DNA of 64,000 bases from a virus: IMG/VR virus record IMGVR_UViG_3300006155_000004. One strand, written 5' to 3'. A model generated the notes under the pieces. That model was not told the origin of the DNA. It made no database searches and was given only the letters and a program-made list of their open reading frames with translations. Positions within the stretch are counted from its first letter, which is position 1. The number at the start of each line of letters is the position of its first letter. Position numbers and translations under genes: made by a program. Positions 1 through 64,000 of the stretch are shown piece after piece.

Positions 1-392
1 TCATAAAAGGGCATGAAACGCCAGAGTATATCAGCGTTGGGCTTGATGAATACATCGGCAGAAAGAAAGATGGAACTGTAAACAGCCAGTGGAGCAAAAA
101 GCCAGGGACTATGATACGGAAAGTTGCAGTAGTGCAAGCGTTAAGAGAGGCTTTCCCAGACAGATTTCAGGGAATGTATGCGCAAGAAGAAATGCAAGAG
201 GTTTCGGACATTCAGCTTGATACGCAAGAAGTTGTAGCGAGGGAGATAGAACAAAACGCCAATTCCGTGCCATTCGAGGCAATCGAAGAAAAGCCAGAAC
301 CGCCGACCGTGCCAAAGGCGCAGACGAAAGAGAAAGAGCCTGTCAAAGTTGAGGGTGAACAGGAGTTGCCGGATTTTATGAAAGCGGATTAG
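1..392 (+). CDS. recT: RecT/Bet-family single-strand annealing recombinase, C-terminal part (5' end outside window)
   Basis: Frame-3 ORF open from base 3 to TAG 390-392; ...KVAVVQALREAFPDRFQGMYAQEEM resembles the conserved RecT-family C-terminal segment, followed by an acidic tail. Confidence 0.55.
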   Translation, partial: IKGHETPEYISVGLDEYIGRKKDGTVNSQWSKKPGTMIRKVAVVQALREAFPDRFQGMYAQEEMQEVSDIQLDTQEVVAREIEQNANSVPFEAIEEKPEPPTVPKAQTKEKEPVKVEGEQELPDFMKAD

Positions 393-402
393 GAGGGGCG
401 TT

Positions 403-624
403 ATGTGCAAACTATGTAGTGATGAAAATGTAGGAAACCTAACGCCGCTAAGTTCTGAAAATATTCCATTCGGAGAAAGCTACTTGGAACTGGAAATATT
501 TTTTGGGAGAAACGATGACGGAAAAGCAAGAGTAAGAGCGGGCTTGTTTGACGGTTGCGAAACAATAAAGGAAGTCACATGGGAAACCCGATACTGTCCT
601 GCATGCGGGAGAAAACTTGAATAA
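403..624 (+). CDS. hypothetical zinc-ribbon protein (CxxC...CPAC)
   Basis: ORF track; GGAGGGG RBS 5 nt upstream of ATG; two Cys pairs. Confidence 0.6.
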   Translation: MCKLCSDENVGNLTPLSSENIPFGESYLELEIFFGRNDDGKARVRAGLFDGCETIKEVTWETRYCPACGRKLE

Positions 625-677
625 TCAGAATTTTCGAAAGCGCAATATACATTTTATTCTTTAAGCAGGAGGAAAGC

Positions 678-845
678 ATGGAAAGACCAGAAAAAATAGA
701 AACATTTATGTATGCGTTAATTAAAAACGCAAGCATGATTAGCCGAGTTGAATTTTTTGAAGATTGGGGCATTTCGAAAGAAGAAATGAACGAATGCATA
801 AAATACGTCAAGGAAAAATTGGAAGTAAATAATATTTATGCGTAG
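678..845 (+). CDS. hypothetical small protein (55 aa)
   Basis: Hand-translated ATG 678 to TAG 843-845; AGGAGGA RBS at 668-674; below the ORF-track length cutoff. Confidence 0.5.
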   Translation: MERPEKIETFMYALIKNASMISRVEFFEDWGISKEEMNECIKYVKEKLEVNNIYA

Positions 846-887
846 CCACACGGCGGACTTTCTTTCGTGGGAAGTCCGCAAATAATA

Positions 888-905
888 GAGCACTCTCGGA
901 AACTC
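888..905. repeat. IS terminal inverted repeat (left in window)
   Basis: GAGCACTCTCGGAAACTC is the reverse complement (16/18) of 2768-2785. Confidence 0.75.
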
Positions 906-1070
906 AATAGAGAATAAGCAGGAAAAGGTTGATTTTCAGAAATGAGAGGGATAAGGGATGGATGATTATGGGGCTTGAGCAGTCCAGAGAGCATAAAGAA
1001 TAAAAATGTGCATGACTTTAAAACCTGTCGAAAAACAGGCCTGAAAGAATCCAGAAGCAGGAAACTTGGT

Positions 1071-2552
1071 TTATGCCACTGCCTGCACCTGCTGTTTATA
1101 GCGGGCATCCAGATGGATGCAGATTCCAATCATGGTTGTCATGAAAGAATAATGCTCCTTTGTGTGTATGAACATACGGTGCAGTCCGTAATCATTGAGG
1201 ATGCGGTTGTTGATACGTTCCGTGGCGGTGCGTTGATTATAAATCTTCTTATAAGCATCTGTGCCGCGGGGGACGTCGGTGTAAAGCCGGATATCCCATT
1301 CGGGCCGGGTCTTGACGACTCTCCCATATTTGGAATCGGTGCAGGAGTTTTTACATTTGGAACAGTGATCTTTCCCATAGGGGCAGCGCCACATGAGGTA
1401 ACCGCTGGATCTGTCATAACCGTTAGGCTTCATGCGCAGTTTTTCCTGACATAAGGGTGTTCCATCTTTGTCAATGGTGATGGTATCAGGAATTGTTTTT
1501 GGCCGGCCGCATTTGTCGTTCAGGTCGATGAAGGCCCGTATTCCCCTGTTTTTAAGGATCCGGTAGGTGGGGTAATTGTCCATTGCAGAATCCAGGCACA
1601 TATTCGAAGTGGAAACAGCCGGCATATGTTTTTCCAGTTCATGGAAAGCGACAAGGAAATTGACCGAATCATGACGCTTTGCACTGGTAAAACGCAGAAG
1701 CAGGGGGAGATCTGTCCTGAGTTCACTGTTATAGCAGGATAATTGGAACAAAGTGTAGCCGAAGTAATATTTTTCCAGGTCGCTGTCCCAGCCCCAGGAA
1801 GCATCGGGGTCGGGGAAATGCCGCAGGTTTTCCGGTGCGCCAACCCTGTGGTGCCCGCGTGGGCAGGCATGGGTATGCACGGCGGTGCCGTCTCCGGAAA
1901 CCGTAAGGTGTTCCCTTGGTATGAGGCCGGATTCCATGGAAGGCAGGACAGCCACGTGATAGAAGAAGCGCTGCAGCCGCCCTTCAAAGTTAAAAGGGAT
2001 ATCCTTCCCGCTCATGAGCCGTTTTTCGATAGATTCTGTGATTTTGGGCTTTGCCTCCTGTGCTTTCTGTTTTTTGCCTTTGGGCTTATCCGGCTTTTTG
2101 GTGTTCCAGGAAGCCGGAAGCAGTTTGTCCCGCGCATATAAGTCCGTTGGCGGTGCAGCCCAGAGCCTGTCCATGAAGTCAAAATAAGAACCGAGGGGCG
2201 GCAGGGAATCCGAAGTGCAGCCGATGAGAGCGGCAAGGAGGCGGTCATGTTTGAGCCTGTCGACCCAAAGGGTAAGGGATAGCTTGGCCAAACCTTCTGA
2301 AAATAGAAGAAAGAAAAGGATAAAAGACCTTAAGATTTGTGGCTGGTTCTTAGCGGGCCTGCCAGTGTTGGAGTAAAAGGGCAGAAGGAACTCCATGGCC
2401 TTATCGGTATCGAAAAGGCGGAGTTTCTGCCATGGTTTCCAAAGCTCCGTATGGAGCCGGACTCTTTCAGAGGAATCGAAATGGACTTTGGATTCGTTGA
2501 GAAAGTACTTGTAATCTTGCATGGACTGCCAGTACTTGATCATAAAGTGCAC
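1071..2552 (-). CDS. DDE transposase (IS4/IS5-superfamily)
   Basis: 493-aa ORF; C-terminal YNQRTATERINNRILNDYGL matches the Y-R-E-K region typical of DDE_Tnp_1 transposases; lies between the IS inverted repeats. Confidence 0.85.
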   Translation of the reverse strand: MHFMIKYWQSMQDYKYFLNESKVHFDSSERVRLHTELWKPWQKLRLFDTDKAMEFLLPFYSNTGRPAKNQPQILRSFILFFLLFSEGLAKLSLTLWVDRLKHDRLLAALIGCTSDSLPPLGSYFDFMDRLWAAPPTDLYARDKLLPASWNTKKPDKPKGKKQKAQEAKPKITESIEKRLMSGKDIPFNFEGRLQRFFYHVAVLPSMESGLIPREHLTVSGDGTAVHTHACPRGHHRVGAPENLRHFPDPDASWGWDSDLEKYYFGYTLFQLSCYNSELRTDLPLLLRFTSAKRHDSVNFLVAFHELEKHMPAVSTSNMCLDSAMDNYPTYRILKNRGIRAFIDLNDKCGRPKTIPDTITIDKDGTPLCQEKLRMKPNGYDRSSGYLMWRCPYGKDHCSKCKNSCTDSKYGRVVKTRPEWDIRLYTDVPRGTDAYKKIYNQRTATERINNRILNDYGLHRMFIHTKEHYSFMTTMIGICIHLDARYKQQVQAVA

Positions 2553-2767
2553 CTCCTAGTAGTTTAGTTTAATGCTGTGCGTGTGGCACAGACGCTTCTT
2601 AACTACAAGGGGCGCGTTTGGCGATTGGCGTATATGGTCACCAAACGCGCCGCACATTTTGACTTATATGTCAATACTTTTTTGAAAATTTAACAAAAAT
2701 GTTTTCCGGGATATGGAGGAAAGCAAAAAAGAAGAACATGAAAAAAGAGCGGAAATTCGGGCTTAAA

Positions 2768-2785
2768 GAGTTTCCGAGACCGCTC
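2768..2785. repeat. IS terminal inverted repeat (right in window)
   Basis: GAGTTTCCGAGACCGCTC; partner of 888-905. Confidence 0.75.
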
Positions 2786-2810
2786 ATAATATGAGATTGG
2801 AGGGATTTCA

Positions 2811-2981
2811 ATGAAAACAAAAATTGAATTAGATAAAGAAGATATAAGAAGAATTATCGCAGAACATTTTTCTGTGAATGAAGATAGAGTGACAGTCGGT
2901 GCAAAAGAAATGTGCGTTGGATGTGGAATGATGGAGCATAATGAAAGCGTACCGTATTGCATTGTTGAAAAGACGGATTAA
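2811..2981 (+). CDS. hypothetical small protein (56 aa)
   Basis: Hand-translated ATG 2811 to TAA 2979-2981; GGAGGG RBS at 2799-2804, immediately after the IS right end. Confidence 0.5.
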   Translation: MKTKIELDKEDIRRIIAEHFSVNEDRVTVGAKEMCVGCGMMEHNESVPYCIVEKTD

Positions 2982-3051
2982 ATAGAAAAACCGTTTTGTA
3001 ATTGTGAATTTGGAGAATGTTTATTATTTGGAGAGTTAAGGAGGGCGAGGA

Positions 3052-3264
3052 ATGGGTATTTTTATTGATATTTGCGTGTTTGTAGTTCTGTCCGTTTTAC
3101 CGTATGCAATATTGATTCTTCTTTGTAAATATGGAACAAAAGGGCAACATATAAGAGTTACGCTTGGTGCTTTAATGGTTTGTTTGGCGGCGAGTTGTTT
3201 GATAAACGGATTTCTTGGCTGCTGGATTTTAATAAATTATGGCTTGTTGCCAAAATTATTTTGA
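3052..3264 (+). CDS. small membrane protein (2 predicted TM helices)
   Basis: ORF track; GGAGGG RBS; hydrophobic sequence. Confidence 0.6.
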   Translation: MGIFIDICVFVVLSVLPYAILILLCKYGTKGQHIRVTLGALMVCLAASCLINGFLGCWILINYGLLPKLF

Positions 3265-3284
3265 AGATTAAGGAGGCTTAACAC

Positions 3285-3692
3285 ATGGACATAAAAGAAT
3301 TTGCAAAGTCAATAAGCGGAAAAGAATATGGTTATCCGCAGTTCACCAAAGAGGAAATCGAAACAGCGAAAGAAAGCGGATTTGTCATTGTCTACGGTTG
3401 TTCTGATGACCTTATGGAGTTTGATGGCGCAATTCAGGACAAGGGCGGCTGTTTTGGCGGTGGCGAGGTTTATTTCAACAAGAAAGAGGTATGCCAGGAC
3501 GAAACAGACCATACCGCATTTGATAATTATAGCAACTGCATAAATGCGGTATGGTATATGGACGAAGACGAAAACGGAAATATGATTACATGGACTTACG
3601 AAACCGAGATGCCGCACGAAACCTTTATGATTTATGAGGGCGGAGAGTCTTATTGCAGAGGGATTGTGTTCAGCATTGATGATGTGAAATAG
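3285..3692 (+). CDS. hypothetical protein
   Basis: ORF track; AAGGAGG RBS. Confidence 0.7.
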   Translation: MDIKEFAKSISGKEYGYPQFTKEEIETAKESGFVIVYGCSDDLMEFDGAIQDKGGCFGGGEVYFNKKEVCQDETDHTAFDNYSNCINAVWYMDEDENGNMITWTYETEMPHETFMIYEGGESYCRGIVFSIDDVK

Positions 3693-3705
3693 GAGGAAAT
3701 GGGGA

Positions 3706-3885
3706 ATGAGCGAATTCGTAACTTGCAAAGGAAAAACGGTAGATGACTGCCTTAAATGTGGATTGTATTATTCTTCACACAGCCCACATTATGACAAGGC
3801 TTATAAAAAAGAAGTTATAAGTATTACTTGTTTTTACGGACAAAGTGGAGAATATGACGCAGAAACAAGAAAAAGAGTTGATTAA
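3706..3885 (+). CDS. hypothetical Cys-containing small protein (59 aa)
   Basis: Hand-translated ATG 3706 to TAA 3883-3885; AGGAGGA RBS at 3691-3697. Confidence 0.5.
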   Translation: MSEFVTCKGKTVDDCLKCGLYYSSHSPHYDKAYKKEVISITCFYGQSGEYDAETRKRVD

Positions 3886-3900
3886 GGAGGCTTAACCGAT

Positions 3901-4257
3901 ATGAGGATTTTATCGCAAAACAATGGAAAGTACGATTTGCCGTATGAAAATATAGTTTTAGAGAAAATGATGGATTGCAACACGATTTATGCCTATACAG
4001 GCACAGGGCAGCCGTTTAAGATGGCGGTTTATTCTTCTGCCGAGAAAATGGATAAGGCTATAGAGATGTTGCATGAGGTATACACAGGTATTCCACTTAT
4101 TCTTCAAAATGTGGATATTTCAGAAGAAGCGGAGGAAATGTTTAAGAAATGGAAGAAACAAGGAATATTTGTTGTTTCTGAAAATCAACCGTCAAAAGTT
4201 GAATATGTGGGTAATATTTTGTTCCAATTTCCTGCTGATGATGAAGTGGGGGTATGA
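3901..4257 (+). CDS. hypothetical protein
   Basis: ORF track; AAGGAGG RBS. Confidence 0.7.
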   Translation: MRILSQNNGKYDLPYENIVLEKMMDCNTIYAYTGTGQPFKMAVYSSAEKMDKAIEMLHEVYTGIPLILQNVDISEEAEEMFKKWKKQGIFVVSENQPSKVEYVGNILFQFPADDEVGV

Positions 4258-4258
4258 A

Positions 4259-4654
4259 ATGAACATATCCACATTAGAACAAGTCCGAAAGGACATGGAG
4301 CATGGCGTTTACAACATGACAGAAAACGGGAAATGTACGGGTTGCGACAACTGCTGTTCAAATATTCTGCCAATGACAGACAAGGAAATAGAGGCTATTA
4401 GACGGTACATAAAGAAACACTACATCAAAGAGTGCAAGCATACAATTCCACTTGCAAATCCAGTTCTTGACATGACTTGCCCGTTTCTCAATACAGATAA
4501 GAAAACGGATAAATGCACGATATACAGTGTCCGTCCTGCTATATGCAGATGCTTTATCTGTTCTGAACCGAACGGAGCGTTGAAACATAAGGAATTATGG
4601 CATGGAGTTAGATTGCCTGTGAATGTGAGGGAAACATTTTATGGAAAGGATTGA
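4259..4654 (+). CDS. YkgJ-type putative zinc/iron-chelating protein (CxxCxxCC)
   Basis: In-frame ATG 4259 inside ORF 4073..4654, abutting the upstream stop; CTGCDNCC plus distal CPF...C...C motifs. Confidence 0.6.
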   Translation: MNISTLEQVRKDMEHGVYNMTENGKCTGCDNCCSNILPMTDKEIEAIRRYIKKHYIKECKHTIPLANPVLDMTCPFLNTDKKTDKCTIYSVRPAICRCFICSEPNGALKHKELWHGVRLPVNVRETFYGKD

Positions 4655-4660
4655 AAAGGA

Positions 4661-5260
4661 ATGAACATAAAAGATTTCAAAGCCGGTCAGACGGTTTATG
4701 TTGAACTGACCGGGAACGCAAGCAGAGGAAAGACACCTGAACAATGTATTGAGGAATGGGAGATTACTTCTGTTGGGAGGAAATACATAAAGGCAGCAAA
4801 GAAAGGATATGACAGGCTTTTTAGAGAAAACACTTTTGAATTTCAAGATTACAATGAAAGATTTGTTGAGAAATCGGTTTACTGCGAAAAAAATTATGTT
4901 CTCTACACAACAAGGCAGGAGATTGAGGAAAAACAAGAGAAAAGCAGGCTGTTTCAGGAGATTGAGCAGCGGTTCAGATACGGTTCGCAAAGGGATATTT
5001 CCTTAGAGAAGTTGAGGGCAATACATGGGGTTTTGGATGAAAGCAGAATGTCAGACATTGATTTCCTTAAAACGGTTCGTGAGATTTGCGAGAATAGATG
5101 TCATTCAGGCTTTGAAGATACAGAAGAAGAATATCCACATTGCCCGTTTCCGTGGAGGTTTTGCGATTTGGATAAGAATTTTTATGAAATGACAAATGAT
5201 GAATTAGAGGAAATCTGTAAAACAGCAAGAGACTTTAAAGAGAATTTTCAAAGGAAGTGA
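4661..5260 (+). CDS. hypothetical protein
   Basis: ORF track. Confidence 0.7.
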   Translation: MNIKDFKAGQTVYVELTGNASRGKTPEQCIEEWEITSVGRKYIKAAKKGYDRLFRENTFEFQDYNERFVEKSVYCEKNYVLYTTRQEIEEKQEKSRLFQEIEQRFRYGSQRDISLEKLRAIHGVLDESRMSDIDFLKTVREICENRCHSGFEDTEEEYPHCPFPWRFCDLDKNFYEMTNDELEEICKTARDFKENFQRK

Positions 5261-5261
5261 T

Positions 5262-5849
5262 TTGATTGATTTTGAAGTGTTTAGGGAGTGCGGTTTATTG
5301 AAAGTAGATATTTTTAATACAGAAAACAAGTATCAAATAATTTATGCTGACCCACCTTGGAGAAATCCTAAAAGCTGTACAAAGGCAAGAAATAACGAAA
5401 AACATTATCCGTCAATGGCAACTGATGAAATATGCAGACTCCCAATAACAAATATATCGGAAAGAAACGCAATTCTTTTTCTGTGGATTTGCTTTCCTTG
5501 TTTAGAGTATAGTTTGAAAGTGATAAATTCATGGGGGTTTGAGTATTACGGTTTGGGTTTTGATTGGTGCAAAATAAAATCTGACGGAACGCCCAAAATC
5601 GGATGCGGATATTATACAAGGCAGAACAACGAATTATGCCTTGTTGGAGTAAAATACGGAATGGAAAACAGAATAAAACCACTTGTTAAAAATATCGGTT
5701 GTAGTATTTTGGAACAGCCTAGGGAACACAGCAGAAAGCCAGATATTGTCAGAGAAAATATTATAAAAATTTGCGGAGATATTCCAAGAATCGAGTTATT
5801 TGCAAGACAAGAATATGACGGTTGGGATTGCTGGGGAAATGAAATTTAA
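5262..5849 (+). CDS. MT-A70-family N6-adenine DNA methyltransferase
   Basis: YADPPW catalytic motif near the N-terminus; size and order typical of the MT-A70 family; TTG start per ORF track. Confidence 0.8.
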   Translation: MIDFEVFRECGLLKVDIFNTENKYQIIYADPPWRNPKSCTKARNNEKHYPSMATDEICRLPITNISERNAILFLWICFPCLEYSLKVINSWGFEYYGLGFDWCKIKSDGTPKIGCGYYTRQNNELCLVGVKYGMENRIKPLVKNIGCSILEQPREHSRKPDIVRENIIKICGDIPRIELFARQEYDGWDCWGNEI

Positions 5850-5870
5850 AAAGAAAGCGAGGTGATTTAG

Positions 5871-6620
5871 ATGTTCGTTAGATGTATTGGCACTGGTAGT
5901 AGCGGAAATTGTTACGCTTTATATGACAATTACGGCAAGATACTTCTTTTAGATTTGGGTTTAGCAAGGAAACAAATACTTAGAGGAATTGACTTTAATG
6001 TAACTGATGTTGTCGGGGCGGTAGTGAGCCACGGGCATGGAGACCACGCAAAGTCGGTTAAGGACTTTGAGAATATGGGAATACCTGTTTTCAAGCCCTA
6101 TATTGGAAAATGGAAAATGGCAGAAATGGATAGACATTATCCAACATACTACGGAAAGAGAACGAGAGATTTTAAGGTTCTTGAATTTGACATGACAGAT
6201 AAGAACAACCGATTCATGCACACCAACAATGATGGCTCAGAATGTCCATGTTACGGTTTTTTGATTGAACATGAGGACATGGGGAAGATGTTATACATAA
6301 CCGACGCAGAGCTTGTCAAATGGAGATTTAGTGGTATCAATCACATCTTAATCTCTTGCAACTATCAAAAAAAATATATTTCTGACAGTGCAAAAAGAAG
6401 CCATGTTCTTATGGGGCATATGGAGTTGGAGACGGTAAAGGACTTTATAAAGGCAAATAAATCCAATGCCCTTAGAACTGTCATGTTGTGCCATTTAAGC
6501 CAAGATAGCGCCGACCCGGAGGAATGTCTGTCAGAGATTCAAAATGTCGTTGGAGAGGACGTTAAATGCGTTGTGGCGACGGTGGGAGAAACGGTTGAAT
6601 TAAGTTTGTATCCATTTTAA
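5871..6620 (+). CDS. metallo-beta-lactamase-fold hydrolase
   Basis: SHGHGDH (HxHxDH) zinc-binding motif; RBS GAGGTGA. Confidence 0.7.
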   Translation: MFVRCIGTGSSGNCYALYDNYGKILLLDLGLARKQILRGIDFNVTDVVGAVVSHGHGDHAKSVKDFENMGIPVFKPYIGKWKMAEMDRHYPTYYGKRTRDFKVLEFDMTDKNNRFMHTNNDGSECPCYGFLIEHEDMGKMLYITDAELVKWRFSGINHILISCNYQKKYISDSAKRSHVLMGHMELETVKDFIKANKSNALRTVMLCHLSQDSADPEECLSEIQNVVGEDVKCVVATVGETVELSLYPF

Positions 6621-6630
6621 GGAGGTTTCC

Positions 6631-6945
6631 ATGAAGATAGAATTTGACGAAAACGATTTGAAATATATAGAGAAAATCAATGAGGATTTGAAATCTGGTG
6701 AGCAAATCCCTTTGTTTGTTGGAACGGTTGGTAAAAGATATTTTATTGAGTTTACTTGTGAGGACATAGCTAAAGCTAATGCGTTTTCCATGATGTTTAT
6801 GAACCCTAACGCTGAAAAGATACGGGAATTAAAGGAAAGATTAGGGATAACGGTAAACTGTATAAGCTATTGTTCGGGTGATTCAAAACGAGAGGAACTT
6901 AAAAGATATTTGGAGAAAATGTTGCGTGAATTGGAACAGATGTAG
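6631..6945 (+). CDS. hypothetical protein
   Basis: ORF track; AAGGAGG RBS. Confidence 0.7.
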   Translation: MKIEFDENDLKYIEKINEDLKSGEQIPLFVGTVGKRYFIEFTCEDIAKANAFSMMFMNPNAEKIRELKERLGITVNCISYCSGDSKREELKRYLEKMLRELEQM

Positions 6946-6974
6946 CGGAAAGCGGTTGAATTGAAAGAAAGCAG

Positions 6975-7310
6975 GTGTCCGTTTTGATAGATTTATACCC
7001 TACAAAATGCAATCTATGTGGCGGTACGGTTGTTTACATAAGCAATTCAAAAATCTATGGCAGGGAATACGGAAGCGGAAAATGTTATTACTGTGCAAAC
7101 TGCGGTTCTTATGTCGGAACGCACAAGCCAAGACCGAAAGAAGCATTGGGGATTTTAGGAAATGGCAAAATGCGTGAAATGAAAATGAAGTGCCATGAAT
7201 TATTCGACCGACAATGGAAGAACGAGAAAACTTCCAAGAAAAGGCATATCGCAAGGAAGAAAGCATATGAGGATTTGGCGGTTAAGCTGAATATTCCGGT
7301 TGAAGAATGA
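6975..7310 (+). CDS. zinc-finger protein (DUF3268-like)
   Basis: CNLCGG...CYYCANCGSYVGTH pattern; GTG start per ORF track (TTG 6984 is an alternative). Confidence 0.55.
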   Translation: MSVLIDLYPTKCNLCGGTVVYISNSKIYGREYGSGKCYYCANCGSYVGTHKPRPKEALGILGNGKMREMKMKCHELFDRQWKNEKTSKKRHIARKKAYEDLAVKLNIPVEE

Positions 7311-7368
7311 CATTTCGGATATTTTGATATGGATATGCTGAATAAGGATTATGGGATTTTGAAAGGCG

Positions 7369-7731
7369 GTGTCTGTTTTGAATGAAAAAGAAATCATGGA
7401 GGAAATACATAAAACCGTCAGCGAAACAATGGATAGAGAGATTATGAAATGCCTTGGCGTGGAGTATCACAAGCCAAAAGAAACAAAATGTAATCCGTTA
7501 GAAGATGCGAAAAATATGATTGCCAAAATGAGTACGGTAATCATGTGCAGTGAAAGTGATAAAAAGAAGTTGGAAGAACAGGAATTGCCCGGAATGACGA
7601 CGATTATCCCTAGTCAGTATTTGGAAGACGGAACGGTTTACATGATAACAGATGAAAAGCTGAAAGGATATATGTTGGAATCGGAAAGAAGAAAACGGTT
7701 AAGAGAAAAGAAATCTGATAAGGCAGATTAA
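7369..7731 (+). CDS. hypothetical protein
   Basis: ORF track; start uncertain (GTG 7369 or TTG 7378). Confidence 0.6.
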   Translation: MSVLNEKEIMEEIHKTVSETMDREIMKCLGVEYHKPKETKCNPLEDAKNMIAKMSTVIMCSESDKKKLEEQELPGMTTIIPSQYLEDGTVYMITDEKLKGYMLESERRKRLREKKSDKAD

Positions 7732-7790
7732 CCGCCCACACATCGGCAGGATTGCAAAATATCCATTTTGAGAAAGAGAGGGAAAGATTT

Positions 7791-8255
7791 ATGACAATAA
7801 ATTATATCTTAGAAAATATTTTTTCAGATCATTACATCAAATGGCATTGTAAGGACGTTGATAGTATTGCTATGACTGAATTTAACGTTGCATGTCCGAT
7901 TGGTGCACCGTTTTCTGAGCCGATTATTGACGTTAAAGAAGTTTATGTAAAAACAAAGTGCATTGTATCTCCATCACGCAAATATAAGGAAAATTGGGCA
8001 AGAGTTGTATGCCTGATTAATTCTAACGATCCAAGCGATGTAGACAAGATACTAACAGTTAGACAAGTCCTCGAGAGATTAAAACAATTTGACGGAGAGC
8101 TTGAATTGTGCGGCACAGATAAGGGGCATGATTTTAATTCTAATAATTGGGTTTGTGCTTTTATAAACATTCTTGACGGAACAAGCAATGACGAATGCGA
8201 GAAACATAATATTCCACAGAATTACAAAGGAACCATAACAAATTTTTTAACATAA
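7791..8255 (+). CDS. hypothetical protein
   Basis: In-frame ATG 7791 with GAGGGA RBS inside ORF 7752..8255. Confidence 0.6.
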   Translation: MTINYILENIFSDHYIKWHCKDVDSIAMTEFNVACPIGAPFSEPIIDVKEVYVKTKCIVSPSRKYKENWARVVCLINSNDPSDVDKILTVRQVLERLKQFDGELELCGTDKGHDFNSNNWVCAFINILDGTSNDECEKHNIPQNYKGTITNFLT

Positions 8256-8288
8256 AAAAAGAAATACTTCGCCCAGAAAGGAGAAACT

Positions 8289-8621
8289 ATGGGAACAAAC
8301 TATTATTTAGTCAAAAACAGACCGTCTATTGACAGAGGGTTGCATATCGGAAAATCTTCTATTGGTTGGAGATTTCTTTTTCACAAACCGTCAATTTGGG
8401 ATGTTGACAAGCCATTAAATACATTTGAACAATGGAGAGATTATCTCAAAGAAACAACAGAGGCAGGAACACACGTCATTATGAACGAGTATGACGAGAT
8501 TGTTTCGTATGAATGGCTTATGGAACTGATTAAAAACAAGCAAGAAGAGGACAGCCCTGATATGTTTCAATATTGCGAAAATGTCAATGGGTATCGGTTT
8601 TCTGATGGAGAGTTTAGTTAG
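8289..8621 (+). CDS. hypothetical protein
   Basis: ORF track; AAAGGAG RBS. Confidence 0.7.
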   Translation: MGTNYYLVKNRPSIDRGLHIGKSSIGWRFLFHKPSIWDVDKPLNTFEQWRDYLKETTEAGTHVIMNEYDEIVSYEWLMELIKNKQEEDSPDMFQYCENVNGYRFSDGEFS

Positions 8622-8632
8622 GAGGGGTTGAA

Positions 8633-8863
8633 TTGAAATTTGTGTTGAATGGTTGCGACATATCATTTGTTGCGGAAGCGCCAGAGGATATCACATTGAA
8701 ACAGCTTATCAAACAGTGTGACAAAATCAAGCCTGATTGGTGTGCTTGCGGCATATGTTCTTTGGGTTATGTCGGATATTCGGAAGATATAGAAGCGGAT
8801 ATTGCAATCGGATATGACACGATTGAAAAAGTTGGTGATGTTTCTTGCAGTATTGAGGATTGA
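8633..8863 (+). CDS. hypothetical protein
   Basis: ORF track; TTG start 5 nt after GGAGGGG. Confidence 0.55.
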   Translation: MKFVLNGCDISFVAEAPEDITLKQLIKQCDKIKPDWCACGICSLGYVGYSEDIEADIAIGYDTIEKVGDVSCSIED

Positions 8864-8874
8864 AAGGAGAACCT

Positions 8875-9300
8875 ATGGCAGAAAAGAAATTATCAGAGGA
8901 ATTAAGGCATTGTTTGAAATATGACGCTTGCGGAGATTGTCAATACTACAAGCCAGAAACAAAATTTACTTGCCGAGGCTTGCTGCAAAAGGCGTATGAA
9001 GTGGTTAAGCGGTATGAGGAAATGGATGAATGCAGGAATGTTTTGAAACTTCCAATAAATATAGAAACGCCAATTTATTCTATCGAATATTGTTGCGGTG
9101 AAAACAAAGACAATAAGATGGGAATGTGTTTTAGGGGATTTTGTTCTGATTGTGAAAAGAAATCTCATTACATTTTGGAAGCAACAGCAAAAAGTTCTTG
9201 CCAAATTTCGGAAATTGGTAAAAGCGTTTTTCTGTCGAAAGAAGCTGCTAAAAAGGCATTAAAGGAAATGGAGGATAGGAAGAATGGAGAGATTGACTGA
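8875..9300 (+). CDS. hypothetical protein (LKLP...GK-VFL-EEA paralog family)
   Basis: In-frame ATG 8875 with AAGGAGA RBS; shares a C-terminal module with 9284.. and 20953.. Confidence 0.65.
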   Translation: MAEKKLSEELRHCLKYDACGDCQYYKPETKFTCRGLLQKAYEVVKRYEEMDECRNVLKLPINIETPIYSIEYCCGENKDNKMGMCFRGFCSDCEKKSHYILEATAKSSCQISEIGKSVFLSKEAAKKALKEMEDRKNGEID

Positions 9301-10159
9301 AAGATTGACGGATAAATCATATTGTATTTCTGATATTCGGGCAATACAGAAAGAAACATTTTATGAGGATATGGAATGCAGGCGTGGCTTTGACTTGTAT
9401 ACAGGAAAAGCCATTGACAAGCTGGCAGAATATGAGGATTTAGAGGAACAAGGGAAACTGCTGAAATTGCCAGTTGCAGTGGGAACCTGGGTATATGAAG
9501 TTTATCGGTTCATGGATGAGGGTGTTTGTGAGATTGATGTTCATAAAATCAAGCTAGAAGATTTAGAGAATATCGGAAAAACCGTTTTCCTCACCATAGA
9601 AGAAGCCGAGGATAAGCTGGCAGAAATGGAGGGGGAAGAAGCGAACGAGCGGAGAGTGATTATATACATAAGTGCTACCAAGCAAACCACAACCGCAAAA
9701 TGGCATTTAGAGGGAGTATATCCGTCTGATTTATGGGTTGCGATATTACATGATATTTCAGATTTAAAGCCATTTTTGGGAGAATCAAAAGTAATCATTA
9801 AGTTTAGCGATAGAACCAGGGAGGCCGTGTTTTATTTTAGCGGCGGAAAACTGATACAAGCAGGTCAAAACGAATTAGATTTTTGGGTTAAGAAATCAGA
9901 AAAGGAAAGCGAGGAAAAATCAATGTTACATAATGTGACCGTAAAACATGAGGAAGACAAGGTGCTTGAAGAATTTTGGGTAATGAGGGCGGTAAAAGAG
10001 GGGAAATTACCATTTGATTTCAAAAAGACAGTTATTGACGAAAGAAAATTAGACCATGAGCCGAGCAAAAGCGAAATCGCACAATTCCTAGCCGACAGCA
10101 AAGCGGATTTCGTGTCGGTGGTGCAGAATTACAGATTTGAAAATGAGTTGCCGTTTTAG
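9284..10159 (+). CDS. hypothetical protein (same paralog family, N-terminal half)
   Basis: ORF track; LKLPVAVGTWVY...IGKTVFLTIEEAEDKLAEM. Confidence 0.7.
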   Translation: MERLTERLTDKSYCISDIRAIQKETFYEDMECRRGFDLYTGKAIDKLAEYEDLEEQGKLLKLPVAVGTWVYEVYRFMDEGVCEIDVHKIKLEDLENIGKTVFLTIEEAEDKLAEMEGEEANERRVIIYISATKQTTTAKWHLEGVYPSDLWVAILHDISDLKPFLGESKVIIKFSDRTREAVFYFSGGKLIQAGQNELDFWVKKSEKESEEKSMLHNVTVKHEEDKVLEEFWVMRAVKEGKLPFDFKKTVIDERKLDHEPSKSEIAQFLADSKADFVSVVQNYRFENELPF

Positions 10160-10177
10160 GGAAAGGAGATTGAGGGA

Positions 10178-10504
10178 ATGAAACTTTATATTTTTAAAAC
10201 ATCGAATTGGAGTCATAAGCCAAAACTTACAATGGAAGAATTTGAGGTTGAGGAAAAACCGAAAACCTATGTATGCAAAGGAAGACGATTTAACAAAGAA
10301 GATATAGAAAAGGTAAGCGGATATGACTTTGATGAGTGTATGCTACTTGAAAACAATCCGTCTAAGGCTTGCGAAATTCTTTTGAAAAGAAAAGAGTTGG
10401 AATTGAAATGGGCGGAGGAAAAGGTTGCTGATAAGAAAGCAGAAATCGAGAATTTGAAAAGATATATCAGAAGAGAAAGTGAGAGGAAAGGCAATGATTG
10501 TTAA
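10178..10504 (+). CDS. hypothetical protein
   Basis: ORF track; AAAGGAG RBS. Confidence 0.65.
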   Translation: MKLYIFKTSNWSHKPKLTMEEFEVEEKPKTYVCKGRRFNKEDIEKVSGYDFDECMLLENNPSKACEILLKRKELELKWAEEKVADKKAEIENLKRYIRRESERKGNDC

Positions 10505-10748
10505 GAGAAGAATTTTTGACGAATTAAACAAGAGATTAAAAGAGGCGAGGGAAGAAAACGAAGAATTACGGAAGAAAAATAATGATTTGAACAGAAGAAT
10601 AAAAAGTGAGAGAGTAACGGGGTGTTGGTGCAGGACCTGTAAAAATTCCGTTGCAGAAACACATCAAACTGTATACGGAGATTACAAAACATATGATTGT
10701 TTGCTTGATGTGAAATGCAACGATTATGAGAGATTGGAGGATAAATAA
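10494..10748 (+). CDS. hypothetical coiled-coil/Cys protein
   Basis: In-frame ATG 10494 with GAGAGGAAAGG RBS inside ORF 10479..10748. Confidence 0.6.
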   Translation: MIVKRRIFDELNKRLKEAREENEELRKKNNDLNRRIKSERVTGCWCRTCKNSVAETHQTVYGDYKTYDCLLDVKCNDYERLEDK

Positions 10749-10749
10749 T

Positions 10750-11172
10750 ATGAATCGTGTAATTTTAATGGGACGCTTGACAAAAGACCCAGACGTAAGA
10801 TATTCACAAGGCAATAATCCAATGGCGATAGCAAGGTACACGCTAGCAGTTGAGCGAAAATTCAAGCGTGACGGCGAGGCGAACGCAGATTTTATTAACT
10901 GTATCGCATTTGGGAAGAATGGCGAGTTTGCGGAGAAGTATCTGCATAAGGGGATTAAGATAGCAGTTGTCGGTCGTATTCAGACGGGAAGTTATACAAA
11001 TAAAGACGGCGTAAAAGTATATACAACAGATGTGGTTGTGGAAGAACATGAGTTTGCAGAGAGCAAGAACACAAATCAACAGAATGAGCAAAGCAACAGA
11101 CCGCAACCAAGTAATTCTGATGATGACTTCATGCAAATTCCCGACAATATGGAGGACTTGCCATTCAACTGA
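10750..11172 (+). CDS. ssb: single-stranded DNA-binding protein
   Basis: MNRVILMGRLTKDPDVRY OB-fold start, Q/N-rich linker and acidic ...DLPF tail typical of bacterial/phage SSB. Confidence 0.9.
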   Translation: MNRVILMGRLTKDPDVRYSQGNNPMAIARYTLAVERKFKRDGEANADFINCIAFGKNGEFAEKYLHKGIKIAVVGRIQTGSYTNKDGVKVYTTDVVVEEHEFAESKNTNQQNEQSNRPQPSNSDDDFMQIPDNMEDLPFN

Positions 11173-11185
11173 TTGGAGATATGAA

Positions 11186-11599
11186 ATGATTTGGAATTTA
11201 GTAATAATAGGAATAATATTTCTCGTTGGATTTTTGATAGATCACATTATCAAATACAAGGAATTGAAATTTGACAATATGATTTTGAAAAAACAAGTTG
11301 ACGAAATCAGAAACAACTTCAAGATGTACAGAAGTATTTCTGATTGCGAAAATGCAGAGGTTGAAAAGTTAAAGAGCCAAAATGCAGAACTTCTTATGGA
11401 AAATATGCAACTCAAATCTCTTATTGGTGCATATCGGAATGTATATGGTTATCAGGACAAATATTCAACACCGCAAATTCCAAAAGATACGGTTGATGCT
11501 GTCCGATACGCCATGAAACACGCCCATCCAGACAACGGAGGAAATGCAGAAGATTTCATAAGGTTTCAAAAGTGCTATGAGGAATTGACGAGGAAGTGA
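11186..11599 (+). CDS. membrane-anchored coiled-coil protein with J-domain-like HPD motif
   Basis: In-frame ATG 11186; N-terminal TM helix; C-terminal YAMKHAHPDNGGNAEDFIRFQKCYEEL resembles the DnaJ J-domain helix II-III signature. Confidence 0.55.
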   Translation: MIWNLVIIGIIFLVGFLIDHIIKYKELKFDNMILKKQVDEIRNNFKMYRSISDCENAEVEKLKSQNAELLMENMQLKSLIGAYRNVYGYQDKYSTPQIPKDTVDAVRYAMKHAHPDNGGNAEDFIRFQKCYEELTRK

Positions 11600-11609
11600 G
11601 GTTGAGAAG

Positions 11610-11951
11610 ATGAAAGAAGCATTAGAGAAAATAAGAGATTTGTGCAGGAAGAATGATGAAGATAGCCACAGATACGAAAAAGAGGGAAATTTATCAATGG
11701 CTATCATGGCAGGAGTTAGAACACAGTGTTATGAGGAATGTTTTGAAATTGTGAACAGCTGTGAAAACAAAGATAAAGATGAGGAATTGAAGCACTTTCT
11801 TGAAATTGAAATCGAGCAGGCAGAAAAACGAATGAAAGAAGAATCCAACCCTACATTTAACGGACTTATCGTAGGACATGAATTTCAAATTGAGTTGAAC
11901 AAAGGACATATACGCTTTTGCAAAGAAGTGTTGAAAATGTTAGCAAAATAA
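11610..11951 (+). CDS. hypothetical protein
   Basis: ORF track; GTGAGG RBS. Confidence 0.65.
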   Translation: MKEALEKIRDLCRKNDEDSHRYEKEGNLSMAIMAGVRTQCYEECFEIVNSCENKDKDEELKHFLEIEIEQAEKRMKEESNPTFNGLIVGHEFQIELNKGHIRFCKEVLKMLAK

Positions 11952-12024
11952 AATTTAAGGATTGGAGGTAATGGAGGTTTGATGGCACAGATGAATTTAT
12001 TTGATTTTATGGGAGGTTGAGGGA

Positions 12025-12383
12025 ATGGCATACGACTTAAATTCAGACTTTGACATAGAACAGCACAAGAAAACTTTTATTCATTATCTCGAAGTGGTGA
12101 TTGATGGAAACGGAAAGATAATGTATGCCGTTCCGTCACATCAAGAAAAGCTGATTACCCTTGCTCGTGAAAAGCTGAATGTCACAAGAGAAGAATTAAA
12201 TGCCATTGTCCGCAGGAGTATTATTTTGACTTTATGGCATGGCTATGCAAAATAAGTGGTACTTGTGCGGTTTGGGAGAATTTTATTCAGTGCGACAATC
12301 TGACAGAACGGCAGATGAGGGCGTTGCAGATGTTGAAAGATAATGGATTGTATTTAGGAGAAATTCCGAAGGAGGTTGATTGA
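12025..12383 (+). pseudogene. hypothetical gene with an apparent frame break (frame 1 to 12255, protein-like continuation in frame 0 to 12383)
   Basis: ATG 12025 with GGGAGG RBS. Frame 0 is open 12171-12383 and reads ...CHCPQEYYFDFMAWLCKISGTCAVWENFIQCDNLTERQMRALQMLKDNGLYLGEIPKEVD with no RBS of its own. Confidence 0.45.
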
Positions 12384-12385
12384 AT

Positions 12386-12595
12386 ATGAAAAATAAAATT
12401 AAGAAAATTTTGAATTTTGTTACAGATATAGTACTTATATATTCTGTACTTATGATGATTTTTGTTGTGTTTTTCTTTTTGGTTGCAATACCGACTGTTT
12501 CGTTACCATTTTTGATACTTTCTGTGGCGATTAAAATTATTCCGATGATAAGCAAGAAAAAGGAGGACACCCAAAATGCTAACCATGCCAATTAA
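12386..12595 (+). CDS. small membrane protein
   Basis: ATG 12386, 10 nt after GGAGG; two hydrophobic helices. Confidence 0.6.
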   Translation: MKNKIKKILNFVTDIVLIYSVLMMIFVVFFFLVAIPTVSLPFLILSVAIKIIPMISKKKEDTQNANHAN

Positions 12596-12630
12596 AAAGA
12601 AGTGGTTAGGAGAGAGGAAAGAGAGGAAAT

Positions 12631-12786
12631 ATGGAGAAATTATTTGATGTTTATTTTACAAAAGCTGACAGAAAAGAATACAAAGTTAGATATTGCTGCA
12701 TTGATAAAAGTCAAGCAAGAAGATTATTCTTTTCTGAAATCCAAAAGGGAGAAGAATTAAAAAGAATTGTCGAGGTCAAGGAGTAG
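12631..12786 (+). CDS. hypothetical small protein (51 aa)
   Basis: Hand-translated; AGAGGAAA purine-rich RBS. Confidence 0.45.
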   Translation: MEKLFDVYFTKADRKEYKVRYCCIDKSQARRLFFSEIQKGEELKRIVEVKE

Positions 12787-12836
12787 CATTTTATCCTGAC
12801 GGCGCAGGAAATTTTGAATGGAAGTGAGGATTAAGT

Positions 12837-12989
12837 ATGGATAACGAGAAAATGACAGTTGTTGACGCAAGGAAAATTTTGCAGATTATGAATGACTGTT
12901 GCAAAGGTCTGATTTTCACAAAAGATGAAGTAAGTCAGATTGCTGCAATTTGTTTGAAAGCAATAGAACGAGTAGAAAGTGAGGATTAA
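12837..12989 (+). CDS. hypothetical small protein (50 aa)
   Basis: Hand-translated; GTGAGGA RBS. Confidence 0.45.
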   Translation: MDNEKMTVVDARKILQIMNDCCKGLIFTKDEVSQIAAICLKAIERVESED

Positions 12990-12991
12990 CT

Positions 12992-13252
12992 ATGGCTTGT
13001 GCATTAGGAATAGAACAGGATTGTAACGAGTGCAGAATGTGTGGAAATGGGAAAGGCGGTAAGAAGATGACAAATTTTGAACGGATTAAGGGAATGGGAA
13101 TTGGAGAGCTAGCAGAGGTATTAGAGGATAGGGATATAGTATTTTCATGTAATAAATGCCCTGCAAAGAAAAACAAAGGGCATGGATGCCCTGAACAAAG
13201 TTGCTTGCCATACATTAAGGAATGGTTAGAAAGCGAGTGTGATGTGGAATGA
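12992..13252 (+). CDS. hypothetical Cys-rich protein
   Basis: ORF track; GTGAGGA RBS. Confidence 0.6.
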   Translation: MACALGIEQDCNECRMCGNGKGGKKMTNFERIKGMGIGELAEVLEDRDIVFSCNKCPAKKNKGHGCPEQSCLPYIKEWLESECDVE

Positions 13253-13428
13253 ACAAAGCATTGGCAGAGTTTGTAATGTGTTTTTCTCTTTTGTATCTGA
13301 TTGAGGGGATACACAATTCATTTAAAAAGAAAACCAATATGGCATATAAGATTTCACATATTTTATATCCATTGTTTATGGTTGGGGTGATGATTTATTT
13401 CTTGATTTCAGGAGTAATAGTGGATTAG
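13249..13428 (+). CDS. small membrane protein (59 aa)
   Basis: Hand-translated; ATGA start/stop overlap with the upstream gene. Confidence 0.5.
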   Translation: MNKALAEFVMCFSLLYLIEGIHNSFKKKTNMAYKISHILYPLFMVGVMIYFLISGVIVD

Positions 13429-13444
13429 GGGGTGTTGGTAAAAC

Positions 13445-13612
13445 ATGAAACCATTATGTCAAACGTATATCAATATATTTCATTTCCCAGAGTGTTGTGC
13501 GGAGAATTTGACGGATTGCGTAAGGCTGATTACGAATTGTGGGAATTACAGCAGGCATGATATGGGAGAAAGCGAGAATAAAAAGGAGGAAAATCAGAAT
13601 GAACAGAATTAA
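13445..13612 (+). CDS. hypothetical small Cys-containing protein (55 aa)
   Basis: Hand-translated ATG 13445 to TAA 13610-13612; weak RBS. Confidence 0.35.
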   Translation: MKPLCQTYINIFHFPECCAENLTDCVRLITNCGNYSRHDMGESENKKEENQNEQN

Positions 13613-13757
13613 ATTATGGATTTCAAAGTTTATATGCAAATGGAGTGACTTTGCAGAAATGGGGAATGACAAGGATATTTTGGAGTTGAAGAAAAGTATT
13701 AAGGCTTATGAAAACGGAATAGCCAAAAGAAAAGATATGGAGTGTGATAACCAGTGA
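13599..13757 (+). CDS. hypothetical small protein (52 aa)
   Basis: In-frame ATG 13599 with AAGGAGGA RBS inside ORF 13539..13757. Confidence 0.45.
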   Translation: MNRIKLWISKFICKWSDFAEMGNDKDILELKKSIKAYENGIAKRKDMECDNQ

Positions 13758-13858
13758 GCAACCGACAGAACATAGCCAAAGCAAAAGCCATAGAGCAGAA
13801 GAACAAGAAGCGTCTGCTTGCGGTTAATCCAAAACTTGACAAGAAAAGCGGCATTTGA
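13754..13858 (+). pseudogene. 34-codon relic homologous to the 5' end of the GIY-YIG gene at 15882
   Basis: VSNRQNIAKAKAIEQKNKKRLLAVNPKLDKKSGI* aligns with MKSNYKNIAKVKVIERKNEQKLLAVNPKLDNGSGIYIL... of 15882..16475 and stops inside the GIY motif. Confidence 0.6.
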
Positions 13859-13881
13859 ATTTGAATGTGAGGTGAAATATT

Positions 13882-15885
13882 GTGATTGAATTATTGGAAC
13901 ACAACAAAGAAACCTACAAAAGATTATGTGATTTACTGGAAAATAACAATAAATGCGCTTTAGTGCAGGCAACAGGCACAGGGAAAAGTTATATTGCAGG
14001 GAGGTACATAGAAGAACACGCAGAAACATCCTTAATACTTGTGCCAACAAACGCAATAGCTGATGCATGGGAAGAACTGCTTGCAGGAACGGAAAAGGAA
14101 GTCAATATCATAACCTATCAAGCCTTTGCGAAAGAACCGAAGAATTATCTTGATTATGATTTAGTGATTGCTGATGAAATGCACCACTTGGGAAGTGATG
14201 TATGGGGCAAGAAATTTGTTGAAACCTACTTGCAGAGCGAAAACCATAAAATCATAGGATTAACCGCTACGGAAATCCGTTATCTTGATAATTCAAGGGA
14301 TATGGCAGAAGAAATCTTTGAGAATATGAGGATTGACGGTTGCGACTTGTCAACAGCGATAAATACAGGCGTTCTTCCTACGTTCAAGTATGTTTCCGCA
14401 TTATATTGTGATGAAAGCGATTTTGACGAATGGAAAGAAAAAGCAGAGAAGATAAAGGACATAAAAACACAAACAGAACTCAAAGGGCGGTTAGATGTCT
14501 GTATTAAAAACATGGTATCGGTAAAACAGGCGGTCAATGAAAATCTGACTGACGATTACAAGAAAATCATTGTGTTTCTGAATAATGTGGAATCGAAAGA
14601 AACAGCACTCGAAATGTTTAAAGATGTGTTTCCGAAAGCTAATTTTTATGACGTGGATTACAGCAAGCAACGGACAGCGAACAATGAGCAGATAAACAAG
14701 TTTAAGGAAGACGGAAACAGGGCGGTATTGTTTGCGGTGGATATGCTGAATGAGGGAATCCATATCAAAGGTACGGATTGCGTGATTATGTTCAGAAAGA
14801 CGGTATCTCCGCAGGTGTATTTACAGCAGTTGGGGCGTGGACTTGCAAGCGGAACGGATAAAACGCCTGTTATATTTGATTTTGTTGGAAATGAAAATTT
14901 GAAATTAAAAGCAAAATATGAAGCAGAAGAAAGCGCTGAAATAATAAATCGAATAGATGGGAACTTAGATAAAGAACATAAGATAATTTTTAAAACATAT
15001 TTATCTGACATAGAAAATTGTATTAATTCGATATGCTCTTTGTGTTTCAATTATTTTAAAGAAGACGAAATTGCGTTTATTAAAGAAAATTATGGAAAGA
15101 TAAACACAAAAGAAATTGCTAAAATTTTAGGAAGAAGCAAGGGTGTAATACATAATCTTGCAGCAAGGCTTGGGATTGCAAAAACAATCGAAAACTGGAC
15201 AGATAAAGAAATAGAAATAGTCAGAAAAGAATATGCAAGCATAGGGGCAAAAGGAATAATTGAAAAATACAAAATTTCAAGAAGTGCAGATTCAATCCGT
15301 TCAAAGGCTAACAGTCTTGGAATTACTGTTAAATCCAATGATATATGGACTGATGAGCAAATAAGGTATTTAAAGGAAAACTGTACAGATAAAACATATG
15401 ATGAGATTGCGAAATATTTAGGAAGAAGCAAAAACTCTGTAATAAACAAGTTAAGAAGAATGGAAATTGATACAAATAAACAAAATTTGAAAAAGGTTTA
15501 TTCTTTTGATAAAAGAGGGAATTTCGCAAAAGAGTATAGATGCATTTCTGAATGTGCAAAGAACTTTGGAGTCGGAAATAGTTCCGTTAGGGCGGCGATA
15601 GAACACAATTACACGGTTAATGGATTTTATCTTTTCTACGAGCCGAATTTTAAGATAAAGAGCAAGACATACTCAAAAAAGAAAGTTATGAAACTCGATA
15701 AAAATCGAAACCTTATAAAGATATTTGACTCTGTAAAAGAAGCTACGGAAGAAAGCGGACTTTCCGAATTGTGGACAAGATTAAACAATAAAGTTGACAA
15801 CCATATTAAGGAAACTGAATTCGTATGGATGTATGAGGAAGATTATAAAAAGATGATTGCAGAACAGAAAGCAGGTGGAGCATGA
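13882..15885 (+). CDS. SF2 (DEAD/DEAH, ResIII-like) helicase fused to repeated HTH and homing-endonuclease-type (NUMOD-like) DNA-binding modules
   Basis: Walker A ATGTGKS, motif II DEMHH, TAT motif; C-terminal three W-T-x-x-E-I HTH-like repeats then two KKV-x-x-D-x-x-G...F-S-x-x-E-A modules. Confidence 0.75.
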   Translation: MIELLEHNKETYKRLCDLLENNNKCALVQATGTGKSYIAGRYIEEHAETSLILVPTNAIADAWEELLAGTEKEVNIITYQAFAKEPKNYLDYDLVIADEMHHLGSDVWGKKFVETYLQSENHKIIGLTATEIRYLDNSRDMAEEIFENMRIDGCDLSTAINTGVLPTFKYVSALYCDESDFDEWKEKAEKIKDIKTQTELKGRLDVCIKNMVSVKQAVNENLTDDYKKIIVFLNNVESKETALEMFKDVFPKANFYDVDYSKQRTANNEQINKFKEDGNRAVLFAVDMLNEGIHIKGTDCVIMFRKTVSPQVYLQQLGRGLASGTDKTPVIFDFVGNENLKLKAKYEAEESAEIINRIDGNLDKEHKIIFKTYLSDIENCINSICSLCFNYFKEDEIAFIKENYGKINTKEIAKILGRSKGVIHNLAARLGIAKTIENWTDKEIEIVRKEYASIGAKGIIEKYKISRSADSIRSKANSLGITVKSNDIWTDEQIRYLKENCTDKTYDEIAKYLGRSKNSVINKLRRMEIDTNKQNLKKVYSFDKRGNFAKEYRCISECAKNFGVGNSSVRAAIEHNYTVNGFYLFYEPNFKIKSKTYSKKKVMKLDKNRNLIKIFDSVKEATEESGLSELWTRLNNKVDNHIKETEFVWMYEEDYKKMIAEQKAGGA

Positions 15886-16475
15886 AAAGCAATTATAAAA
15901 ATATCGCAAAAGTAAAGGTTATTGAAAGAAAGAATGAGCAGAAATTACTTGCAGTCAATCCTAAGTTGGATAATGGGAGCGGGATTTACATACTTTGGAG
16001 AACAGAAGTCCATGCCTATGTAGGGCAGAGTGTAGGGTTGCTTACCAGATTAGCACAACACCTTGCAGGATATAGCCAACATATAGATTTGTCGCTAAAA
16101 AAGCACAAACTTTATTCTTCTGAAAATCCATATGGATATAGGGTTGACTTTATCCATTGCGATAAATCGGAATTGGACGATAAAGAACGGGAATATATCC
16201 AAAAGTGTATTGATAAAGGGTGGGTATTGAAAAACAAGACTTCTGGCGGTCAAGATGACGGAAAGGAAAAGATTGCAGATTATAAACCGCCAAAGACATA
16301 CAGACAGGGCATACAAGCCGGAAAGAAAACCCTTGCAAGGGAACTTTCCTCTATCATCAGTAAGCATTTGACTGTAAGGCTGAAAGATGAAAAGCAGGGA
16401 AATAAAGTATCGGAGAAGCAGCTTGAAAAATTTAATCAATTATTAGATGAAAACACATATAAAACGGAGGAATAG
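15882..16475 (+). CDS. GIY-YIG nuclease domain protein
   Basis: SGIYILW...AYVGQS...R...E spacing of the GIY-YIG motif; ATGA overlap with the helicase stop. Confidence 0.7.
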   Translation: MKSNYKNIAKVKVIERKNEQKLLAVNPKLDNGSGIYILWRTEVHAYVGQSVGLLTRLAQHLAGYSQHIDLSLKKHKLYSSENPYGYRVDFIHCDKSELDDKEREYIQKCIDKGWVLKNKTSGGQDDGKEKIADYKPPKTYRQGIQAGKKTLARELSSIISKHLTVRLKDEKQGNKVSEKQLEKFNQLLDENTYKTEE

Positions 16476-16478
16476 CAG

Positions 16479-16700
16479 ATGAAATATAAAGAGTTTCGTG
16501 CATGGTGCAATCAAAGAGCGGCTGATGGGTGCTGGGGGATGCAAACTGCAATGTTTTGTGTTTGGGTTGTGGATGAGATCAGGAAAATCCCATTTTGGAA
16601 ACGCGAAAAAGTTTGGAAAGAGAAATATGAGGAAGAAATAATGCGAGATGTTGTAGGACCAATAGAAAAGAAAATCAAGGAAGTATACGAGGAAATTTAA
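16479..16700 (+). CDS. hypothetical protein
   Basis: ORF track; ACGGAGGA RBS. Confidence 0.65.
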   Translation: MKYKEFRAWCNQRAADGCWGMQTAMFCVWVVDEIRKIPFWKREKVWKEKYEEEIMRDVVGPIEKKIKEVYEEI

Positions 16701-16736
16701 TCGGATTTTGGATGAAAATAATTATGGAGGTTGAGT

Positions 16737-16895
16737 ATGGAAATGGTTCAAGACGGCGTTGAGGTTTATTGTCTGCCGGATAACGCCTATTGCAATGCAG
16801 ACGAAGAAAAGAGAAGCCCGCTTGATATTGACGATTGCCCTATTGGGTGTGCAGTGTGTAGCGGAGATTGTTACCATTATAGGGAAGATGATTGA
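16737..16895 (+). CDS. hypothetical Cys-rich small protein (52 aa)
   Basis: Hand-translated; GGAGG RBS at 16725-16729. Confidence 0.5.
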   Translation: MEMVQDGVEVYCLPDNAYCNADEEKRSPLDIDDCPIGCAVCSGDCYHYREDD

Positions 16896-16919
16896 AATTA
16901 TAAGAAATGAGGTGCGGTT

Positions 16920-17197
16920 ATGAGTGCTAAGGAATATGCAAGGTTAATGAGAGAAGAATTGTATCGGCAGAATAAAAGCGTTTTGGAAGTCACAGACGAT
17001 TTATGGCTTGCCATTGCAGATAATATGGAAAAATTTGCAGAATGGGCGGTTGAGGAATATAAGGAAAGGGCGGTTGAACAGTTGGAGAAAGCAAAAAAAA
17101 TTTTACCGGCATGGGTACTTTGCAATCGGCTTATTTTGACAAAGGGATTGATAAGGCTATTGAAATTGTCAAGTCTGGCGGTGTTGCGGATGATTAG
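16920..17197 (+). CDS. hypothetical protein needing a -1 frame change at an A8 tract (17093-17100)
   Basis: Frame 0 up to ...EQLEKAKK. Frame 2 then reads NFTGMGTLQSAYFDKGIDKAIEIVKSGGVADD* (protein-like), while frame 0 reads L-rich junk until an internal ATG. Confidence 0.45.
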
Positions 17198-17375
17198 ATA
17201 CGAAAATCAATGTATAGATTGCGGTTTTCCATGCAGATATGAGGCTTGCAGGTATTACAAGGTTGCAATCCCTGTCTGCGGCGAATGTGGGGAAGATGTG
17301 GACAAGTTATATCGTTTGGACGGGGAAGAATTATGCGAAACCTGCGTGTTGAGGAGATTGGAGGTTGTGGAGTGA
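17190..17375 (+). CDS. small zinc-ribbon protein (61 aa)
   Basis: ATG 17190 overlaps the frame-2 TAG (17195-17197) in an ATGATTAG arrangement; CIDCG...CGECG...CETC. Confidence 0.5.
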   Translation: MIRYENQCIDCGFPCRYEACRYYKVAIPVCGECGEDVDKLYRLDGEELCETCVLRRLEVVE

Positions 17376-17623
17376 TATTTGTATCAAAGAAAAAGAAAAT
17401 TAAACTCGGAAAGTTGATAGCGGCTACAAAACAAATAGCAGTACATTCTATCGGCGAAACAGACAAGAAAACGCAGATTGAGAATATGAGCAAAATTGTT
17501 GAAAACCTTGCAAGCATAGCTTTTGAAATAGGCGGAGAACGATTCGCAATGATTGATGTTGTTGCCTCCGAATACACCTTGCAGGAAGCACTTAAAAAGA
17601 GAATTGAGGGCAAAAATGGATAA
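17372..17623 (+). CDS. hypothetical protein
   Basis: GTG 17372, 7 nt after GAGG, overlapping the upstream TGA; in frame with ORF 17246..17623. Confidence 0.5.
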   Translation: MIFVSKKKKIKLGKLIAATKQIAVHSIGETDKKTQIENMSKIVENLASIAFEIGGERFAMIDVVASEYTLQEALKKRIEGKNG

Positions 17624-17969
17624 GAGAAAATACACAATATACTGTGTGGATTTTGATGGAACTTTATGCGAAAGCATATATCCTGGCATAGGCAATCCGA
17701 ACATGGAACTGATAAACCATCTAATCAAACGCCGGAAACAGGGAAATAAAGTCATTCTGTGGACTTGCAGAGTTGGTGACAGGCTGAATGAAGCAGTTGA
17801 GTGGTGTAGGCAGTACGGTCTTGAATTTGACGCTGTGAATGAGAATCTGCCGGAAATGATTGAATGGTTTGGTACAGATTCCAGAAAAATTCATGCAGAT
17901 ATATTTATTGACGATAAGGCGGTAAACAAGCCAAAATATCATGTTCCTTATAAGGAGGTGGCGGAATGA
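17616..17969 (+). CDS. HAD-superfamily phosphatase-like protein
   Basis: In-frame ATG 17616; DFDGT (DxDxT) motif at residues 12-16. Confidence 0.6.
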   Translation: MDKRKYTIYCVDFDGTLCESIYPGIGNPNMELINHLIKRRKQGNKVILWTCRVGDRLNEAVEWCRQYGLEFDAVNENLPEMIEWFGTDSRKIHADIFIDDKAVNKPKYHVPYKEVAE

Positions 17970-18463
17970 CAGAGAATGAAGCAAGAGAATTTTTGGGAAG
18001 ATTTTCTTTGGATAGAATCGGGTATGCTAGTGGGAAAGAAGTTGATACAGATCGTTTTAATTATTTTACAGAAGCGTTAATGACAGCCATGCAAGCATTA
18101 ACTGAAATCCAGCAGTACCGAGCAATCGGCACAGTCGAGGAATGCCGGGAGGCAAGGGAAAGGCAGATGGGGAAGAAACCAAATCATTTCTACAAAAAAT
18201 ATGGAAAACATCAGTGGAGACGAAAAGATAGCGGAGAAATTGATGAAGATGCGTGGGATTCTGATGCTCATAGTGGGGTTGTTTGTGAAGTTTGTGGAGA
18301 ATGTGTCTGTACAATGTGCAATCCAGACTATGATGAATTAGATGATTGCGAGGAAGAATACTGGATTTGCCCTAATTGCGGAAAAAAGATATATTGCAAA
18401 GACGAGTACTGTAAATGCGGTCAGCACCTTGATTGGAGTGATACCCAACGGCCTACCAAATAG
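17966..18463 (+). CDS. hypothetical Cys-rich protein
   Basis: ORF track; AAGGAGG RBS; ATGA overlap. Confidence 0.7.
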   Translation: MTENEAREFLGRFSLDRIGYASGKEVDTDRFNYFTEALMTAMQALTEIQQYRAIGTVEECREARERQMGKKPNHFYKKYGKHQWRRKDSGEIDEDAWDSDAHSGVVCEVCGECVCTMCNPDYDELDDCEEEYWICPNCGKKIYCKDEYCKCGQHLDWSDTQRPTK

Positions 18464-18483
18464 CAGACCAAAGACACCCGTTC

Positions 18484-18645
18484 ATGGGACTTGACAATAA
18501 AATCTGTAAAAATCCTACATATTGGTGTAGACTGCATCAGGTTTGGCTGTCGGAGGAAGATGTTAAAAGGAAGAAATGCAGATGTAAAGATGATTTTGAT
18601 TTGATTGGTACGTATAGGTGCGGAAATTTGGATAGGAGGGATTGA
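18484..18645 (+). CDS. possible small Cys-rich protein (53 aa)
   Basis: Hand-translated; no clear RBS. Confidence 0.3.
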   Translation: MGLDNKICKNPTYWCRLHQVWLSEEDVKRKKCRCKDDFDLIGTYRCGNLDRRD

Positions 18646-18649
18646 GGGA

Positions 18650-18937
18650 ATGAATATATCATCTCACGCTAAACAGCGATTAAAAGAAAGATGCGGATTC
18701 ACTAAGAAATCCTATGAGCGCATGGCAGAAAAAGCATTTAACGAGGGAACAACGCACAAGCAGACAAGGGGCAGATTGAATAAATGGATTACAAGCCTAT
18801 TCTTTAGGAATTGTAACGCTAACAACATACGGATTTATGGCGATAATGCGTACATATTCTGCGGGGAAACACTTGTGACCGTTATTTCTATTCCCTCAAA
18901 CATAAAGAGGGATATGGACAAAATGATTGAGAAATAG
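18650..18937 (+). CDS. hypothetical protein
   Basis: In-frame ATG 18650 with GGAGGG/GAGGGA RBS inside ORF 18605..18937. Confidence 0.65.
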   Translation: MNISSHAKQRLKERCGFTKKSYERMAEKAFNEGTTHKQTRGRLNKWITSLFFRNCNANNIRIYGDNAYIFCGETLVTVISIPSNIKRDMDKMIEK

Positions 18938-18949
18938 GAGGATTTTGAA

Positions 18950-19414
18950 ATGAGTATGTTATCGGAACAAGTAAACCAACTAAAAGAAGAAGCTAAATAT
19001 TTGGAAAAAGACCAAGAAAAGAGATTGGCAAGCATATTACGCCAAGCCGCCGACACCATAGAAACCTTATCCGCAAAGCCGGCGGAGGCAAATGTGGAGC
19101 GGCCGGATAGGTGTTATGCAGGCGGAAGAAAACTTGAAGCGGGAGATATTGTTCAGCATTTTAAGAGGGAAACGGCAAAAGATAAAGAACACAGCATGGA
19201 GTATCTGTACATAATCGAAGCGATAGCCACACATACGGAAACAAGAGAAAAATTAGTTGTTTATCGTGCGCTTTATAAAAACGATGAAAACGGTGTGCAT
19301 TTTAATGTTTTCGCAAGACCTTATGACATGTTTATGTCAGAGGTGGACCATGAAAAATATCCTGATATTAAGCAAAAATACCGCTTTGAATTGTTTGAGC
19401 ATGATAGGAGTTGA
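18950..19414 (+). CDS. protein with C-terminal DUF1653-like domain
   Basis: DIVQHFKRE...LVVYRALY...FARPYDMF pattern; TAGGAGG RBS. Confidence 0.55.
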   Translation: MSMLSEQVNQLKEEAKYLEKDQEKRLASILRQAADTIETLSAKPAEANVERPDRCYAGGRKLEAGDIVQHFKRETAKDKEHSMEYLYIIEAIATHTETREKLVVYRALYKNDENGVHFNVFARPYDMFMSEVDHEKYPDIKQKYRFELFEHDRS

Positions 19415-19447
19415 TTACATTGCAGGAATTTGTAACTATCAAGGCAG

Positions 19448-20308
19448 GTGGATAAATTGAATGGAAATTTCATAAAGATTGACCGAAAAATGCTCGAATG
19501 GGAGTGGTACAAAAACGAGCATACCAAGAATGTGTTTTTACATTGCCTGCTAAAAGCACACTGGAAAGACACAAAGATTGAGGGGAAAACAATTCCGAGA
19601 GGTTCTTTTGTTTCTTCTATAGGAAATATAGCGGAAGAACTTTCGTTGACGCCTATGGAAGTGAGGACAGCATTGAAACATCTAAAATCAACAAACGAAT
19701 TAACAAGCAAAGGAACGAACAGAAATACAGTATTTACGGTAACAAACTATGATTTGTACCAATCAAAAGAACAAGCAGAGCAACAAACAGATAACAAACG
19801 AACAACAAACGAACAACAAACGGATAACGAGCAAATAACAAGCAAAGAACAAACCATTAACAAACCATTAACAACAAATGAAGAATATAAAGAAGATAAG
19901 AATATAAAGAACGAAGAAGAAAGAGAAGAATGTAAAGAATGCAAGAAAGAGATAGAGGACAAGCCGAAGAAAAAAGAGCCGACTGTTTATTATCCAAATG
20001 ACAAGCTACTAAACAGCGCCTTTAAAGAATTTTTGGTTATGAGGAACAAAATCAAGAAACCGATAGCCACCAAGCAGGCATTGACAAGAATGATGAACAA
20101 GATTGAGAAGTTGTCGGGCGGCGATAATGATTTGGCGATAAAGATACTCAACCAATCTACAGACCATTGCTGGCAGGATGTGTATGAGTTGAAAGAGGAT
20201 AAGAAGAATTATCGTTCTTCAAATACAAATTTTCAGAATCAGTCTAAGCAGGCGAAATTTGAGCGATTAATGAACCAAATAAAGGAGGATGAGGCGAGTG
20301 ACAGTTAA
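19448..20308 (+). CDS. phage replisome-organizer / DnaD-like replication initiation protein
   Basis: N-terminal F-x-K-I-D-R-x-M-L-E-W-E-W-Y winged-helix-type segment common in Firmicutes phage organizers; low-complexity T/N/Q linker encoded by DNA repeats. Confidence 0.65.
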   Translation: MDKLNGNFIKIDRKMLEWEWYKNEHTKNVFLHCLLKAHWKDTKIEGKTIPRGSFVSSIGNIAEELSLTPMEVRTALKHLKSTNELTSKGTNRNTVFTVTNYDLYQSKEQAEQQTDNKRTTNEQQTDNEQITSKEQTINKPLTTNEEYKEDKNIKNEEEREECKECKKEIEDKPKKKEPTVYYPNDKLLNSAFKEFLVMRNKIKKPIATKQALTRMMNKIEKLSGGDNDLAIKILNQSTDHCWQDVYELKEDKKNYRSSNTNFQNQSKQAKFERLMNQIKEDEASDS

Positions 20309-20975
20309 AGAAGCGAGAAAGTTTGTTGCGGTGCTTATGGTTACATATCCGAACTATAACCCGATAGATGAAGAATTAGCTGCCGAAACATGGGCTGGTG
20401 TTACGGAGGAATACACCTATGAACAAGTGGATATTGCATTAAGAAGCTATATGAAAACGAATACAAGCGGTTTTGCTCCCGTTCCCAGTCAAATCATAGA
20501 GAAGATACATACCATGACCGCACCACAGGAATTAAACGAAATGGAGGCATGGTCGTTTGTCAGCAAGGCAATACGGGACAGTGGATATAACAGCGTGGAC
20601 GAATTTGCAAAATTACCGCCGCTTGTGCAAAAGGCAGTCGGACTTCCGAGCCAGTTAAGAACATGGGCGTTAGATGAAAATTACAATGAGCAAGTGGCAA
20701 TGTCTAGCTTTCAAAGAGCGTATAAGGCAGAATTAAAACACCATGAGGAACTTCAAAAAATGCCACAGAATATAAGACAGCTTATTGAAAATGCAAATGT
20801 CGGCTCATATTCGGCTCAAATAGCCGAGAAAAGACAGCAAGCCATAGAAAGTGCCAGTGAGAGGAAACAATGCGAAATCAAGGCGTTAGAGATGAAGCAT
20901 GAGGGCGTACCAATGCCAGAGAAGTATAAGGAAAGATTGGAGGATATGAGGAATGAACAGATTAACAACAAATAA
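20298..20975 (+). CDS. G39P-like replicative-helicase loader
   Basis: N-terminal ...AVLMVTYPNYNP...ETWAGVTEEYTYEQVDIALRSYM...FAPVPSQII resembles the SPP1 G39P family; GTG 20298 is better spaced from AAGGAGG than ATG 20289. Confidence 0.45.
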   Translation: MTVKEARKFVAVLMVTYPNYNPIDEELAAETWAGVTEEYTYEQVDIALRSYMKTNTSGFAPVPSQIIEKIHTMTAPQELNEMEAWSFVSKAIRDSGYNSVDEFAKLPPLVQKAVGLPSQLRTWALDENYNEQVAMSSFQRAYKAELKHHEELQKMPQNIRQLIENANVGSYSAQIAEKRQQAIESASERKQCEIKALEMKHEGVPMPEKYKERLEDMRNEQINNK

Positions 20976-21531
20976 AGAAGTATCAGAAATGAATATATAT
21001 GAGTTGGCACACAATTCATGCTATGCAAAGGACGGAAAGGCAAGATATAGAGATTTTGAGGATGATTTTGACGCAAGGCAACTGGCAATAAAACTTTTGG
21101 AAAAGTATGCGGACATTCCGAATGAGTTTACTGGTGATGAAGATTTTGATGATTTTATGATGGATTCCTTGCAGTATGGAACAGGAGATATACTTGGATT
21201 GATTGCGGTGTTTTATCGGAATCTGTGGGCGATGGCTGATTTAAGGGAAACATTAAAGCGTTTTGAGGATTTGAAAGAACAAGGGACAATGATTGAACTT
21301 CCTTGCAAGGTTGGAGATACATTTTGGACTTTTACGGAGGAATCGAGAGGTGTATATGACGGAGATGTGGTAGATATCCAAGTTGAAAAAATAGAAATCC
21401 GATTTAATGACGGAAAACCATACTTTTATATTGACAACATGGAATTTGATATTGACTGTTTTGGAAAAACAATTTTTCGCACTAGAGAAGAAGCAGAGAA
21501 AAAGATAAAGGAGATTATGAGTAATGGATAA
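20953..21531 (+). CDS. hypothetical protein (LKLP/ELP...GKTIF-EEAE paralog family)
   Basis: ORF track; GGAGG RBS; start could also be ATG 20989. Confidence 0.6.
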   Translation: MNRLTTNKEVSEMNIYELAHNSCYAKDGKARYRDFEDDFDARQLAIKLLEKYADIPNEFTGDEDFDDFMMDSLQYGTGDILGLIAVFYRNLWAMADLRETLKRFEDLKEQGTMIELPCKVGDTFWTFTEESRGVYDGDVVDIQVEKIEIRFNDGKPYFYIDNMEFDIDCFGKTIFRTREEAEKKIKEIMSNG

Positions 21532-21934
21532 AATCACAGTCTACACCGACGGCTCAGTCCTAAACAATGGTTCTTCTGACAGCGGTTGCGGTTGGGCTTG
21601 CAAGCTGATTTACCGAGGGCATGAGAAAATGAAGTCAGGAGGCGATAAGGGCAAGACAAACAATGTTATGGAGATGACAGCAGTTCTGCAAGCCATGAAA
21701 TCCATAACGGACAAGTCTATTCCAGCGGAAGTGTTTTCGGACAGTAAGTATGTGGTGGAAACACTGAATGGGAATTATCAGATTAAGAAGAACGTGAAGT
21801 TGTGGCAGGAACTTATGGCGGAGAAAGAGAAGTTTGCAGATATTCGGTTTATTTGGGTTAAGGGGCATGATAAGAATGTTCATAACAATGATGTTGACAG
21901 GCGGGCGGTAGCAGAAGCCAAGAAAGCGAGGTAA
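21524..21934 (+). CDS. rnhA: ribonuclease HI
   Basis: DEDD signature: VYTDGS, NNVMEMTAV, SDSKYV, VKGH...NDVDRRA. Confidence 0.85.
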   Translation: MDKITVYTDGSVLNNGSSDSGCGWACKLIYRGHEKMKSGGDKGKTNNVMEMTAVLQAMKSITDKSIPAEVFSDSKYVVETLNGNYQIKKNVKLWQELMAEKEKFADIRFIWVKGHDKNVHNNDVDRRAVAEAKKAR

Positions 21935-21938
21935 GTAA

Positions 21939-23906
21939 ATGGATTATCAGCAATTAGATATATTCGACATGACAAGACAGACATTTCAGATAGACAAGCC
22001 TATCCGATTGATTGAACTCTTTGCAGGTGTCGGCAGTCAGGCAATGGCATTGCGGGATTTGGGAGCGGATTTTGAGCATTACAGAGTGGTTGAGTTTGAT
22101 AAGTTTGCAGTCGCAAGCTACAATACCATTCACGGTACAAACTTTGAAACAACGGATATTCGGAATATAAGTGGTGTGGATTTAGGGATTTGCGACACAG
22201 GCAAATTCTGCTACATAACGACATATTCATTCCCTTGTTTCGTTGGAAACACGTTTGTTTTGACTAGAGATGGTTTAAAACAAATTGATGGTATAATTCC
22301 TGGCGATTATGTCCTTACTCATTCTAATGAGTATAAAAAGGTTTTGAAAAGCGGATATACTGGAACGAAAAACATATTTTCCGTGAAAGGTATGTGTATT
22401 GATGAAATAAAATGCACAAATAATCACAAATTTTATGCAAGGAAAATGATTGGACACTATCCGAGGAATAAAAACGGAAAAAGATTCAGAACAAGAGAAT
22501 TTTTAAGACCTGAATGGATTGAATGCGAAAGCCTAACAAAAGATTATTACTTAGGTGTTGCAACCAACCAAAATAGCGTAATTCCAACTTGGGATGGAAC
22601 TGATTTTAAATGGTCTGATGGAAGAAAATCAAGGCATAAGAATCAACTATCAAAACTCATGGGGAATCATAGTTTTTGGTGGATAATCGGCAGATATTTA
22701 GGAGATGGGTGGATTAGAACGCAAGGTGGAGTAATTATATGTTGCTCAAAAAACGAAACGCATGAAATTCTTCCGCATTTAAGAAATTGCGTTTTTTCCT
22801 ATTCCATATCAGCGGAAAGAACGGTAAATAAGATACACATAGCAATAAAGGAATTGCAATGTTTTTGTGAACGATTTGGAAGAGGAGCAAAAGGAAAACG
22901 CCTTCCGGGATTTGTTTTTGATATGCCTTGCGAGTTGTTGAAGAGTTTGATTGATGGCTATGTAAGTTCTGATGGATGTTACACACAAGGGCTGTATAAA
23001 ATTAGTAGTATTAGCAAGGAACTTGTCTACGGATTTGCTCAATTGGTTGCAAAAGCATATAAAGTACCATACAGAATATATAAGACAGAAAGACCTAAAA
23101 AGTGCAAGATAGAGGGAAGAACAGTAAATCAAAACGACACATATCAGTTGGTTTGGAAGTTGCAGAAGAAAAAACAAGACAAGGCTTTTTATGAAAAAGG
23201 TTATGTATGGTTTCCGATTAAGAGCGTGGAAAATACAAATTCAAAAGAGAAAGTATACGACATAACGGTTGAAGACTCTCATAGTTTTACTGCAAACGGA
23301 GCAATTGTTCACAACTGTCAGGATTTATCAGTCGCCGGAAAGCAAAAAGGCATGACCAAAGGAAGTGGTACAAGGTCGGGTTTGCTATGGGAAGTAGAAC
23401 GGTTGCTGAATGAATGCATCGAACTCCCACAAGTCCTGCTGATGGAGAATGTTCCTGCCGTACATTCACAAGCCAATATACCAGACTTCCAGAAGTGGAT
23501 TGATTTTCTTGAAAGCAAAGGGTATTCAAACTACTGGAAGGATCTGAACGCTAAAGATTATGGTGTGGCGCAAAATCGCGATAGATGCTTTATGGTGAGC
23601 TTTTTGGGCGAATGGAATTACAAATTTCCACAGCCGATACCGCTTGAAAGAAAGTTAAAGGACTATTTAGAAGATGAGGTTGACGAGAAGTATTACATCA
23701 ATAATGAAAAGTCGCAGAAATTGATACAGACACTTATTGAGAATGGAACATTGCAAGGCTGTATTGGGAATATAAATCCAAGCGGAAACGGAATGAACGG
23801 AAATGTATATGCGGGAGATTTAAGTCCAACAATTACCACGAATAAAGGCGATGGCGCAAAGATTTTTGTTGACCTATCCCTAAAAAATCCAAACAAAAAA
23901 CGATAA
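21939..23906 (+). CDS. DNA (cytosine-5) methyltransferase, N-terminal polypeptide (motifs I-VIII plus first TRD), interrupted by an intein
   Basis: Motif I ELFAGVGSQ; ...SFP | intein | CQDLSVAG (motif IV); LLMENVP (VI); QNRDRCFMV (VIII). Confidence 0.85.
   Translation: MDYQQLDIFDMTRQTFQIDKPIRLIELFAGVGSQAMALRDLGADFEHYRVVEFDKFAVASYNTIHGTNFETTDIRNISGVDLGICDTGKFCYITTYSFPCFVGNTFVLTRDGLKQIDGIIPGDYVLTHSNEYKKVLKSGYTGTKNIFSVKGMCIDEIKCTNNHKFYARKMIGHYPRNKNGKRFRTREFLRPEWIECESLTKDYYLGVATNQNSVIPTWDGTDFKWSDGRKSRHKNQLSKLMGNHSFWWIIGRYLGDGWIRTQGGVIICCSKNETHEILPHLRNCVFSYSISAERTVNKIHIAIKELQCFCERFGRGAKGKRLPGFVFDMPCELLKSLIDGYVSSDGCYTQGLYKISSISKELVYGFAQLVAKAYKVPYRIYKTERPKKCKIEGRTVNQNDTYQLVWKLQKKKQDKAFYEKGYVWFPIKSVENTNSKEKVYDITVEDSHSFTANGAIVHNCQDLSVAGKQKGMTKGSGTRSGLLWEVERLLNECIELPQVLLMENVPAVHSQANIPDFQKWIDFLESKGYSNYWKDLNAKDYGVAQNRDRCFMVSFLGEWNYKFPQPIPLERKLKDYLEDEVDEKYYINNEKSQKLIQTLIENGTLQGCIGNINPSGNGMNGNVYAGDLSPTITTNKGDGAKIFVDLSLKNPNKKR
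22236..23315 (+). mobile_element. intein with LAGLIDADG homing-endonuclease domain (360 aa) inside motif IV of the C5-MTase
   Basis: Starts CFVGNTFVLTRDG, TNNH block B, IIGRYLGDGW and LIDGYVSSDGC LAGLIDADG-like motifs, ends AIVHN followed by Cys(+1). Confidence 0.8.
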
Positions 23907-23976
23907 GCAGCTGTATCACAGCAAGGGAAGATAGGGGAATATCAAACCAACAGTCAGTAGGAAAAGGAGTGGTGGA

Positions 23977-24687
23977 ATGTCAAAGGAAATCTTAGGAAGT
24001 ATTTATTATAAGACGTCAGAGGATTTTATGCGTGGGATTTATCCCATGGCAAGAACAGTTAAGGCAGAGCAACGTGATTTGGCGGTGGTGGAAATGGAAG
24101 AAAGACGATTAGGAAATATTTACGGCTTTGACGGTGGGAATTACGCAGGGAATGTGTATGATGATAAGGCTTTATCTCCAACAATACGGACATATCAATG
24201 CGGAAATCAACAGCCTATGATTGTTGCCATGCGTGGCAGAAATCCCAGAAACCCGTCAGACCGTACTGCAGGGAGTCCAACAGAACAGAGGTTAGATACG
24301 AACGGTCAAGGTATCTGCAATGCGCTGACGAGCATGCAGAAAGATAATATGGTGCTAGTGAAAGCAGATTTTTGCATTGGAGGACTGCAGGAGCATCAAA
24401 CAGCGAGAATAGACGGCATATCTCCATCTCTAACGGCAGCGATGGGTATGGGAGGAGGGCAAACACCTCTGATAAATTGTCAATACCGCATACGAAAACT
24501 AACCCCGCTTGAATGTTGGCGGCTTATGGGATTTTCTGATGAAGATTTTCATAAGGCAGAGGAAGTCAATAGCAATTCGCAACTCTATAAACAGGCAGGG
24601 AACAGCATTGTAAACAATGTATTAATTGCGATTTTCGGGCAGATGATACCCAGAAAGGAAAATTTGTACAAAGAATTACAAGACTGA
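23977..24687 (+). CDS. DNA (cytosine-5) methyltransferase, C-terminal polypeptide (further TRDs plus motifs IX-X)
   Basis: RKLTPLECWRLMGF (IX) and YKQAGNSIVNNVL (X); own AAGGAG RBS 7 nt before the ATG. Confidence 0.8.
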   Translation: MSKEILGSIYYKTSEDFMRGIYPMARTVKAEQRDLAVVEMEERRLGNIYGFDGGNYAGNVYDDKALSPTIRTYQCGNQQPMIVAMRGRNPRNPSDRTAGSPTEQRLDTNGQGICNALTSMQKDNMVLVKADFCIGGLQEHQTARIDGISPSLTAAMGMGGGQTPLINCQYRIRKLTPLECWRLMGFSDEDFHKAEEVNSNSQLYKQAGNSIVNNVLIAIFGQMIPRKENLYKELQD

Positions 24688-24691
24688 ATGA

Positions 24692-25141
24692 TTGGAGGCA
24701 AAGAGGTTTTCCCGGGAAATAAAGCTGGCTTTACTCCAAAGGATTATGAAAGATTGCAAATACCCAAATTGTGTAGAGTGTGCAAATGATGATTGCGATA
24801 TGGAACAAAAGGACATAGCGGCGCTGTTAAAACGCAGACGGTGGAATGCGAATCCGACAAAATATCGGCAAAAACAGATAGATTACAAGGCAAAAATTAA
24901 GGAGAATCTACCGCATTGTGACGAATGCACAGATTGCGTTCTTGTGAAAAAGGATAAAGGCGATGGTTTCAGAAGACTTTGTATAGCGGAAATGAGATTA
25001 GTTGAACAGAAAGTGTCAAATTCTCCGCAATGGTGCAGAAAGCGAGCGCCGAGCAAAGATTATCTGAAACGCCGTGAAAATATACTAAGGCAGAAGAAAG
25101 AAAAATATTGGAAAGAGAGGGCGGGAAATGAGCAGAGTTAA
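24692..25141 (+). CDS. hypothetical Cys-rich protein
   Basis: ORF track; start uncertain (TTG 24692 or ATG 24746). Confidence 0.5.
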   Translation: MEAKRFSREIKLALLQRIMKDCKYPNCVECANDDCDMEQKDIAALLKRRRWNANPTKYRQKQIDYKAKIKENLPHCDECTDCVLVKKDKGDGFRRLCIAEMRLVEQKVSNSPQWCRKRAPSKDYLKRRENILRQKKEKYWKERAGNEQS

Positions 25142-25544
25142 CAAATACAGAGGAATACACATTCATGCGTATCCGCAAAACGAACACATTAACGGAACAT
25201 GGATTTATGGGCACTTGTCGGACGAAAACTATATCAATTCGCTAGACTTAGAGGGAGAATTTCTAGTTGACAAAGACACTGTCGGGCAGTACATAGGCGT
25301 TGACGACAAGAACGGAAAGGAAATCTACGAGGGGGATATTGTCAAAAGAAAAATGTTTGATGATTATGTAGTTGGACAAGTAGTGCGGCTTGATATAGGC
25401 TTCTGCGGTTTTATGCTAAAATGTGGAAACAGATATTATCATATGGGAAAAAGCGAACACACGGGAATATCCGATTGCGATGAAGTTATCGGAAATGTGT
25501 ATGAAAATGCGGATTTGTTGAAGGAGGTTGAAATAAGTGAGTGA
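25128..25544 (+). CDS. YopX-family protein
   Basis: GKEIYEGDIV...VIGNVYENADLL signature. Confidence 0.75.
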   Translation: MSRVNKYRGIHIHAYPQNEHINGTWIYGHLSDENYINSLDLEGEFLVDKDTVGQYIGVDDKNGKEIYEGDIVKRKMFDDYVVGQVVRLDIGFCGFMLKCGNRYYHMGKSEHTGISDCDEVIGNVYENADLLKEVEISE

Positions 25545-25668
25545 AGAAACATATACAATCGAACAAATTATTGAAGCTATTGTACAGGCTGATGAAGAAA
25601 TTGTGCAAGCCATCAGATGCAAGGACAGAGAAATGCTCGAAGATGTGCTGAAAGATTATTTGCACTGA
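25537..25668 (+). CDS. hypothetical small protein (43 aa)
   Basis: Hand-translated GTG 25537, 9 nt after GGAGG, to TGA 25666-25668. Confidence 0.4.
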   Translation: MSEETYTIEQIIEAIVQADEEIVQAIRCKDREMLEDVLKDYLH

Positions 25669-25681
25669 ATGGAGGCAGGAA

Positions 25682-25978
25682 ATGAGTAAATCTATTTTAG
25701 TGATTGATACGCCAAAAGCATGTATTGACTGTCCGTGTCATTTTGCAGACGATGTAATGATTTGGTGCGGAAAAGAGAGAAAAGAGATTTTTTCAGATGA
25801 TATTGAAACTTTTAAGCCTGATTGGTGTCAACTTCGGGATTTGCCAGAGAAAAAACCGAAAGTAAAATATCAAGGAAATGGGTGCTTCGGAATCAATGAG
25901 GCGATGAAAAATAGTTTTAATATGGGATTCAATTCCTGCATTGACGAAATTTTGAAAGGAGAGAACGGGAATGAGTAG
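25682..25978 (+). CDS. hypothetical protein
   Basis: ORF track; TGGAGG RBS. Confidence 0.65.
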   Translation: MSKSILVIDTPKACIDCPCHFADDVMIWCGKERKEIFSDDIETFKPDWCQLRDLPEKKPKVKYQGNGCFGINEAMKNSFNMGFNSCIDEILKGENGNE

Positions 25979-26429
25979 AGAACATCTTTATAAGGCAAAG
26001 CGTGTGAATTGGAGGGAACTGCCGAAAGAGGAATGGTGGGTTGAGGGGCATCTCACACAAAGAAAGGATAGCTATGGAAAAGTTTTCGAATCTTGGATTG
26101 TATTAGATGCCTACGAACAACTCGGCGTATTGAACATGAAAAGCGCATTGGTTTCAGAAATTGATTTTAATTGTTACAAGGTAGACCCCGAAACCGTCTG
26201 CGAATATACGGGATTGAACGACAAGAGCGGAAAGAGATTTGAGGGATATATATTTCAAGCAAGTGACGGAGATTTCATTCAAAGATATGTTATTGCGTGG
26301 AACGAAGACTCCCTTGAATGGTCTGCGGAGTGCATAGGAAATCCGGACGGAACGTTGCCGTTATCCGAATTTAGAGTGGGTGAAATCGAAGTTATTGGAA
26401 ATATTTTTGACAATCCTGAACTTTTGTAA
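25971..26429 (+). CDS. YopX-family protein
   Basis: GKRFEGYIF...VIGNIFDNPELL signature. Confidence 0.7.
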   Translation: MSREHLYKAKRVNWRELPKEEWWVEGHLTQRKDSYGKVFESWIVLDAYEQLGVLNMKSALVSEIDFNCYKVDPETVCEYTGLNDKSGKRFEGYIFQASDGDFIQRYVIAWNEDSLEWSAECIGNPDGTLPLSEFRVGEIEVIGNIFDNPELL

Positions 26430-26485
26430 TGAGTGAGATAAATATTCTGAAATAATAATTTTTGATAATTTTATAGGAGGTAATT

Positions 26486-26656
26486 ATGGAACTGGTTCTT
26501 GAAAACGGGCAGAGAATGTATATTGACGAATGTGTTGAGGGCGCAATAGCGCGGTTATACGGAGAAGATGGCGCTCTTGTTGATCAGAGGGAATTCAGCG
26601 CGGAGTTCCTATTTGGATCGTTGTTTGGACATATGCGCGGAGGTGATGAAGAATGA
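26486..26656 (+). CDS. hypothetical small protein (56 aa)
   Basis: Hand-translated; TAGGAGG RBS. Confidence 0.5.
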   Translation: MELVLENGQRMYIDECVEGAIARLYGEDGALVDQREFSAEFLFGSLFGHMRGGDEE

Positions 26657-26883
26657 GCGGAGAATTAGAAGAAAAGCTAAAAAGAGAAAAACTGTCCATC
26701 CCGATAAAGGACAAGCTGAACCTGACGATTGAGGAGGCAGCTGCGTATAGCAACATTGGTGTGAATAAACTGCGTTCCATGGCAGATGAGCCGAGTTGCC
26801 CGTTTGTACTATACATAGGAAAACGGAAGGTAATCAAGCGCAAAGCATTTGAAAGGTATCTCGAAAAAGTGCTTGAAGTGTGA
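26653..26883 (+). CDS. xis: excisionase-type HTH DNA-binding protein
   Basis: LTIEEAAAYSNIGVNKLRSM... HTH immediately upstream of the integrase; ATGA overlap. Confidence 0.6.
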   Translation: MSGELEEKLKREKLSIPIKDKLNLTIEEAAAYSNIGVNKLRSMADEPSCPFVLYIGKRKVIKRKAFERYLEKVLEV

Positions 26884-26980
26884 GAATATAACAAGCTTTG
26901 TTTGAGTTTTGAGCCTTTTTATGGTAAAATATAAACTATATCAAGGCTCTTTTCCTAAACAAAAGAAAGGAGATTTGTCA

Positions 26981-28171
26981 ATGGGAAAAGATTTGAAAGG
27001 AAAGGAGTTGGGTGTTGGGTTAATCCAACGCAAAGACGGGCTGTATCAGGCGAGATATTCTAACAGATGGGGAAAGAGAAAAACTATCTATGGGAAGAAT
27101 CTGCGAGAACTGAGAAAAGAGCTTGCGGAGGCTATTGCGGGAAACGAGAACTTTGCAAGCACAAAATACGAAATAACGCTTGATAAGTGGTTTGACAGAT
27201 GGATGGAGGTTTATAAAGAGAAAAGTATAAGACCAAACACCAAGAGAGAATATACGCACATATACAAGAAAAATATTTCTCCGTACATAGGAGAAAGAAA
27301 CATCAATTCTCTTGTCAAATCCGATATTCAAAGAATTATTGATAGGGCAAGTGACGACAGTTATGCTTATGAGCGGCAGAATAAAATCAAAGTGATTCTT
27401 CGAGATATGCTGCAGAGGGCAGTTGAAGATAATCTTGTTGTCAACAATCCCGTGAGCGGTATAAAACTTAGGGCAGATAAGGAAATCAAGGCAAAATCAT
27501 TGACAGTTGAAGAACAATCATTATTCTTTGATTATTGCCGCAACACATTTTATGATAACCTTTTCAACGTGGCGGTTAATACGGGATTACGGCCGGGCGA
27601 GCTATTTGCCTTGCAATTTTCGGACATAGATCTTGATAATGGGCTTATAGACGTAAACAAAACGCTTGTTTACCAAAAATATCTTGATGATGAATGTAAA
27701 ACGTTTCATGTCGAACCGCCAAAAACTAAGAAAAGCTACAGAAAAGTGCCAATCAACAGCGTTTGCAGAAAGTTTTTAGAAAGTCAATTAGAATTGAAAT
27801 CAGTCGTATCGCAGAAAAGACCAAAACAACAGAATGACTACGTATTTGTGACAAAGTTTAATACGCCTCTTAACTCTGTTATTTATTCGGATGCGATAAA
27901 AGCCGTAATTCGCCAGATAAACCTAGCAAGGCCGTTTGATAATCAGTTTGAGGTATTCAGCGGACATACATTCCGGCACACATTTGCTACTAGGTGCTTC
28001 GAGAGTGGGGTGGACGCAAAAGTGGTGCAAAGCTATCTTGGTCATGCAAGCCTTAAAATGACAATGGATTTATATACACATGTCACAGAGGAAAAATCAA
28101 TGAAAGACATAGAAAAAATTGTTCCGGGGATCGAAAACAAGGTCGTGAACATAAGGAGAAAAATGGCTTAA
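26981..28171 (+). CDS. int: tyrosine site-specific integrase
   Basis: In-frame ATG 26981 with AAAGGAG RBS; GLRPGEL (Arg), HTFRHTFAT (H-x-x-R), LGHASLKMTMDLYTH (His/Tyr). Confidence 0.9.
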   Translation: MGKDLKGKELGVGLIQRKDGLYQARYSNRWGKRKTIYGKNLRELRKELAEAIAGNENFASTKYEITLDKWFDRWMEVYKEKSIRPNTKREYTHIYKKNISPYIGERNINSLVKSDIQRIIDRASDDSYAYERQNKIKVILRDMLQRAVEDNLVVNNPVSGIKLRADKEIKAKSLTVEEQSLFFDYCRNTFYDNLFNVAVNTGLRPGELFALQFSDIDLDNGLIDVNKTLVYQKYLDDECKTFHVEPPKTKKSYRKVPINSVCRKFLESQLELKSVVSQKRPKQQNDYVFVTKFNTPLNSVIYSDAIKAVIRQINLARPFDNQFEVFSGHTFRHTFATRCFESGVDAKVVQSYLGHASLKMTMDLYTHVTEEKSMKDIEKIVPGIENKVVNIRRKMA

Positions 28172-28453
28172 ATGGTGTAGCGATGGTGTAGTGATGGTGT
28201 ATTCTTAAAAATAAATGTTATAAAATCAATGTTTTTAATAATTTTTGTAACATAAATGGTATAATTATTATGTATACCAGAGTACTCCGTATGAGCTGTA
28301 GGAATATTTATGAAATAGCGGTTTTATGCGGGTTTTCAATGCGTTTTCATTTTTACGAAACCTCACATAATTTAACAATTATTCACGGAAAAACGGTGTA
28401 TTAATGGTGTAAATGGTGTAGTAAATGGTGCAGTAAATTTTAAAAATGGTGTA
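28172..28453 (+). repeat. attP-like field: 6 exact and 3 variant direct copies of ATGGTGTA in two clusters flanking about 190 bp
   Basis: Exact copies start at 28172, 28183, 28194, 28404, 28413, 28446; variants at 28256, 28393, 28425; all in the same orientation, directly after the int stop. Confidence 0.6.
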
Positions 28454-28484
28454 GCAGAAAAAGGAAAGGGCCTTGATATTTTTC

Positions 28485-28513
28485 TTGACCATTGTCAGTA
28501 TTAGACATATAAT
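28485..28513 (+). promoter_or_regulatory. sigma-70-type promoter
   Basis: TTGACC, 17-nt spacer, TATAAT, about 28 nt before ATG 28541. Confidence 0.55.
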
Positions 28514-28540
28514 GTGATTATATTAAGAAAGGGGGTATTT

Positions 28541-28972
28541 ATGTCTGATAATATTGATTTAGAAACAGATTCAGAAAATACTGTTGTCGAAGAAGAAGCC
28601 CAGGGAATCGCGATGGAGCTGCTGCACGATTTGAAGGAGCATAACCGGAGGATGGACGATCATAACAAGAGGCTCGTTTCCGCTCTTAAAATGTCTGCGA
28701 TATCTTTCGGAGCGACTGTAATCATTGTGGTCGGGATGTTTTTCTTTGGCATGCTGTTTTTCTTAAATCAGTACGAGTTTGAGAACTATTCACAGGATGG
28801 TGGCGGTTACAATAATATTAACACTGGGGAACAGGGGGATTTGTACAACGGGGCAGAAATATCAGAGGATGAAAAAGAAGAACGGCAAAGCGAAAGGAAT
28901 GATTCACAAGAAGCCGTCCAATGGCCGGAACAAGAATCGGAGCCGGAGAACAAAGAAAAGGATAATAATTAA
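28541..28972 (+). CDS. membrane protein with acidic termini
   Basis: In-frame ATG 28541; central hydrophobic helices; D/E-rich tails. Confidence 0.6.
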   Translation: MSDNIDLETDSENTVVEEEAQGIAMELLHDLKEHNRRMDDHNKRLVSALKMSAISFGATVIIVVGMFFFGMLFFLNQYEFENYSQDGGGYNNINTGEQGDLYNGAEISEDEKEERQSERNDSQEAVQWPEQESEPENKEKDNN

Positions 28973-29031
28973 ATTTAGGAAAAAATAAAGGATTTTGTCA
29001 ATAAAAGCTTTGTAATATTTGGTTTAAAGGG

Positions 29032-29250
29032 GTGGTATCTACGTTGAAAGTGCCCGATTTTACATTGCCAGAATTGGAATACATAAAGAAAAACGGAAAT
29101 CTAACGCCGAGAGAGGCGGAGGTACTTGAATTGAGAAATCAAGAATACCCTCCGACCATAGAGAGCATTGCTGAAACGTGGGGGTGCAGTCCGTCTACAG
29201 TCAGTAAAACCATAGGAAGTCTAAAGAAAAAGATAATAAGGCTTTTGTAA
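29032..29250 (+). CDS. small sigma-70 region-4/LuxR-like HTH protein
   Basis: LTPREAEVLELR...SIAETWGCSPSTVSKTIGSLKKKI; paralog of 60817..61047. Confidence 0.55.
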   Translation: MVSTLKVPDFTLPELEYIKKNGNLTPREAEVLELRNQEYPPTIESIAETWGCSPSTVSKTIGSLKKKIIRLL

Positions 29251-29342
29251 TGGTTTAAACAATATTACAATTTCACTACAAGAACATGCTATTGAGTATG
29301 TTCTTTTTTGTTTGTAAAATAAAATTCATAGGAGGTATTTCT

Positions 29343-29549
29343 ATGAATTTAAGTTTTTTATCAAAAGAACAGTCGGAAGAATATAAAAACAAGATGAACT
29401 TGACGGAAGATGAAGATCAGATTTTTGATATGTTAACAAAGAATTATTCTGTTGTCAAGATTTCAGATATTATGCAAATGTCAACTCGGACGGTCGACAG
29501 AAGAATTAAAAATATCAAATCGAAAATGAAAAATCTAAATCTGGTTTAA
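29343..29549 (+). CDS. small sigma-70 region-4-like HTH protein
   Basis: In-frame ATG 29343 with TAGGAGG RBS; LTEDEDQIFDML...ISDIMQMSTRTVDRRIKNIKSKM. Confidence 0.55.
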   Translation: MNLSFLSKEQSEEYKNKMNLTEDEDQIFDMLTKNYSVVKISDIMQMSTRTVDRRIKNIKSKMKNLNLV

Positions 29550-29725
29550 TGGCCGGATTTTTCTATGCAGTCTATTAGGTAGCTATTCAAACTATTAAAT
29601 CCTTTTTCTTTTGCTAATTTCCCCCATTCCTCTTTTTTCCCCTTTTTTGCCATTATCGTTATCCTATCATAATTTTTCTCATTCCAACGGTTTTTAACTT
29701 CCGATGATGTTTTTGTTTTTACCAT
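29546..29725 (-). CDS. ribbon-helix-helix (Arc/CopG-like) protein
   Basis: ATG at 29725 with GGAGG RBS; KNYDRITIMAKKG beta-strand then two helices; paralog of the N-terminus of 41875.. Confidence 0.6.
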   Translation of the reverse strand: MVKTKTSSEVKNRWNEKNYDRITIMAKKGKKEEWGKLAKEKGFNSLNSYLIDCIEKSGH

Positions 29726-29773
29726 GACGAAACCTCCATTTTTAATAAACAGTATAATACTTTTGCAAGTATG

Positions 29774-29802
29774 TTGCAATACTTTATAAAGTATGCTATA
29801 AT
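29774..29802 (+). promoter_or_regulatory. sigma-70-type promoter with overlapping palindromes
   Basis: TTGCAA, 17-nt spacer, TATAAT; AGTATGTTGCAATACT palindrome in the divergent region. Confidence 0.5.
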
Positions 29803-29825
29803 GAAAATAAATGGAGGTGTTGAAA

Positions 29826-30800
29826 ATGGCAGATTTAAATTGCTTGTGGGGAATATACTACGATATGATAAAAAGATGTTATGATAAAAATTATTTTTTA
29901 TACAAAAGTTATGGAGAAATCGGAGTAACCGTTTGCCCTGAATGGTTAAATAATAGAAGTAGTTTTAACGAATGGGCAAATTTGAAAAATTACAAAAAGG
30001 GAATGCGCTTAAAATTGCGTGAAAAAGAAGTTGGATATTTTCCGAGTAATTGCTATTTTAGTAACAAAAGAGAAAGAAAGTTAAAAGAAAATAAACAAAA
30101 AGAAGGCAGTAAAACATACAGAAGTGATAAATTCAAAAGTATTTTAGGCGTTGAAAAATATATAGATAGTCCTATATACATATCTTATTATGCAATGATT
30201 GATAGATGTTGTAATCCGAAGAACAAGTCCTATAAATGGTATGGCGCAAAAGGCATAAAAGTATGTGATGAATGGACAGAAGATATAATCGGATTTGAAA
30301 GATTTTCTGTTTGGTCTTTAGGGAATGGGTGGAGAAAAGGTCTTACAATAGACAGAATAAATGCGGATAAAGATTATTGCCCAGAAAATTGTAGGTGGAT
30401 AACTATACAAGAACAGCAGATAAACAAATCAAATTCTTTAAATTTTATGTATAGTGGTCAGATTAGAAATTTATCGGAAATAGCGAAAGAAAATAATTTG
30501 TGTTATTCAAATTTGTATAGGAAAATAATGTATGATAATTATTCTGTTGAAGATGCGATAAATTATTTAAAAAGAAGAAGAAAAGGAAAGAAAAATAGCA
30601 TGTACCATTCAAAACAAGTTGCGCAAATAGATAGTAATGGAGAAATAGCAAAAGTTTTTCCAAGCGCAAAATCAGCGGCTGATTCCTACGGAAAATCTTC
30701 TGGAAGCTTAACAAAGGCTTGTAGAAACGGGACAACATGGTTGGGGAAAAGATGGAAATATATAACCGAAGATGAATATGACGAATTTTTAAAAAAGTAG
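29826..30800 (+). CDS. HNH_3-like / NUMOD-like DNA-binding protein (His replaced by Arg in the HNH core)
   Basis: Two Y-x-x-M-x-x-RC...YG-x-x-GI-x-VC-x-EW modules, LTIDRINADKDYCPENCRWIT, C-terminal V-x-Q-I-D-x-x-G...F-x-S-x-x-x-A module. Confidence 0.55.
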   Translation: MADLNCLWGIYYDMIKRCYDKNYFLYKSYGEIGVTVCPEWLNNRSSFNEWANLKNYKKGMRLKLREKEVGYFPSNCYFSNKRERKLKENKQKEGSKTYRSDKFKSILGVEKYIDSPIYISYYAMIDRCCNPKNKSYKWYGAKGIKVCDEWTEDIIGFERFSVWSLGNGWRKGLTIDRINADKDYCPENCRWITIQEQQINKSNSLNFMYSGQIRNLSEIAKENNLCYSNLYRKIMYDNYSVEDAINYLKRRRKGKKNSMYHSKQVAQIDSNGEIAKVFPSAKSAADSYGKSSGSLTKACRNGTTWLGKRWKYITEDEYDEFLKK

Positions 30801-30873
30801 CTTTTAAAAGAGGCGTAAACTTGTCGTTTTCGTCTCTTTTTTATATGGTAAAACAATTACAGGAGATGATTTT

Positions 30874-31104
30874 ATGTTCAATGATGACCTTTTGTGCAAA
30901 ATCTTCGCGCATGAGGAAATGCAAAAAATTCCTATAGGGACACAAGCAACAGCTGTCCATGTGTTTGAAGAAATCTTAGAAGATATATTGGAGGAAAATC
31001 CATATGAGCAATTATCCGGCTTACTCGTACCAGCAACCCCAGATGATGGGGTATCAGCAGAATTTCAATCAGACTATGCAGATGCAGAACCCCTATATGG
31101 ATAG
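30874..31104 (+). CDS. possible acidic small protein
   Basis: ORF track; AGGAG RBS; the last 100 nt overlap the better-supported 31004 gene. Confidence 0.35.
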   Translation: MFNDDLLCKIFAHEEMQKIPIGTQATAVHVFEEILEDILEENPYEQLSGLLVPATPDDGVSAEFQSDYADAEPLYG

Positions 31105-31528
31105 GTCTGTGCAGATGCAGCAATATCAGCAGGGGCAGCAGGTGCTACCAACACAAATGCAGGGAGCATATCAGCAGCCCGGACTTATCGGGAAAATGGT
31201 GAATGACGTGTCTATGGTTTCCCCAAACGATGTACCTATGGATGGAAACATTGCCATTTTCCCAAAGGGAGACATGTCTGAAATCTACTGTAAGCAGTGG
31301 AAGCAGGACGGGACCATTCAGACAGTCGTTTATAAGCCTGTTTTAGAACAGAATCAGACAGAGGCTACAAATACACCGCAGATGGATTTTAGCGCCTTAA
31401 ATGAGGACGTTAGGGCGCTTAGGGAAGATATAAAAGGTGTTCGGGATATGATTGAAAAATCTATGGCGGTTCCGGCAACTAAAACATCCCAGAGAGGGAA
31501 GAAAGCGGAGGTAAGTGCTGATGAATAG
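31004..31528 (+). CDS. Q/M-rich low-complexity protein
   Basis: ORF track; GGAGGA RBS; N-terminal 60 aa dominated by Q, M, Y, P. Confidence 0.6.
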   Translation: MSNYPAYSYQQPQMMGYQQNFNQTMQMQNPYMDRSVQMQQYQQGQQVLPTQMQGAYQQPGLIGKMVNDVSMVSPNDVPMDGNIAIFPKGDMSEIYCKQWKQDGTIQTVVYKPVLEQNQTEATNTPQMDFSALNEDVRALREDIKGVRDMIEKSMAVPATKTSQRGKKAEVSADE

Positions 31529-31799
31529 ACAAATGCAGATACAGCAGATGATGGGAAATCCACAGTTTCAACAGCAGTACCAACAGAGATTAAGAGTGAT
31601 GAACCCAGCACAGATTTTAGACCAGATAGCAAACAACCCCAAAATGATGGAAAATCCAATGGTGAAAAACATCATGGAAATGCGGAATAACCACGACACC
31701 GAGGGGCTGACCGGAATGGCAGAAAATATGTTCCGCGAAAACGGGAGAGATTATGGAGAGTTTGAAAGCGGATTGAAACAGCAGTTAGGGTTTAAATGA
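31521..31799 (+). CDS. Q/M-rich small protein
   Basis: ATG 31521, 9 nt after GGAGG (ORF-track GTG 31515 is an alternative). Confidence 0.55.
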   Translation: MNRQMQIQQMMGNPQFQQQYQQRLRVMNPAQILDQIANNPKMMENPMVKNIMEMRNNHDTEGLTGMAENMFRENGRDYGEFESGLKQQLGFK

Positions 31800-31956
31800 A
31801 CGGACCCAAGCAGTGTGTTTTAATGTATAAAATTCAGAAAATCCTTGAATTTATAAGGTTTTTCTGGCGGACCACACAAAGTACATATTAGGGTTTGGCG
31901 CGCAGATAAAAACCGGTTCCCTATTTGTAAATACACTTCAAATAGGAGGCACTAAT

Positions 31957-32889
31957 ATGTTTAATTCAAACAATTCAACACCATTTACGATGCCGGTACA
32001 ACCTGCCGGATATGGAAACGGCGGTGGCTTTGGTGGCTGGGGAGATGACTGGATTGCCCTGATTGTACTGGCTATGGTATTCGGCTATGGAAACTTCGGT
32101 TTCGGCGGCATGGGCGGCATGGGTGGCATGGGAATGTTCTGGCCGTTTATGATGGGCGGTTTTGGAGGATTCGGCGGTAACGGCTGCGGATGCGGCGGAA
32201 CGAATGCCATCGATGCATCCATCCAGCGCGGATTTGATACCCAGTCCATAATCGGAAAGTTAGACGGTATCAACAACGGCTTATGTGACGGCTTCTATGC
32301 AGTCAACACGTCCATTCTGAACTCACAAAGCGGCATCCAGAACAGTTTGTGTCAGGGCTTTAACGGCGTGAACACAAATATCATGCAGGGCAACTTTGGT
32401 TTGCAACAGGCTATCAACGGTGCTTCTGTGGCTAATATGCAGGGACAGAACGCTTTGCAGAGCCAGTTAGCAAGCTGCTGCTGCGAAACGCAGAGAGCAA
32501 TTGACGGTGTAAACTATAACATGGCGACCAATACCTGTGCTATTACCAATCAGATGAACAACAACACCAGAGACATTATCGAGAGCAACAATGCTGGTAC
32601 AAGAGCAATCCTTGACTACCTGTGCCAGAAAGAAAATGCAGACCTTCGGGCAGAAAACCAGAGCCTTAGACTGGAGAAGAGCCAGACGGCACAGAACGCA
32701 TTTATTGCAGCAAACCAGAGCGCACAGACAGCCGAACTCATTAGGCGATTGGGGGCTGATTGCCCGGTTAATGCCGTGGTGGTTCAGCCGAACACGCCTG
32801 TTACTTTCCCGACAAACTGCTGCGGTGGTGTAAACTACGCAGGATATGGCAATAACGGCGGGTGCGGCTGCAATAGTGGCTGCTGCTAA
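31957..32889 (+). CDS. Gly-rich membrane-associated protein with Cys/Asn/Gln-rich repeat body and GC-CxC tail
   Basis: ORF track; TAGGAGG RBS; G/F/M N-terminus resembling YjcZ-like peptides; repeated LC(D/Q)GF-x-x-VNT-x-I; ends GGCGCNSGCC. Confidence 0.65.
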   Translation: MFNSNNSTPFTMPVQPAGYGNGGGFGGWGDDWIALIVLAMVFGYGNFGFGGMGGMGGMGMFWPFMMGGFGGFGGNGCGCGGTNAIDASIQRGFDTQSIIGKLDGINNGLCDGFYAVNTSILNSQSGIQNSLCQGFNGVNTNIMQGNFGLQQAINGASVANMQGQNALQSQLASCCCETQRAIDGVNYNMATNTCAITNQMNNNTRDIIESNNAGTRAILDYLCQKENADLRAENQSLRLEKSQTAQNAFIAANQSAQTAELIRRLGADCPVNAVVVQPNTPVTFPTNCCGGVNYAGYGNNGGCGCNSGCC

Positions 32890-33024
32890 TGGATGCGAAA
32901 GAAACTGATACTCTCGCCATTCTTGACGAGATTATCAGAAATCAGGAAGAAATACTAAGAAAACTCGCCAACATAAGTTAGGCTGATTATTCCCCACAAC
33001 AAAGGTGGGTTGATTATAAGCTAA

Positions 33025-33054
33025 GGGGCGAGATGTAACAGTCTTGTCCCTTTT
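33025..33054 (+). terminator. intrinsic terminator
   Basis: GGGGCGAGA / TCTTGTCCC stem (with G-U pairs) followed by TTTT. Confidence 0.55.
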
Positions 33055-33077
33055 GCGTTGTACATTGACAACTGAAT

Positions 33078-33097
33078 ATGGCTAACAGTTTGTATGC
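33078..33097. repeat. 20-bp perfect inverted repeat, left copy
   Basis: ATGGCTAACAGTTTGTATGC is the exact reverse complement of 33754-33773. Confidence 0.9.
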
Positions 33098-33104
33098 TTT
33101 ATGC

Positions 33105-33132
33105 TTGCAATTTTCTCTGTTTGTGATATAAT
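33105..33132 (+). promoter_or_regulatory. sigma-70-type promoter
   Basis: TTGCAA, 16-nt spacer, TATAAT upstream of ATG 33167. Confidence 0.5.
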
Positions 33133-33166
33133 AAATGTGACACATAAATTCATAGGAGTGTTGCGA

Positions 33167-33736
33167 ATGGCAGGTAGACCAAAGAAAACAGACGACGAAA
33201 AACGGACAAACTTTATAAATGTCCGCTTGAATAATTCGGAGAAAGAAAAACTTGAATTTCTATCGGAAAAGCAAGGAATTTCAAAACATCAAGTTATCAG
33301 AAACGGGATTGAATTGCAGTATAAGGAGGAAAAAATGAATAGGAAAATTAAGTTTAGGGCGTGGTGTGAAACATATACTGGAACAAGCGGCATAAAGAAG
33401 TTTATGGAAAACTGTTTTAAGCAAATCAAATTAGAATCTACAAGCATCAATCCGCAAGGTAGTTTTATAGGAAAACAAGGAACTTGGAGCGGATTGCACG
33501 AAAGCGTATTTATGCAATACATAGGGATTGAAGATAAAAACAAAAAGGAAATATATGAGAGCGATGTAGTAAAAATAGATGGAAAACGAGAACTTTTTAC
33601 CGTTGTTTGGGTGTGTGATACCGCAAGGTTTGGATTGCAAAGCAAGGGAGAACTTCTTTATTTTGAGTTGGGAATTGGAAGCAGGATTGAAGTTGTAGGA
33701 AATAAATACGAAAATCCAGAACTTTTGCAAAACTAA
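33167..33736 (+). CDS. RHH-like N-terminal domain fused in frame to a YopX domain
   Basis: ATG 33167 (AGGAG RBS): MAGRPKKTDDEKRTNFINVRL...; internal ATG 33335 has its own AAGGAGG RBS and starts the YopX part (...VVGNKYENPELL); no stop between them. Confidence 0.6.
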   Translation: MAGRPKKTDDEKRTNFINVRLNNSEKEKLEFLSEKQGISKHQVIRNGIELQYKEEKMNRKIKFRAWCETYTGTSGIKKFMENCFKQIKLESTSINPQGSFIGKQGTWSGLHESVFMQYIGIEDKNKKEIYESDVVKIDGKRELFTVVWVCDTARFGLQSKGELLYFELGIGSRIEVVGNKYENPELLQN

Positions 33737-33753
33737 ATCATTTATCAAATAGA

Positions 33754-33773
33754 GCATACAAACTGTTAGCCAT
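33754..33773. repeat. 20-bp perfect inverted repeat, right copy
   Basis: GCATACAAACTGTTAGCCAT. Confidence 0.9.
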
Positions 33774-33796
33774 AGGAGGCTAGCAGTTTTTTATTT
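33760..33796 (+). terminator. intrinsic terminator
   Basis: AAACTGTTAGCC / GGCTAGCAGTTT stem (one mismatch) followed by TTTTTATTT; the 5' arm is part of the right inverted-repeat copy. Confidence 0.6.
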
Positions 33797-33818
33797 GGAG
33801 AAATGGAGGTTAAAATAT

Positions 33819-34232
33819 ATGGCATGTAAAAATGTATGCAGGCTGTGCGACAGACTGATTTTGAGCCAGTCAATTACGTTTACTGGCGGCAATCTGGTTA
33901 TCAATCTGCCCGCCGGAAGTTACAACAATAACTGCAAATACTGCATTGTCTTAGCACAGGCAATCCCGACAACTACGACAATCGGCGCACCTGTGGTATT
34001 CACAATCGGAACAGGAACACAGCTTTATCCTCTTGCGAACAGATGTTGCAGACCTGTTACGGCGTGTGGCGTGCGTACCCGCACAAAATATTCTGTATGC
34101 GTGGAGACGACGGAGACAGGGGCGACATTCAAAATGCTTGGAAATCCGGCGTGTCAGCCGAACAACAACCTGCGGGCAGTTAATGGTACTGCACCCGTGT
34201 CAGAACCGGCAACACCAGAGGCAGGAGCATAG
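33819..34232 (+). CDS. Cys-rich protein of unknown function
   Basis: In-frame ATG 33819 with TGGAGG RBS; 12 Cys, T/G/N-rich. Confidence 0.6.
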   Translation: MACKNVCRLCDRLILSQSITFTGGNLVINLPAGSYNNNCKYCIVLAQAIPTTTTIGAPVVFTIGTGTQLYPLANRCCRPVTACGVRTRTKYSVCVETTETGATFKMLGNPACQPNNNLRAVNGTAPVSEPATPEAGA

Positions 34233-34248
34233 AGAGGAGGTAAAAAGT

Positions 34249-35097
34249 ATGCATATCAAGAGAATCCATGAAATGGAAGAAAAGTTGACAGAAATCGCCC
34301 TTTGCGAGATTAACAAGGGCATTGAATGTGTCAATACCGCCGAAATGGGCGCAGTTATCGACATGATAAAAGATTTGGCTTGTGCCGAAAAAGAGGCAAG
34401 AGAAGCCAAAGAAATGGAAAAAGAAGAGGAAGGTGAAAAGAAAGAAAACGAATACTTTCTGAAAAAGCTGAAAGAAGAATACGGAGAAGAAGAGGGAGAA
34501 AAGAGGTTTTACAGCGGACAGCCTAGAAGCCGCACGTCTGGTCGGTTTATGAGGCGCGGAGACGGGCGTAGGAGAGGATATGAGGAGCCACCTTATTATC
34601 ACACCATGCCAGATTACAGAATGGATTTGGCAGATTACAAAGGAAAGACAGCCGAGGAACTTAGGGACTTAGATAGAGCTTCAGGGCGATTATATTTTTC
34701 TGAACCTATGGGCGTCAATATGAGCGGTGGAAATTCTTCTGTCAGTAACACAAGCTCGGAAAATAGCGGCGGAAATACGAGGTCATATACAGAGGGTTTT
34801 GAGGATGGACAGACCAGGGGATATTCCGAAGGATATGAACGAGGAAGAAATGACGGAAGAAACTCGCAAAGCAGAGATAGGCGTGAGGGGCGTTCAGGGC
34901 AGTCCAGACGCGGATATATGGAAACTAAAGAAGCACGCAAAGAAAATACACCAGAAAACAAGCAGTACCGAATGAAAGAATTGGAAACATACGCAAAGGA
35001 ATTGACCGAAGACGTAGTTGACATGATTGCAGACGCTACGCCGGAGGAGCGTTCTCTTATGAAGCAGAAAATGCAGGTGCTTTTGCAAAAACTGTAA
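34249..35097 (+). CDS. highly charged E/K/R/G/S-rich low-complexity protein
   Basis: In-frame ATG 34249 with GGAGG RBS inside ORF 34033..35097. Confidence 0.6.
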   Translation: MHIKRIHEMEEKLTEIALCEINKGIECVNTAEMGAVIDMIKDLACAEKEAREAKEMEKEEEGEKKENEYFLKKLKEEYGEEEGEKRFYSGQPRSRTSGRFMRRGDGRRRGYEEPPYYHTMPDYRMDLADYKGKTAEELRDLDRASGRLYFSEPMGVNMSGGNSSVSNTSSENSGGNTRSYTEGFEDGQTRGYSEGYERGRNDGRNSQSRDRREGRSGQSRRGYMETKEARKENTPENKQYRMKELETYAKELTEDVVDMIADATPEERSLMKQKMQVLLQKL

Positions 35098-35106
35098 AAT
35101 AAAGCC

Positions 35107-35148
35107 TTGACTTATGCCTAGATGTATGTTAAATTATATCTAGGCATA
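35107..35148 (+). promoter_or_regulatory. promoter with overlapping 11-bp palindrome (operator-like)
   Basis: TTGACT, 17-nt spacer, TAAATT; TATGCCTAGAT...ATCTAGGCATA arms at 35113-35123 / 35138-35148. Confidence 0.5.
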
Positions 35149-35165
35149 AAAGCGAGGTGGTGAAA

Positions 35166-35351
35166 ATGTCGCCTAGAACTGGCAGACCTATTATCGGGAG
35201 CGAGCCGAAAAATCAACAAATTGCATTGAGGGTAACAGCTACAACAAAGAGGAAATTTCAAGAGTGTTCTGAAATTACCGGAAAAACTCAAACAAATTTG
35301 CTTGAAGAAATGGTTGACGACTTGCACGATAGGTTGACGGAAAAAGAATAG
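35166..35351 (+). CDS. ribbon-helix-helix protein
   Basis: MSPRTGRP...QQIALRVTATTKRKFQE...; same architecture as 37882.. and 33167.. Confidence 0.6.
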   Translation: MSPRTGRPIIGSEPKNQQIALRVTATTKRKFQECSEITGKTQTNLLEEMVDDLHDRLTEKE

Positions 35352-35686
35352 AGCGTTACCGCCCTGAACAAGTGATAAACGCTCTACACCGAGGTTTCCC
35401 TCTGATAAATACAATCATATCACAGCGGAGACCTCTTTTCAAGATATTTTTACAAAAGATGAACCCACGCTCATGGGAGAAAGAGGTACATAATAAGAAG
35501 AAAAATAATGATAATGCTTTACGCGCTCTCTTCAATCATTGATGACATTGCATATTTCGTTGTCGGAAATTGCGAGGATTTTCAATGCGAGATTAAAACT
35601 CATTGGAGAGAACATTCTATCGGTTAGTATGTTTTCTGCTGATTTGGGGAGTGGCTACCGCTCCCTTTTGTGATATGGAGGTATTT

Positions 35687-36667
35687 ATGGAAAAGCCAAC
35701 GCTTAATTGGAGATGTAAAGATATATCTGGGTATAGGAAAGGAACGATAACTGTAAAAAATCCAACCGATAGCAGAAGTAAGAACGGATCTATAATATGG
35801 GAATGCGAGTGTGAGTGCGGAAACAAGGTTTATTTAACAAAACAACAAATAGAGAAAAATCCTTATTGTGGAAAACGCAATAAAACATATAATTTTATAG
35901 ATTTTAAAGACAAACAAATAGGTGTTCTTCATGTTATCGAATATACAGGAGATTCAAAATGGTTATGCGAATGTGAGTGTGGAAATCGGAAAATTGTTCA
36001 TAGGTCTGTTTTGCGAAAAGGAGCAACATATGCTTGCTCATGCAATCACAAACTTCATAAATCCGATTGCAATACAACGCATGGAAAGAGCAATACAAGG
36101 CTTTATCATGTTTGGTGCGGAATGAAAAACAGATGTTACAATAAAAATTTAGATGAATATCACAGATATGGCGGCAGAGGAATAACAATCTGCCCTGAAT
36201 GGCTGGGGAAGAACGGCTTTCAGAATTTTTGTAAATGGGCATATGCGAATGGGTACGACGAAAATGCAAAGCGTGGAGATTGTACAATAGACAGAATTAA
36301 CAATGATGGAAATTATGAACCGTCAAATTGCCGGTGGGCTACATATATTGAACAAGCCAATAATAGGAGTGACAATCATTTAATAGAGATAAGTGGGGTT
36401 GTTAAAGGAATTAAGGATTGGTGCGATGAATACGGAATAAAAATCGGAACGTATAAAACGAGAGTTCGCAGAGGAACGGACGATGTTTCTGCTATTACTA
36501 CGCCAATAAGAAAATTCAGCAAAGATTTAACCGAAAAAGAGAGAAAAGAAAGAAAACAAAAGAGACTTGAAAGAATTAAAAAATGGCAGGAAGAAAACAA
36601 AGATAAAGTTAAAGAATATCAAAGAAAAAGCGAGGAAAAGAAAAAATCAGAAAAGAAAGCCGATTAG
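35687..36667 (+). CDS. HNH_3-like DNA-binding protein (Arg in place of the HNH His) with CxC zinc-ribbon repeats
   Basis: In-frame ATG 35687 with TGGAGG RBS; WECECECGN / WLCECECGN repeats; LYHVWCGMKNRC...YGGRGITICPEW...CTIDRINNDGNYEPSNCRWAT. Confidence 0.55.
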   Translation: MEKPTLNWRCKDISGYRKGTITVKNPTDSRSKNGSIIWECECECGNKVYLTKQQIEKNPYCGKRNKTYNFIDFKDKQIGVLHVIEYTGDSKWLCECECGNRKIVHRSVLRKGATYACSCNHKLHKSDCNTTHGKSNTRLYHVWCGMKNRCYNKNLDEYHRYGGRGITICPEWLGKNGFQNFCKWAYANGYDENAKRGDCTIDRINNDGNYEPSNCRWATYIEQANNRSDNHLIEISGVVKGIKDWCDEYGIKIGTYKTRVRRGTDDVSAITTPIRKFSKDLTEKERKERKQKRLERIKKWQEENKDKVKEYQRKSEEKKKSEKKAD

Positions 36668-36689
36668 GGGCAGAAATGCCCCTTTTCTT
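36667..36689 (+). terminator. intrinsic terminator
   Basis: GGGGCA / TGCCCC stem followed by TTTT, overlapping the stop of 35687..36667. Confidence 0.6.
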
Positions 36690-36705
36690 GAAAGAGGGTG
36701 TATCT

Positions 36706-37029
36706 ATGAATTTTATTGTGAATAATCATATATGGAAGCTGCAATTCGCAAAAGGCGGCAGCGAAAATCTGCGTAGATCGGACGGCAGTTATACTTTTGG
36801 TGCGACGGACAATTCTGTCAAAACAGTTTTTCTCATGCAGAATATGTCGGATTACATGACGGATAAGGTATTAGTTCACGAATTGTCGCACGTCCATGCG
36901 CTAGAGTATGACTATTCAATTCCGCTATGGGTAGAAGAAATCGTTTGTGATTTCCTAAGTCTGTATGGCAGGAGCGTAGTCTATTTGGCGGATAGTATAA
37001 TGCCAAAGATTTTAAGGAGGATAGCATGA
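36706..37029 (+). CDS. HExxH metallopeptidase-like protein
   Basis: In-frame ATG 36706 (downstream of the terminator); KVLVHELSHV motif; paralog of 59819..60235. Confidence 0.5.
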   Translation: MNFIVNNHIWKLQFAKGGSENLRRSDGSYTFGATDNSVKTVFLMQNMSDYMTDKVLVHELSHVHALEYDYSIPLWVEEIVCDFLSLYGRSVVYLADSIMPKILRRIA

Positions 37030-37202
37030 CAAATATAGAGTTACTTAAATACATACAACGCACAAATCCCGAAATGACAATAGAGCATATGATTGAAGAA
37101 TTATCCAAGTGCCGATATTCGTCGGTTGCACTTTGTATGGTGTGTGAGAATGATAAAAATGTATTGCAAACCAAAGAATCTATGGTATACTAAACTTGTC
37201 TA
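37026..37202 (+). CDS. possible small protein (58 aa)
   Basis: Hand-translated; ATGA overlap with the upstream stop. Confidence 0.35.
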
Positions 37203-37244
37203 AGGTTTTAGTGAGCGATTTAGATTTCGCTATTCAAATTAAAG

Positions 37245-37270
37245 GCTTGCGATTTTGCAGGCTTTTTATT
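37245..37270 (+). terminator. intrinsic terminator
   Basis: GCTTGC / GCAGGC stem followed by TTTTTATT. Confidence 0.55.
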
Positions 37271-37421
37271 ATGCCCTGCGACAACGATGAATGGCTCAAA
37301 TTCGCCTTGAAATTGATTTGATGATAATTTATAGGTCAAGAGGATAAAACGCCTTAAAACGCAAAATACGAGTTCAGAGAGTGTTTCAGCACTCTTTTTT
37401 TAATTTTCTTGAAATTTTCTC

Positions 37422-37467
37422 TTGACTTTTGTTGTTAGCTACATTATACTAAACGTAGTTAGCTACA
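37422..37467 (+). promoter_or_regulatory. promoter with two GTTAGCTACA direct repeats
   Basis: TTGACT, 17-nt spacer, TATACT; repeats at 37434-37443 and 37458-37467. Confidence 0.55.
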
Positions 37468-37481
37468 AAGGAGGTGATTGT

Positions 37482-37658
37482 TTGGCTAACGCAAGCAGAG
37501 CCGAATACTTTAGGGAACGAAGAAAAACCATGAAACAGTTTAATGTAATGCTCAAGAGAGAAAAAATTGAAGCATTGGAAGAAAAGATTAAGTCTCAAGG
37601 GAAAACAAAGGTTGAGTGGTTCGAGGGAATCGTTGATAAAGAATTGGGCGAAAAATAA
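37482..37658 (+). CDS. small RHH-like protein
   Basis: TTG 37482, 7 nt after AAGGAGG, in frame with ORF 37422..37658; FNVMLKREKIEALEEKIK. Confidence 0.45.
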   Translation: MANASRAEYFRERRKTMKQFNVMLKREKIEALEEKIKSQGKTKVEWFEGIVDKELGEK

Positions 37659-37815
37659 TAAGAATGGAGCAATCAGCTTTTGCAAGGGCTATTGATTGCT
37701 CCACAACCCCAAACGGAGTACGCAAATATTATAGCACTGTGTACCTTTGTTTGGCAACCAATAAATCAAATGGAGGTATATTTTTATGACATTTTTTAGA
37801 AATAAAAATTAGGTA

Positions 37816-37861
37816 TTGACTTTTTGACATTCATAAAGTATAGTGTACTTAGTGACATTCA
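37816..37861 (+). promoter_or_regulatory. promoter with two TGACATTCA direct repeats
   Basis: TTGACT, 17-nt spacer, TATAGT; repeats at 37825-37833 and 37853-37861. Confidence 0.55.
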
Positions 37862-37881
37862 AAAAGTGAGGTGAAAAGCGT

Positions 37882-38043
37882 ATGTCACCAATGGGCAGAC
37901 CAAAGTCTGACAATCCCAAGTCCGAACAAGTCACAGTAAGGCTTGATAAAGAACATTCTGAAATTCTCAAAGAGTATTGCGAGAAAGAGAAAGTTGAAAA
38001 AGCAGAAGCCATAAGACGAGGGATAAGAAAATTAAAAGAGTAG
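37882..38043 (+). CDS. ribbon-helix-helix protein (53 aa)
   Basis: Hand-translated; GTGAGGTGA RBS; MSPMGRPKSDNPKSEQVTVRLDKEH... Confidence 0.6.
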   Translation: MSPMGRPKSDNPKSEQVTVRLDKEHSEILKEYCEKEKVEKAEAIRRGIRKLKE

Positions 38044-38166
38044 CCGTTTCAAGTTTGGCGACCAGATACGACTACTCAACGCACCAACCCCATGAGAGAT
38101 TGATAAATCCATTATATCAGCCTCTTATGGGAAAATCAATCATTTTTTCTTATAGGAGGATTTTTT

Positions 38167-38394
38167 ATGATGTTTTTTAGAAAGAAAAAGGAACTCAAAG
38201 AGAAGTTACAGAGGATTGACAAAGAACTTAAAAACCGCACAGCCGAGGTGTCGGACGATATTTGGGATTTAGGGGATTTCCTTATGCTGCTTAATATTGC
38301 GGAATATTCCAAACCATTAGGAAAGTCAAAAGCTATTGTTTACGCCCTTAAAATCGGGTATCTGGCAGGAATGGGTGGTACTGAAAATGAGTAA
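38167..38394 (+). CDS. hypothetical protein
   Basis: ORF track; TAGGAGGA RBS. Confidence 0.6.
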   Translation: MMFFRKKKELKEKLQRIDKELKNRTAEVSDDIWDLGDFLMLLNIAEYSKPLGKSKAIVYALKIGYLAGMGGTENE

Positions 38395-38635
38395 GAATGA
38401 CATTTTAGACCAAGTTTTTACCGCCACTTGCAAACTTGAACTTATGAGAACGGTAATTGAAACGCTTATTAACATGGTTGAGGATAATGGAGATATTAAG
38501 ACACTAGAGCAGGCTATGAATTTTGCATATATCCAAGGTACTATTGATGATTTTCTCCATATCACACATGATGGCGTACATTTTGCTATTCAGACATTGA
38601 ATAGCTTGCAGAAAGGTGGTTCTTCTGATGAATGA
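38387..38635 (+). CDS. hypothetical protein
   Basis: In-frame ATG 38387 overlapping the upstream stop. Confidence 0.6.
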   Translation: MSKNDILDQVFTATCKLELMRTVIETLINMVEDNGDIKTLEQAMNFAYIQGTIDDFLHITHDGVHFAIQTLNSLQKGGSSDE

Positions 38636-39464
38636 CATTCAAACCGCAACCATGCAGACACCTATTGAAATTGCGTTAGGCATTGATGAAAACGGCATGA
38701 CAACCGCAAGAAAACTGTATGCGTTTTTGGAGTTAGAGCCGAAAAATTATTCTCGTTGGTGCAAAAGTAATATTGCCGACAATGAATTTGCTACGGAAAA
38801 CGAGGATTATAAGGTTTTCGTCATTGATGAAGAAAACCCTTTAGGCGGTAGACCTACACAAGATTTTAAGCTGACCGCCCACTTTGCAAAGAAACTCTCA
38901 TGCAAAGGTAATGGAGAACGTGCGGAGCAGGCAAGGGAATATTTTTCCGCGCTTGATGACAAGGTCAAAGAGGTTGCCATAAACCGTAGCCAGTTATCCC
39001 AATCCACACAAGCATTGTTCGGTATCATTGAAAGCATGGCAAAGCAGGAGTTAGAACAGAAACGCCAAGCGGAGCAATTAAACCGTATTGAGCAAAAACA
39101 GGAAGTCATATCTGATACCTTTACCCATACTTCAACCGACGAAGATTTCAAAGCATGGGTAAATCGCTGTATTGCCAAGATTGCCGAAAGTCCGAATTAT
39201 GCGAATGGTACTGGCAGGTCGGCAAGGTATCAGAATGTCCGTACCGAGAGTTACGACAGATTAAGGCAGAAATGGAACTGTAACCTTAATGATAGGGTTG
39301 CAAGGGCTAAAGGTCGGGCTTTGGAAAACAAGCCTAACATTACCAAAAAGGAACTTGATTCCATTAACAAGTTATCCGTCATTTCAGAGGATAAGAGCCT
39401 AAAACCTGTCTATGAAACGGTCGTTAAGGAAATGATGATTTGCTACTGTGTAAACATTTCTTGA
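38628..39464 (+). CDS. phage antirepressor (Ant/KilAC-type)
   Basis: In-frame ATG 38628; ...TARKLYAFLE...YSRWCKSNI...DFKLTAHFAKKLS resembles AntA/KilAC antirepressors. Confidence 0.65.
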   Translation: MNDIQTATMQTPIEIALGIDENGMTTARKLYAFLELEPKNYSRWCKSNIADNEFATENEDYKVFVIDEENPLGGRPTQDFKLTAHFAKKLSCKGNGERAEQAREYFSALDDKVKEVAINRSQLSQSTQALFGIIESMAKQELEQKRQAEQLNRIEQKQEVISDTFTHTSTDEDFKAWVNRCIAKIAESPNYANGTGRSARYQNVRTESYDRLRQKWNCNLNDRVARAKGRALENKPNITKKELDSINKLSVISEDKSLKPVYETVVKEMMICYCVNIS

Positions 39465-39491
39465 CACGTTCCCAACTCTATACATCATTTA

Positions 39492-39530
39492 GGGCGGTAG
39501 TGGTCGGCTACTGCCCTTTATTCTGTTTTC
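39492..39530 (+). terminator. intrinsic terminator
   Basis: 9-bp stem GGGCGGTAG / CTACTGCCC followed by TTTATTCTGTTTT. Confidence 0.65.
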
Positions 39531-39615
39531 AAGGTACGGAATTGCGTTAGTCGGATTTGCACCAACTACTAGGCGACTAGCACGCAAATTTATTGGATAG
39601 ACTGCGGTTGCAGGC

Positions 39616-39759
39616 TTAATCTTTTTTATCTTTGAAGTGTGATGGCTTTCCGTAAATGTCTTTGCTGTCAACGGTACATTTTTTGCAGTATTTCTTTTTG
39701 CTTTTATCACGGTCTTTGTTTAGTTGTCCATATTCACAATTCTTGCAATCATATTTCAT
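39616..39759 (-). CDS. small zinc-ribbon protein (47 aa)
   Basis: Hand-translated MKYDCKNCEYG...KKYCKKCTV...; GGAGGG RBS 7 nt upstream; different frame from ORF-track 39489..39710. Confidence 0.5.
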   Translation of the reverse strand: MKYDCKNCEYGQLNKDRDKSKKKYCKKCTVDSKDIYGKPSHFKDKKD

Positions 39760-39812
39760 TCAAAATCCCTCCATTTCAAAAATTATAATTCCGTTGTGGG
39801 TGCGTGTCAAGG

Positions 39813-39835
39813 CGGAAAGGGCGGTTATACCGCCC
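39813..39835 (-). terminator. hairpin, possible terminator
   Basis: GGGCGGT / ACCGCCC stem then TTT on the minus strand, overlapping the stop of 39835..40095. Confidence 0.4.
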
Positions 39836-40095
39836 TATATCGTGTTGACATATTCCATAACGTGCTTTATGGTCTCATCATGCGATTTTCCTGCCATAAG
39901 CCGTTTCGATATCGTTGTAAGTTGTCGGCTGTTTGCGTCAATAATCTTTTTGAGTGCCTCTGTGGGTATCCTTCCAGTCGATACATACCAAGACAGTGGA
40001 TAGACGGCATTTTCTGCCTCGTTCGCGCTTAGGCCGCGTTTCCATAGTCTTGTTACAAGGGCAAACTCTATTTCGTTAAAATATTTTTGCGTCAT
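39835..40095 (-). CDS. hypothetical protein
   Basis: In-frame ATG at 40095 (MTQKYF...) inside ORF 39835..40146. Confidence 0.5.
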   Translation of the reverse strand: MTQKYFNEIEFALVTRLWKRGLSANEAENAVYPLSWYVSTGRIPTEALKKIIDANSRQLTTISKRLMAGKSHDETIKHVMEYVNTI

Positions 40096-40188
40096 ATCCT
40101 TTTCTTTCTCCCCTATATCCCTGGGGGCTGGGAATTTTATTGACAAATGGCAGTCGGGAGGCTTACGCTCCCTGCGCCGCTGGTCTTC

Positions 40189-40446
40189 CTATGATACAAG
40201 ATTTAAAATCTCGCTTCTTTTCGTCCGTACCATTATACGAGCTGTTTTTTCGTCAATTTGACCGTTTGTCATTTTTACAATCAGATTTGTAACCGCTGTA
40301 AATGCGTCAAATTCCGCCTTGTACGCCTCGTCAAAGGTCTTTTCTTTTTCTTCGTTGGTCGGATCGGCCATCATGGCATCGTCTGCCTTGTTTGCGATTT
40401 CCTCCAGTCTTGCAAGTTCTTCCAATCTCTTTTTTAATTCATTCAT
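40189..40446 (-). CDS. hypothetical coiled-coil protein
   Basis: ORF track; AAAGGTGG RBS. Confidence 0.6.
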   Translation of the reverse strand: MNELKKRLEELARLEEIANKADDAMMADPTNEEKEKTFDEAYKAEFDAFTAVTNLIVKMTNGQIDEKTARIMVRTKRSEILNLVS

Positions 40447-40516
40447 AATTTTTCCACCTTTTAACCTTTCTTTTTATTTTGTTCCAACCCCGGCATTTCT
40501 GCCGGACGCTTGCGGC

Positions 40517-40930
40517 CTATTTGCTGTATACTCCCAAAACCTCTGCTCCGCTGATTATCAACTCGCCCATATCGTTTCCACTCTCGGCATAATCTCCGCC
40601 CAAAACGTGGACATTGCCGCCAAAATAGATTTTAACCTGCTCTATGGATTTTGCGATTGATGCATCGTCTTCGGCATCAAATCCGATTACGCAAGTGCCG
40701 TCAAGCTCTCCAGCGTCATAAAATCCTGCGTAAATACCATCCTCAATATACGGATAAACCAACTCGCCGTCCTCGTCAAAATCCGGATCCTGGAAAAGCT
40801 GGTTGGAATTGCTGGCCGTATCGCCGATATTGTAGCATATTCCGTCGTCAACCCTCAATCCGTAAAACTCAAAATCTGTACCGCTGATTGCTTTCTTAAT
40901 GTCATCAATCGTTAATTTTGTCATATCCAT
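40517..40930 (-). CDS. strongly acidic protein (29 D/E vs 7 K/R in 137 aa)
   Basis: ORF track; AGGAGGGA RBS; first gene of the leftward operon, divergent from XRE 41092. Confidence 0.65.
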   Translation of the reverse strand: MDMTKLTIDDIKKAISGTDFEFYGLRVDDGICYNIGDTASNSNQLFQDPDFDEDGELVYPYIEDGIYAGFYDAGELDGTCVIGFDAEDDASIAKSIEQVKIYFGGNVHVLGGDYAESGNDMGELIISGAEVLGVYSK

Positions 40931-41091
40931 TCCCTCCTGTCTGGCTTGTTGTTTGCCTGTTTCTTTAACTGTCTTTATTATATCACTTTCAAAAGAAATG
41001 TCAAGCCTTTTTATAACTTTTCTAAGAAATATTTTTTGTTGACTTTTTCGTCGTTATAATATATATTAGGAAATAGAAAGGAGGCTTTAAA

Positions 41092-41328
41092 ATGCTGAAA
41101 TACAAATTTAATATGGAAGAAGCGCTGGAGCGTGCGAAATTTAACACGTACAAAGCAAAGACAACTGGACTTTTAAGCCAAGATACGCTAAAAAAAATAA
41201 AGGCAGAAAGTACAGATATTAGCCTTAAAGCATTAAATAATTTATGCTTAATTTTAGATATGCCGCCAGGGGCGATTCTGGATTTCGAAATCACAGACAA
41301 GGAAAAAGAAGATAGAAAAAAACTTTGA
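41092..41328 (+). CDS. XRE/Cro-type HTH regulator
   Basis: ORF track; AAAGGAGG RBS; ...TGLLSQDTLKKIKAESTDISLKALNNLCLIL HTH-like. Confidence 0.65.
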   Translation: MLKYKFNMEEALERAKFNTYKAKTTGLLSQDTLKKIKAESTDISLKALNNLCLILDMPPGAILDFEITDKEKEDRKKL

Positions 41329-41456
41329 TTATTTTAAAAATATCTCTTTACAAAGTGATAAGAATATGATATTATATAATTGTCAAGAGTGAAACCAAAT
41401 GACAATAACCGACAAGGCAGAGGGCAAGCGAAGCCTCAAGGGGAAAGGAGAAAAAC

Positions 41457-41609
41457 ATGAACGAAATGAAAGAATTTGTTGCATACAGCAAAAAGCTTTT
41501 AAGGGTACTTAAAAAGATAAAATCAGCATTGCAGAACAAAGATTATGCAGAGGTTGAAAAGCTGGTTGATGAACTGATTGATGACACCGAGGGCGATATC
41601 CAGGCATAA
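41457..41609 (+). CDS. hypothetical small helical protein (50 aa)
   Basis: Hand-translated; GGAAAGGAG RBS. Confidence 0.5.
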   Translation: MNEMKEFVAYSKKLLRVLKKIKSALQNKDYAEVEKLVDELIDDTEGDIQA

Positions 41610-41699
41610 CAGAATAAGGGTTCACAGAAAGGGCGGTCTTGTCACCGCCCCAACTGCTATTATAGGGTATCATATTTTTCTTGTTTCGGCAACTGTAAA

Positions 41700-41855
41700 T
41701 TATTGCATGGTGCATTAAAAATTCATTTCATAATGAATTAAAAATGAATTGCATAATGAATTTCATAATGCATTAATAATGCATTTAATAATTCATTTAT
41801 AACTGCATTACATAAATGCATTTTTAATGAAGTTAGTAAATGCATTATGAACTTT
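41700..41855. repeat. AT-rich array of about 13 ATGCAT/ATGAAT-core octamers
   Basis: Reiterated (A/T)AATGCATT, AATGAATT, ATTCATT units every 10-13 bp directly upstream of the RHH gene at 41875. Confidence 0.65.
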
Positions 41856-41874
41856 AAGAACGGAGGTTTTATAA

Positions 41875-42531
41875 ATGAGTGGAACGGAACAAAATAAACT
41901 TGATAAGTTGAACGCGCGTTATAAGCGTCAAAATGACAAGATACAAAAGAATTATGACAGAGTATCGGCAGTTCTTCCAAAGGGCAGTACAGATCGCATA
42001 AAAGCGTTAGGGATAAGCACAAATCAGTTTATAAACAGTGCGGTATCTTCCGAACTGGACAAGCTGGAAAGCGGTAAAAATCCAAAGAGAAAGCCAAAAG
42101 AGCCAACGCCTGACAAGGTAAACGGAAAGCCTGTTTACAGGTTCTGGAGAGAAGATGAATATATCAAGCGTGGCGGTCAGTGGTGGCATGAGGTTGTATT
42201 TTTCCATGATGACATGGAACTAAATGACTTGTTTATTAAATTTCTTGATATTTCGGCAAAGGAAAATGAAAACTATAAAGACGGATGCCGCCTGTGGTTT
42301 GATTTGATAAATCCGCAAAGGGAAGTAGGTAAAATAAGTGATTTGGAATTATTAAAAATGACAGATGAAGAAATAGGCAAAATCCCTGATGAACTGCTAG
42401 AGGAAACCATAGACCAGAACGAGGAATTAAAGGCGCTTTTGAAAGATTGTGTGTATAATGGCAATTATAAATCGTTGCTTGAATTTATTGGATTTTACGA
42501 ACTTGTGGAAACGACAAAAGACAATAAATAA
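41875..42531 (+). CDS. protein with N-terminal RHH domain and acidic C-terminal domain
   Basis: KNYDRVSAVLPKGSTDRIKALGISTNQFINSAV matches the RHH of 29546..29725; ACGGAGG RBS. Confidence 0.6.
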   Translation: MSGTEQNKLDKLNARYKRQNDKIQKNYDRVSAVLPKGSTDRIKALGISTNQFINSAVSSELDKLESGKNPKRKPKEPTPDKVNGKPVYRFWREDEYIKRGGQWWHEVVFFHDDMELNDLFIKFLDISAKENENYKDGCRLWFDLINPQREVGKISDLELLKMTDEEIGKIPDELLEETIDQNEELKALLKDCVYNGNYKSLLEFIGFYELVETTKDNK

Positions 42532-42686
42532 TTGCATTTACGAAATGCAGTTAATAAGTGATATTAATAATACAAGCCGTCTATATCGCAAGCATAGTCG
42601 GCTTAAATTGATATATGGCATATGTTCTTGAATGATTGTATTATATGCCATATATCCGCAATATGTCAAGTAGGAGTGCGGCAGAA

Positions 42687-43010
42687 ATGAAGCATGGAAA
42701 TAAATATTATTTGCAACTAAGCAGGAAGATTTTCACAGAGGAATACAGCAATTTGTCAAACAACGCAAAATGGCTTTTCGTGGTTTTGAATGAACTGGAA
42801 CAGGAATTTTGCGGAGATAAAGCAGAGGACTATTTTTATCGTTCCAATGAGGAATTGGCGAAAGACTGCAATTTCGGACTGTCAACGCTCAAGAAAGCCA
42901 AATCCGATCTATTAAAGACCGATTTAGTCCAGTCGCGGCAAGGGCATTTTGTAGACGATTTCGGAAAGAAAAGCGAAAAGCATTTTACATACTACCGAAT
43001 AAAGTCATAA
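42687..43010 (+). CDS. small winged-helix replication-initiator-like protein
   Basis: In-frame ATG 42687 with TAGGAG RBS; YYLQLSRKIF...LSNNAKWLFVVLNE...SNEELAKDCNFGLSTLKKAKSDLLKTDLV pattern; iterons start 5 bp after the stop. Confidence 0.45.
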   Translation: MKHGNKYYLQLSRKIFTEEYSNLSNNAKWLFVVLNELEQEFCGDKAEDYFYRSNEELAKDCNFGLSTLKKAKSDLLKTDLVQSRQGHFVDDFGKKSEKHFTYYRIKS

Positions 43011-43014
43011 TTAG

Positions 43015-43085
43015 CAAAGGCCAATATTTATACCATTGCCCAAAGGCCAAAATATAACCCACGGCAAAGGTCAGATTTTAACCCA
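43015..43085 (+). repeat. three 21-bp direct iterons (CAAAGGYCARNNTNTANNCCA), spacing 26 and 24 bp
   Basis: 43015-43035, 43041-43061, 43065-43085; about 15/21 positions invariant. Confidence 0.7.
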
Positions 43086-43454
43086 CGTATATAAGAACTG
43101 TATTTTATATTAAGAATTGGATTATAATTATCTAAGATTTAGTAAATAACATAGTATTGCTAAAGCAATACGTTGTATATTTATAATATATACAATAAAA
43201 CATAGCACAGTATATATTATTATCCACAGAGTATATTATACCAGTAGTCTATAGCGTACATATAGCCATAGTGTGCAGTGTTAGCCAATACAGTATATAT
43301 ATTCATATATCACAGAATATTAATCCAATACAGTAAATCTTTGGTCAATAAAGTATAACATACACACATTACCGGTATGTATTAAATTATTATAATACGC
43401 GCGCGGATATATATTATATACAGCTTGCAGAATATATGTTCTGTAAATCCACAG

Positions 43455-43483
43455 TTGACAGATAAATAAATCTATGATATGGT
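43455..43483 (+). promoter_or_regulatory. sigma-70-type promoter
   Basis: TTGACA, 17-nt spacer, TATGGT upstream of the TerS-like gene. Confidence 0.45.
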
Positions 43484-43613
43484 TTTAATAATTTAACAGA
43501 TTTACTTAACTTTTTTGGATGGAATTGTAGAGGGAAACTAAAACCCGGAGGTCATGACGCTATCATGGCTTTCTGGGTTATTTTTATTTTTAGGCAGAAT
43601 GGAGGTGTGGAAA

Positions 43614-44162
43614 GTGGCAGATAAAGAGTATAAGCGTAAAGGATATGCGCCGGATTTGTCAGAAACAGATAACATAATGGCGGTTACTGATATTCTTTTA
43701 ACGACTGTTAAATCTGGCAGACCTGCGGAATACCCAGAAGATGGGCATGGGCTTGAAAGATTCAAGAAAACGACGGTTGAATACTTGGAGCATGTGCAGG
43801 AAATAAACAGTGGTGACGATGTGTCAAAGAAAGTCATTCCGGATATTGAATCATGGGCTTGCTATTTAGGCATTACAAGGGCTACATTGGCCACATATGC
43901 AAGGACAAGGGGAGAGGATTGGAAGCAGTTTATAGCGGTTGTCAAGAATGGCATAGCGGCGGTTAAGAAAGACGCTGCATTCCATCAGCAGATAGCCCCG
44001 GTTATGGCCATGTTTGACTTTACAAACAATCACGACTACGTGAATACAAATGAGTTTAAGTTAAATGCAAGTGTTACAGAAGATGCAAAGAAAGTATTAA
44101 CCGCTAAAGAACTTCCTAAATTGGGAGATGTGGATAGTGCAGAAGTAAATGATAATATATAA
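43614..44162 (+). CDS. terminase small subunit-like protein
   Basis: GTG 43614, 8 nt after GGAGG; ...IESWACYLGITRATLATYARTRGEDWKQFIAVVKN...MAMFDFTNNHDY resembles the HTH plus oligomerisation core of TerS families. Confidence 0.55.
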   Translation: MADKEYKRKGYAPDLSETDNIMAVTDILLTTVKSGRPAEYPEDGHGLERFKKTTVEYLEHVQEINSGDDVSKKVIPDIESWACYLGITRATLATYARTRGEDWKQFIAVVKNGIAAVKKDAAFHQQIAPVMAMFDFTNNHDYVNTNEFKLNASVTEDAKKVLTAKELPKLGDVDSAEVNDNI

Positions 44163-44832
44163 ACATATATAATTATTATGTTCTGTGCAGTGATTATATA
44201 TATAAAAAATTGCTTATTGTGGTATGTATGTGTGATTATATGATAGTTAATCAATGGGGCTGCGGGTCATGAAAGGGCTAAGTTCCATGAGCATTTCTTT
44301 ACACGAAAAAAGCCACAAAGAGCGGGCGCCTCACCAATGGCAAAGCGTGTCCGACATCATGGCTGGAACATGCCAGGGGCAAGAGGGGGGGGGCGGACAA
44401 GAGGACGGTTCTGACGGCTATGGGACTGCCGAAACTGGGCGGCAGTGAGGTTAAAGGGATAGATGTTGTGGAGTATGGGGAGCGAGGTACAACATATTGA
44501 TTTTGCAGTGTAAAAAATAGCAAGGTAAATTTTACACAGTTATTTTCAAACATATGTTCATTGATTTTTGTGCATATTGACGATAAAAAAGAGCCTTGTT
44601 GGGTGTGGGAGTGGTTGGAAGTACCCACCCCCGGGGTTTGTAGGAGAGCCACCGAGCCGCTTATTAAGCTGGTTCTGCAAATTTTTTAGAAAAAAGGGGG
44701 TTGCAACAAGTCGATCTAAAAATTTCCCGAAAAATAAAAAGGCATCCAAACATAGGACACCTTAAAATTATTTTTCAAAAACAAAAAGGTAATATTTAAT
44801 TATATTATATATACCGCGCTGAACATTGATAA
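44163..44832. other. 670-nt ORF-free region with a GC-rich, hairpin-dense core (candidate structured RNA or packaging/recombination site)
   Basis: No protein-like ORF on either strand; G9 tract 44385-44393; perfect stems such as ACTGCCG/CGGCAGT, ATGTTGT/ACAACAT, GTGTAAAA/TTTTACAC. Confidence 0.3.
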
Positions 44833-45045
44833 TTACATACCCCTTTTAATCCACTGTATATCATAACCAACAATATCCAATATTTCCAAAATTTCATTGT
44901 ACTTAAATGTTTCTTTGGAAAGACGGTTACTAAAGTTTTGATAGCCAAGATTGGTATTGTGTCTTTTGTTTAGTTCGTCATTTATCTGTGCCATTGTGTA
45001 GCCGGATTTTATGATAAGTGCTTTCAAATCATTTTTGTAAGCCAT
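44833..45045 (-). CDS. XRE-like HTH regulator
   Basis: ATG at 45045 with GGAGG RBS; ...IIKSGYTMAQINDELN...; divergent from the recombinase. Confidence 0.55.
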   Translation of the reverse strand: MAYKNDLKALIIKSGYTMAQINDELNKRHNTNLGYQNFSNRLSKETFKYNEILEILDIVGYDIQWIKRGM

Positions 45046-45089
45046 AAGATACACCTCCTTGAATGGAATACATTATATCATAATAAATT

Positions 45090-45160
45090 TTCATTGTAAA
45101 GTTATAAAAAGACTTGCGTTTTATTATGAAAAGGTGTATAATTTCATTATAAAGTTATAA
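45090..45160 (+). promoter_or_regulatory. promoter plus two 18-bp direct repeats (operator or res-like subsites)
   Basis: TTCATTGTAAAGTTATAA (45090-45107) and TTCATTATAAAGTTATAA (45143-45160); TTGCGT, 17-nt spacer, TATAAT at 45114-45142. Confidence 0.6.
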
Positions 45161-45177
45161 TTAAGGAGGTAAATACA

Positions 45178-45750
45178 ATGAAGGTCGGATATGTCAGAGT
45201 TAGCACAGTAGAGCAGAACGAGGACAGGCAGCTAAAAGGACTTGAAAACTTCGGGATTGACAAATGGTACATTGAAAAGATTTCTGGTAAGAACACGAAC
45301 AGACCAGAGTTTCAGAAAATGATGTCAGAAGTCAAAGAGGGAGATATAATCTACGTTCACGCATTGTCAAGGCTTGCAAGGAATGCAAGGGATTTGCTGA
45401 ATATTCAGTATGAATTACAGGAAAAAGGCGTGAATTTAGTTAGCAACAAAGAAAGCATAGATACAACAACCCCTGTTGGCAGAGCGTTTTTTGGAATGTT
45501 GGCAGTGATGAACCAGTTTGAGCGTGAGGTCATGTTGGAAAGACAGGCAGAGGCTATCGCTGTTGCGAAAGAAAAAGGCACATACCGTCACAGGGGGGAT
45601 AAAAAAATTGACGTGGATTTGTTTGACGAGAATTATAGCCTTTACATTGACGGAAACTTGACTAAGGTTGAGTTTGCAAAGAATATAGGCGTTTCCAGAC
45701 CCACTCTTGATAAGATTTTGAAGAAAAGAGAGGGAGGAGAGGAAATATGA
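45178..45750 (+). CDS. small serine recombinase (resolvase/invertase family)
   Basis: MKVGYVRVSTVEQNEDRQ catalytic-serine motif; 190 aa with C-terminal HTH (NIGVSRPTLDKIL). Confidence 0.9.
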   Translation: MKVGYVRVSTVEQNEDRQLKGLENFGIDKWYIEKISGKNTNRPEFQKMMSEVKEGDIIYVHALSRLARNARDLLNIQYELQEKGVNLVSNKESIDTTTPVGRAFFGMLAVMNQFEREVMLERQAEAIAVAKEKGTYRHRGDKKIDVDLFDENYSLYIDGNLTKVEFAKNIGVSRPTLDKILKKREGGEEI

Positions 45751-46217
45751 AAATATTTGGTTATGTCAGGGATAAAGACGGAAATTTTGAAAATCGCAAA
45801 AATAAAGTCATTGAATTTTCAAAACAGATGGATTTTTCGATAGATAAATTTATCTGTGAAAAATCTTCTGAAAACTACGAAGATATGACAGAGATTAGAA
45901 AGCTACTGGAAGACGAAAAGGATTTTGTTCTTTTAGTTTCTGACGCATCGGATTTATTTGAAGATGACTATGCCTGTGTAAAACTCTTACCGATTTTAGA
46001 GAAAAATAATGTGTTTTTGGTAGACGCATATTATCCTAATTTGGACTATCGAATGATGATGGAGAAAAACTGTAAAGATTGTCCGTCAAACTTCTTGCAA
46101 AATCGCCTTATGGTAATATTGGAAATATATTTGAGGAAAAAGTATGATGGGAGCGATGACAATATGGTTTATGGTGATATGAGGACAAGGCTTTCTGAAT
46201 GGAAAAACAGCTTGTAA
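45747..46217 (+). CDS. resolvase N-terminal-domain-like protein lacking the catalytic serine
   Basis: MKIFGYVRDKDGN aligns with MKVGYVRVSTVEQ (Ser to Lys); no C-terminal HTH; ATGA overlap. Confidence 0.55.
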   Translation: MKIFGYVRDKDGNFENRKNKVIEFSKQMDFSIDKFICEKSSENYEDMTEIRKLLEDEKDFVLLVSDASDLFEDDYACVKLLPILEKNNVFLVDAYYPNLDYRMMMEKNCKDCPSNFLQNRLMVILEIYLRKKYDGSDDNMVYGDMRTRLSEWKNSL

Positions 46218-46328
46218 ACCAAACAACAAGTTCTAACCAACAAAAGATAAAATCTCAAACCACTCCCGATTAAATCAATCAAAACACCAAAGCTACCAAC
46301 AACAAAATCAAATATAAGGCGGTGCAAC

Positions 46329-46511
46329 ATGAACACAGTACAAGAAAACATAGAACTTTTCCGAAAACTGCAATCAGCACTTATCGAGGACAAAGTTTTG
46401 TATGACGCATTTGCCGCAAGTATAGAAAGTGCAATAAAAGAACTTCCACCACACATAGACAGAGAATGTGCGGCAAAGAGAATAGCGGATAGGATTATTG
46501 GGAGGGGATAA
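46329..46511 (+). CDS. hypothetical small protein
   Basis: ORF track; AAGGCGG RBS. Confidence 0.5.
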   Translation: MNTVQENIELFRKLQSALIEDKVLYDAFAASIESAIKELPPHIDRECAAKRIADRIIGRG

Positions 46512-46513
46512 GA

Positions 46514-46684
46514 ATGTGGGTAAAAGGAAAGCCAAACATAAGTGGAAATTACAAAGTTAGATACAAGGGAAAAGAGGGAAGAGACGACTATACAACTTCG
46601 GGCGGTGGTCATTGGTGGAATACAGGAACAATTCACGACCAAGAAGAGGTTGAATATGATCCAGCCAGTTTTAGGGAATTATAA
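46514..46684 (+). CDS. hypothetical small protein (56 aa)
   Basis: Hand-translated; GGGAGGGG RBS. Confidence 0.5.
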   Translation: MWVKGKPNISGNYKVRYKGKEGRDDYTTSGGGHWWNTGTIHDQEEVEYDPASFREL

Positions 46685-46688
46685 TTTT

Positions 46689-46760
46689 AGGGCTATCGCC
46701 AAACGGTAAGGCACAGCGCTTTGACTGCTGTATTTCCGGGTTCGAGTCCTGGTAGCCCTG
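46689..46760 (+). tRNA. tRNA-Gln (anticodon UUG)
   Basis: 7-bp acceptor AGGGCTA/TAGCCCT, anticodon loop CTTTGAC, T arm CCGGG-TTCGAGT-CCTGG. Confidence 0.8.
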
Positions 46761-47165
46761 TTGCCGCGACTTGCGCCGGAGTTGCGCGGGAATAAAGTTA
46801 ATGGGTCGCGGTATTAAATCTGAAAGCGAGGGAGTTTTGATGATTATTGCCATCTTTGGGATAATTGTTTTTCAACTCGTGGAACGGATTGCCATAGTCG
46901 AGAAATCCTCAACAGAGGTTTTGAGGAAATGCATCTGTATGTTAGGGTTTTCATACAATGCAATTCCGGCAAGGCATGAAGTCCCGTGAAAGCCATATCT
47001 GCAAGAAGATAATCCGCAAAATGCTGAAAAGCCAGTATTGATTATTAAAAATTATAATTGAGATAATGAACCAACAAAACTATCAAACATTGCGGATATG
47101 GCGGATTTAAGAAAATATATAAACTTATCGGCGGCGGCTTGTTGGTCTCGTTGCCGCCGGTTTAT

Positions 47166-47238
47166 GCGGGCATAGCTCAATCGGAAGAGCACTGGACTCC
47201 AAAACCAGAAGTCGTAGGTTCGACCCCCTCTGCCCGTG
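47166..47238 (+). tRNA. tRNA-Trp (anticodon CCA), non-canonical stems
   Basis: Acceptor GCGGGCA/TGCCCGT, D arm GCTC..GAGC, loop CTCCAAA; A-A at 31:39 and two mismatches in the T stem (GTAGG/CCCTC). Confidence 0.55.
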
Positions 47239-47390
47239 CTTAGTATCAAATATTTGTATTATTCGATATCTCCTTTTAACCCCGTAGTGGAATGCTGTTA
47301 AGAGCCATCGCACGGCTTGCGGGGATTCGGTGGAGCGACCACCATTATAAAAACAATCCGTGTAAAAATGTCACAAGTCTTGCAGGCAGG

Positions 47391-47648
47391 ATGTCTAATG
47401 CCGAGGGGAAACTTGGAAAGATAATTTTCGGTTCATTTGTTGGAGATCCAGGAGGGAAAAACTATATTGAACTGCCAATAAAGAGTGCGGACGTTTTTAG
47501 CAACAATATACTAGCGATCAATGGTGATTTTGTTGTGTATGGCGGCTTCGTTATTGGTTTCAACTTCTACAAAGAAAATGTCGTGTGTATATTATCTGCT
47601 GCGAGAAGCGGGGCCATAAGGATCAATTATATATATTTCCATGTTTAG
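47391..47648 (+). CDS. possible beta-rich small protein (85 aa)
   Basis: In-frame ATG 47391 inside ORF 47292..47648; weak RBS. Confidence 0.35.
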   Translation: MSNAEGKLGKIIFGSFVGDPGGKNYIELPIKSADVFSNNILAINGDFVVYGGFVIGFNFYKENVVCILSAARSGAIRINYIYFHV

Positions 47649-47719
47649 GCGCGTCAGTTGAAAGATAAGTGAAATGGTTTGTGTGGCGGGGAGGAACCCG
47701 CAAAAGGGAGGATATGGGA

Positions 47720-47902
47720 ATGGCGAGCACGACAAGAAAACCAATTCCAAGGAAGTATGAAGAGTGCCTAAATTGCCCGAACGATATTCCTGGTTATGGA
47801 AAGTGTAAGATAAAGTTTGACAATTTTTATTATCGGAGAGGGAAAAATAATCGTTGTTTCCATTGTCAAGAGGAAATCAGAAAATTGAAATTAGGATTCT
47901 AA
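47720..47902 (+). CDS. small zinc-ribbon protein
   Basis: ATG 47720, 8 nt after GGGAGG; CLNCP...CFHC. Confidence 0.5.
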   Translation: MASTTRKPIPRKYEECLNCPNDIPGYGKCKIKFDNFYYRRGKNNRCFHCQEEIRKLKLGF

Positions 47903-48010
47903 AATCCATTTTAAGCCATTTTAACCCCACGCCCTATAATTTCATCACCGAAACACAAAAGAGGGCGTTTTGGGGCAAATAGGAGCGTTAGAGAGGTATC
48001 AAAACAATAA

Positions 48011-48093
48011 GGGAAGTTATACAGTAGGGGCAGCGGGGCAGTCTGTAAAACTGTTATCTTTGGATTCGGGCGGTTCGACTCCGCCACTTCCCA
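48011..48093 (+). tRNA. tRNA-Tyr (anticodon GUA), long variable arm
   Basis: Perfect acceptor GGGAAGT/ACTTCCC, loop CTGTAAA, perfect T arm GGCGG-TTCGACT-CCGCC; D stem poorly defined. Confidence 0.75.
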
Positions 48094-48211
48094 TTTTGAT
48101 AATACTTGCCATTATCAAATCAAGCACAGCATGAGCCTTTAGGGTATAGTGCGGTAGTCTGATAAACTATGTGGGGAATGGGAGGCAAGTTTCCAAACCC
48201 CATGCTTGTAT

Positions 48212-48283
48212 GGTGTCATAGCCAAGTGGATAAGGCAACAGACTGCAACTCTGTTATCGAGGGTTCAAATCCCTCTGACATCT
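48212..48283 (+). tRNA. tRNA-Cys (anticodon GCA)
   Basis: Acceptor GGTGTCA/TGACATC, loop CTGCAAC, perfect T arm GAGGG-TTCAAAT-CCCTC. Confidence 0.8.
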
Positions 48284-48456
48284 CTTTTTATAAAAACCTG
48301 TCGGTCAAGCCTATATGGTGAGCAAAAATAGAGAATCAGTAAAGCCTTAAATGACCGTAAAACCCGTGATAGCCCCGGACACGCAAGGGATTAGTTTCCC
48401 GGATACGGAAATCGTCACGAATTGCCGCATAGTTGTGAAAGGTCTATGCGGAATAT

Positions 48457-48530
48457 GCGGGAGTACCCAAGTGGTGATTGGATGCGTCTTATACACGTCA
48501 ACGCCGCAGGTTCGATTCCTGCTTCCCGTA
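48457..48530 (+). tRNA. tRNA-like, anticodon UAU (Ile/AUA), irregular anticodon stem
   Basis: Acceptor GCGGGAG/TTCCCGT, perfect T arm GCAGG-TTCGATT-CCTGC, loop CTTATAC; the anticodon stem gives 5 pairs only if T48498 is bulged. Confidence 0.45.
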
Positions 48531-48635
48531 CTTAACAGCGGAATAGCCCGACGGGGCAAAAAGTGGCAAACTCCACAAGCCGCCTGTCCGTTGTTTAACA
48601 AAATTGTGGAGAGAAAAGCATAGTGGAGGTGCGAT

Positions 48636-49367
48636 ATGGAAAGAAAATCCAACAGAAAATTAGCAACAGAAAGACAGATTTCGTATGCAAATGCAATTTC
48701 AAGCACGCTTGGTTCTGGTCTTTCTTTTTCAAAAGATGATAGTTATTACGAAGTAAACAAATTCATAACAGAAAACGAGGAAAAATATAAAAACAAAGGT
48801 AATGAAAAACTTGCAAGTATAAGGCAAATTGACTACGCAAACGCTATATCCAATTTCTGCAATATCGGCATTTCTTTTGATGAAAATAGTACATACATAG
48901 AAGTTGCAGATTTCATATCGAAAAATAAAGACGAATACATGAGAATGAGATGGAGAGAGTCCATTTGCGAATATAAAAAAACGGAAAACAGCATTGATGT
49001 TCCAAAAGAAAGCATGTTGTTTATTTGTGATAACTTGTTTAAGAAACATGGGTTATACGCATTTATCGGAAAAGATGACATGGTTTTGTATATTGGAAAA
49101 TCAATAGATTTATCATCAAGAATACCAACATCGTACAAAGAAAGAAAAGAATATGCAAAAATAAATAAGATTATGTATTATGTTGATGAAAACATGGCAA
49201 ACGTAAACATAATGGAAATATTGCTGATAGCAGAATATAACCCGGTTTTAAATACAGAAAGTAAAACTGAAGATGTTCCCACAAAATTTCACAGCGGGAT
49301 TGATATATTAAACGATTTCAAAGAGATACCGCATTTTTGTGATTGTGAAATGGGGGTGGGGGCATGA
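48636..49367 (+). CDS. GIY-YIG domain protein with duplicated N-terminal module
   Basis: GLYAFIGKDDMVLYIGKS...R...E; N-terminal repeats ATERQISYANAIS / ASIRQIDYANAIS. Confidence 0.6.
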   Translation: MERKSNRKLATERQISYANAISSTLGSGLSFSKDDSYYEVNKFITENEEKYKNKGNEKLASIRQIDYANAISNFCNIGISFDENSTYIEVADFISKNKDEYMRMRWRESICEYKKTENSIDVPKESMLFICDNLFKKHGLYAFIGKDDMVLYIGKSIDLSSRIPTSYKERKEYAKINKIMYYVDENMANVNIMEILLIAEYNPVLNTESKTEDVPTKFHSGIDILNDFKEIPHFCDCEMGVGA

Positions 49368-50437
49368 GTGATTTAGTTGCCGTATCTGAAAAAGAAATTG
49401 AAGAAAAAGTTAAGTTTTTATCTTCCGCAAAATGCAACCATACACAGCATATGTATATTGACATTACTGGAGATTTGGTGCAGGGCACGCTTTTGTCAAG
49501 GATAATGTACTGGTTTTCTGTTGATAAAAACAAAAAATCAAAAGTCCGCATATTTAAAGACGATTATTTTTGGATTGCAAAACAGCGCAAGGACTGGTGG
49601 GAAGAAATACGGATAACCGAAAGGCAGTACGATAAAGCCATTAAAGAGTTAGAGAAAAAAGGATTTGTTGTACTTGCTAAATATAAATTTAACTCTATGC
49701 CAACGATACATATAAGACCAGATTATGAAAATATAAATTCTGCAACAAAGGAATGGGAAAATCAGTTGCGAAAAGAAATTGTTGCAGAGTACAAAAGAGA
49801 ATTACAGAATGAGACAGACGGGAATAACACAAAATGTAATTCCCAAGGGATTGGCACAAAGTGCAAAACGGGAGTTACGCAAGAAAGCAATCTTTTAACA
49901 TTGATTACTAACAATGACTACTCTGACATTAATTACATACCAGAAACTACAAAGGCAGAAACATTATCTAAAGATAATGACGAGGCAGATACAATCTCTT
50001 CAAAAAAGAGCTTGCCGACCTACGCCAAAAAGAAAACCAGATCAGAGTTGATGGAACTTGAAGCCGATATGTGCAGACGGTTTGTAAAGATTGGCAGTCA
50101 GTATGACATAACCGACACAGCCCTTAAAAACATAGTCAATGCGTTTGCGAGGTATTCTAGTAAATTTACAGAGCGTACAGAGAAAATACATCCGATTCTG
50201 AAAGATAAAACTCTGGAAAAGATATTTGTTACACTGGCGACAATATCGGATACAGAGTACAGCCATTTTGAAAATGTAGCGGACTATGAGCCAGACATCG
50301 ACGGATTGAGTTATCTTGACAAAATGGTGGACGAACACTTTAGCTCCGAACATGGAGGCAGTACAGACTGGCATATCTCTCATTTTGCAAGACCTGATTA
50401 TCTAGAAAAGATGGCACAGCATATTGTTGAGTGGTAG
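49364..50437 (+). CDS. winged-helix replication-initiator-like protein
   Basis: LLSRIMYWFS...FWIAKQRKDWWEEIRITERQYDKAIKELEKKGFVV pattern. Confidence 0.5.
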   Translation: MSDLVAVSEKEIEEKVKFLSSAKCNHTQHMYIDITGDLVQGTLLSRIMYWFSVDKNKKSKVRIFKDDYFWIAKQRKDWWEEIRITERQYDKAIKELEKKGFVVLAKYKFNSMPTIHIRPDYENINSATKEWENQLRKEIVAEYKRELQNETDGNNTKCNSQGIGTKCKTGVTQESNLLTLITNNDYSDINYIPETTKAETLSKDNDEADTISSKKSLPTYAKKKTRSELMELEADMCRRFVKIGSQYDITDTALKNIVNAFARYSSKFTERTEKIHPILKDKTLEKIFVTLATISDTEYSHFENVADYEPDIDGLSYLDKMVDEHFSSEHGGSTDWHISHFARPDYLEKMAQHIVEW

Positions 50438-50449
50438 GGAGGTTATCTG

Positions 50450-50743
50450 ATGGAATACTCAAACACACGTTTATGCAGCGGATATTTAAACAAACCAAAA
50501 CCCTGTGAACATTTTGAAAGCTGCGACATGAAGATCGGGTTTCAGTGGGACGAGAACGGAAACGAGCATTACATAATTGGCAGGGGTTGTAATTCCATGA
50601 GCTGCAAGCGAGACAATCCGGATTACAAGCCATTGACCAAGGCACAGTTCATAGAGATGTATAAGCAAATGCCGAACCGCACAAATATTTCTCTTTATGT
50701 GCTATTGGAGTGCGCAAGGATTAACGGAATGGTGGAGGAATAG
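50450..50743 (+). CDS. hypothetical Cys-containing protein
   Basis: ORF track; GGGAGG RBS. Confidence 0.6.
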   Translation: MEYSNTRLCSGYLNKPKPCEHFESCDMKIGFQWDENGNEHYIIGRGCNSMSCKRDNPDYKPLTKAQFIEMYKQMPNRTNISLYVLLECARINGMVEE

Positions 50744-50746
50744 CTT

Positions 50747-51118
50747 ATGAATCGCCAACAAAGACGCTATGCAGAGCGCAAAAACCAAAAATACAAAACC
50801 GCCACATACAACCTCACCAAGAGCCAGCTTGATAATGCCGTCAAAGATTCCGTCAAGTCAGAACTGGAAAAAGCATACCAGGACGGCGTAAATGAGGGAG
50901 TAAATCAGGCGATGATTCTGTTGCTTACCTTGCCGCTTGAAGTCCTCATGGATTTCTACTGGAAGAAAAGCTATACAAAGAAAATTCCCGAATTTACCCA
51001 ATACGTACTGGATTATTACGCGGCATGGCAGAACGGCGAACTGGACATGGACAAGCTGAAAGAGGATTTGTGGGAGTATGGCGGCGTGAGATTGGAGGCG
51101 TCTGCGAATGGAGATTGA
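50747..51118 (+). CDS. hypothetical protein
   Basis: ORF track; GTGGAGGA RBS. Confidence 0.65.
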   Translation: MNRQQRRYAERKNQKYKTATYNLTKSQLDNAVKDSVKSELEKAYQDGVNEGVNQAMILLLTLPLEVLMDFYWKKSYTKKIPEFTQYVLDYYAAWQNGELDMDKLKEDLWEYGGVRLEASANGD

Positions 51119-51677
51119 TGTTTTTAAACATGATGACAACTGGCAGGATGTGAAAAATGCCGCAATGAATACAATAAACAAAAATACGGGGAAATATCCT
51201 GATTCGGAGTGGAAAAGAAAATTGCTCATGTCAGAACATTCGCCGATCAGGAGGATAAAATTCTACTGGAGATGGAGTGGACTTAAATCATGGGTCAGCG
51301 TACATATGGTGCGGCATAAAATTGGCATTGAGCACTGGGTATCAACGCAAAGACCAGACAGGACGGATAATCAGGATAAAAACAGGGATAAATTAACACA
51401 AGGCACGCTGGTAAATCATGCATGCGAGGCAGATGCGCAGGCATTGATAAACATTAGCAGAAAAAGATTGTGCGGATGTGCCGCCACACAAACGAGGCTG
51501 GCGTGGAAATCGGTAAAAGAAAAAGTAGCAGAGACGGAGCCGGAACTTGCCGGCTGCATGGTGAGAGAGTGTATTTACCGTGGATTTTGCCCGGAAATGT
51601 TTTCTTGCGGATATTATAAAACCGATGAATACAGAAAAGAATTGGAGGAATACAGGCATGGAATTAACGGGAACTAA
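51108..51677 (+). CDS. ThyX-like (flavin-dependent thymidylate synthase family) protein
   Basis: EHSPIRRIKFYWRWSG...VHMVRHKIGIEHWVSTQRPDR resembles the ThyX RHR...S...SxR signature region; shorter than canonical ThyX. Confidence 0.5.
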   Translation: MEIDVFKHDDNWQDVKNAAMNTINKNTGKYPDSEWKRKLLMSEHSPIRRIKFYWRWSGLKSWVSVHMVRHKIGIEHWVSTQRPDRTDNQDKNRDKLTQGTLVNHACEADAQALINISRKRLCGCAATQTRLAWKSVKEKVAETEPELAGCMVRECIYRGFCPEMFSCGYYKTDEYRKELEEYRHGINGN

Positions 51678-51900
51678 AACAGATGAAATACGTCACCCAT
51701 CGCATTACTGTTTCGGTAAATATGAGCCTGTAAAAGTGATACAGGACTGGGGACTATCATTTTGTTGCGGAAACGTCCTAAAATATATTGCAAGGGCAGG
51801 AAGAAAAGACGGAAACAGTAAACTGCAAGACCTGCTAAAAGCAAAGCAGTATATTGAGTTTGAAATTAAGGAGTTGGAGAATGAAAATAATCACACTTGA
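51658..51900 (+). CDS. DUF3310-family protein
   Basis: In-frame ATG 51658 with GGAGG RBS; HPSHY...EPVKVI...GNVLKYIARAGRKDG...DL-KA-Q-YI. Confidence 0.6.
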   Translation: MELTGTKTDEIRHPSHYCFGKYEPVKVIQDWGLSFCCGNVLKYIARAGRKDGNSKLQDLLKAKQYIEFEIKELENENNHT

Positions 51901-52279
51901 AACATTAAAGACCATGCCGAACGGAACGGTGTTCAGCGAAATTGACAAGTGGGGAAATCTTGAAAACGGAATCCACATACTGACCGGAAGATTTGAAAAC
52001 CGCGCTGGATTTAACGGGGAAATGGATTTGTACCCGTGGCTGGCTTCAAACGAAAATGGGGAGCATGACGTTTTTGAAATGTTTGATAATGGGGAACTGA
52101 TAAAAGACAGAGATTTCCCTACAGAATGGGTTACAAGCGATACATCACCCGTTGACTACGAAGAAAGTCAACTGTTTGCGGTATTCTCAAAAGCAGAGGT
52201 TGAAAAGATGATTAAGGTTCTGCAATGGTCGTTATCAGATTTGGAAGATGATTTTGATATGGACGAGGTTTTGATATGA
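51881..52279 (+). CDS. hypothetical protein
   Basis: In-frame ATG 51881 with AAGGAG RBS. Confidence 0.6.
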   Translation: MKIITLETLKTMPNGTVFSEIDKWGNLENGIHILTGRFENRAGFNGEMDLYPWLASNENGEHDVFEMFDNGELIKDRDFPTEWVTSDTSPVDYEESQLFAVFSKAEVEKMIKVLQWSLSDLEDDFDMDEVLI

Positions 52280-52482
52280 TTTTCAGGAATAAAGATACTG
52301 AACCGGAAAAAACCGGCTGCCTGATTTGTGATGACTTGCTTAATACAGACACCGAGCCGATACCAAAAGAACTTCTTGAAAATATGCCGGCTCAACAAAA
52401 GGGAAGCGTAATCAGCGGAACATTTGGAATATTCAGCATAAAGGAATTTGAAAAGATTTCGGGAGGATTGAAAGATGTGTGA
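52276..52482 (+). CDS. hypothetical small protein
   Basis: ORF track; ATGA overlap. Confidence 0.5.
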   Translation: MIFRNKDTEPEKTGCLICDDLLNTDTEPIPKELLENMPAQQKGSVISGTFGIFSIKEFEKISGGLKDV

Positions 52483-52696
52483 ATTTTGTGAAATAACTGT
52501 AAATATCAAAGGTGTGAAATACGGGAAAATTGTAGACTTGAAAAATACCGCAGGCAGTACGGATATAAAGGACTGTCAAATTATTATACATAAAGACCAA
52601 AATCCAGCTCTTGCGATATTTGACAGGTTTGGTGGAGCATCATTCATTGAAATATCAAATTGCCCCATGTGCGGCAGAAATTTGACGGAGGAATAA
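52475..52696 (+). CDS. small zinc-ribbon protein
   Basis: ORF track; GGGAGGA RBS; CEFC...CPMCG. Confidence 0.55.
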   Translation: MCEFCEITVNIKGVKYGKIVDLKNTAGSTDIKDCQIIIHKDQNPALAIFDRFGGASFIEISNCPMCGRNLTEE

Positions 52697-52699
52697 CAG

Positions 52700-52915
52700 A
52701 TGTATCAAGCGGTTTATAAATGCAGGTTGTGCGGAGAAACTTTCAAAAAGGGAAATGAAAGTCTTGGAAGAGCTGTTGGAATTGCAGGCAGGTTGACGAA
52801 TGAGGATAATTTTGCACAAGGAGACGTTTATGGAAGCAGATACGCAATACATAATTGTAAAGACGATTCTTGTGGATTTGCTGATTTTCAAGGCTTTAAG
52901 AAAGCGGAGGAATAA
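52700..52915 (+). CDS. hypothetical small Cys protein
   Basis: ORF track; ACGGAGGA RBS. Confidence 0.55.
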   Translation: MYQAVYKCRLCGETFKKGNESLGRAVGIAGRLTNEDNFAQGDVYGSRYAIHNCKDDSCGFADFQGFKKAEE

Positions 52916-52918
52916 CCA

Positions 52919-53113
52919 ATGCATATTAACAAAGCAGAAACAAGCATGATGGACATTTCAAAATTTGTCAACGAATCGAAACAAAGCAGAGAATACAGGG
53001 ATTACATCATAGAAACAGAAAGCTATGCGCTTATGAAAAAGGAATTGTACGAAGAATTGGAAATGGGAGGTTTTGTAACATCTGCATTGAGAAAGGCGAG
53101 AAACAAAAGTTAG
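52919..53113 (+). CDS. hypothetical small protein
   Basis: ORF track; GCGGAGGA RBS. Confidence 0.55.
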   Translation: MHINKAETSMMDISKFVNESKQSREYRDYIIETESYALMKKELYEELEMGGFVTSALRKARNKS

Positions 53114-53125
53114 GAGGACTAATCT

Positions 53126-53479
53126 ATGTTTGAGGTTATATACATATCCCCCTCATGCAAACAGGCAGTGAATTTCATAAATGACCTTGCCATTAAATTA
53201 AAACAGCGTGGAATTGACAGTTTTGATATGGACTGCAAAAACATTCAACTCAAATCGGAGAAGTTTATTGTTTCGGCGGTTGATATATTTGGAAATAATC
53301 TTGGATTGAGCCACCACATGACGGAATACTACATAGACATGGTATCGGACACAGTATTTCCAAGAAATTGTACAAAAATGTGTGAATTGGAAAGATTAAA
53401 AGACTTAAAATGCACTTTCGGAGAGGGAACAAAGAAAATTTCCGAGGAAGAATTGATTGAGATTTTGACGGAGGAATAA
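53126..53479 (+). CDS. hypothetical protein
   Basis: ORF track; TAGGAGGA RBS. Confidence 0.65.
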   Translation: MFEVIYISPSCKQAVNFINDLAIKLKQRGIDSFDMDCKNIQLKSEKFIVSAVDIFGNNLGLSHHMTEYYIDMVSDTVFPRNCTKMCELERLKDLKCTFGEGTKKISEEELIEILTEE

Positions 53480-53482
53480 TTT

Positions 53483-53761
53483 ATGTGGCTATTAAAATTA
53501 CACTTTTCAATATCGGTATTATGTATGCTGACATTTATCGGGTTTAAGTCGCTTTATAAACAGCAGGTGAAAGATAACGGTTGGATTGACGAGGAAAAGA
53601 AGAAAAAGAAAAGCGTATTTGCGTATTTTATGTTTTTCGTGCCGATTATGAATATTCTGTTTGTCATCATAATGTTTTTGATGATTGGTATGAAAAAAAA
53701 GGATTTTGACAAGATGTGCGAGGACGCAAAGAAAGATAGTGAGGCATCAACCCATGACTAA
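53483..53761 (+). CDS. small membrane protein
   Basis: ORF track; ACGGAGGA RBS; two TM helices. Confidence 0.6.
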   Translation: MWLLKLHFSISVLCMLTFIGFKSLYKQQVKDNGWIDEEKKKKKSVFAYFMFFVPIMNILFVIIMFLMIGMKKKDFDKMCEDAKKDSEASTHD

Positions 53762-54881
53762 AACCGAATTACTCTCAACCTACACAGCGGAACAGCTTGC
53801 CGGCATGGTTATCAACTTGCAAGGCGCAAGCGAAGTAAAGAATGACGAAATACATAAATTGAAATGGCAAATATCAAGTCTGGAAGAAGAAAACGGAAGA
53901 TTGCAATCTAAACTTGATACATACAACAACTATCTTCTTCCAAGATGTACAAAAGAAGCAAAAGAAATGATAGACCATAATCATTTTACAGGAGTTAGAA
54001 TCGTAACATGGGAACAGTGGAATAATCGGGTAGAGAAATCTATGAACATATCAGACATTCAGAAATGCCAAGATGAATATGAAAATCTTTTGAAAGAAAG
54101 CCCCTTAGAGGGAGTAATGAATAAAATTACCAAAGATATTCTCGAACAGAAAAATAATGCTATGGCAATGGAATTTACAAGGATAATTTGCGATTTGCTG
54201 AAAAGATACGGCGTGTATGTTCGCTGCACGGAAACCAAATTCGGTGAGAAGATAACCGCAAATTCCATTGAAGAACAATACGGCATTGTATTTGACAGCA
54301 TGGACTTTTCGCAACATGATAAGGAATTTATGGACAAGATTAAAGAGTTGGAAGAAGAACTGGAAAAATCCAATAGAGAACACGCAAAAACCTTATGGGA
54401 ATTTTGCGACAGCGTAAAGAAAGAGGATTACGAGAAAGAAGTCAATCACTTACAATCAGAAGTCGAGAAATATCGCAAAGCCTTTGAGGAAACAAAGAAA
54501 GAGCGTGACTGCCAGATTACGGAGTATCAAAGCAGAACCGAAAAGGACAAAACAGAACTTGAAAGAACCAAAAACACCATAAACCAGATTGATGATATTC
54601 TGGAAAAGTTATTTGGTGTGCGGCATGATACGGTTGACAAACCGGATGAATTTGAAAAGATTTTGCATGAAAGAATAAAAGGGAATGCAACCGATTTTCT
54701 CCCAACAGAACCTATCAAAGTAGCGGAAATGCTGATAACAGCAAAAGGAGGGTGCGAACCGTTACATATTGGGAACGATGTGTTTAAAGATACATACCGC
54801 ATATTTGACGTATCAGAGTTAAGGCAGATAGCGGAACATTTATTGATTTATTGCAATCATAACAAGGAGGAAGAAGAATGA
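53754..54881 (+). CDS. coiled-coil protein
   Basis: In-frame ATG 53754 overlapping the upstream stop; long E/K-rich heptad-like stretches. Confidence 0.65.
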   Translation: MTKTELLSTYTAEQLAGMVINLQGASEVKNDEIHKLKWQISSLEEENGRLQSKLDTYNNYLLPRCTKEAKEMIDHNHFTGVRIVTWEQWNNRVEKSMNISDIQKCQDEYENLLKESPLEGVMNKITKDILEQKNNAMAMEFTRIICDLLKRYGVYVRCTETKFGEKITANSIEEQYGIVFDSMDFSQHDKEFMDKIKELEEELEKSNREHAKTLWEFCDSVKKEDYEKEVNHLQSEVEKYRKAFEETKKERDCQITEYQSRTEKDKTELERTKNTINQIDDILEKLFGVRHDTVDKPDEFEKILHERIKGNATDFLPTEPIKVAEMLITAKGGCEPLHIGNDVFKDTYRIFDVSELRQIAEHLLIYCNHNKEEEE

Positions 54882-55420
54882 AGAATTTGAAATTAGGGTT
54901 GATTATTGCAGCAGGAGTAATTGCAGTCATTTTGCTCTGTGTGTTTGGGGTACAGAGTTCGCAGAATAAGGCGTTTGCTTTAGAGGAACAAGTGAACACA
55001 GCACAGTCAGACATTAAGGTGCAGGAAAAGCGCAGGGTAGATTTGGTTTATAATCTTGCAGATTGTGTGAAACAGTATGACAAACATGAGGCAGAAACAT
55101 TAAAAGCCATTGTTGAGGGGCGCGGTTCCACTGGCGATATCGAAAATGCGACTACAGCGATTACAGCGGTATCAGAAGCGTATCCAGAATTAAAGTCGAA
55201 TGAAAATTATAAGCAGCTTATGAACGAATTGGCAATGACTGAAAACCTGATTGCGGAATATAGGAGCAACTATAATAAGCAGATCAAAGAATACAACAGA
55301 TATGTGAAAGCGTTTCCGACAAGAATATTTCTGAATATTCTTGGGTATGAAAAACAGAATTATACATATTTGGATTATGAAGCACCCGTAGACTCACCCA
55401 AAAATCTTTTTGGAGAATAA
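54878..55420 (+). CDS. lemA: LemA-family membrane protein
   Basis: N-terminal TM then ...EEQVNTAQSDIKVQEKRRVDLVYNL...AYPELKSNENYKQLMNEL...YNRYVKAFPT, typical of LemA. Confidence 0.8.
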   Translation: MKNLKLGLIIAAGVIAVILLCVFGVQSSQNKAFALEEQVNTAQSDIKVQEKRRVDLVYNLADCVKQYDKHEAETLKAIVEGRGSTGDIENATTAITAVSEAYPELKSNENYKQLMNELAMTENLIAEYRSNYNKQIKEYNRYVKAFPTRIFLNILGYEKQNYTYLDYEAPVDSPKNLFGE

Positions 55421-55422
55421 GT

Positions 55423-56250
55423 ATGAGCAGATACAACCACGGAAATAATGGATTTGATTTTGGAGATTTTGAAATTACCAAGAGAGAAATTTTAGCAAGT
55501 GTTTCTATTATAGCCGCAATGTTACTGATTGGTGTTCTGATTTCCAGCAAGATTTCGGAACACCAGCTAGACGCAAACGAAGTCTACAACAAAGCGGTCA
55601 AAATAGATAATACAGACTTGTTCCAGTATGGCATGGACACAAATGTAGGAAATGCGTTTGTATATGGCGATTTAGTGGCGGTTGATACAGTTACATATCC
55701 AGAGGTTGGCGGAGAGTATATGTACATCGAAAAAGTGAAAGAAAAATATACAAAGCATACTCGCACCGTTACATATAAAGACAGTAATGGCAAGAAGCAT
55801 ACTAAAAAAGAAACATATTGGACTTGGGATAGGGTAGGTAGTGAGGATAAGAAATGCCAAGAAATATCCTTTTGTGGAATTGTCTTTAGTAGCAATAAGA
55901 TTGATTTACCAAACACGAATTATATTGATACAATCAAAGAAACAAGTCATATCAGATACAAATATTATGGCATAGGAACAAAATACATAGGAACAATTTT
56001 CACAGATTTAAGGAATCAAACAATATCGGATAATACAAAGTTTTATGTTGATAAAAATATAGAGGAAACAGTCGAGCATTTGGAAGCTGGCGGCGGCGTG
56101 ATTATATTCTGGATATTCTGGATTACACTAATCGGCGGATGTGTGTTTGGGTTTTATTATTTAGACAATAAATGGTTGGAGCAGGTGTCATATGAAAGTC
56201 TTAGTCAACAATTCCCTATACGAAATGGGGAGAAAGGAAAAATATTTTAA
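55423..56250 (+). CDS. membrane protein (TM at both ends), partner of LemA
   Basis: ORF track; N- and C-terminal hydrophobic helices. Confidence 0.65.
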   Translation: MSRYNHGNNGFDFGDFEITKREILASVSIIAAMLLIGVLISSKISEHQLDANEVYNKAVKIDNTDLFQYGMDTNVGNAFVYGDLVAVDTVTYPEVGGEYMYIEKVKEKYTKHTRTVTYKDSNGKKHTKKETYWTWDRVGSEDKKCQEISFCGIVFSSNKIDLPNTNYIDTIKETSHIRYKYYGIGTKYIGTIFTDLRNQTISDNTKFYVDKNIEETVEHLEAGGGVIIFWIFWITLIGGCVFGFYYLDNKWLEQVSYESLSQQFPIRNGEKGKIF

Positions 56251-56401
56251 AGAATGGAATGAATGGAGAAAAAGAAATATGAACGGAAGAATTTATAAAT
56301 TTCTTGTTTTGTTAAAATTAGCAAAATCTCCAACTTTTGAATCGCATAGACAGTTTAGGAAAATGAAATGGGGCATGACATTTGAAAGTAATCGCAAATG
56401 A
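56192..56401 (+). CDS. hypothetical small protein, tandem paralog of the N-terminus of 56382..
   Basis: MKVLVNNSLYEMGRKE vs MKVIANESIYEMGRKE; overlaps 55423..56250 by 59 nt. Confidence 0.45.
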   Translation: MKVLVNNSLYEMGRKEKYFKEWNEWRKRNMNGRIYKFLVLLKLAKSPTFESHRQFRKMKWGMTFESNRK

Positions 56402-56927
56402 AAGCATATACGAAATGGGAAGAAAAGAATACAGGGGCGTTTTAAAAGCCGCAAGCAAACAAATACCGTGCGGCATATATGCGGTTGAAAAAGACGGTAT
56501 CTGCGAACTGCGGAAAGATACATTTGACAGCAAAGAGGAATTGAAGAAAGCTGTTGCAGAATATGCGGCGAAAGGGTTCAAGGTTTATTATAATTCACAG
56601 ATTGGAGGATTTATTATGACAACATTTAAAACAGGAGACATAGTTATTTGCAAAAAGCATAGCGTAGCGCAGAAACTTGTTTGCGATTCTAAGGGAATAA
56701 GAATCGAAAATTATATTGACGATTATTTCTTTAATCGGGAAGCTGTGATTGAAAACACTTACAAAGAAGCAATGGAAGAACGCTTTAAAAACGATTTACA
56801 TGAAGAATTTAAAGACGAGGAAGAATATATAGTGAGATTTTTGGGCGATAATACAACCCTTGCATGGCTTAAAGCGGAAGAACTTGTCTTAAAGATTCCG
56901 AAGGAACAGTTTATAGGCTTGGTTTAG
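56382..56927 (+). CDS. fusion ORF: about 75-aa paralog module running without a stop into a second module that has its own RBS/ATG at 56616
   Basis: TTG start per ORF track; TTGGAGGA RBS 6 nt before internal ATG 56616 (MTTFKTGDIV...). Confidence 0.5.
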   Translation: MKVIANESIYEMGRKEYRGVLKAASKQIPCGIYAVEKDGICELRKDTFDSKEELKKAVAEYAAKGFKVYYNSQIGGFIMTTFKTGDIVICKKHSVAQKLVCDSKGIRIENYIDDYFFNREAVIENTYKEAMEERFKNDLHEEFKDEEEYIVRFLGDNTTLAWLKAEELVLKIPKEQFIGLV

Positions 56928-56933
56928 GGGAAA

Positions 56934-57080
56934 ATGCAAATGAACAATAACTGCAACCTAACCACCTGCCGCTACAACCAATCTGGCACTTGCACGAATG
57001 AGGACAAGCGTCAAGAGTGCGTAGAGGTCAGTAAGAGCGCGTTGTGTTTGGAGGATATGGAGGATGAGATTAACAGATAA
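56934..57080 (+). CDS. small Cys-rich protein (DUF1540-like, 48 aa)
   Basis: Hand-translated; CNLTTCRYNQSGTCT... Confidence 0.45.
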   Translation: MQMNNNCNLTTCRYNQSGTCTNEDKRQECVEVSKSALCLEDMEDEINR

Positions 57081-57222
57081 GCAAGCAAAGAATTTATCTG
57101 GCGCCGCATGGGTTGATTATTTTAGAGGTTATCCTAATCTTTGCGATCGCAGAGCAGAAAACAACAACTGGCGCAAAATGCACCATTTACCGATGATTAG
57201 GCGGAGGGGGAAGAGGAAATGA
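57064..57222 (+). CDS. hypothetical small basic protein (52 aa)
   Basis: Hand-translated; GGAGGA RBS 7 nt upstream. Confidence 0.4.
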   Translation: MRLTDKQAKNLSGAAWVDYFRGYPNLCDRRAENNNWRKMHHLPMIRRRGKRK

Positions 57223-57434
57223 TTGAAATTGGAAACGGAAACAAAATTGTGAATTGCCAAATATGCGATTCAAGAAATGGAAAGCTGATTCTGAACGGAA
57301 AAGAAATTCTGAAACCACCAGTAGAAATGAATAATGTAACGATGATTAACGGAAGTGTATTTGTAGGAGGATATGAATATATAGGAGGAGAATGGAAACG
57401 GACTTTAAGGGCGTTATTCCACAAGTATTTTTAG
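57219..57434 (+). CDS. hypothetical small protein
   Basis: ORF track; ATGA overlap. Confidence 0.5.
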   Translation: MIEIGNGNKIVNCQICDSRNGKLILNGKEILKPPVEMNNVTMINGSVFVGGYEYIGGEWKRTLRALFHKYF

Positions 57435-57446
57435 GAGAGCGCGAAA

Positions 57447-57641
57447 ATGAAACTTGGCGAATACGTAGAAAGTATCTGCCAAGAACCTTTGAGTAAATAT
57501 CAAAAAGCGTTCCTTGAAGATATGGAGCAAAAGTTAAAGAATGGCTATGAAATATCCATGCCGCCACGAATAGGCAGGACATTAAGTATTCAGACAATAT
57601 GGGCGATAGAGCAATGGAAACGGTTGGAGGTCTGCAAGTGA
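57447..57641 (+). CDS. hypothetical small protein
   Basis: ORF track; TAGGAG RBS. Confidence 0.5.
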   Translation: MKLGEYVESICQEPLSKYQKAFLEDMEQKLKNGYEISMPPRIGRTLSIQTIWAIEQWKRLEVCK

Positions 57642-57790
57642 GCAAAGATAAAACAGAACTGAAAAATTCCGTCATTGAAAAGGCAGAAGAAATCGCAGAA
57701 GTGCTTTCAAAGAATAGCGACTGCGAACTCCGCACATCTCCTAATGGCGTGGCGGTTATCAAAGTAAAAAAGGAGGTCGTTTCAAAATGA
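57638..57790 (+). CDS. hypothetical small protein (50 aa)
   Basis: GTG 57638, 7 nt after GGAGG; GTGA overlap. Confidence 0.4.
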   Translation: MSKDKTELKNSVIEKAEEIAEVLSKNSDCELRTSPNGVAVIKVKKEVVSK

Positions 57791-57960
57791 TTAGTTTAAG
57801 CGTTGAAGAAAAATGCCAAAACTGCCCTTATTTTTCTCCAAATGTAGAGCAGATAGACACAACGGAATTAGGCGATAAGAAAAAATTGTTGCAAACTGTT
57901 TATTGCGACCACAAAGACTTCTGCAATAATGTTGAGGAATATTTAGAAAGCAGAAAATAA
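57787..57960 (+). CDS. hypothetical small Cys protein (57 aa)
   Basis: Hand-translated; ATGA overlap. Confidence 0.45.
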   Translation: MISLSVEEKCQNCPYFSPNVEQIDTTELGDKKKLLQTVYCDHKDFCNNVEEYLESRK

Positions 57961-58048
57961 CATATCTAACACCGTACATAAAGCGTTTGTGCGGAATAGT
58001 CAAAGCGTGACTTACTTTTTATTTGAAGGGAGGTTGCGCTTTTCTTTT

Positions 58049-59803
58049 ATGGCAAGTCAAGAATTACTCAAAGAAATTTCCGATGCAGAAAAATATATAG
58101 AAAGACACGGGATAGATATTGACGCCGTTAATGCGTTTCATACTTATGTATTCTGGGCGGATGAAGAAGATAAGGACATAGAAACTGCCCTTAAAATCGC
58201 ACCAAGGGCAAAAGAACTGATGAACCAGTATGTCATAAACGGTGCAGGCGGCGACATATGGGAACTTGAAAAGTTCTGCTTTGCCAACAAGACAGGGCAT
58301 GAAATGGTGGATAAGTGGTATGAGATATTGAAGTTGGAGGCTCTACATCTATTTGAAAGTTTCTGCTTTTACATGGAAAAGAACCGCCCGCCAGAGGAAC
58401 GGTTTTACCAGCCAAGAGTAAATCCGCTAAGACAAGTGGCGCAGCTTATACAAGACCTATTCGATGATAAACTTGACGAGGGAATGGTATTCTGCCCCGG
58501 ACGAATAGGAAAAACCCAAATAGTCAAAATGGGTAATTTATGGTTCGGTTCAAACCGACCAGAACGGTCAAATTTATATTCTGCATACTCTGACAAGATA
58601 ACCGGCGGATTTTATGACGGGACAAACGAACTAATTACCGACCCAACCTATACATACGCTGAAATTTTCCCAAAGAATGTTGAGAAAAAGCCGATTACAG
58701 ACGGAAAAGACTTGACGATAGACCTTATCCGAAAGAAAACTTACCCAACATTTACCATGCGGTCTATCTACGGAACATTGAATGGAGCGTGTGACTGTGA
58801 CGGATTGGGCATATATGACGACTTGTTTAGTGGTATTGATGAAGCGTTGAGCGAGGACAGGCAGAGGACAGTGTGGGGCAAGTTTGACAATAACTACATG
58901 CCAAGAATAAAGCCAGGGAAAGCAAAACTATTAGGAATTGGCACAAGATGGGCACCAAAAGATGTACAAGGACGCAGACTTGAACTTTTAAATAATGACC
59001 CTGACTATGCAGACATACGGCATAGAGAAATCATAATACCAGCATTAAACGAAAACGGAGAAAGCAACTTTGATTATCCATATAAATTAGGCTATACAAC
59101 GCTTGATTATAAGCGCAGAATGGCTTCTTTTGAAAACAATGACGATATGGCTTCGTGGTTTGCGCAGTATCAGCAAGAACCGATTGAGCGAAAAGGTCAG
59201 ATGTTCAATGTTGACAACATGAATTTCTTCAAACCGCAGGAAATCGAAGGAATAAGACCAGATAGAATATTTGCAGCAAATGACCCGGCTTATGGAGGTG
59301 GCGACTTTGTATCAATGCCTATTTGCTATGAAATCAACGGAAATCATTATGTGGTTGACGCTGTTTACAACGATGGGGAAAAGGACATTACAATTCCAGA
59401 GGTCACAAGCAGAATGGAAGACCATTTAGATAAATTCCCAAAGAAAACAGCAGAAGTGCATTTCGAGGAAACAAAGACTACAGACGGATATCGGAAAGAC
59501 TGTGAAAAGATATGGAAAGAAGACGGATATCCAATAAACACGACCCATGACCCGGCGGACAATCAAAGCGCAAAAATGGACAGGATAAAAAACCATGCGC
59601 CAGATATAAGAAAACTGTACTTTTTGGACATGAAGTATCAAAGCAAGGAATACAGAAAGTATTTTCAAAACATTCTATCCTGCACCTACGAGGGGAAAAT
59701 GAAACATGATGACGGAATTGACTCTACGGCGCAGCTTTGCGACATGATTTATGGAAATAAGCGCAAAAATCGTAAAACAATCATAATGCCAAGCCCAATC
59801 TAA
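58049..59803 (+). CDS. terL: terminase large subunit
   Basis: Walker A PGRIGKT; size; position immediately upstream of the portal region; start ATG 58049 (weak RBS) inside ORF 57989..59803. Confidence 0.85.
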   Translation: MASQELLKEISDAEKYIERHGIDIDAVNAFHTYVFWADEEDKDIETALKIAPRAKELMNQYVINGAGGDIWELEKFCFANKTGHEMVDKWYEILKLEALHLFESFCFYMEKNRPPEERFYQPRVNPLRQVAQLIQDLFDDKLDEGMVFCPGRIGKTQIVKMGNLWFGSNRPERSNLYSAYSDKITGGFYDGTNELITDPTYTYAEIFPKNVEKKPITDGKDLTIDLIRKKTYPTFTMRSIYGTLNGACDCDGLGIYDDLFSGIDEALSEDRQRTVWGKFDNNYMPRIKPGKAKLLGIGTRWAPKDVQGRRLELLNNDPDYADIRHREIIIPALNENGESNFDYPYKLGYTTLDYKRRMASFENNDDMASWFAQYQQEPIERKGQMFNVDNMNFFKPQEIEGIRPDRIFAANDPAYGGGDFVSMPICYEINGNHYVVDAVYNDGEKDITIPEVTSRMEDHLDKFPKKTAEVHFEETKTTDGYRKDCEKIWKEDGYPINTTHDPADNQSAKMDRIKNHAPDIRKLYFLDMKYQSKEYRKYFQNILSCTYEGKMKHDDGIDSTAQLCDMIYGNKRKNRKTIIMPSPI

Positions 59804-59818
59804 AGGAGGATTACATAC

Positions 59819-60235
59819 ATGGAAATAAAAGAAGTTTTCAACTCAAAAGAAGAATTAAATGCTTGCCTTAAATGGTGGCAGGAAAAGCTGTTTTTGACAG
59901 ACTGGATTATTAAAGCGAGAATTTCTGAACCATGCGACTTTATTACAGAAAACTCTTGTGGAGAAAACGAATTTGACATGGTAAACAAATGCTGCGTAAT
60001 CCGAATTTTGGACAAGAAGTATTACGGCGACCGCATTATGAAATATTGCGCTGAAAAAGTGCTAGTCCATGAATTGCTTCACTGTAAATACAACTGGATA
60101 GCAAACGAAAGTTCTTATGAGGGAAAGTATGTTGATGTCATGGAGCATGGATTGTTAGAACAAATGGCAAAGTCGCTGATTATGGCTAAGTACGATTTGA
60201 GTCTTGATTATTTCGGTGATATGGAGGTGGAGTAA
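59819..60235 (+). CDS. HExxH metallopeptidase-like protein
   Basis: KVLVHELLHC motif; paralog of 36706..37029. Confidence 0.55.
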   Translation: MEIKEVFNSKEELNACLKWWQEKLFLTDWIIKARISEPCDFITENSCGENEFDMVNKCCVIRILDKKYYGDRIMKYCAEKVLVHELLHCKYNWIANESSYEGKYVDVMEHGLLEQMAKSLIMAKYDLSLDYFGDMEVE

Positions 60236-60675
60236 TGACAACCAAGGAATACTTATCTCAAATCAGCAGACTTGACCGCATGATAAAAAACAAACTTACA
60301 GAACTTTCCCAATTAAAAGAAATGACGCACGGATTATCTGCCATTCCAAACGAGGAAAGAGTGCAGTCAACACCGAACGTTGACAAAATTGGAACTGCAT
60401 ACTGCAAAATAGAGTCTATGGAAGAAAACATAGACAGACTGATTGACGAATACGCAGACAAGAAAAACGAAATCATTTCACAGATTGACGGAATGGAAGA
60501 TGAAATACTGTATGATATTCTTTTTTCTAGGTACATAGCCAGGAAAACATTTGAGAAAATTGCAGACAACATGAACTATTCTTTCAGGCAGACAACAAGG
60601 ATTCACGGAAAAGCGTTGCAAGAATTTGAAAAGAAATATGGACATCTGTATATTGAAGATGAAAACGTGTCCTAG
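60235..60675 (+). CDS. sigma-like/DUF1492-type transcriptional regulator
   Basis: Coiled N-terminus then ...ILFSRYIARKTFEKIADNMNYSFRQTTRIHGKAL region-4-like HTH. Confidence 0.55.
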   Translation: MTTKEYLSQISRLDRMIKNKLTELSQLKEMTHGLSAIPNEERVQSTPNVDKIGTAYCKIESMEENIDRLIDEYADKKNEIISQIDGMEDEILYDILFSRYIARKTFEKIADNMNYSFRQTTRIHGKALQEFEKKYGHLYIEDENVS

Positions 60676-60816
60676 AATGTCCTATTGTCGGCATGATATT
60701 ATTAAAATCGAAGAACGAACAAAGTTTTTCATTGACAAATCCTCTAAACGAAAAGGCGTTGCCGCAATGGTAGCGTCTTTTTGCATGGGGAAAATCAAAT
60801 TTAAGGAGGGGATTGC

Positions 60817-61047
60817 ATGAGCAGAACCAAAAACATAATCCCCGAATTTACAAAGGACGAGCAAGACTACATAAAGGAACACGCAAACTTTATGGAAGAA
60901 GAATTGCTTTTCTTTGAACTACGAAATAAACAGCACACTTATGAATACTGCGCAATGGAAATGGGAATGTGCGTGTCGGCAGTCAAGAAAGTATCAAAGA
61001 AAACTATTTCTAAGATTATGAGAGTGATACGGCATATGGATATTTGA
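60817..61047 (+). CDS. small sigma-70 region-4-like HTH protein
   Basis: Paralog of 29032..29250 (IIPEFTKDEQDYIKEHANF...ELRNK vs KVPDFTLPELEYIKKNGNL...ELRNQ). Confidence 0.55.
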   Translation: MSRTKNIIPEFTKDEQDYIKEHANFMEEELLFFELRNKQHTYEYCAMEMGMCVSAVKKVSKKTISKIMRVIRHMDI

Positions 61048-61071
61048 TTTGCGTGGAAAGAGAGGGCAATT

Positions 61072-61257
61072 ATGGCAAAGACAGAATTGACAATAGAAGC
61101 AAGGTTGAATGTTTCTGATGAAACAGCGGCAGCTTGCGTTGTACTTTTAAATATGTATCTTAAAGAAAATTCATCAGAATTGATTGTTGAAGAAGACAGA
61201 GAAACAGGCGTGGCACAAATTGAAATAAGAAACAACAACGCAACTACCGAGCAATAA
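61072..61257 (+). CDS. hypothetical small protein
   Basis: ORF track; GAGAGGG RBS. Confidence 0.5.
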   Translation: MAKTELTIEARLNVSDETAAACVVLLNMYLKENSSELIVEEDRETGVAQIEIRNNNATTEQ

Positions 61258-61288
61258 TCGGCGGTTACTTTTATTTTGGAGATTGAGC

Positions 61289-61489
61289 ATGAAGAAATAT
61301 AGACCAGTAAAAATATTCTGTCCGCAATGCAAAGGGTATGTCGGCACGCATGATGGGCGGTCGACAATGCCAAAATCAGTAAAATGTAATATCTGTAATA
61401 AGCTGGTTGTTTATAATTCAGAAACAAGGAAAACAGAAATAAAGCCAATTCCGCAACGGACACAAGGAAGCGGTATGAGGTTTTACTAA
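61289..61489 (+). CDS. small zinc-ribbon protein (Com-like)
   Basis: ATG 61289 with TGGAG RBS; CPQCKG...CNICNK. Confidence 0.5.
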   Translation: MKKYRPVKIFCPQCKGYVGTHDGRSTMPKSVKCNICNKLVVYNSETRKTEIKPIPQRTQGSGMRFY

Positions 61490-61502
61490 AGGCGGTGATT
61501 AA

Positions 61503-63083
61503 ATGCAAATAGGCAGATTGGAAATATTTACAGATGAGCCGGAAATCACAGAGAAAAATGTAATAAGGGTTTTGAGGAACGCACTGCCAAAGCATTTAAT
61601 CAATGCCGATCGGTGCGATTTTTTATTGAATTACGAAGCTGGGGAACAGCCGAATACAGCAATCAAAACAACCAGAAAAGATATTCAAAGCTTCTGTCCT
61701 GATAACTTAGCACACAAAATCACGGAATTTAAGCTCGGATTTATCTGGGGATTCCCAATCAGCATGGTGCAGAGAGGGAAAAAAGACAGCGGAGAAAAGA
61801 AAGACGAATCTCCATCTATTGCACTTCTTAATGAACAGTACGAAATGGCAAAGGTGAGAAAAAGAACACAGGAGCTTGCTAGGTTTATTGAGATATGCGG
61901 GATAGGGTTTAGCTACATAGATATAAACACGGAATACGAAGATGGAGATAGCTACTTCACTTTAAACATACTAGACCCAAGAACAACATTTATTGTCAAG
62001 TCAAGATATTATCCAGACCACAGACCTTTGCTTGCGGTATCTTATCGTGAAGATGAAATGGGAAATAGATATTTTACCTGTTTTACAAAACTGCAAAGAT
62101 TTGAAATTTCTGGCGCACTGAAAATAAAAAATGGGAAAATACAAAAAGATGATAACGGAGAGCCAATCACAAATTGGTTTGAAAGGGAGCGAAGCGGAGA
62201 AAAAAATCCGCTCGGAATGCTGCCGATAATTGAGTGGATTCGTTCTTATGACAGAATGGGATGTTTTGAACACCAGATACCTGCAATGAACGACCTTAAT
62301 GCTTTGCGCTCAAATTTTATGAATTCGATACAGCAGAACACAAATTCTCTCTGGCATTACAACGATGTGGACTTCCCAGTAGATGAAAACGGAAACGAAA
62401 TAAACCCGAAGACAGGAGAGATTGTAAGAACATTCACCACGCCAGACGGAAAATCCCCGACAATAAACCCGCTGACGCTTGATTACAACTATGATGGGCT
62501 TTTAAATAAAATAGTTTACGACAGGTCAATCATTCTGGAAGAATGCGACGTTCCGCAGAGAAGCGAAAATGTATCAAATTCAACTGGAATAGCCACATCG
62601 GATGCTACGGGGTGGAGTGCGGCGGAAAACGCAGCGAATAAGCAGCAGAATATTACGGAAGATTGCAAAATGGAGGAAGTGAGGGTTGTTTGCAGGGCAA
62701 TGCAAATTTCTCCATACGTTCCACAGGACAGCCCGATTTTAGACATAAAATATTCGGACACAAAACCAAACATAAAAAGGCAGAAAAATTATGAACTGAC
62801 GATAAAGGCGAATTACATGGCAACATTGCTGAATTTGGGATTTTATGGAGAACACGTTATCAAAGGAGCAAACGCATTTGATGACCCAGAGCAGGTATGG
62901 ATTGACAGCCGGGAAATGATAGAGGCTATTCAGAAAAGTAAAATCACAAAGCCAACGGAAAACGAAGATCTGGAAGAAACAAGGACAACAGACGGCGGAA
63001 TAGAAGCGCAAATATCCAATTCGCCAATGCTTGACGGAATGTCAAAAGAAAAACCAGAGAAAGCGGGGGATGATAAGATGTGA
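61503..63083 (+). CDS. portal protein (SPP1 gp6-like size and position)
   Basis: 526 aa, downstream of TerL and directly upstream of a gp7-like head morphogenesis gene. Confidence 0.85.
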   Translation: MQIGRLEIFTDEPEITEKNVIRVLRNALPKHLINADRCDFLLNYEAGEQPNTAIKTTRKDIQSFCPDNLAHKITEFKLGFIWGFPISMVQRGKKDSGEKKDESPSIALLNEQYEMAKVRKRTQELARFIEICGIGFSYIDINTEYEDGDSYFTLNILDPRTTFIVKSRYYPDHRPLLAVSYREDEMGNRYFTCFTKLQRFEISGALKIKNGKIQKDDNGEPITNWFERERSGEKNPLGMLPIIEWIRSYDRMGCFEHQIPAMNDLNALRSNFMNSIQQNTNSLWHYNDVDFPVDENGNEINPKTGEIVRTFTTPDGKSPTINPLTLDYNYDGLLNKIVYDRSIILEECDVPQRSENVSNSTGIATSDATGWSAAENAANKQQNITEDCKMEEVRVVCRAMQISPYVPQDSPILDIKYSDTKPNIKRQKNYELTIKANYMATLLNLGFYGEHVIKGANAFDDPEQVWIDSREMIEAIQKSKITKPTENEDLEETRTTDGGIEAQISNSPMLDGMSKEKPEKAGDDKM

Positions 63084-63703
63084 GATTATTTGATGAATTA
63101 AACGATTTTTCGGAAGATGAGATATTAGACATAGATGCCTATTTTGACGAAATGGAACTTTCAGAAGAAGCGAAGGAAGAAAGAAAGAAATTCGCAAAGG
63201 GCATGAAAGAAATCATGCTTTTTCTTTTCTCTCTTTTTCTTGTGATGGAAGAAAATAGCTATATGGACAAGCGGTTTATCATATCGCAGCTACAGTCAAG
63301 ATATTTGGACTTGGTTGTTGAATATATGAAAATCGACAAATACATTGAAGAACACATAAAAGAATTTTCAGAAGAAACCGTAGATACAACGCTTAGGCAC
63401 ATTGACGAAGAATTTTATCTTTCGGAAGACAGAGGCGTACTTATATCTGTCAACGAAGCAAACAGTACGCTGAATTACAAAGATTTTGCAAATGCAATAA
63501 CAGACGGAAAAACAGAAAAGCAATGGATAACAGAAAAAGACCAAAGGGTAAGAAAAACACACAAAAGACTGGACGATGCAATAATTCCGATAAATGATAC
63601 GTTCGTTGTAGGAAATACGCTCATGCGATTCCCGCACGACACTTTTTATGGAATTGATTACAAGGAACTGTCTAATTGCCGCTGTACAGTGCGGTACATT
63701 TAA
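63080..63703 (+). CDS. head morphogenesis protein (SPP1 gp7 / Mu F-like)
   Basis: ...DQRVRKTHKRLDDAIIPINDTF...FPHD...NCRC signature. Confidence 0.8.
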   Translation: MRLFDELNDFSEDEILDIDAYFDEMELSEEAKEERKKFAKGMKEIMLFLFSLFLVMEENSYMDKRFIISQLQSRYLDLVVEYMKIDKYIEEHIKEFSEETVDTTLRHIDEEFYLSEDRGVLISVNEANSTLNYKDFANAITDGKTEKQWITEKDQRVRKTHKRLDDAIIPINDTFVVGNTLMRFPHDTFYGIDYKELSNCRCTVRYI

Positions 63704-63867
63704 AAATTAAATATTTTTAGAAATTAAGCACTCAGAGAAATCTGGGTTCTTTTATTTTGCGCTAGGGACAGCGCAATAAAAGTTTCGCAAAACGATAGGG
63801 AAATCGGAAATCGCAAATCAAAAACATTGTGAGGGAACACATTAAAACGCAGAAAGAGGTAAGAAGA

Positions 63868-64000
63868 ATGAGTAAAGAAAGCAGAAAAATCCCAATGAAT
63901 CTACAGTTTTTTGCAGAGCCGGGAGAGCCGGACGGACAGCAGACACCGACAGCAGAAGACGGAAAAGAGCCGGACGGACAGCAGACACCGACAGCAGAAG
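63868..64000 (+). CDS. scaffold-like protein, 5' part (runs off window)
   Basis: MSKESRKIPMNLQFFAEPGE... (NLQFFA N-terminal motif common in Firmicutes phage scaffold/capsid genes); tandem EPDGQQTPTAEDGK repeats. Confidence 0.55.
   Translation, partial: MSKESRKIPMNLQFFAEPGEPDGQQTPTAEDGKEPDGQQTPTAE

Follow-up and report, generated by a model that had tools for sequence, protein, structure and literature searches.

A gene for a 107-aa winged-helix (wHTH) protein in the 64-kb window (the whole 64,000-nt stretch of viral DNA analysed, probably a Lachnospiraceae prophage) is followed by a module that we found 3′ of the wHTH gene in more than 50 non-redundant loci. The module consists, in order, of 2-5 semi-palindromic iterons, 1-4 TAAGAAT boxes, a 22-nt motif and, 3 nt further on, a palindrome. 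It is carried in gut Clostridia by temperate phages and by one or more satellites that encode a capsid; the carrier of locus L010 is the culturable Clostridium sp. AF27-2AA. Together, gene and module (Table 1) form an undescribed variant cassette that looks most like a replication origin, a putative function. We tentatively read the region as a self-contained, portable origin-type cassette, which is plausible rather than firm. The initial annotation had likened the region to a theta replicon with initiator, iterons and AT-rich DNA; this layout proved to be kept in dozens of relatives, but the protein corresponds to the DNA-binding domain only. Replication is proposed with caution because the DNA-binding domain stands alone, because no helicase, loader or primase gene ever adjoined the wHTH gene in the contexts examined, and because the cassette holds the position of a late activator in many relatives.

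Table 1. Features of the cassette and of its 3′ flank in the window.
Feature	Coordinates	Strand	Remarks
wHTH gene	42687..43010	+	107 aa; stand-alone homologue of the RepA_N / lambda-O-type origin-binding domain, without C-terminal domain
Three direct iterons	43015..43087	+	43015-43037, 43041-43063, 43065-43087; central A/T tract in each
AT-rich segment with two TAAGAA boxes (43092-43097, 43111-43116)	43088..43132	+	Candidate DNA-unwinding element
Near-invariant 22-nt motif TAAGATTTAGTAAATAACATAG	43133..43154	+	Last box; exactly 22 nt past the previous box
Perfect 7-bp palindrome GTATTGC-TAAA-GCAATAC	43154..43171	.	Begins 3 nt past ...TAAC
AT-rich field (GC 0.29) with degenerate ~21-nt periodic repeat (CCA..AGTATA type)	43185..43450	.	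Repeat excess
Promoter, leader, terminator and RBS ahead of the TerS-like gene	43455..43614	+	Independent transcription unit 3′ of the cassette
TerS-like gene	GTG 43615 (probable start) to 44162	+	Weak match to P22 gp3-type TerS

The start codon of the wHTH gene was confirmed, since homologues of its product begin with the identical MKHGN. That product (pI 8.5) had been called Rep-like, and it matches the N-terminal domain (NTD) of RepA_N proteins both by profile (4PTA, E = 3e-5) and by fold. A profile built from 97 homologues matched the RepA_N NTD structures 4PTA (3.1e-5), 4PQL, 5KBJ and 4PT7, with E-values ranging from 3e-5 to 1e-3, and PHROG families of DnaD-like proteins and replication initiators matched the window protein at 1.6e-6 to 5e-4. 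When its AF2 model (pLDDT 80.6) was compared with the PDB by Foldseek, RepA_N NTDs were the best fold matches (TM ~0.62); the top matches among viral models were a phage 'replicon initiation protein' and lambda GpO N-terminal models. Pfam scored the window protein at 13.3 bits for RepA_N (cut-off 30) and 15.6 bits for HTH_36 (cut-off 25), and precomputed matches to PF06970, PF13730 or PF03428 exist for a few homologues. The kinship to RepA_N is at the superfamily level; the curated PF06970 threshold was missed.

The stand-alone family comprises 335 clusters, nearly all of 95-125 aa. The host-specific C-terminal domain, which in pSK41 Rep is essential for replication, is absent: the window protein stops at residue 107, and its relatives in the 335 clusters are similarly short. 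Neighbourhoods examined in the relatives contained no conserved partner gene beside the wHTH gene. Public sources annotate the family only as 'hypothetical protein', and a literature search found no paper on this stand-alone family. Deposited phages and plasmids yielded no close relative at either the nucleotide or the protein level; the sole match, a weak one, was to the N-terminus of the replication initiation protein of Streptococcus phage Javan73, a full-length relative whose gene lies between those for a helicase and DnaI. A collection of 72,556 plasmids held no family member, and the cassette is thus not an autonomous plasmid replicon.

Rechecking of the repeats showed that the coordinates and sequences in the initial annotation were all exact. 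Its direct 21-mers are three repeats of 21-23 nt, CAAAGGCCAATATTTATACCA (43015), CAAAGGCCAAAATATAACCCA (43041) and CAAAGGTCAGATTTTAACCCA (43065), spaced by 26 and 24 nt in an array that begins 5 nt past the stop codon of the gene. A degenerate iteron pattern occurred at these three places only in the whole 64 kb, against a mean of 0.43 in shuffled controls, none of 100 of which attained three copies; the comparison has to be read in the light of a pattern derived from the same data. Relatives prove the iterons better than shuffles do, because the array is kept in them. L001 and L009 have three copies with the identical 26/24 spacing, and analogous arrays of 2-5 copies with locus-specific sequence were found 3′ of the homologous gene in more than 40 other loci. 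Across loci the iterons are semi-palindromic around an A/T tract and repeat directly, in 2-5 copies, with a period of 24-26 nt. RepA_N iterons have likewise been described as direct repeats that are semi-palindromic around an A/T tract (PMC7145576). In pSK41 rep the Rep boxes are positioned right after the NTD-coding sequence (PMC5703833), so that they and the window iterons both begin straight after the NTD-coding part. Divergence of the iterons correlated weakly with that of the protein (Mantel r 0.21-0.23, p 0.001-0.004), a relationship that shared descent confounds.

Iterons vary between loci; the AT-rich element that adjoins them is conserved. Origins are known in which initiator-specific iterons are combined with an AT-rich tract whose single-stranded form the initiator binds as well (PMC7466680, PMC4081077). 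Two features of iteron-type theta origins were present. Iterons lie next to an AT-rich, unwinding-type element in the window, an arrangement kept in more than 40 loci, and the candidate unwinding element contains repeated conserved elements of the 13-mer type. The AT-rich DNA noted earlier beside the iterons is indeed among the most easily melted of the 64-kb window: the 50-mer at 43101 is its second least stable (-47.7 kcal/mol against a mean of -63.4 +/- 4.6), and 9 of the 20 least stable 50-mers fall in 43086-43176. Across loci this element contains 1-4 sequence-conserved TAAGAAT(W)GACT boxes and a final TAAGAT box.

The 22-nt motif is near-invariant across loci, with the consensus TAAGATTTAGTAA(A/G)TAACATAG, and is present once in the window and once per locus. 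It lies on the strand of the gene wherever the scan finds it; L034 has an inverted, degenerate version. A search with the motif alone found 41 viral contigs, 33 of which have a wHTH gene just upstream, ending 113-138 nt before the motif in 31 cases. The GTATTGC/GCAATAC palindrome was confirmed at 43154-43171 and folds as single-stranded DNA with -8.2 kcal/mol (z = -4.3). Stems of at least 6 bp starting 2-5 nt past the motif were found in 28 of 47 non-redundant loci (26 at +3), compared with 4.3 +/- 1.9 in shuffles. The stem sequence is locus-specific, with 26 different stems and 4-5 pair types per position, and its pairs are almost all Watson-Crick with no strand bias. The G-U strand asymmetry (39 vs 35) did not discriminate between an RNA and a DNA hairpin, and an Rfam scan of 42400-43800 gave nothing meaningful.

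Each genome has one cassette, either before terS-terL or a few genes past a cro-like gene and ahead of recombination/replication genes. These varied positions suit a position-independent cis element. In the loci whose contexts were examined the cassette was always at a boundary between transcription units. It occupies the late-activator position, directly 5′ of terS/terL, in at least 11-13 loci; no terminase lies 3′ of it in L059, L060, L002 or the L005 island. In L059 a gp3-type terS is found ~3.3 kb upstream on the opposite strand, and in the window TerL is 14 kb away. Orientation also varies, the whole module being inverted in L034 and the iterons alone in L005. L070 has only convergent genes downstream, a DnaC-like loader among them, and L072 has a terminator ~25 nt past the hairpin. 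The L037 hairpin is itself followed by a T-run, and in L100 terS/terL are preceded by the motif and hairpin only. A search for conventional signals in four relatives found no sigma-70 promoter inside the module and no terminator between gene and module. A promoter for the next operon does not fit L034, L005, L070 and L072, given inversion, convergent genes or a terminator, nor does it fit the window, L001, L009, L002 and L083, which have their own strong promoter downstream.

The satellite context favours an origin. The L005 island (~8 kb) encodes an integrase, a cI/cro-type switch, a scaffold and a major head protein, and the cassette is its sole replication-like function; known satellites carry their own initiator and origin, and PLE employs a RepA_N protein (PMC7145576). 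Several host phages have complete DnaD-like/DnaC-like initiation modules elsewhere, and initiators of the host phage's own were seen in L060 (DnaD-like and DnaC-like), L058 (Lin1244_N) and the window, where gene 49364-50437 encodes a second Rep-like protein. Direct pairwise comparison of this protein with the 107-aa protein, its candidate paralogue, gave no similarity, and a search for iterons in or near 49364-50437 found none.

The main alternative, although unlikely, is a transcription activator derived in evolution from a Rep DNA-binding domain and functionally analogous to the Ltr late regulators (RinA, ArpU, LtrA-C). It would bind the repeats past its own gene and switch on a non-canonical promoter in the conserved segment (TWGACT, 16 nt, TAGTAA). 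Transcription would begin near ACATAG, give the RNA a stabilising 5′ hairpin and drive the next operon, which is late in many phages and delayed-early in others. The cassette does have the layout established by experiment for Ltr systems, namely a small, mildly basic protein whose gene ends the early cluster, with repeats directly past the stop that are needed for activation (PMC3753634). Ltr-dependent start sites lie 28 or 118 bp before terS, and in Gram-positive phages the late activator and its repeats are kept directly upstream of terS (PMC3753634), matching the terS/terL genes straight downstream of at least 11-13 of our loci. In all loci but one the motif points at the downstream genes, with 25-90 nt to the next start codon. 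Also in keeping with an activator are the strict 22 nt from penultimate to last box, the hairpin 3 nt past the motif, the lack of a terminator or other promoter between gene and terS in L058, L041 and L037, and the motif and hairpin that stand alone ahead of terS/terL in L100. The TWGACT-N16-TAGTAA arrangement, of constant spacing across loci, is however weak: the module contains nothing recognisable as a sigma-70-type promoter, and the conserved final T is missing from TAGTAA, the candidate -10. The iteron-to-motif distance moves in ~18-nt steps with box number (35, 52, 70 nt), so helical phasing would change, and the protein folds as an origin-binding domain does, unlike the sigma-r4-like Ltr proteins. 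The activator reading is weakened by the inverted module of L034, the exclusively convergent genes of L070, the terminator right past the hairpin in L072, and a canonical sigma70_r4/Ltr-like (phrog_36) gene 1-4 kb upstream in six class-A lineages (L011, L030, L033, L036, L037 and L058). The window lineage, moreover, has a separate strong promoter and its own terminator before the next gene.

Some other regulatory nucleoprotein element built from a Rep domain is likewise improbable, though it would accommodate several of these observations. Such an element might be a transcriptional roadblock or insulator at an operon boundary, its occupancy dropping when the protein is titrated by more genome copies. 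It might instead modulate another origin as a replication-control (handcuffing) site, or be a nut-like RNA element, made of a conserved linear box and a variable hairpin and transcribed from the operon upstream. RepA_N NTDs tetramerise and can bridge DNA (PMC5703833), and the protein here is only such a DNA-binding and oligomerising domain. The constant position at transcription-unit boundaries, the absence of a terminator between gene and module, the terminator downstream in the window lineage and the mosaic junctions at the cassette edge would all fit. In boxA/boxB a conserved linear motif is followed by a hairpin, and the window module, with its linear motif and variable-sequence hairpin, recalls this anatomy. 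A roadblock would leave the conserved, highly unstable box repeats unexplained, however, and the nut-like version sits poorly with a hairpin that has none of the G-U strand bias expected of an RNA element and with a region to which Rfam assigns no known RNA family. The initial annotation had also raised the possibility that the repeats are pac/cos elements for the adjacent TerS. The next ORF of the window does match P22 gp3-type TerS weakly, terS is directly downstream in many relatives, and lambda cosB likewise has three repeated sites for a winged-helix domain. Nonetheless a packaging site is very improbable, because the same motif lies ahead of at least four unrelated TerL families (Terminase_6, Terminase_3, GpA, TerL_ATPase) and several TerS types. 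The terminase-free contexts 3′ of the cassette in L059, L060, L002 and the L005 island and the 14 kb to TerL in the window speak against it as well, and the repeats track the wHTH gene and not the terminase type.

As an origin-type cassette, the region might work as follows. Homology shows the 107-aa protein to be a stand-alone copy of the iteron-binding winged-helix domain of RepA_N / lambda-O-type initiators; it would bind the three semi-palindromic iterons past its own stop, probably as a dimer or higher oligomer. Binding would bend the DNA and melt the adjacent unstable TAAGAA-box segment. Either the conserved N-terminal half of the protein or a conserved host factor could then make sequence-specific contacts with one strand of the boxes and the 22-nt motif, in analogy to RK2 TrfA and F RepE on the 13-mers of their unwinding elements. 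The palindrome may mark the edge of the opened region or serve as a loading or priming signal. The C-terminal domain of pSK41 Rep is essential for replication (PMC5703833). Because the window protein is without the C-terminal domain that recruits host factors in RepA_N plasmids, helicase loading would speculatively need other help. It might come from DnaD-type proteins of phage or host, which share this fold in their N-domain, or from transcripts reading through from the gene, in the manner of the pAMbeta1 origin. A bolder and rather doubtful version is a minimal, domain-stripped replicon in which the 107-aa domain, having no recruiting domain, would nucleate initiation at a portable origin: its DnaD-NTD-like fold would let it co-assemble with DnaD-type loaders of host or phage, while the conserved half of the protein held one strand of the conserved TAAGAA boxes; the cassette would then be a second, exchangeable origin common to unrelated phages and a capsid-encoding satellite of gut Clostridia, and a satellite could fire such an origin on its helper's replication proteins.

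Several observations point against an origin. The fixed 22-nt and 3-nt spacings and the 25-90 nt to the next start codon are a promoter-like geometry. The protein has no C-terminal domain, the hosts have initiators of their own, the plasmids yielded no members, and DnaA boxes are neither enriched nor conserved.

Comparison with known systems places the cassette between several of them. Its winged-helix domain and the form of its iterons resemble those of the RepA_N plasmid initiators (pSK41 Rep, pTZ2162 RepA; 4PTA, 4PQL, 4PT7, 5KBJ), but these have a linker and a C-terminal domain, which in pSK41 is essential and binds DnaG, and the 107-aa protein has neither. Unlike in RepA_N plasmids, the window iterons are not part of the gene, they are joined by a conserved box/motif/hairpin module, and the stand-alone family occurs in phages and islands only, the plasmid collection having no member. 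PLE RepA and its origin, from a Vibrio cholerae satellite, have in common with the cassette the RepA_N-type DNA-binding domain, iterons in a non-coding region and a phage-dependent mobile element as carrier; PLE replication relies on helper-phage functions. PLE RepA, however, is a full-length protein that includes a C-terminal domain; it stems from another phylum, and the conserved TAAGAA-box/motif module is missing there. With lambda O the protein shares the fold class of the origin-binding N-domain. The cassette resembles ori-lambda and lambdoid origins, in which 4-6 iterons, imperfect inverted repeats, lie beside an AT-rich tract that the initiator contacts as single-stranded DNA, and in class-B loci the wHTH gene is a few genes past cro, like O. 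Ori-lambda may also have a palindrome alongside its AT-rich tract, a likeness that we kept out of the evidence. The lambda origin lies inside the O gene, though, and the C-terminal domain of O, which recruits P-DnaB, has no counterpart in the 107-aa protein.

Ltr activators (RinA, ArpU, LtrA, LtrB, LtrC) share the small gene, its place 5′ of terS in many loci and the direct repeats (2-4) straight past the stop, which are specific to the cognate protein in Ltr systems and putatively so here. They differ in having a sigma-70 region-4-like C-terminal domain, the 107-aa protein showing instead a RepA_N/O-type winged-helix fold; both kinds of gene occur together in several phages, and the cassette is also found away from late genes and once inverted. 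The pAMbeta1 (Inc18) RepE origin likewise has the initiator site directly 3′ of the initiator's own gene and beside a short melted AT-rich stretch, with no terminator between gene and site, so that read-through from rep could give a primer. RepE itself is large, monomeric and of an unrelated family, and acts at a single site without iterons.

For phages of gut Clostridia, very few of which have a described origin or late-gene switch, the cassette offers a compact, recognisable pair of protein and DNA site, with hundreds of protein clusters, that would be an origin or a temporal switch. As an origin, it would mean that a RepA_N-type DNA-binding domain works without the C-terminal domain essential in pSK41 Rep (PMC5703833), which bears on how RepA_N initiators recruit the replisome, and genetic tools for Lachnospiraceae and their relatives would gain a small replicon part. 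Were it an activator, late regulators would gain a sixth family, unrelated in structure to the others and descended from a replication protein. Either way, such phages and satellites can be looked for in metagenomes with the near-invariant 22-nt motif as a practical sequence tag.

Beyond the universal module, the window lineage has its own repeat field, which is also found in L083. The second repeat family reported there is real, but degenerate and not called by TRF. The field contains 199 pairs of 10-mers with at most 2 mismatches, against 115 +/- 26 in shuffled sequence (1 of 200 shuffles attains 199), and the spacings cluster at ~20, 40, 60, 84 and 105 nt. The repeat reported to occur twice, CCAATACAGTA, is at 43285 and 43325, its sole two copies in the window. 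Conservation of the field in L001 and L009 is 91%. It contains the sole perfect DnaA box of the window (43220-43228), which is absent from L001 and L009, and DnaA-like boxes showed no enrichment. DnaA boxes are not obligatory for phage origins.

As initially annotated, the stretch has no credible ORF, with none of at least 40 aa on the + strand in 43010-43554. It probably remains non-coding up to ~43614. An intrinsic terminator occupies 43541-43592, and GTG 43615, preceded by the RBS GGAGGTG, is the likelier start of the next gene. This TerS-like ORF matches GP3_package with E = 1.8e-6, just below the cut-off, and phrog_606. The promoter ahead of it is consensus-like (TTGACA, 17 nt, TATGGT with a TG extension), and its leader is ~100 nt. 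L002 and L083 share the arrangement of promoter, leader and terminator. The unit is also kept in L001 and L009, though the gene behind it differs in each, and mosaic junctions fall at the edge of the cassette.

The gene at 42687..43010 encodes a 107-aa protein with an MKHGN start common to its homologues. Curated-family matches were weak, with Pfam HTH_36 (E = 0.014) and RepA_N (E = 0.078) both failing the cut-off. PHROG families named 'DnaD-like helicase loader' or 'replication initiation protein' matched at 1.6e-6 to 5e-4, always confined to their N-terminal ~80 residues. A profile built from 97 homologues matched 4PTA at 3.1e-5 and 4PQL, 5KBJ and 4PT7 at ~1e-3, all experimental structures of the N-terminal domain from RepA_N initiators of staphylococci. 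The best PDB matches of an AlphaFold model (pLDDT 80.6) were likewise RepA_N N-terminal domains (TM ~0.62), with generic winged-helix regulators ranking behind, and its best predicted viral structures were N-domains of phage 'replicon initiation protein' and lambda GpO-type proteins. Profile and structure comparisons thus give the predicted Rep-like fold stronger support than the curated families. The initial annotation of a Rep-like gene holds for the fold but not for a full initiator, as only the N-terminal domain is present. Binding to the Rep boxes and oligomerisation both reside in residues 1-120 of pSK41 Rep, whilst its C-terminal domain binds DnaG and is essential for replication (PMC5703833).

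An exhaustive profile search placed the protein in a family of 335 clusters (148 at E <= 1e-10), nearly all of 95-125 aa; the family does not grade into full-length initiators. Public sources name the family 'hypothetical protein'. Deposited phage and plasmid collections held no members, with one exception: the replication initiation protein (248 aa) of Streptococcus phage Javan73 matches weakly at its N-terminus, and its gene is flanked by a replicative helicase and a DnaI loader.

Three direct repeats follow the wHTH gene at 43015, 43041 and 43065 (spacing 26 and 24 nt), the first 5 nt past the stop codon, as initially annotated. Their degenerate consensus has three matches in the 64 kb, all in the array, against a mean of 0.43 in shuffles, where 0/100 reached three. 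The annotated GTATTGC/GCAATAC palindrome was located at 43154-43171 (GTATTGC-TAAA-GCAATAC); it folds as ssDNA at -8.2 kcal/mol (z = -4.3). Between iterons and palindrome lies a segment of TAAGAA boxes, the second least stable 50-mer of the window, and 9 of the 20 least stable 50-mers fall within 43086-43176. The stretch had also been described as free of credible ORFs, and indeed the + strand contains none of >= 40 aa between 43010 and 43554; the non-coding region probably runs to 43614. The sequence description was accurate overall, and its interpretation as an origin is plausible albeit unproven.

Exact-protein look-ups, protein-based scans of genomes and viral contigs, and a scan with the DNA motif alone together yielded 53 non-redundant loci carrying the wHTH gene. 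All named hosts are Clostridia (Lachnospiraceae, Clostridium sp. AF27-2AA, Ruminiclostridium, Oscillospiraceae, Roseburia, Butyrivibrio and Syntrophomonas), and the Lachnospiraceae locus L009, on a 280-kb MAG contig, is 95% identical. The order of elements past the stop codon is alike in almost all loci. Two to five direct repeats of 24-26-nt period come first, locus-specific in sequence and semi-palindromic about an A/T tract (e.g. CAAAGGTAAAAAAATGAGCCTTTG or AGTATCTCACAGATACT); RepA_N iterons have been described in the same terms (PMC7145576). One to four TAAGAAT(W)GACT boxes follow, 17-20 nt apart, and exactly 22 nt past the last is a near-invariant motif, TAAGATTTAGTAA(A/G)TAACATAG, with the variant GCAA(A/G)TAGC in some lineages. 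Each locus has a single copy of this motif, as does the whole 64-kb window, and the palindrome starts three nucleotides beyond it.

Searching with the motif alone recovered 41 viral contigs. In 33 of them the wHTH gene lies shortly 5' of the motif in the same orientation, and in 31 of these 33 it ends at a distance of 113-138 nt. The other eight comprised three chance matches in unrelated coding sequence, two cut by the locus edge, one full module with the wHTH gene deleted (L069) and two with motif and hairpin alone (L073, L100). Of 47 non-redundant loci, 28 have a stem of >= 6 bp starting 2-5 nt past the motif, compared with 4.3 +/- 1.9 in shuffles. The stems have 26 different sequences, with four to five pair types at each position, and sequence comparison indicates that the hairpin is under selection. 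Its pairs are nearly all Watson-Crick and showed no strand bias, either in G-U counts (39 vs 35 between strands) or in energies, which were equal. Iteron and protein divergence correlated weakly (r 0.21-0.23, p 0.001-0.004), which shared descent could also yield.

The cassette, that is the wHTH gene with this DNA module, occupies two positional classes and one special case. In class A (L011, L022, L030, L033, L035, L037-L041, L043, L044, L058 and others) it lies directly 5' of terS-terL-portal, with at least four large-terminase families represented. In class B (the window, L002, L059 and L060) the wHTH gene lies a few genes past the lysogeny switch, upstream of recombination/replication or other early genes. 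The special case is an ~8-kb island in L005, with the cassette between a cI/cro-type switch and a scaffold and major-head-protein operon and no other replication gene in the island. Genes for a helicase, loader or primase never adjoin the wHTH gene; a DnaD-like (6e-66) and DnaC-like pair lies 5 kb away in L060, and a Lin1244_N protein 9 kb away in L058.

Features around the cassette in the window
Feature	Position	Strand	Remarks
Integrase	26909		
Minus-strand block	39.8-40.9 kb	-	
cro-like gene	41092		
Gene with RHH-like N-terminus	41875		
wHTH gene, then cassette	42687	+	
Promoter	43455-43483		consensus-like: TTGACA, 17 nt, TATGGT with TG extension
Leader	between promoter and terminator		~100 nt
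Intrinsic terminator	43541-43592		
RBS and GTG of next gene	43615 (GTG)		3' of terminator
Weak gp3-type TerS-like gene	43554/43615-44162		
Invertase	45178		
Five tRNAs	46688-48531		
357-aa Rep-like gene	49364		
TerL	57989		
Portal	61503		

The tRNAs (Gln, Trp, Tyr, Cys, Ile-TAT) follow the serine invertase gene (45178-48531 together), between the TerS-like and Rep-like genes and 10-14 kb upstream of TerL. The L005 island is shared by L005-L008, contigs encoding protein P0093, which is on record for 68 contigs. At locus coordinates ~4050-12565 it is integrated, with an integrase, cI/cro-type switch, cassette, scaffolding protein and major head protein (phrog_422 2.4e-64). Genes for terminase, portal and replication are absent, and the island resembles a small phage satellite with capsid genes, from a gut Clostridium.

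We tentatively read the cassette as of origin type, which accounts for more of the data than its rivals. This reading is favoured by the protein's ancestry, by the form and position of the iterons, and by the pairing of variable iterons with a conserved AT-rich part whose conserved elements are repeated in an unusually unstable segment. Those elements may be compared with the RK2 13-mers, of which Rep binds one strand (PMC4081077), and with the AT-rich tract in ori-lambda (PMC7466680). It is further favoured by the single cassette copy per genome, the free position and orientation, and the cassette being the sole replication-like function of the satellite-like L005 island. What weakens it most is that the protein has no C-terminal domain, that its gene is not linked to replication genes, that these phages encode other initiators and that the family is absent from plasmids.

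A serious, if rather unlikely, alternative is that the wHTH protein switches on downstream genes as an Ltr-type late regulator. In Gram-positive phages, Ltr proteins are small products of genes immediately 5' of terS, and the direct repeats to which they bind start right past their own stop codon, with start sites 28-118 bp before terS (PMC3753634); the fixed spacing inside the cassette and the nearby next start codon match this picture. However, the module lacks a sigma-70-type promoter, the iteron-motif distance shifts in ~18-nt steps, and six class-A lineages also carry a canonical sigma70_r4/Ltr-like regulator. Downstream contexts also disagree: in L034 the whole module is inverted yet terS/terL still lie downstream, in L070 only convergent genes follow (including a DnaC-like loader), in L072 an intrinsic terminator stands ~25 nt past the hairpin, and in the window's lineage (L001, L009, L083) and in L002 a separate strong promoter, leader and terminator intervene before the next gene. 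Other nucleoprotein roles are likewise improbable, and terminase diversity and contexts without a terminase speak against a cos/pac packaging site, to which we give almost no weight. A small share of the probability is assigned to none of these readings.

The sigma70_r4/Ltr-like genes (phrog_36, phrog_248; L011, L030, L033, L036, L037, L058) lie 1-4 kb upstream of the wHTH gene and, unusually for Ltr genes, are not adjacent to terS, the cassette lying between.

An origin-binding winged helix, iterons and an AT-rich element are all known kinds of part. What is new is the stand-alone protein family with its highly conserved cis-module, widespread in Clostridia phages, present also in a capsid-encoding satellite and without description in the literature searched.

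Downstream of the module, the field at 43185-43450 (GC 0.29) contains 199 pairs of near-identical 10-mers, where shuffles give 115 +/- 26, with favoured spacings near 20, 40, 60, 84 and 105 nt. Both copies of CCAATACAGTA lie in it, as do 4 of the 23 AGTATA copies present in the window. The second dispersed repeat family initially annotated is thus real by its pair excess, but degenerate, and TRF made no call there. This ~21-nt periodic AT-rich field and the promoter-leader-terminator unit are 91% kept in L001 and L009, whilst the gene behind differs in each, indicating a mosaic junction at the start codon. Both lie outside the universal module. The unit (43455-43614; strong, extended -10), also present in L002 and L083, may encode a small RNA or act as a leader under antitermination control. 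The window's sole perfect DnaA box (43220-43228, inside the field) was treated as chance, being unconserved in relatives and with DnaA-like boxes not enriched. Short alternating CG runs (ACGCGCGCGG, ACGCGCGCGT or ACGCGCGCGCGCGT) occur in very AT-rich DNA near the module in the window (43398-43407), L083 and L034.

Other repeats were seen elsewhere in the window. At 42610-42669, close ahead of the wHTH start codon, GATATATGGCATAT and ATATGCCATATATC form the arms of a perfect 14-nt inverted repeat, 19 nt apart, which overlaps a minus-strand sigma-70 promoter (42669 to 42640) with a 12/12 match to consensus. The site may serve as an operator or drive transcription of a divergent or antisense RNA. 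After a terminator-like hairpin, about 12 ATG(C/A)ATT units of 11-12-bp period in both orientations (41700-41855; TRF period 12, 11.5 copies) lie just upstream of a 218-aa gene (41875-42531) whose product has an Arc/ribbon-helix-helix-like N-terminus (phrog_31631 2e-9), a second protein/repeat-array pair, of operator or centromere-like type. Nine AACAAACAAAT repeats (19766-19879; period 11/22/33) within a DnaD-like/O-like replication gene (19448-20308; phrog_2514 1.7e-18) form a classic in-gene origin layout; that gene is part of another element, to the left of the integrase. Short tandem repeats at 28172-28438 (ATGGTGTAGCG x2.7, GTAAATGGTGCA x2.5), immediately past the end of the integrase gene (26909-28171), may be arm-type sites of an attachment region.
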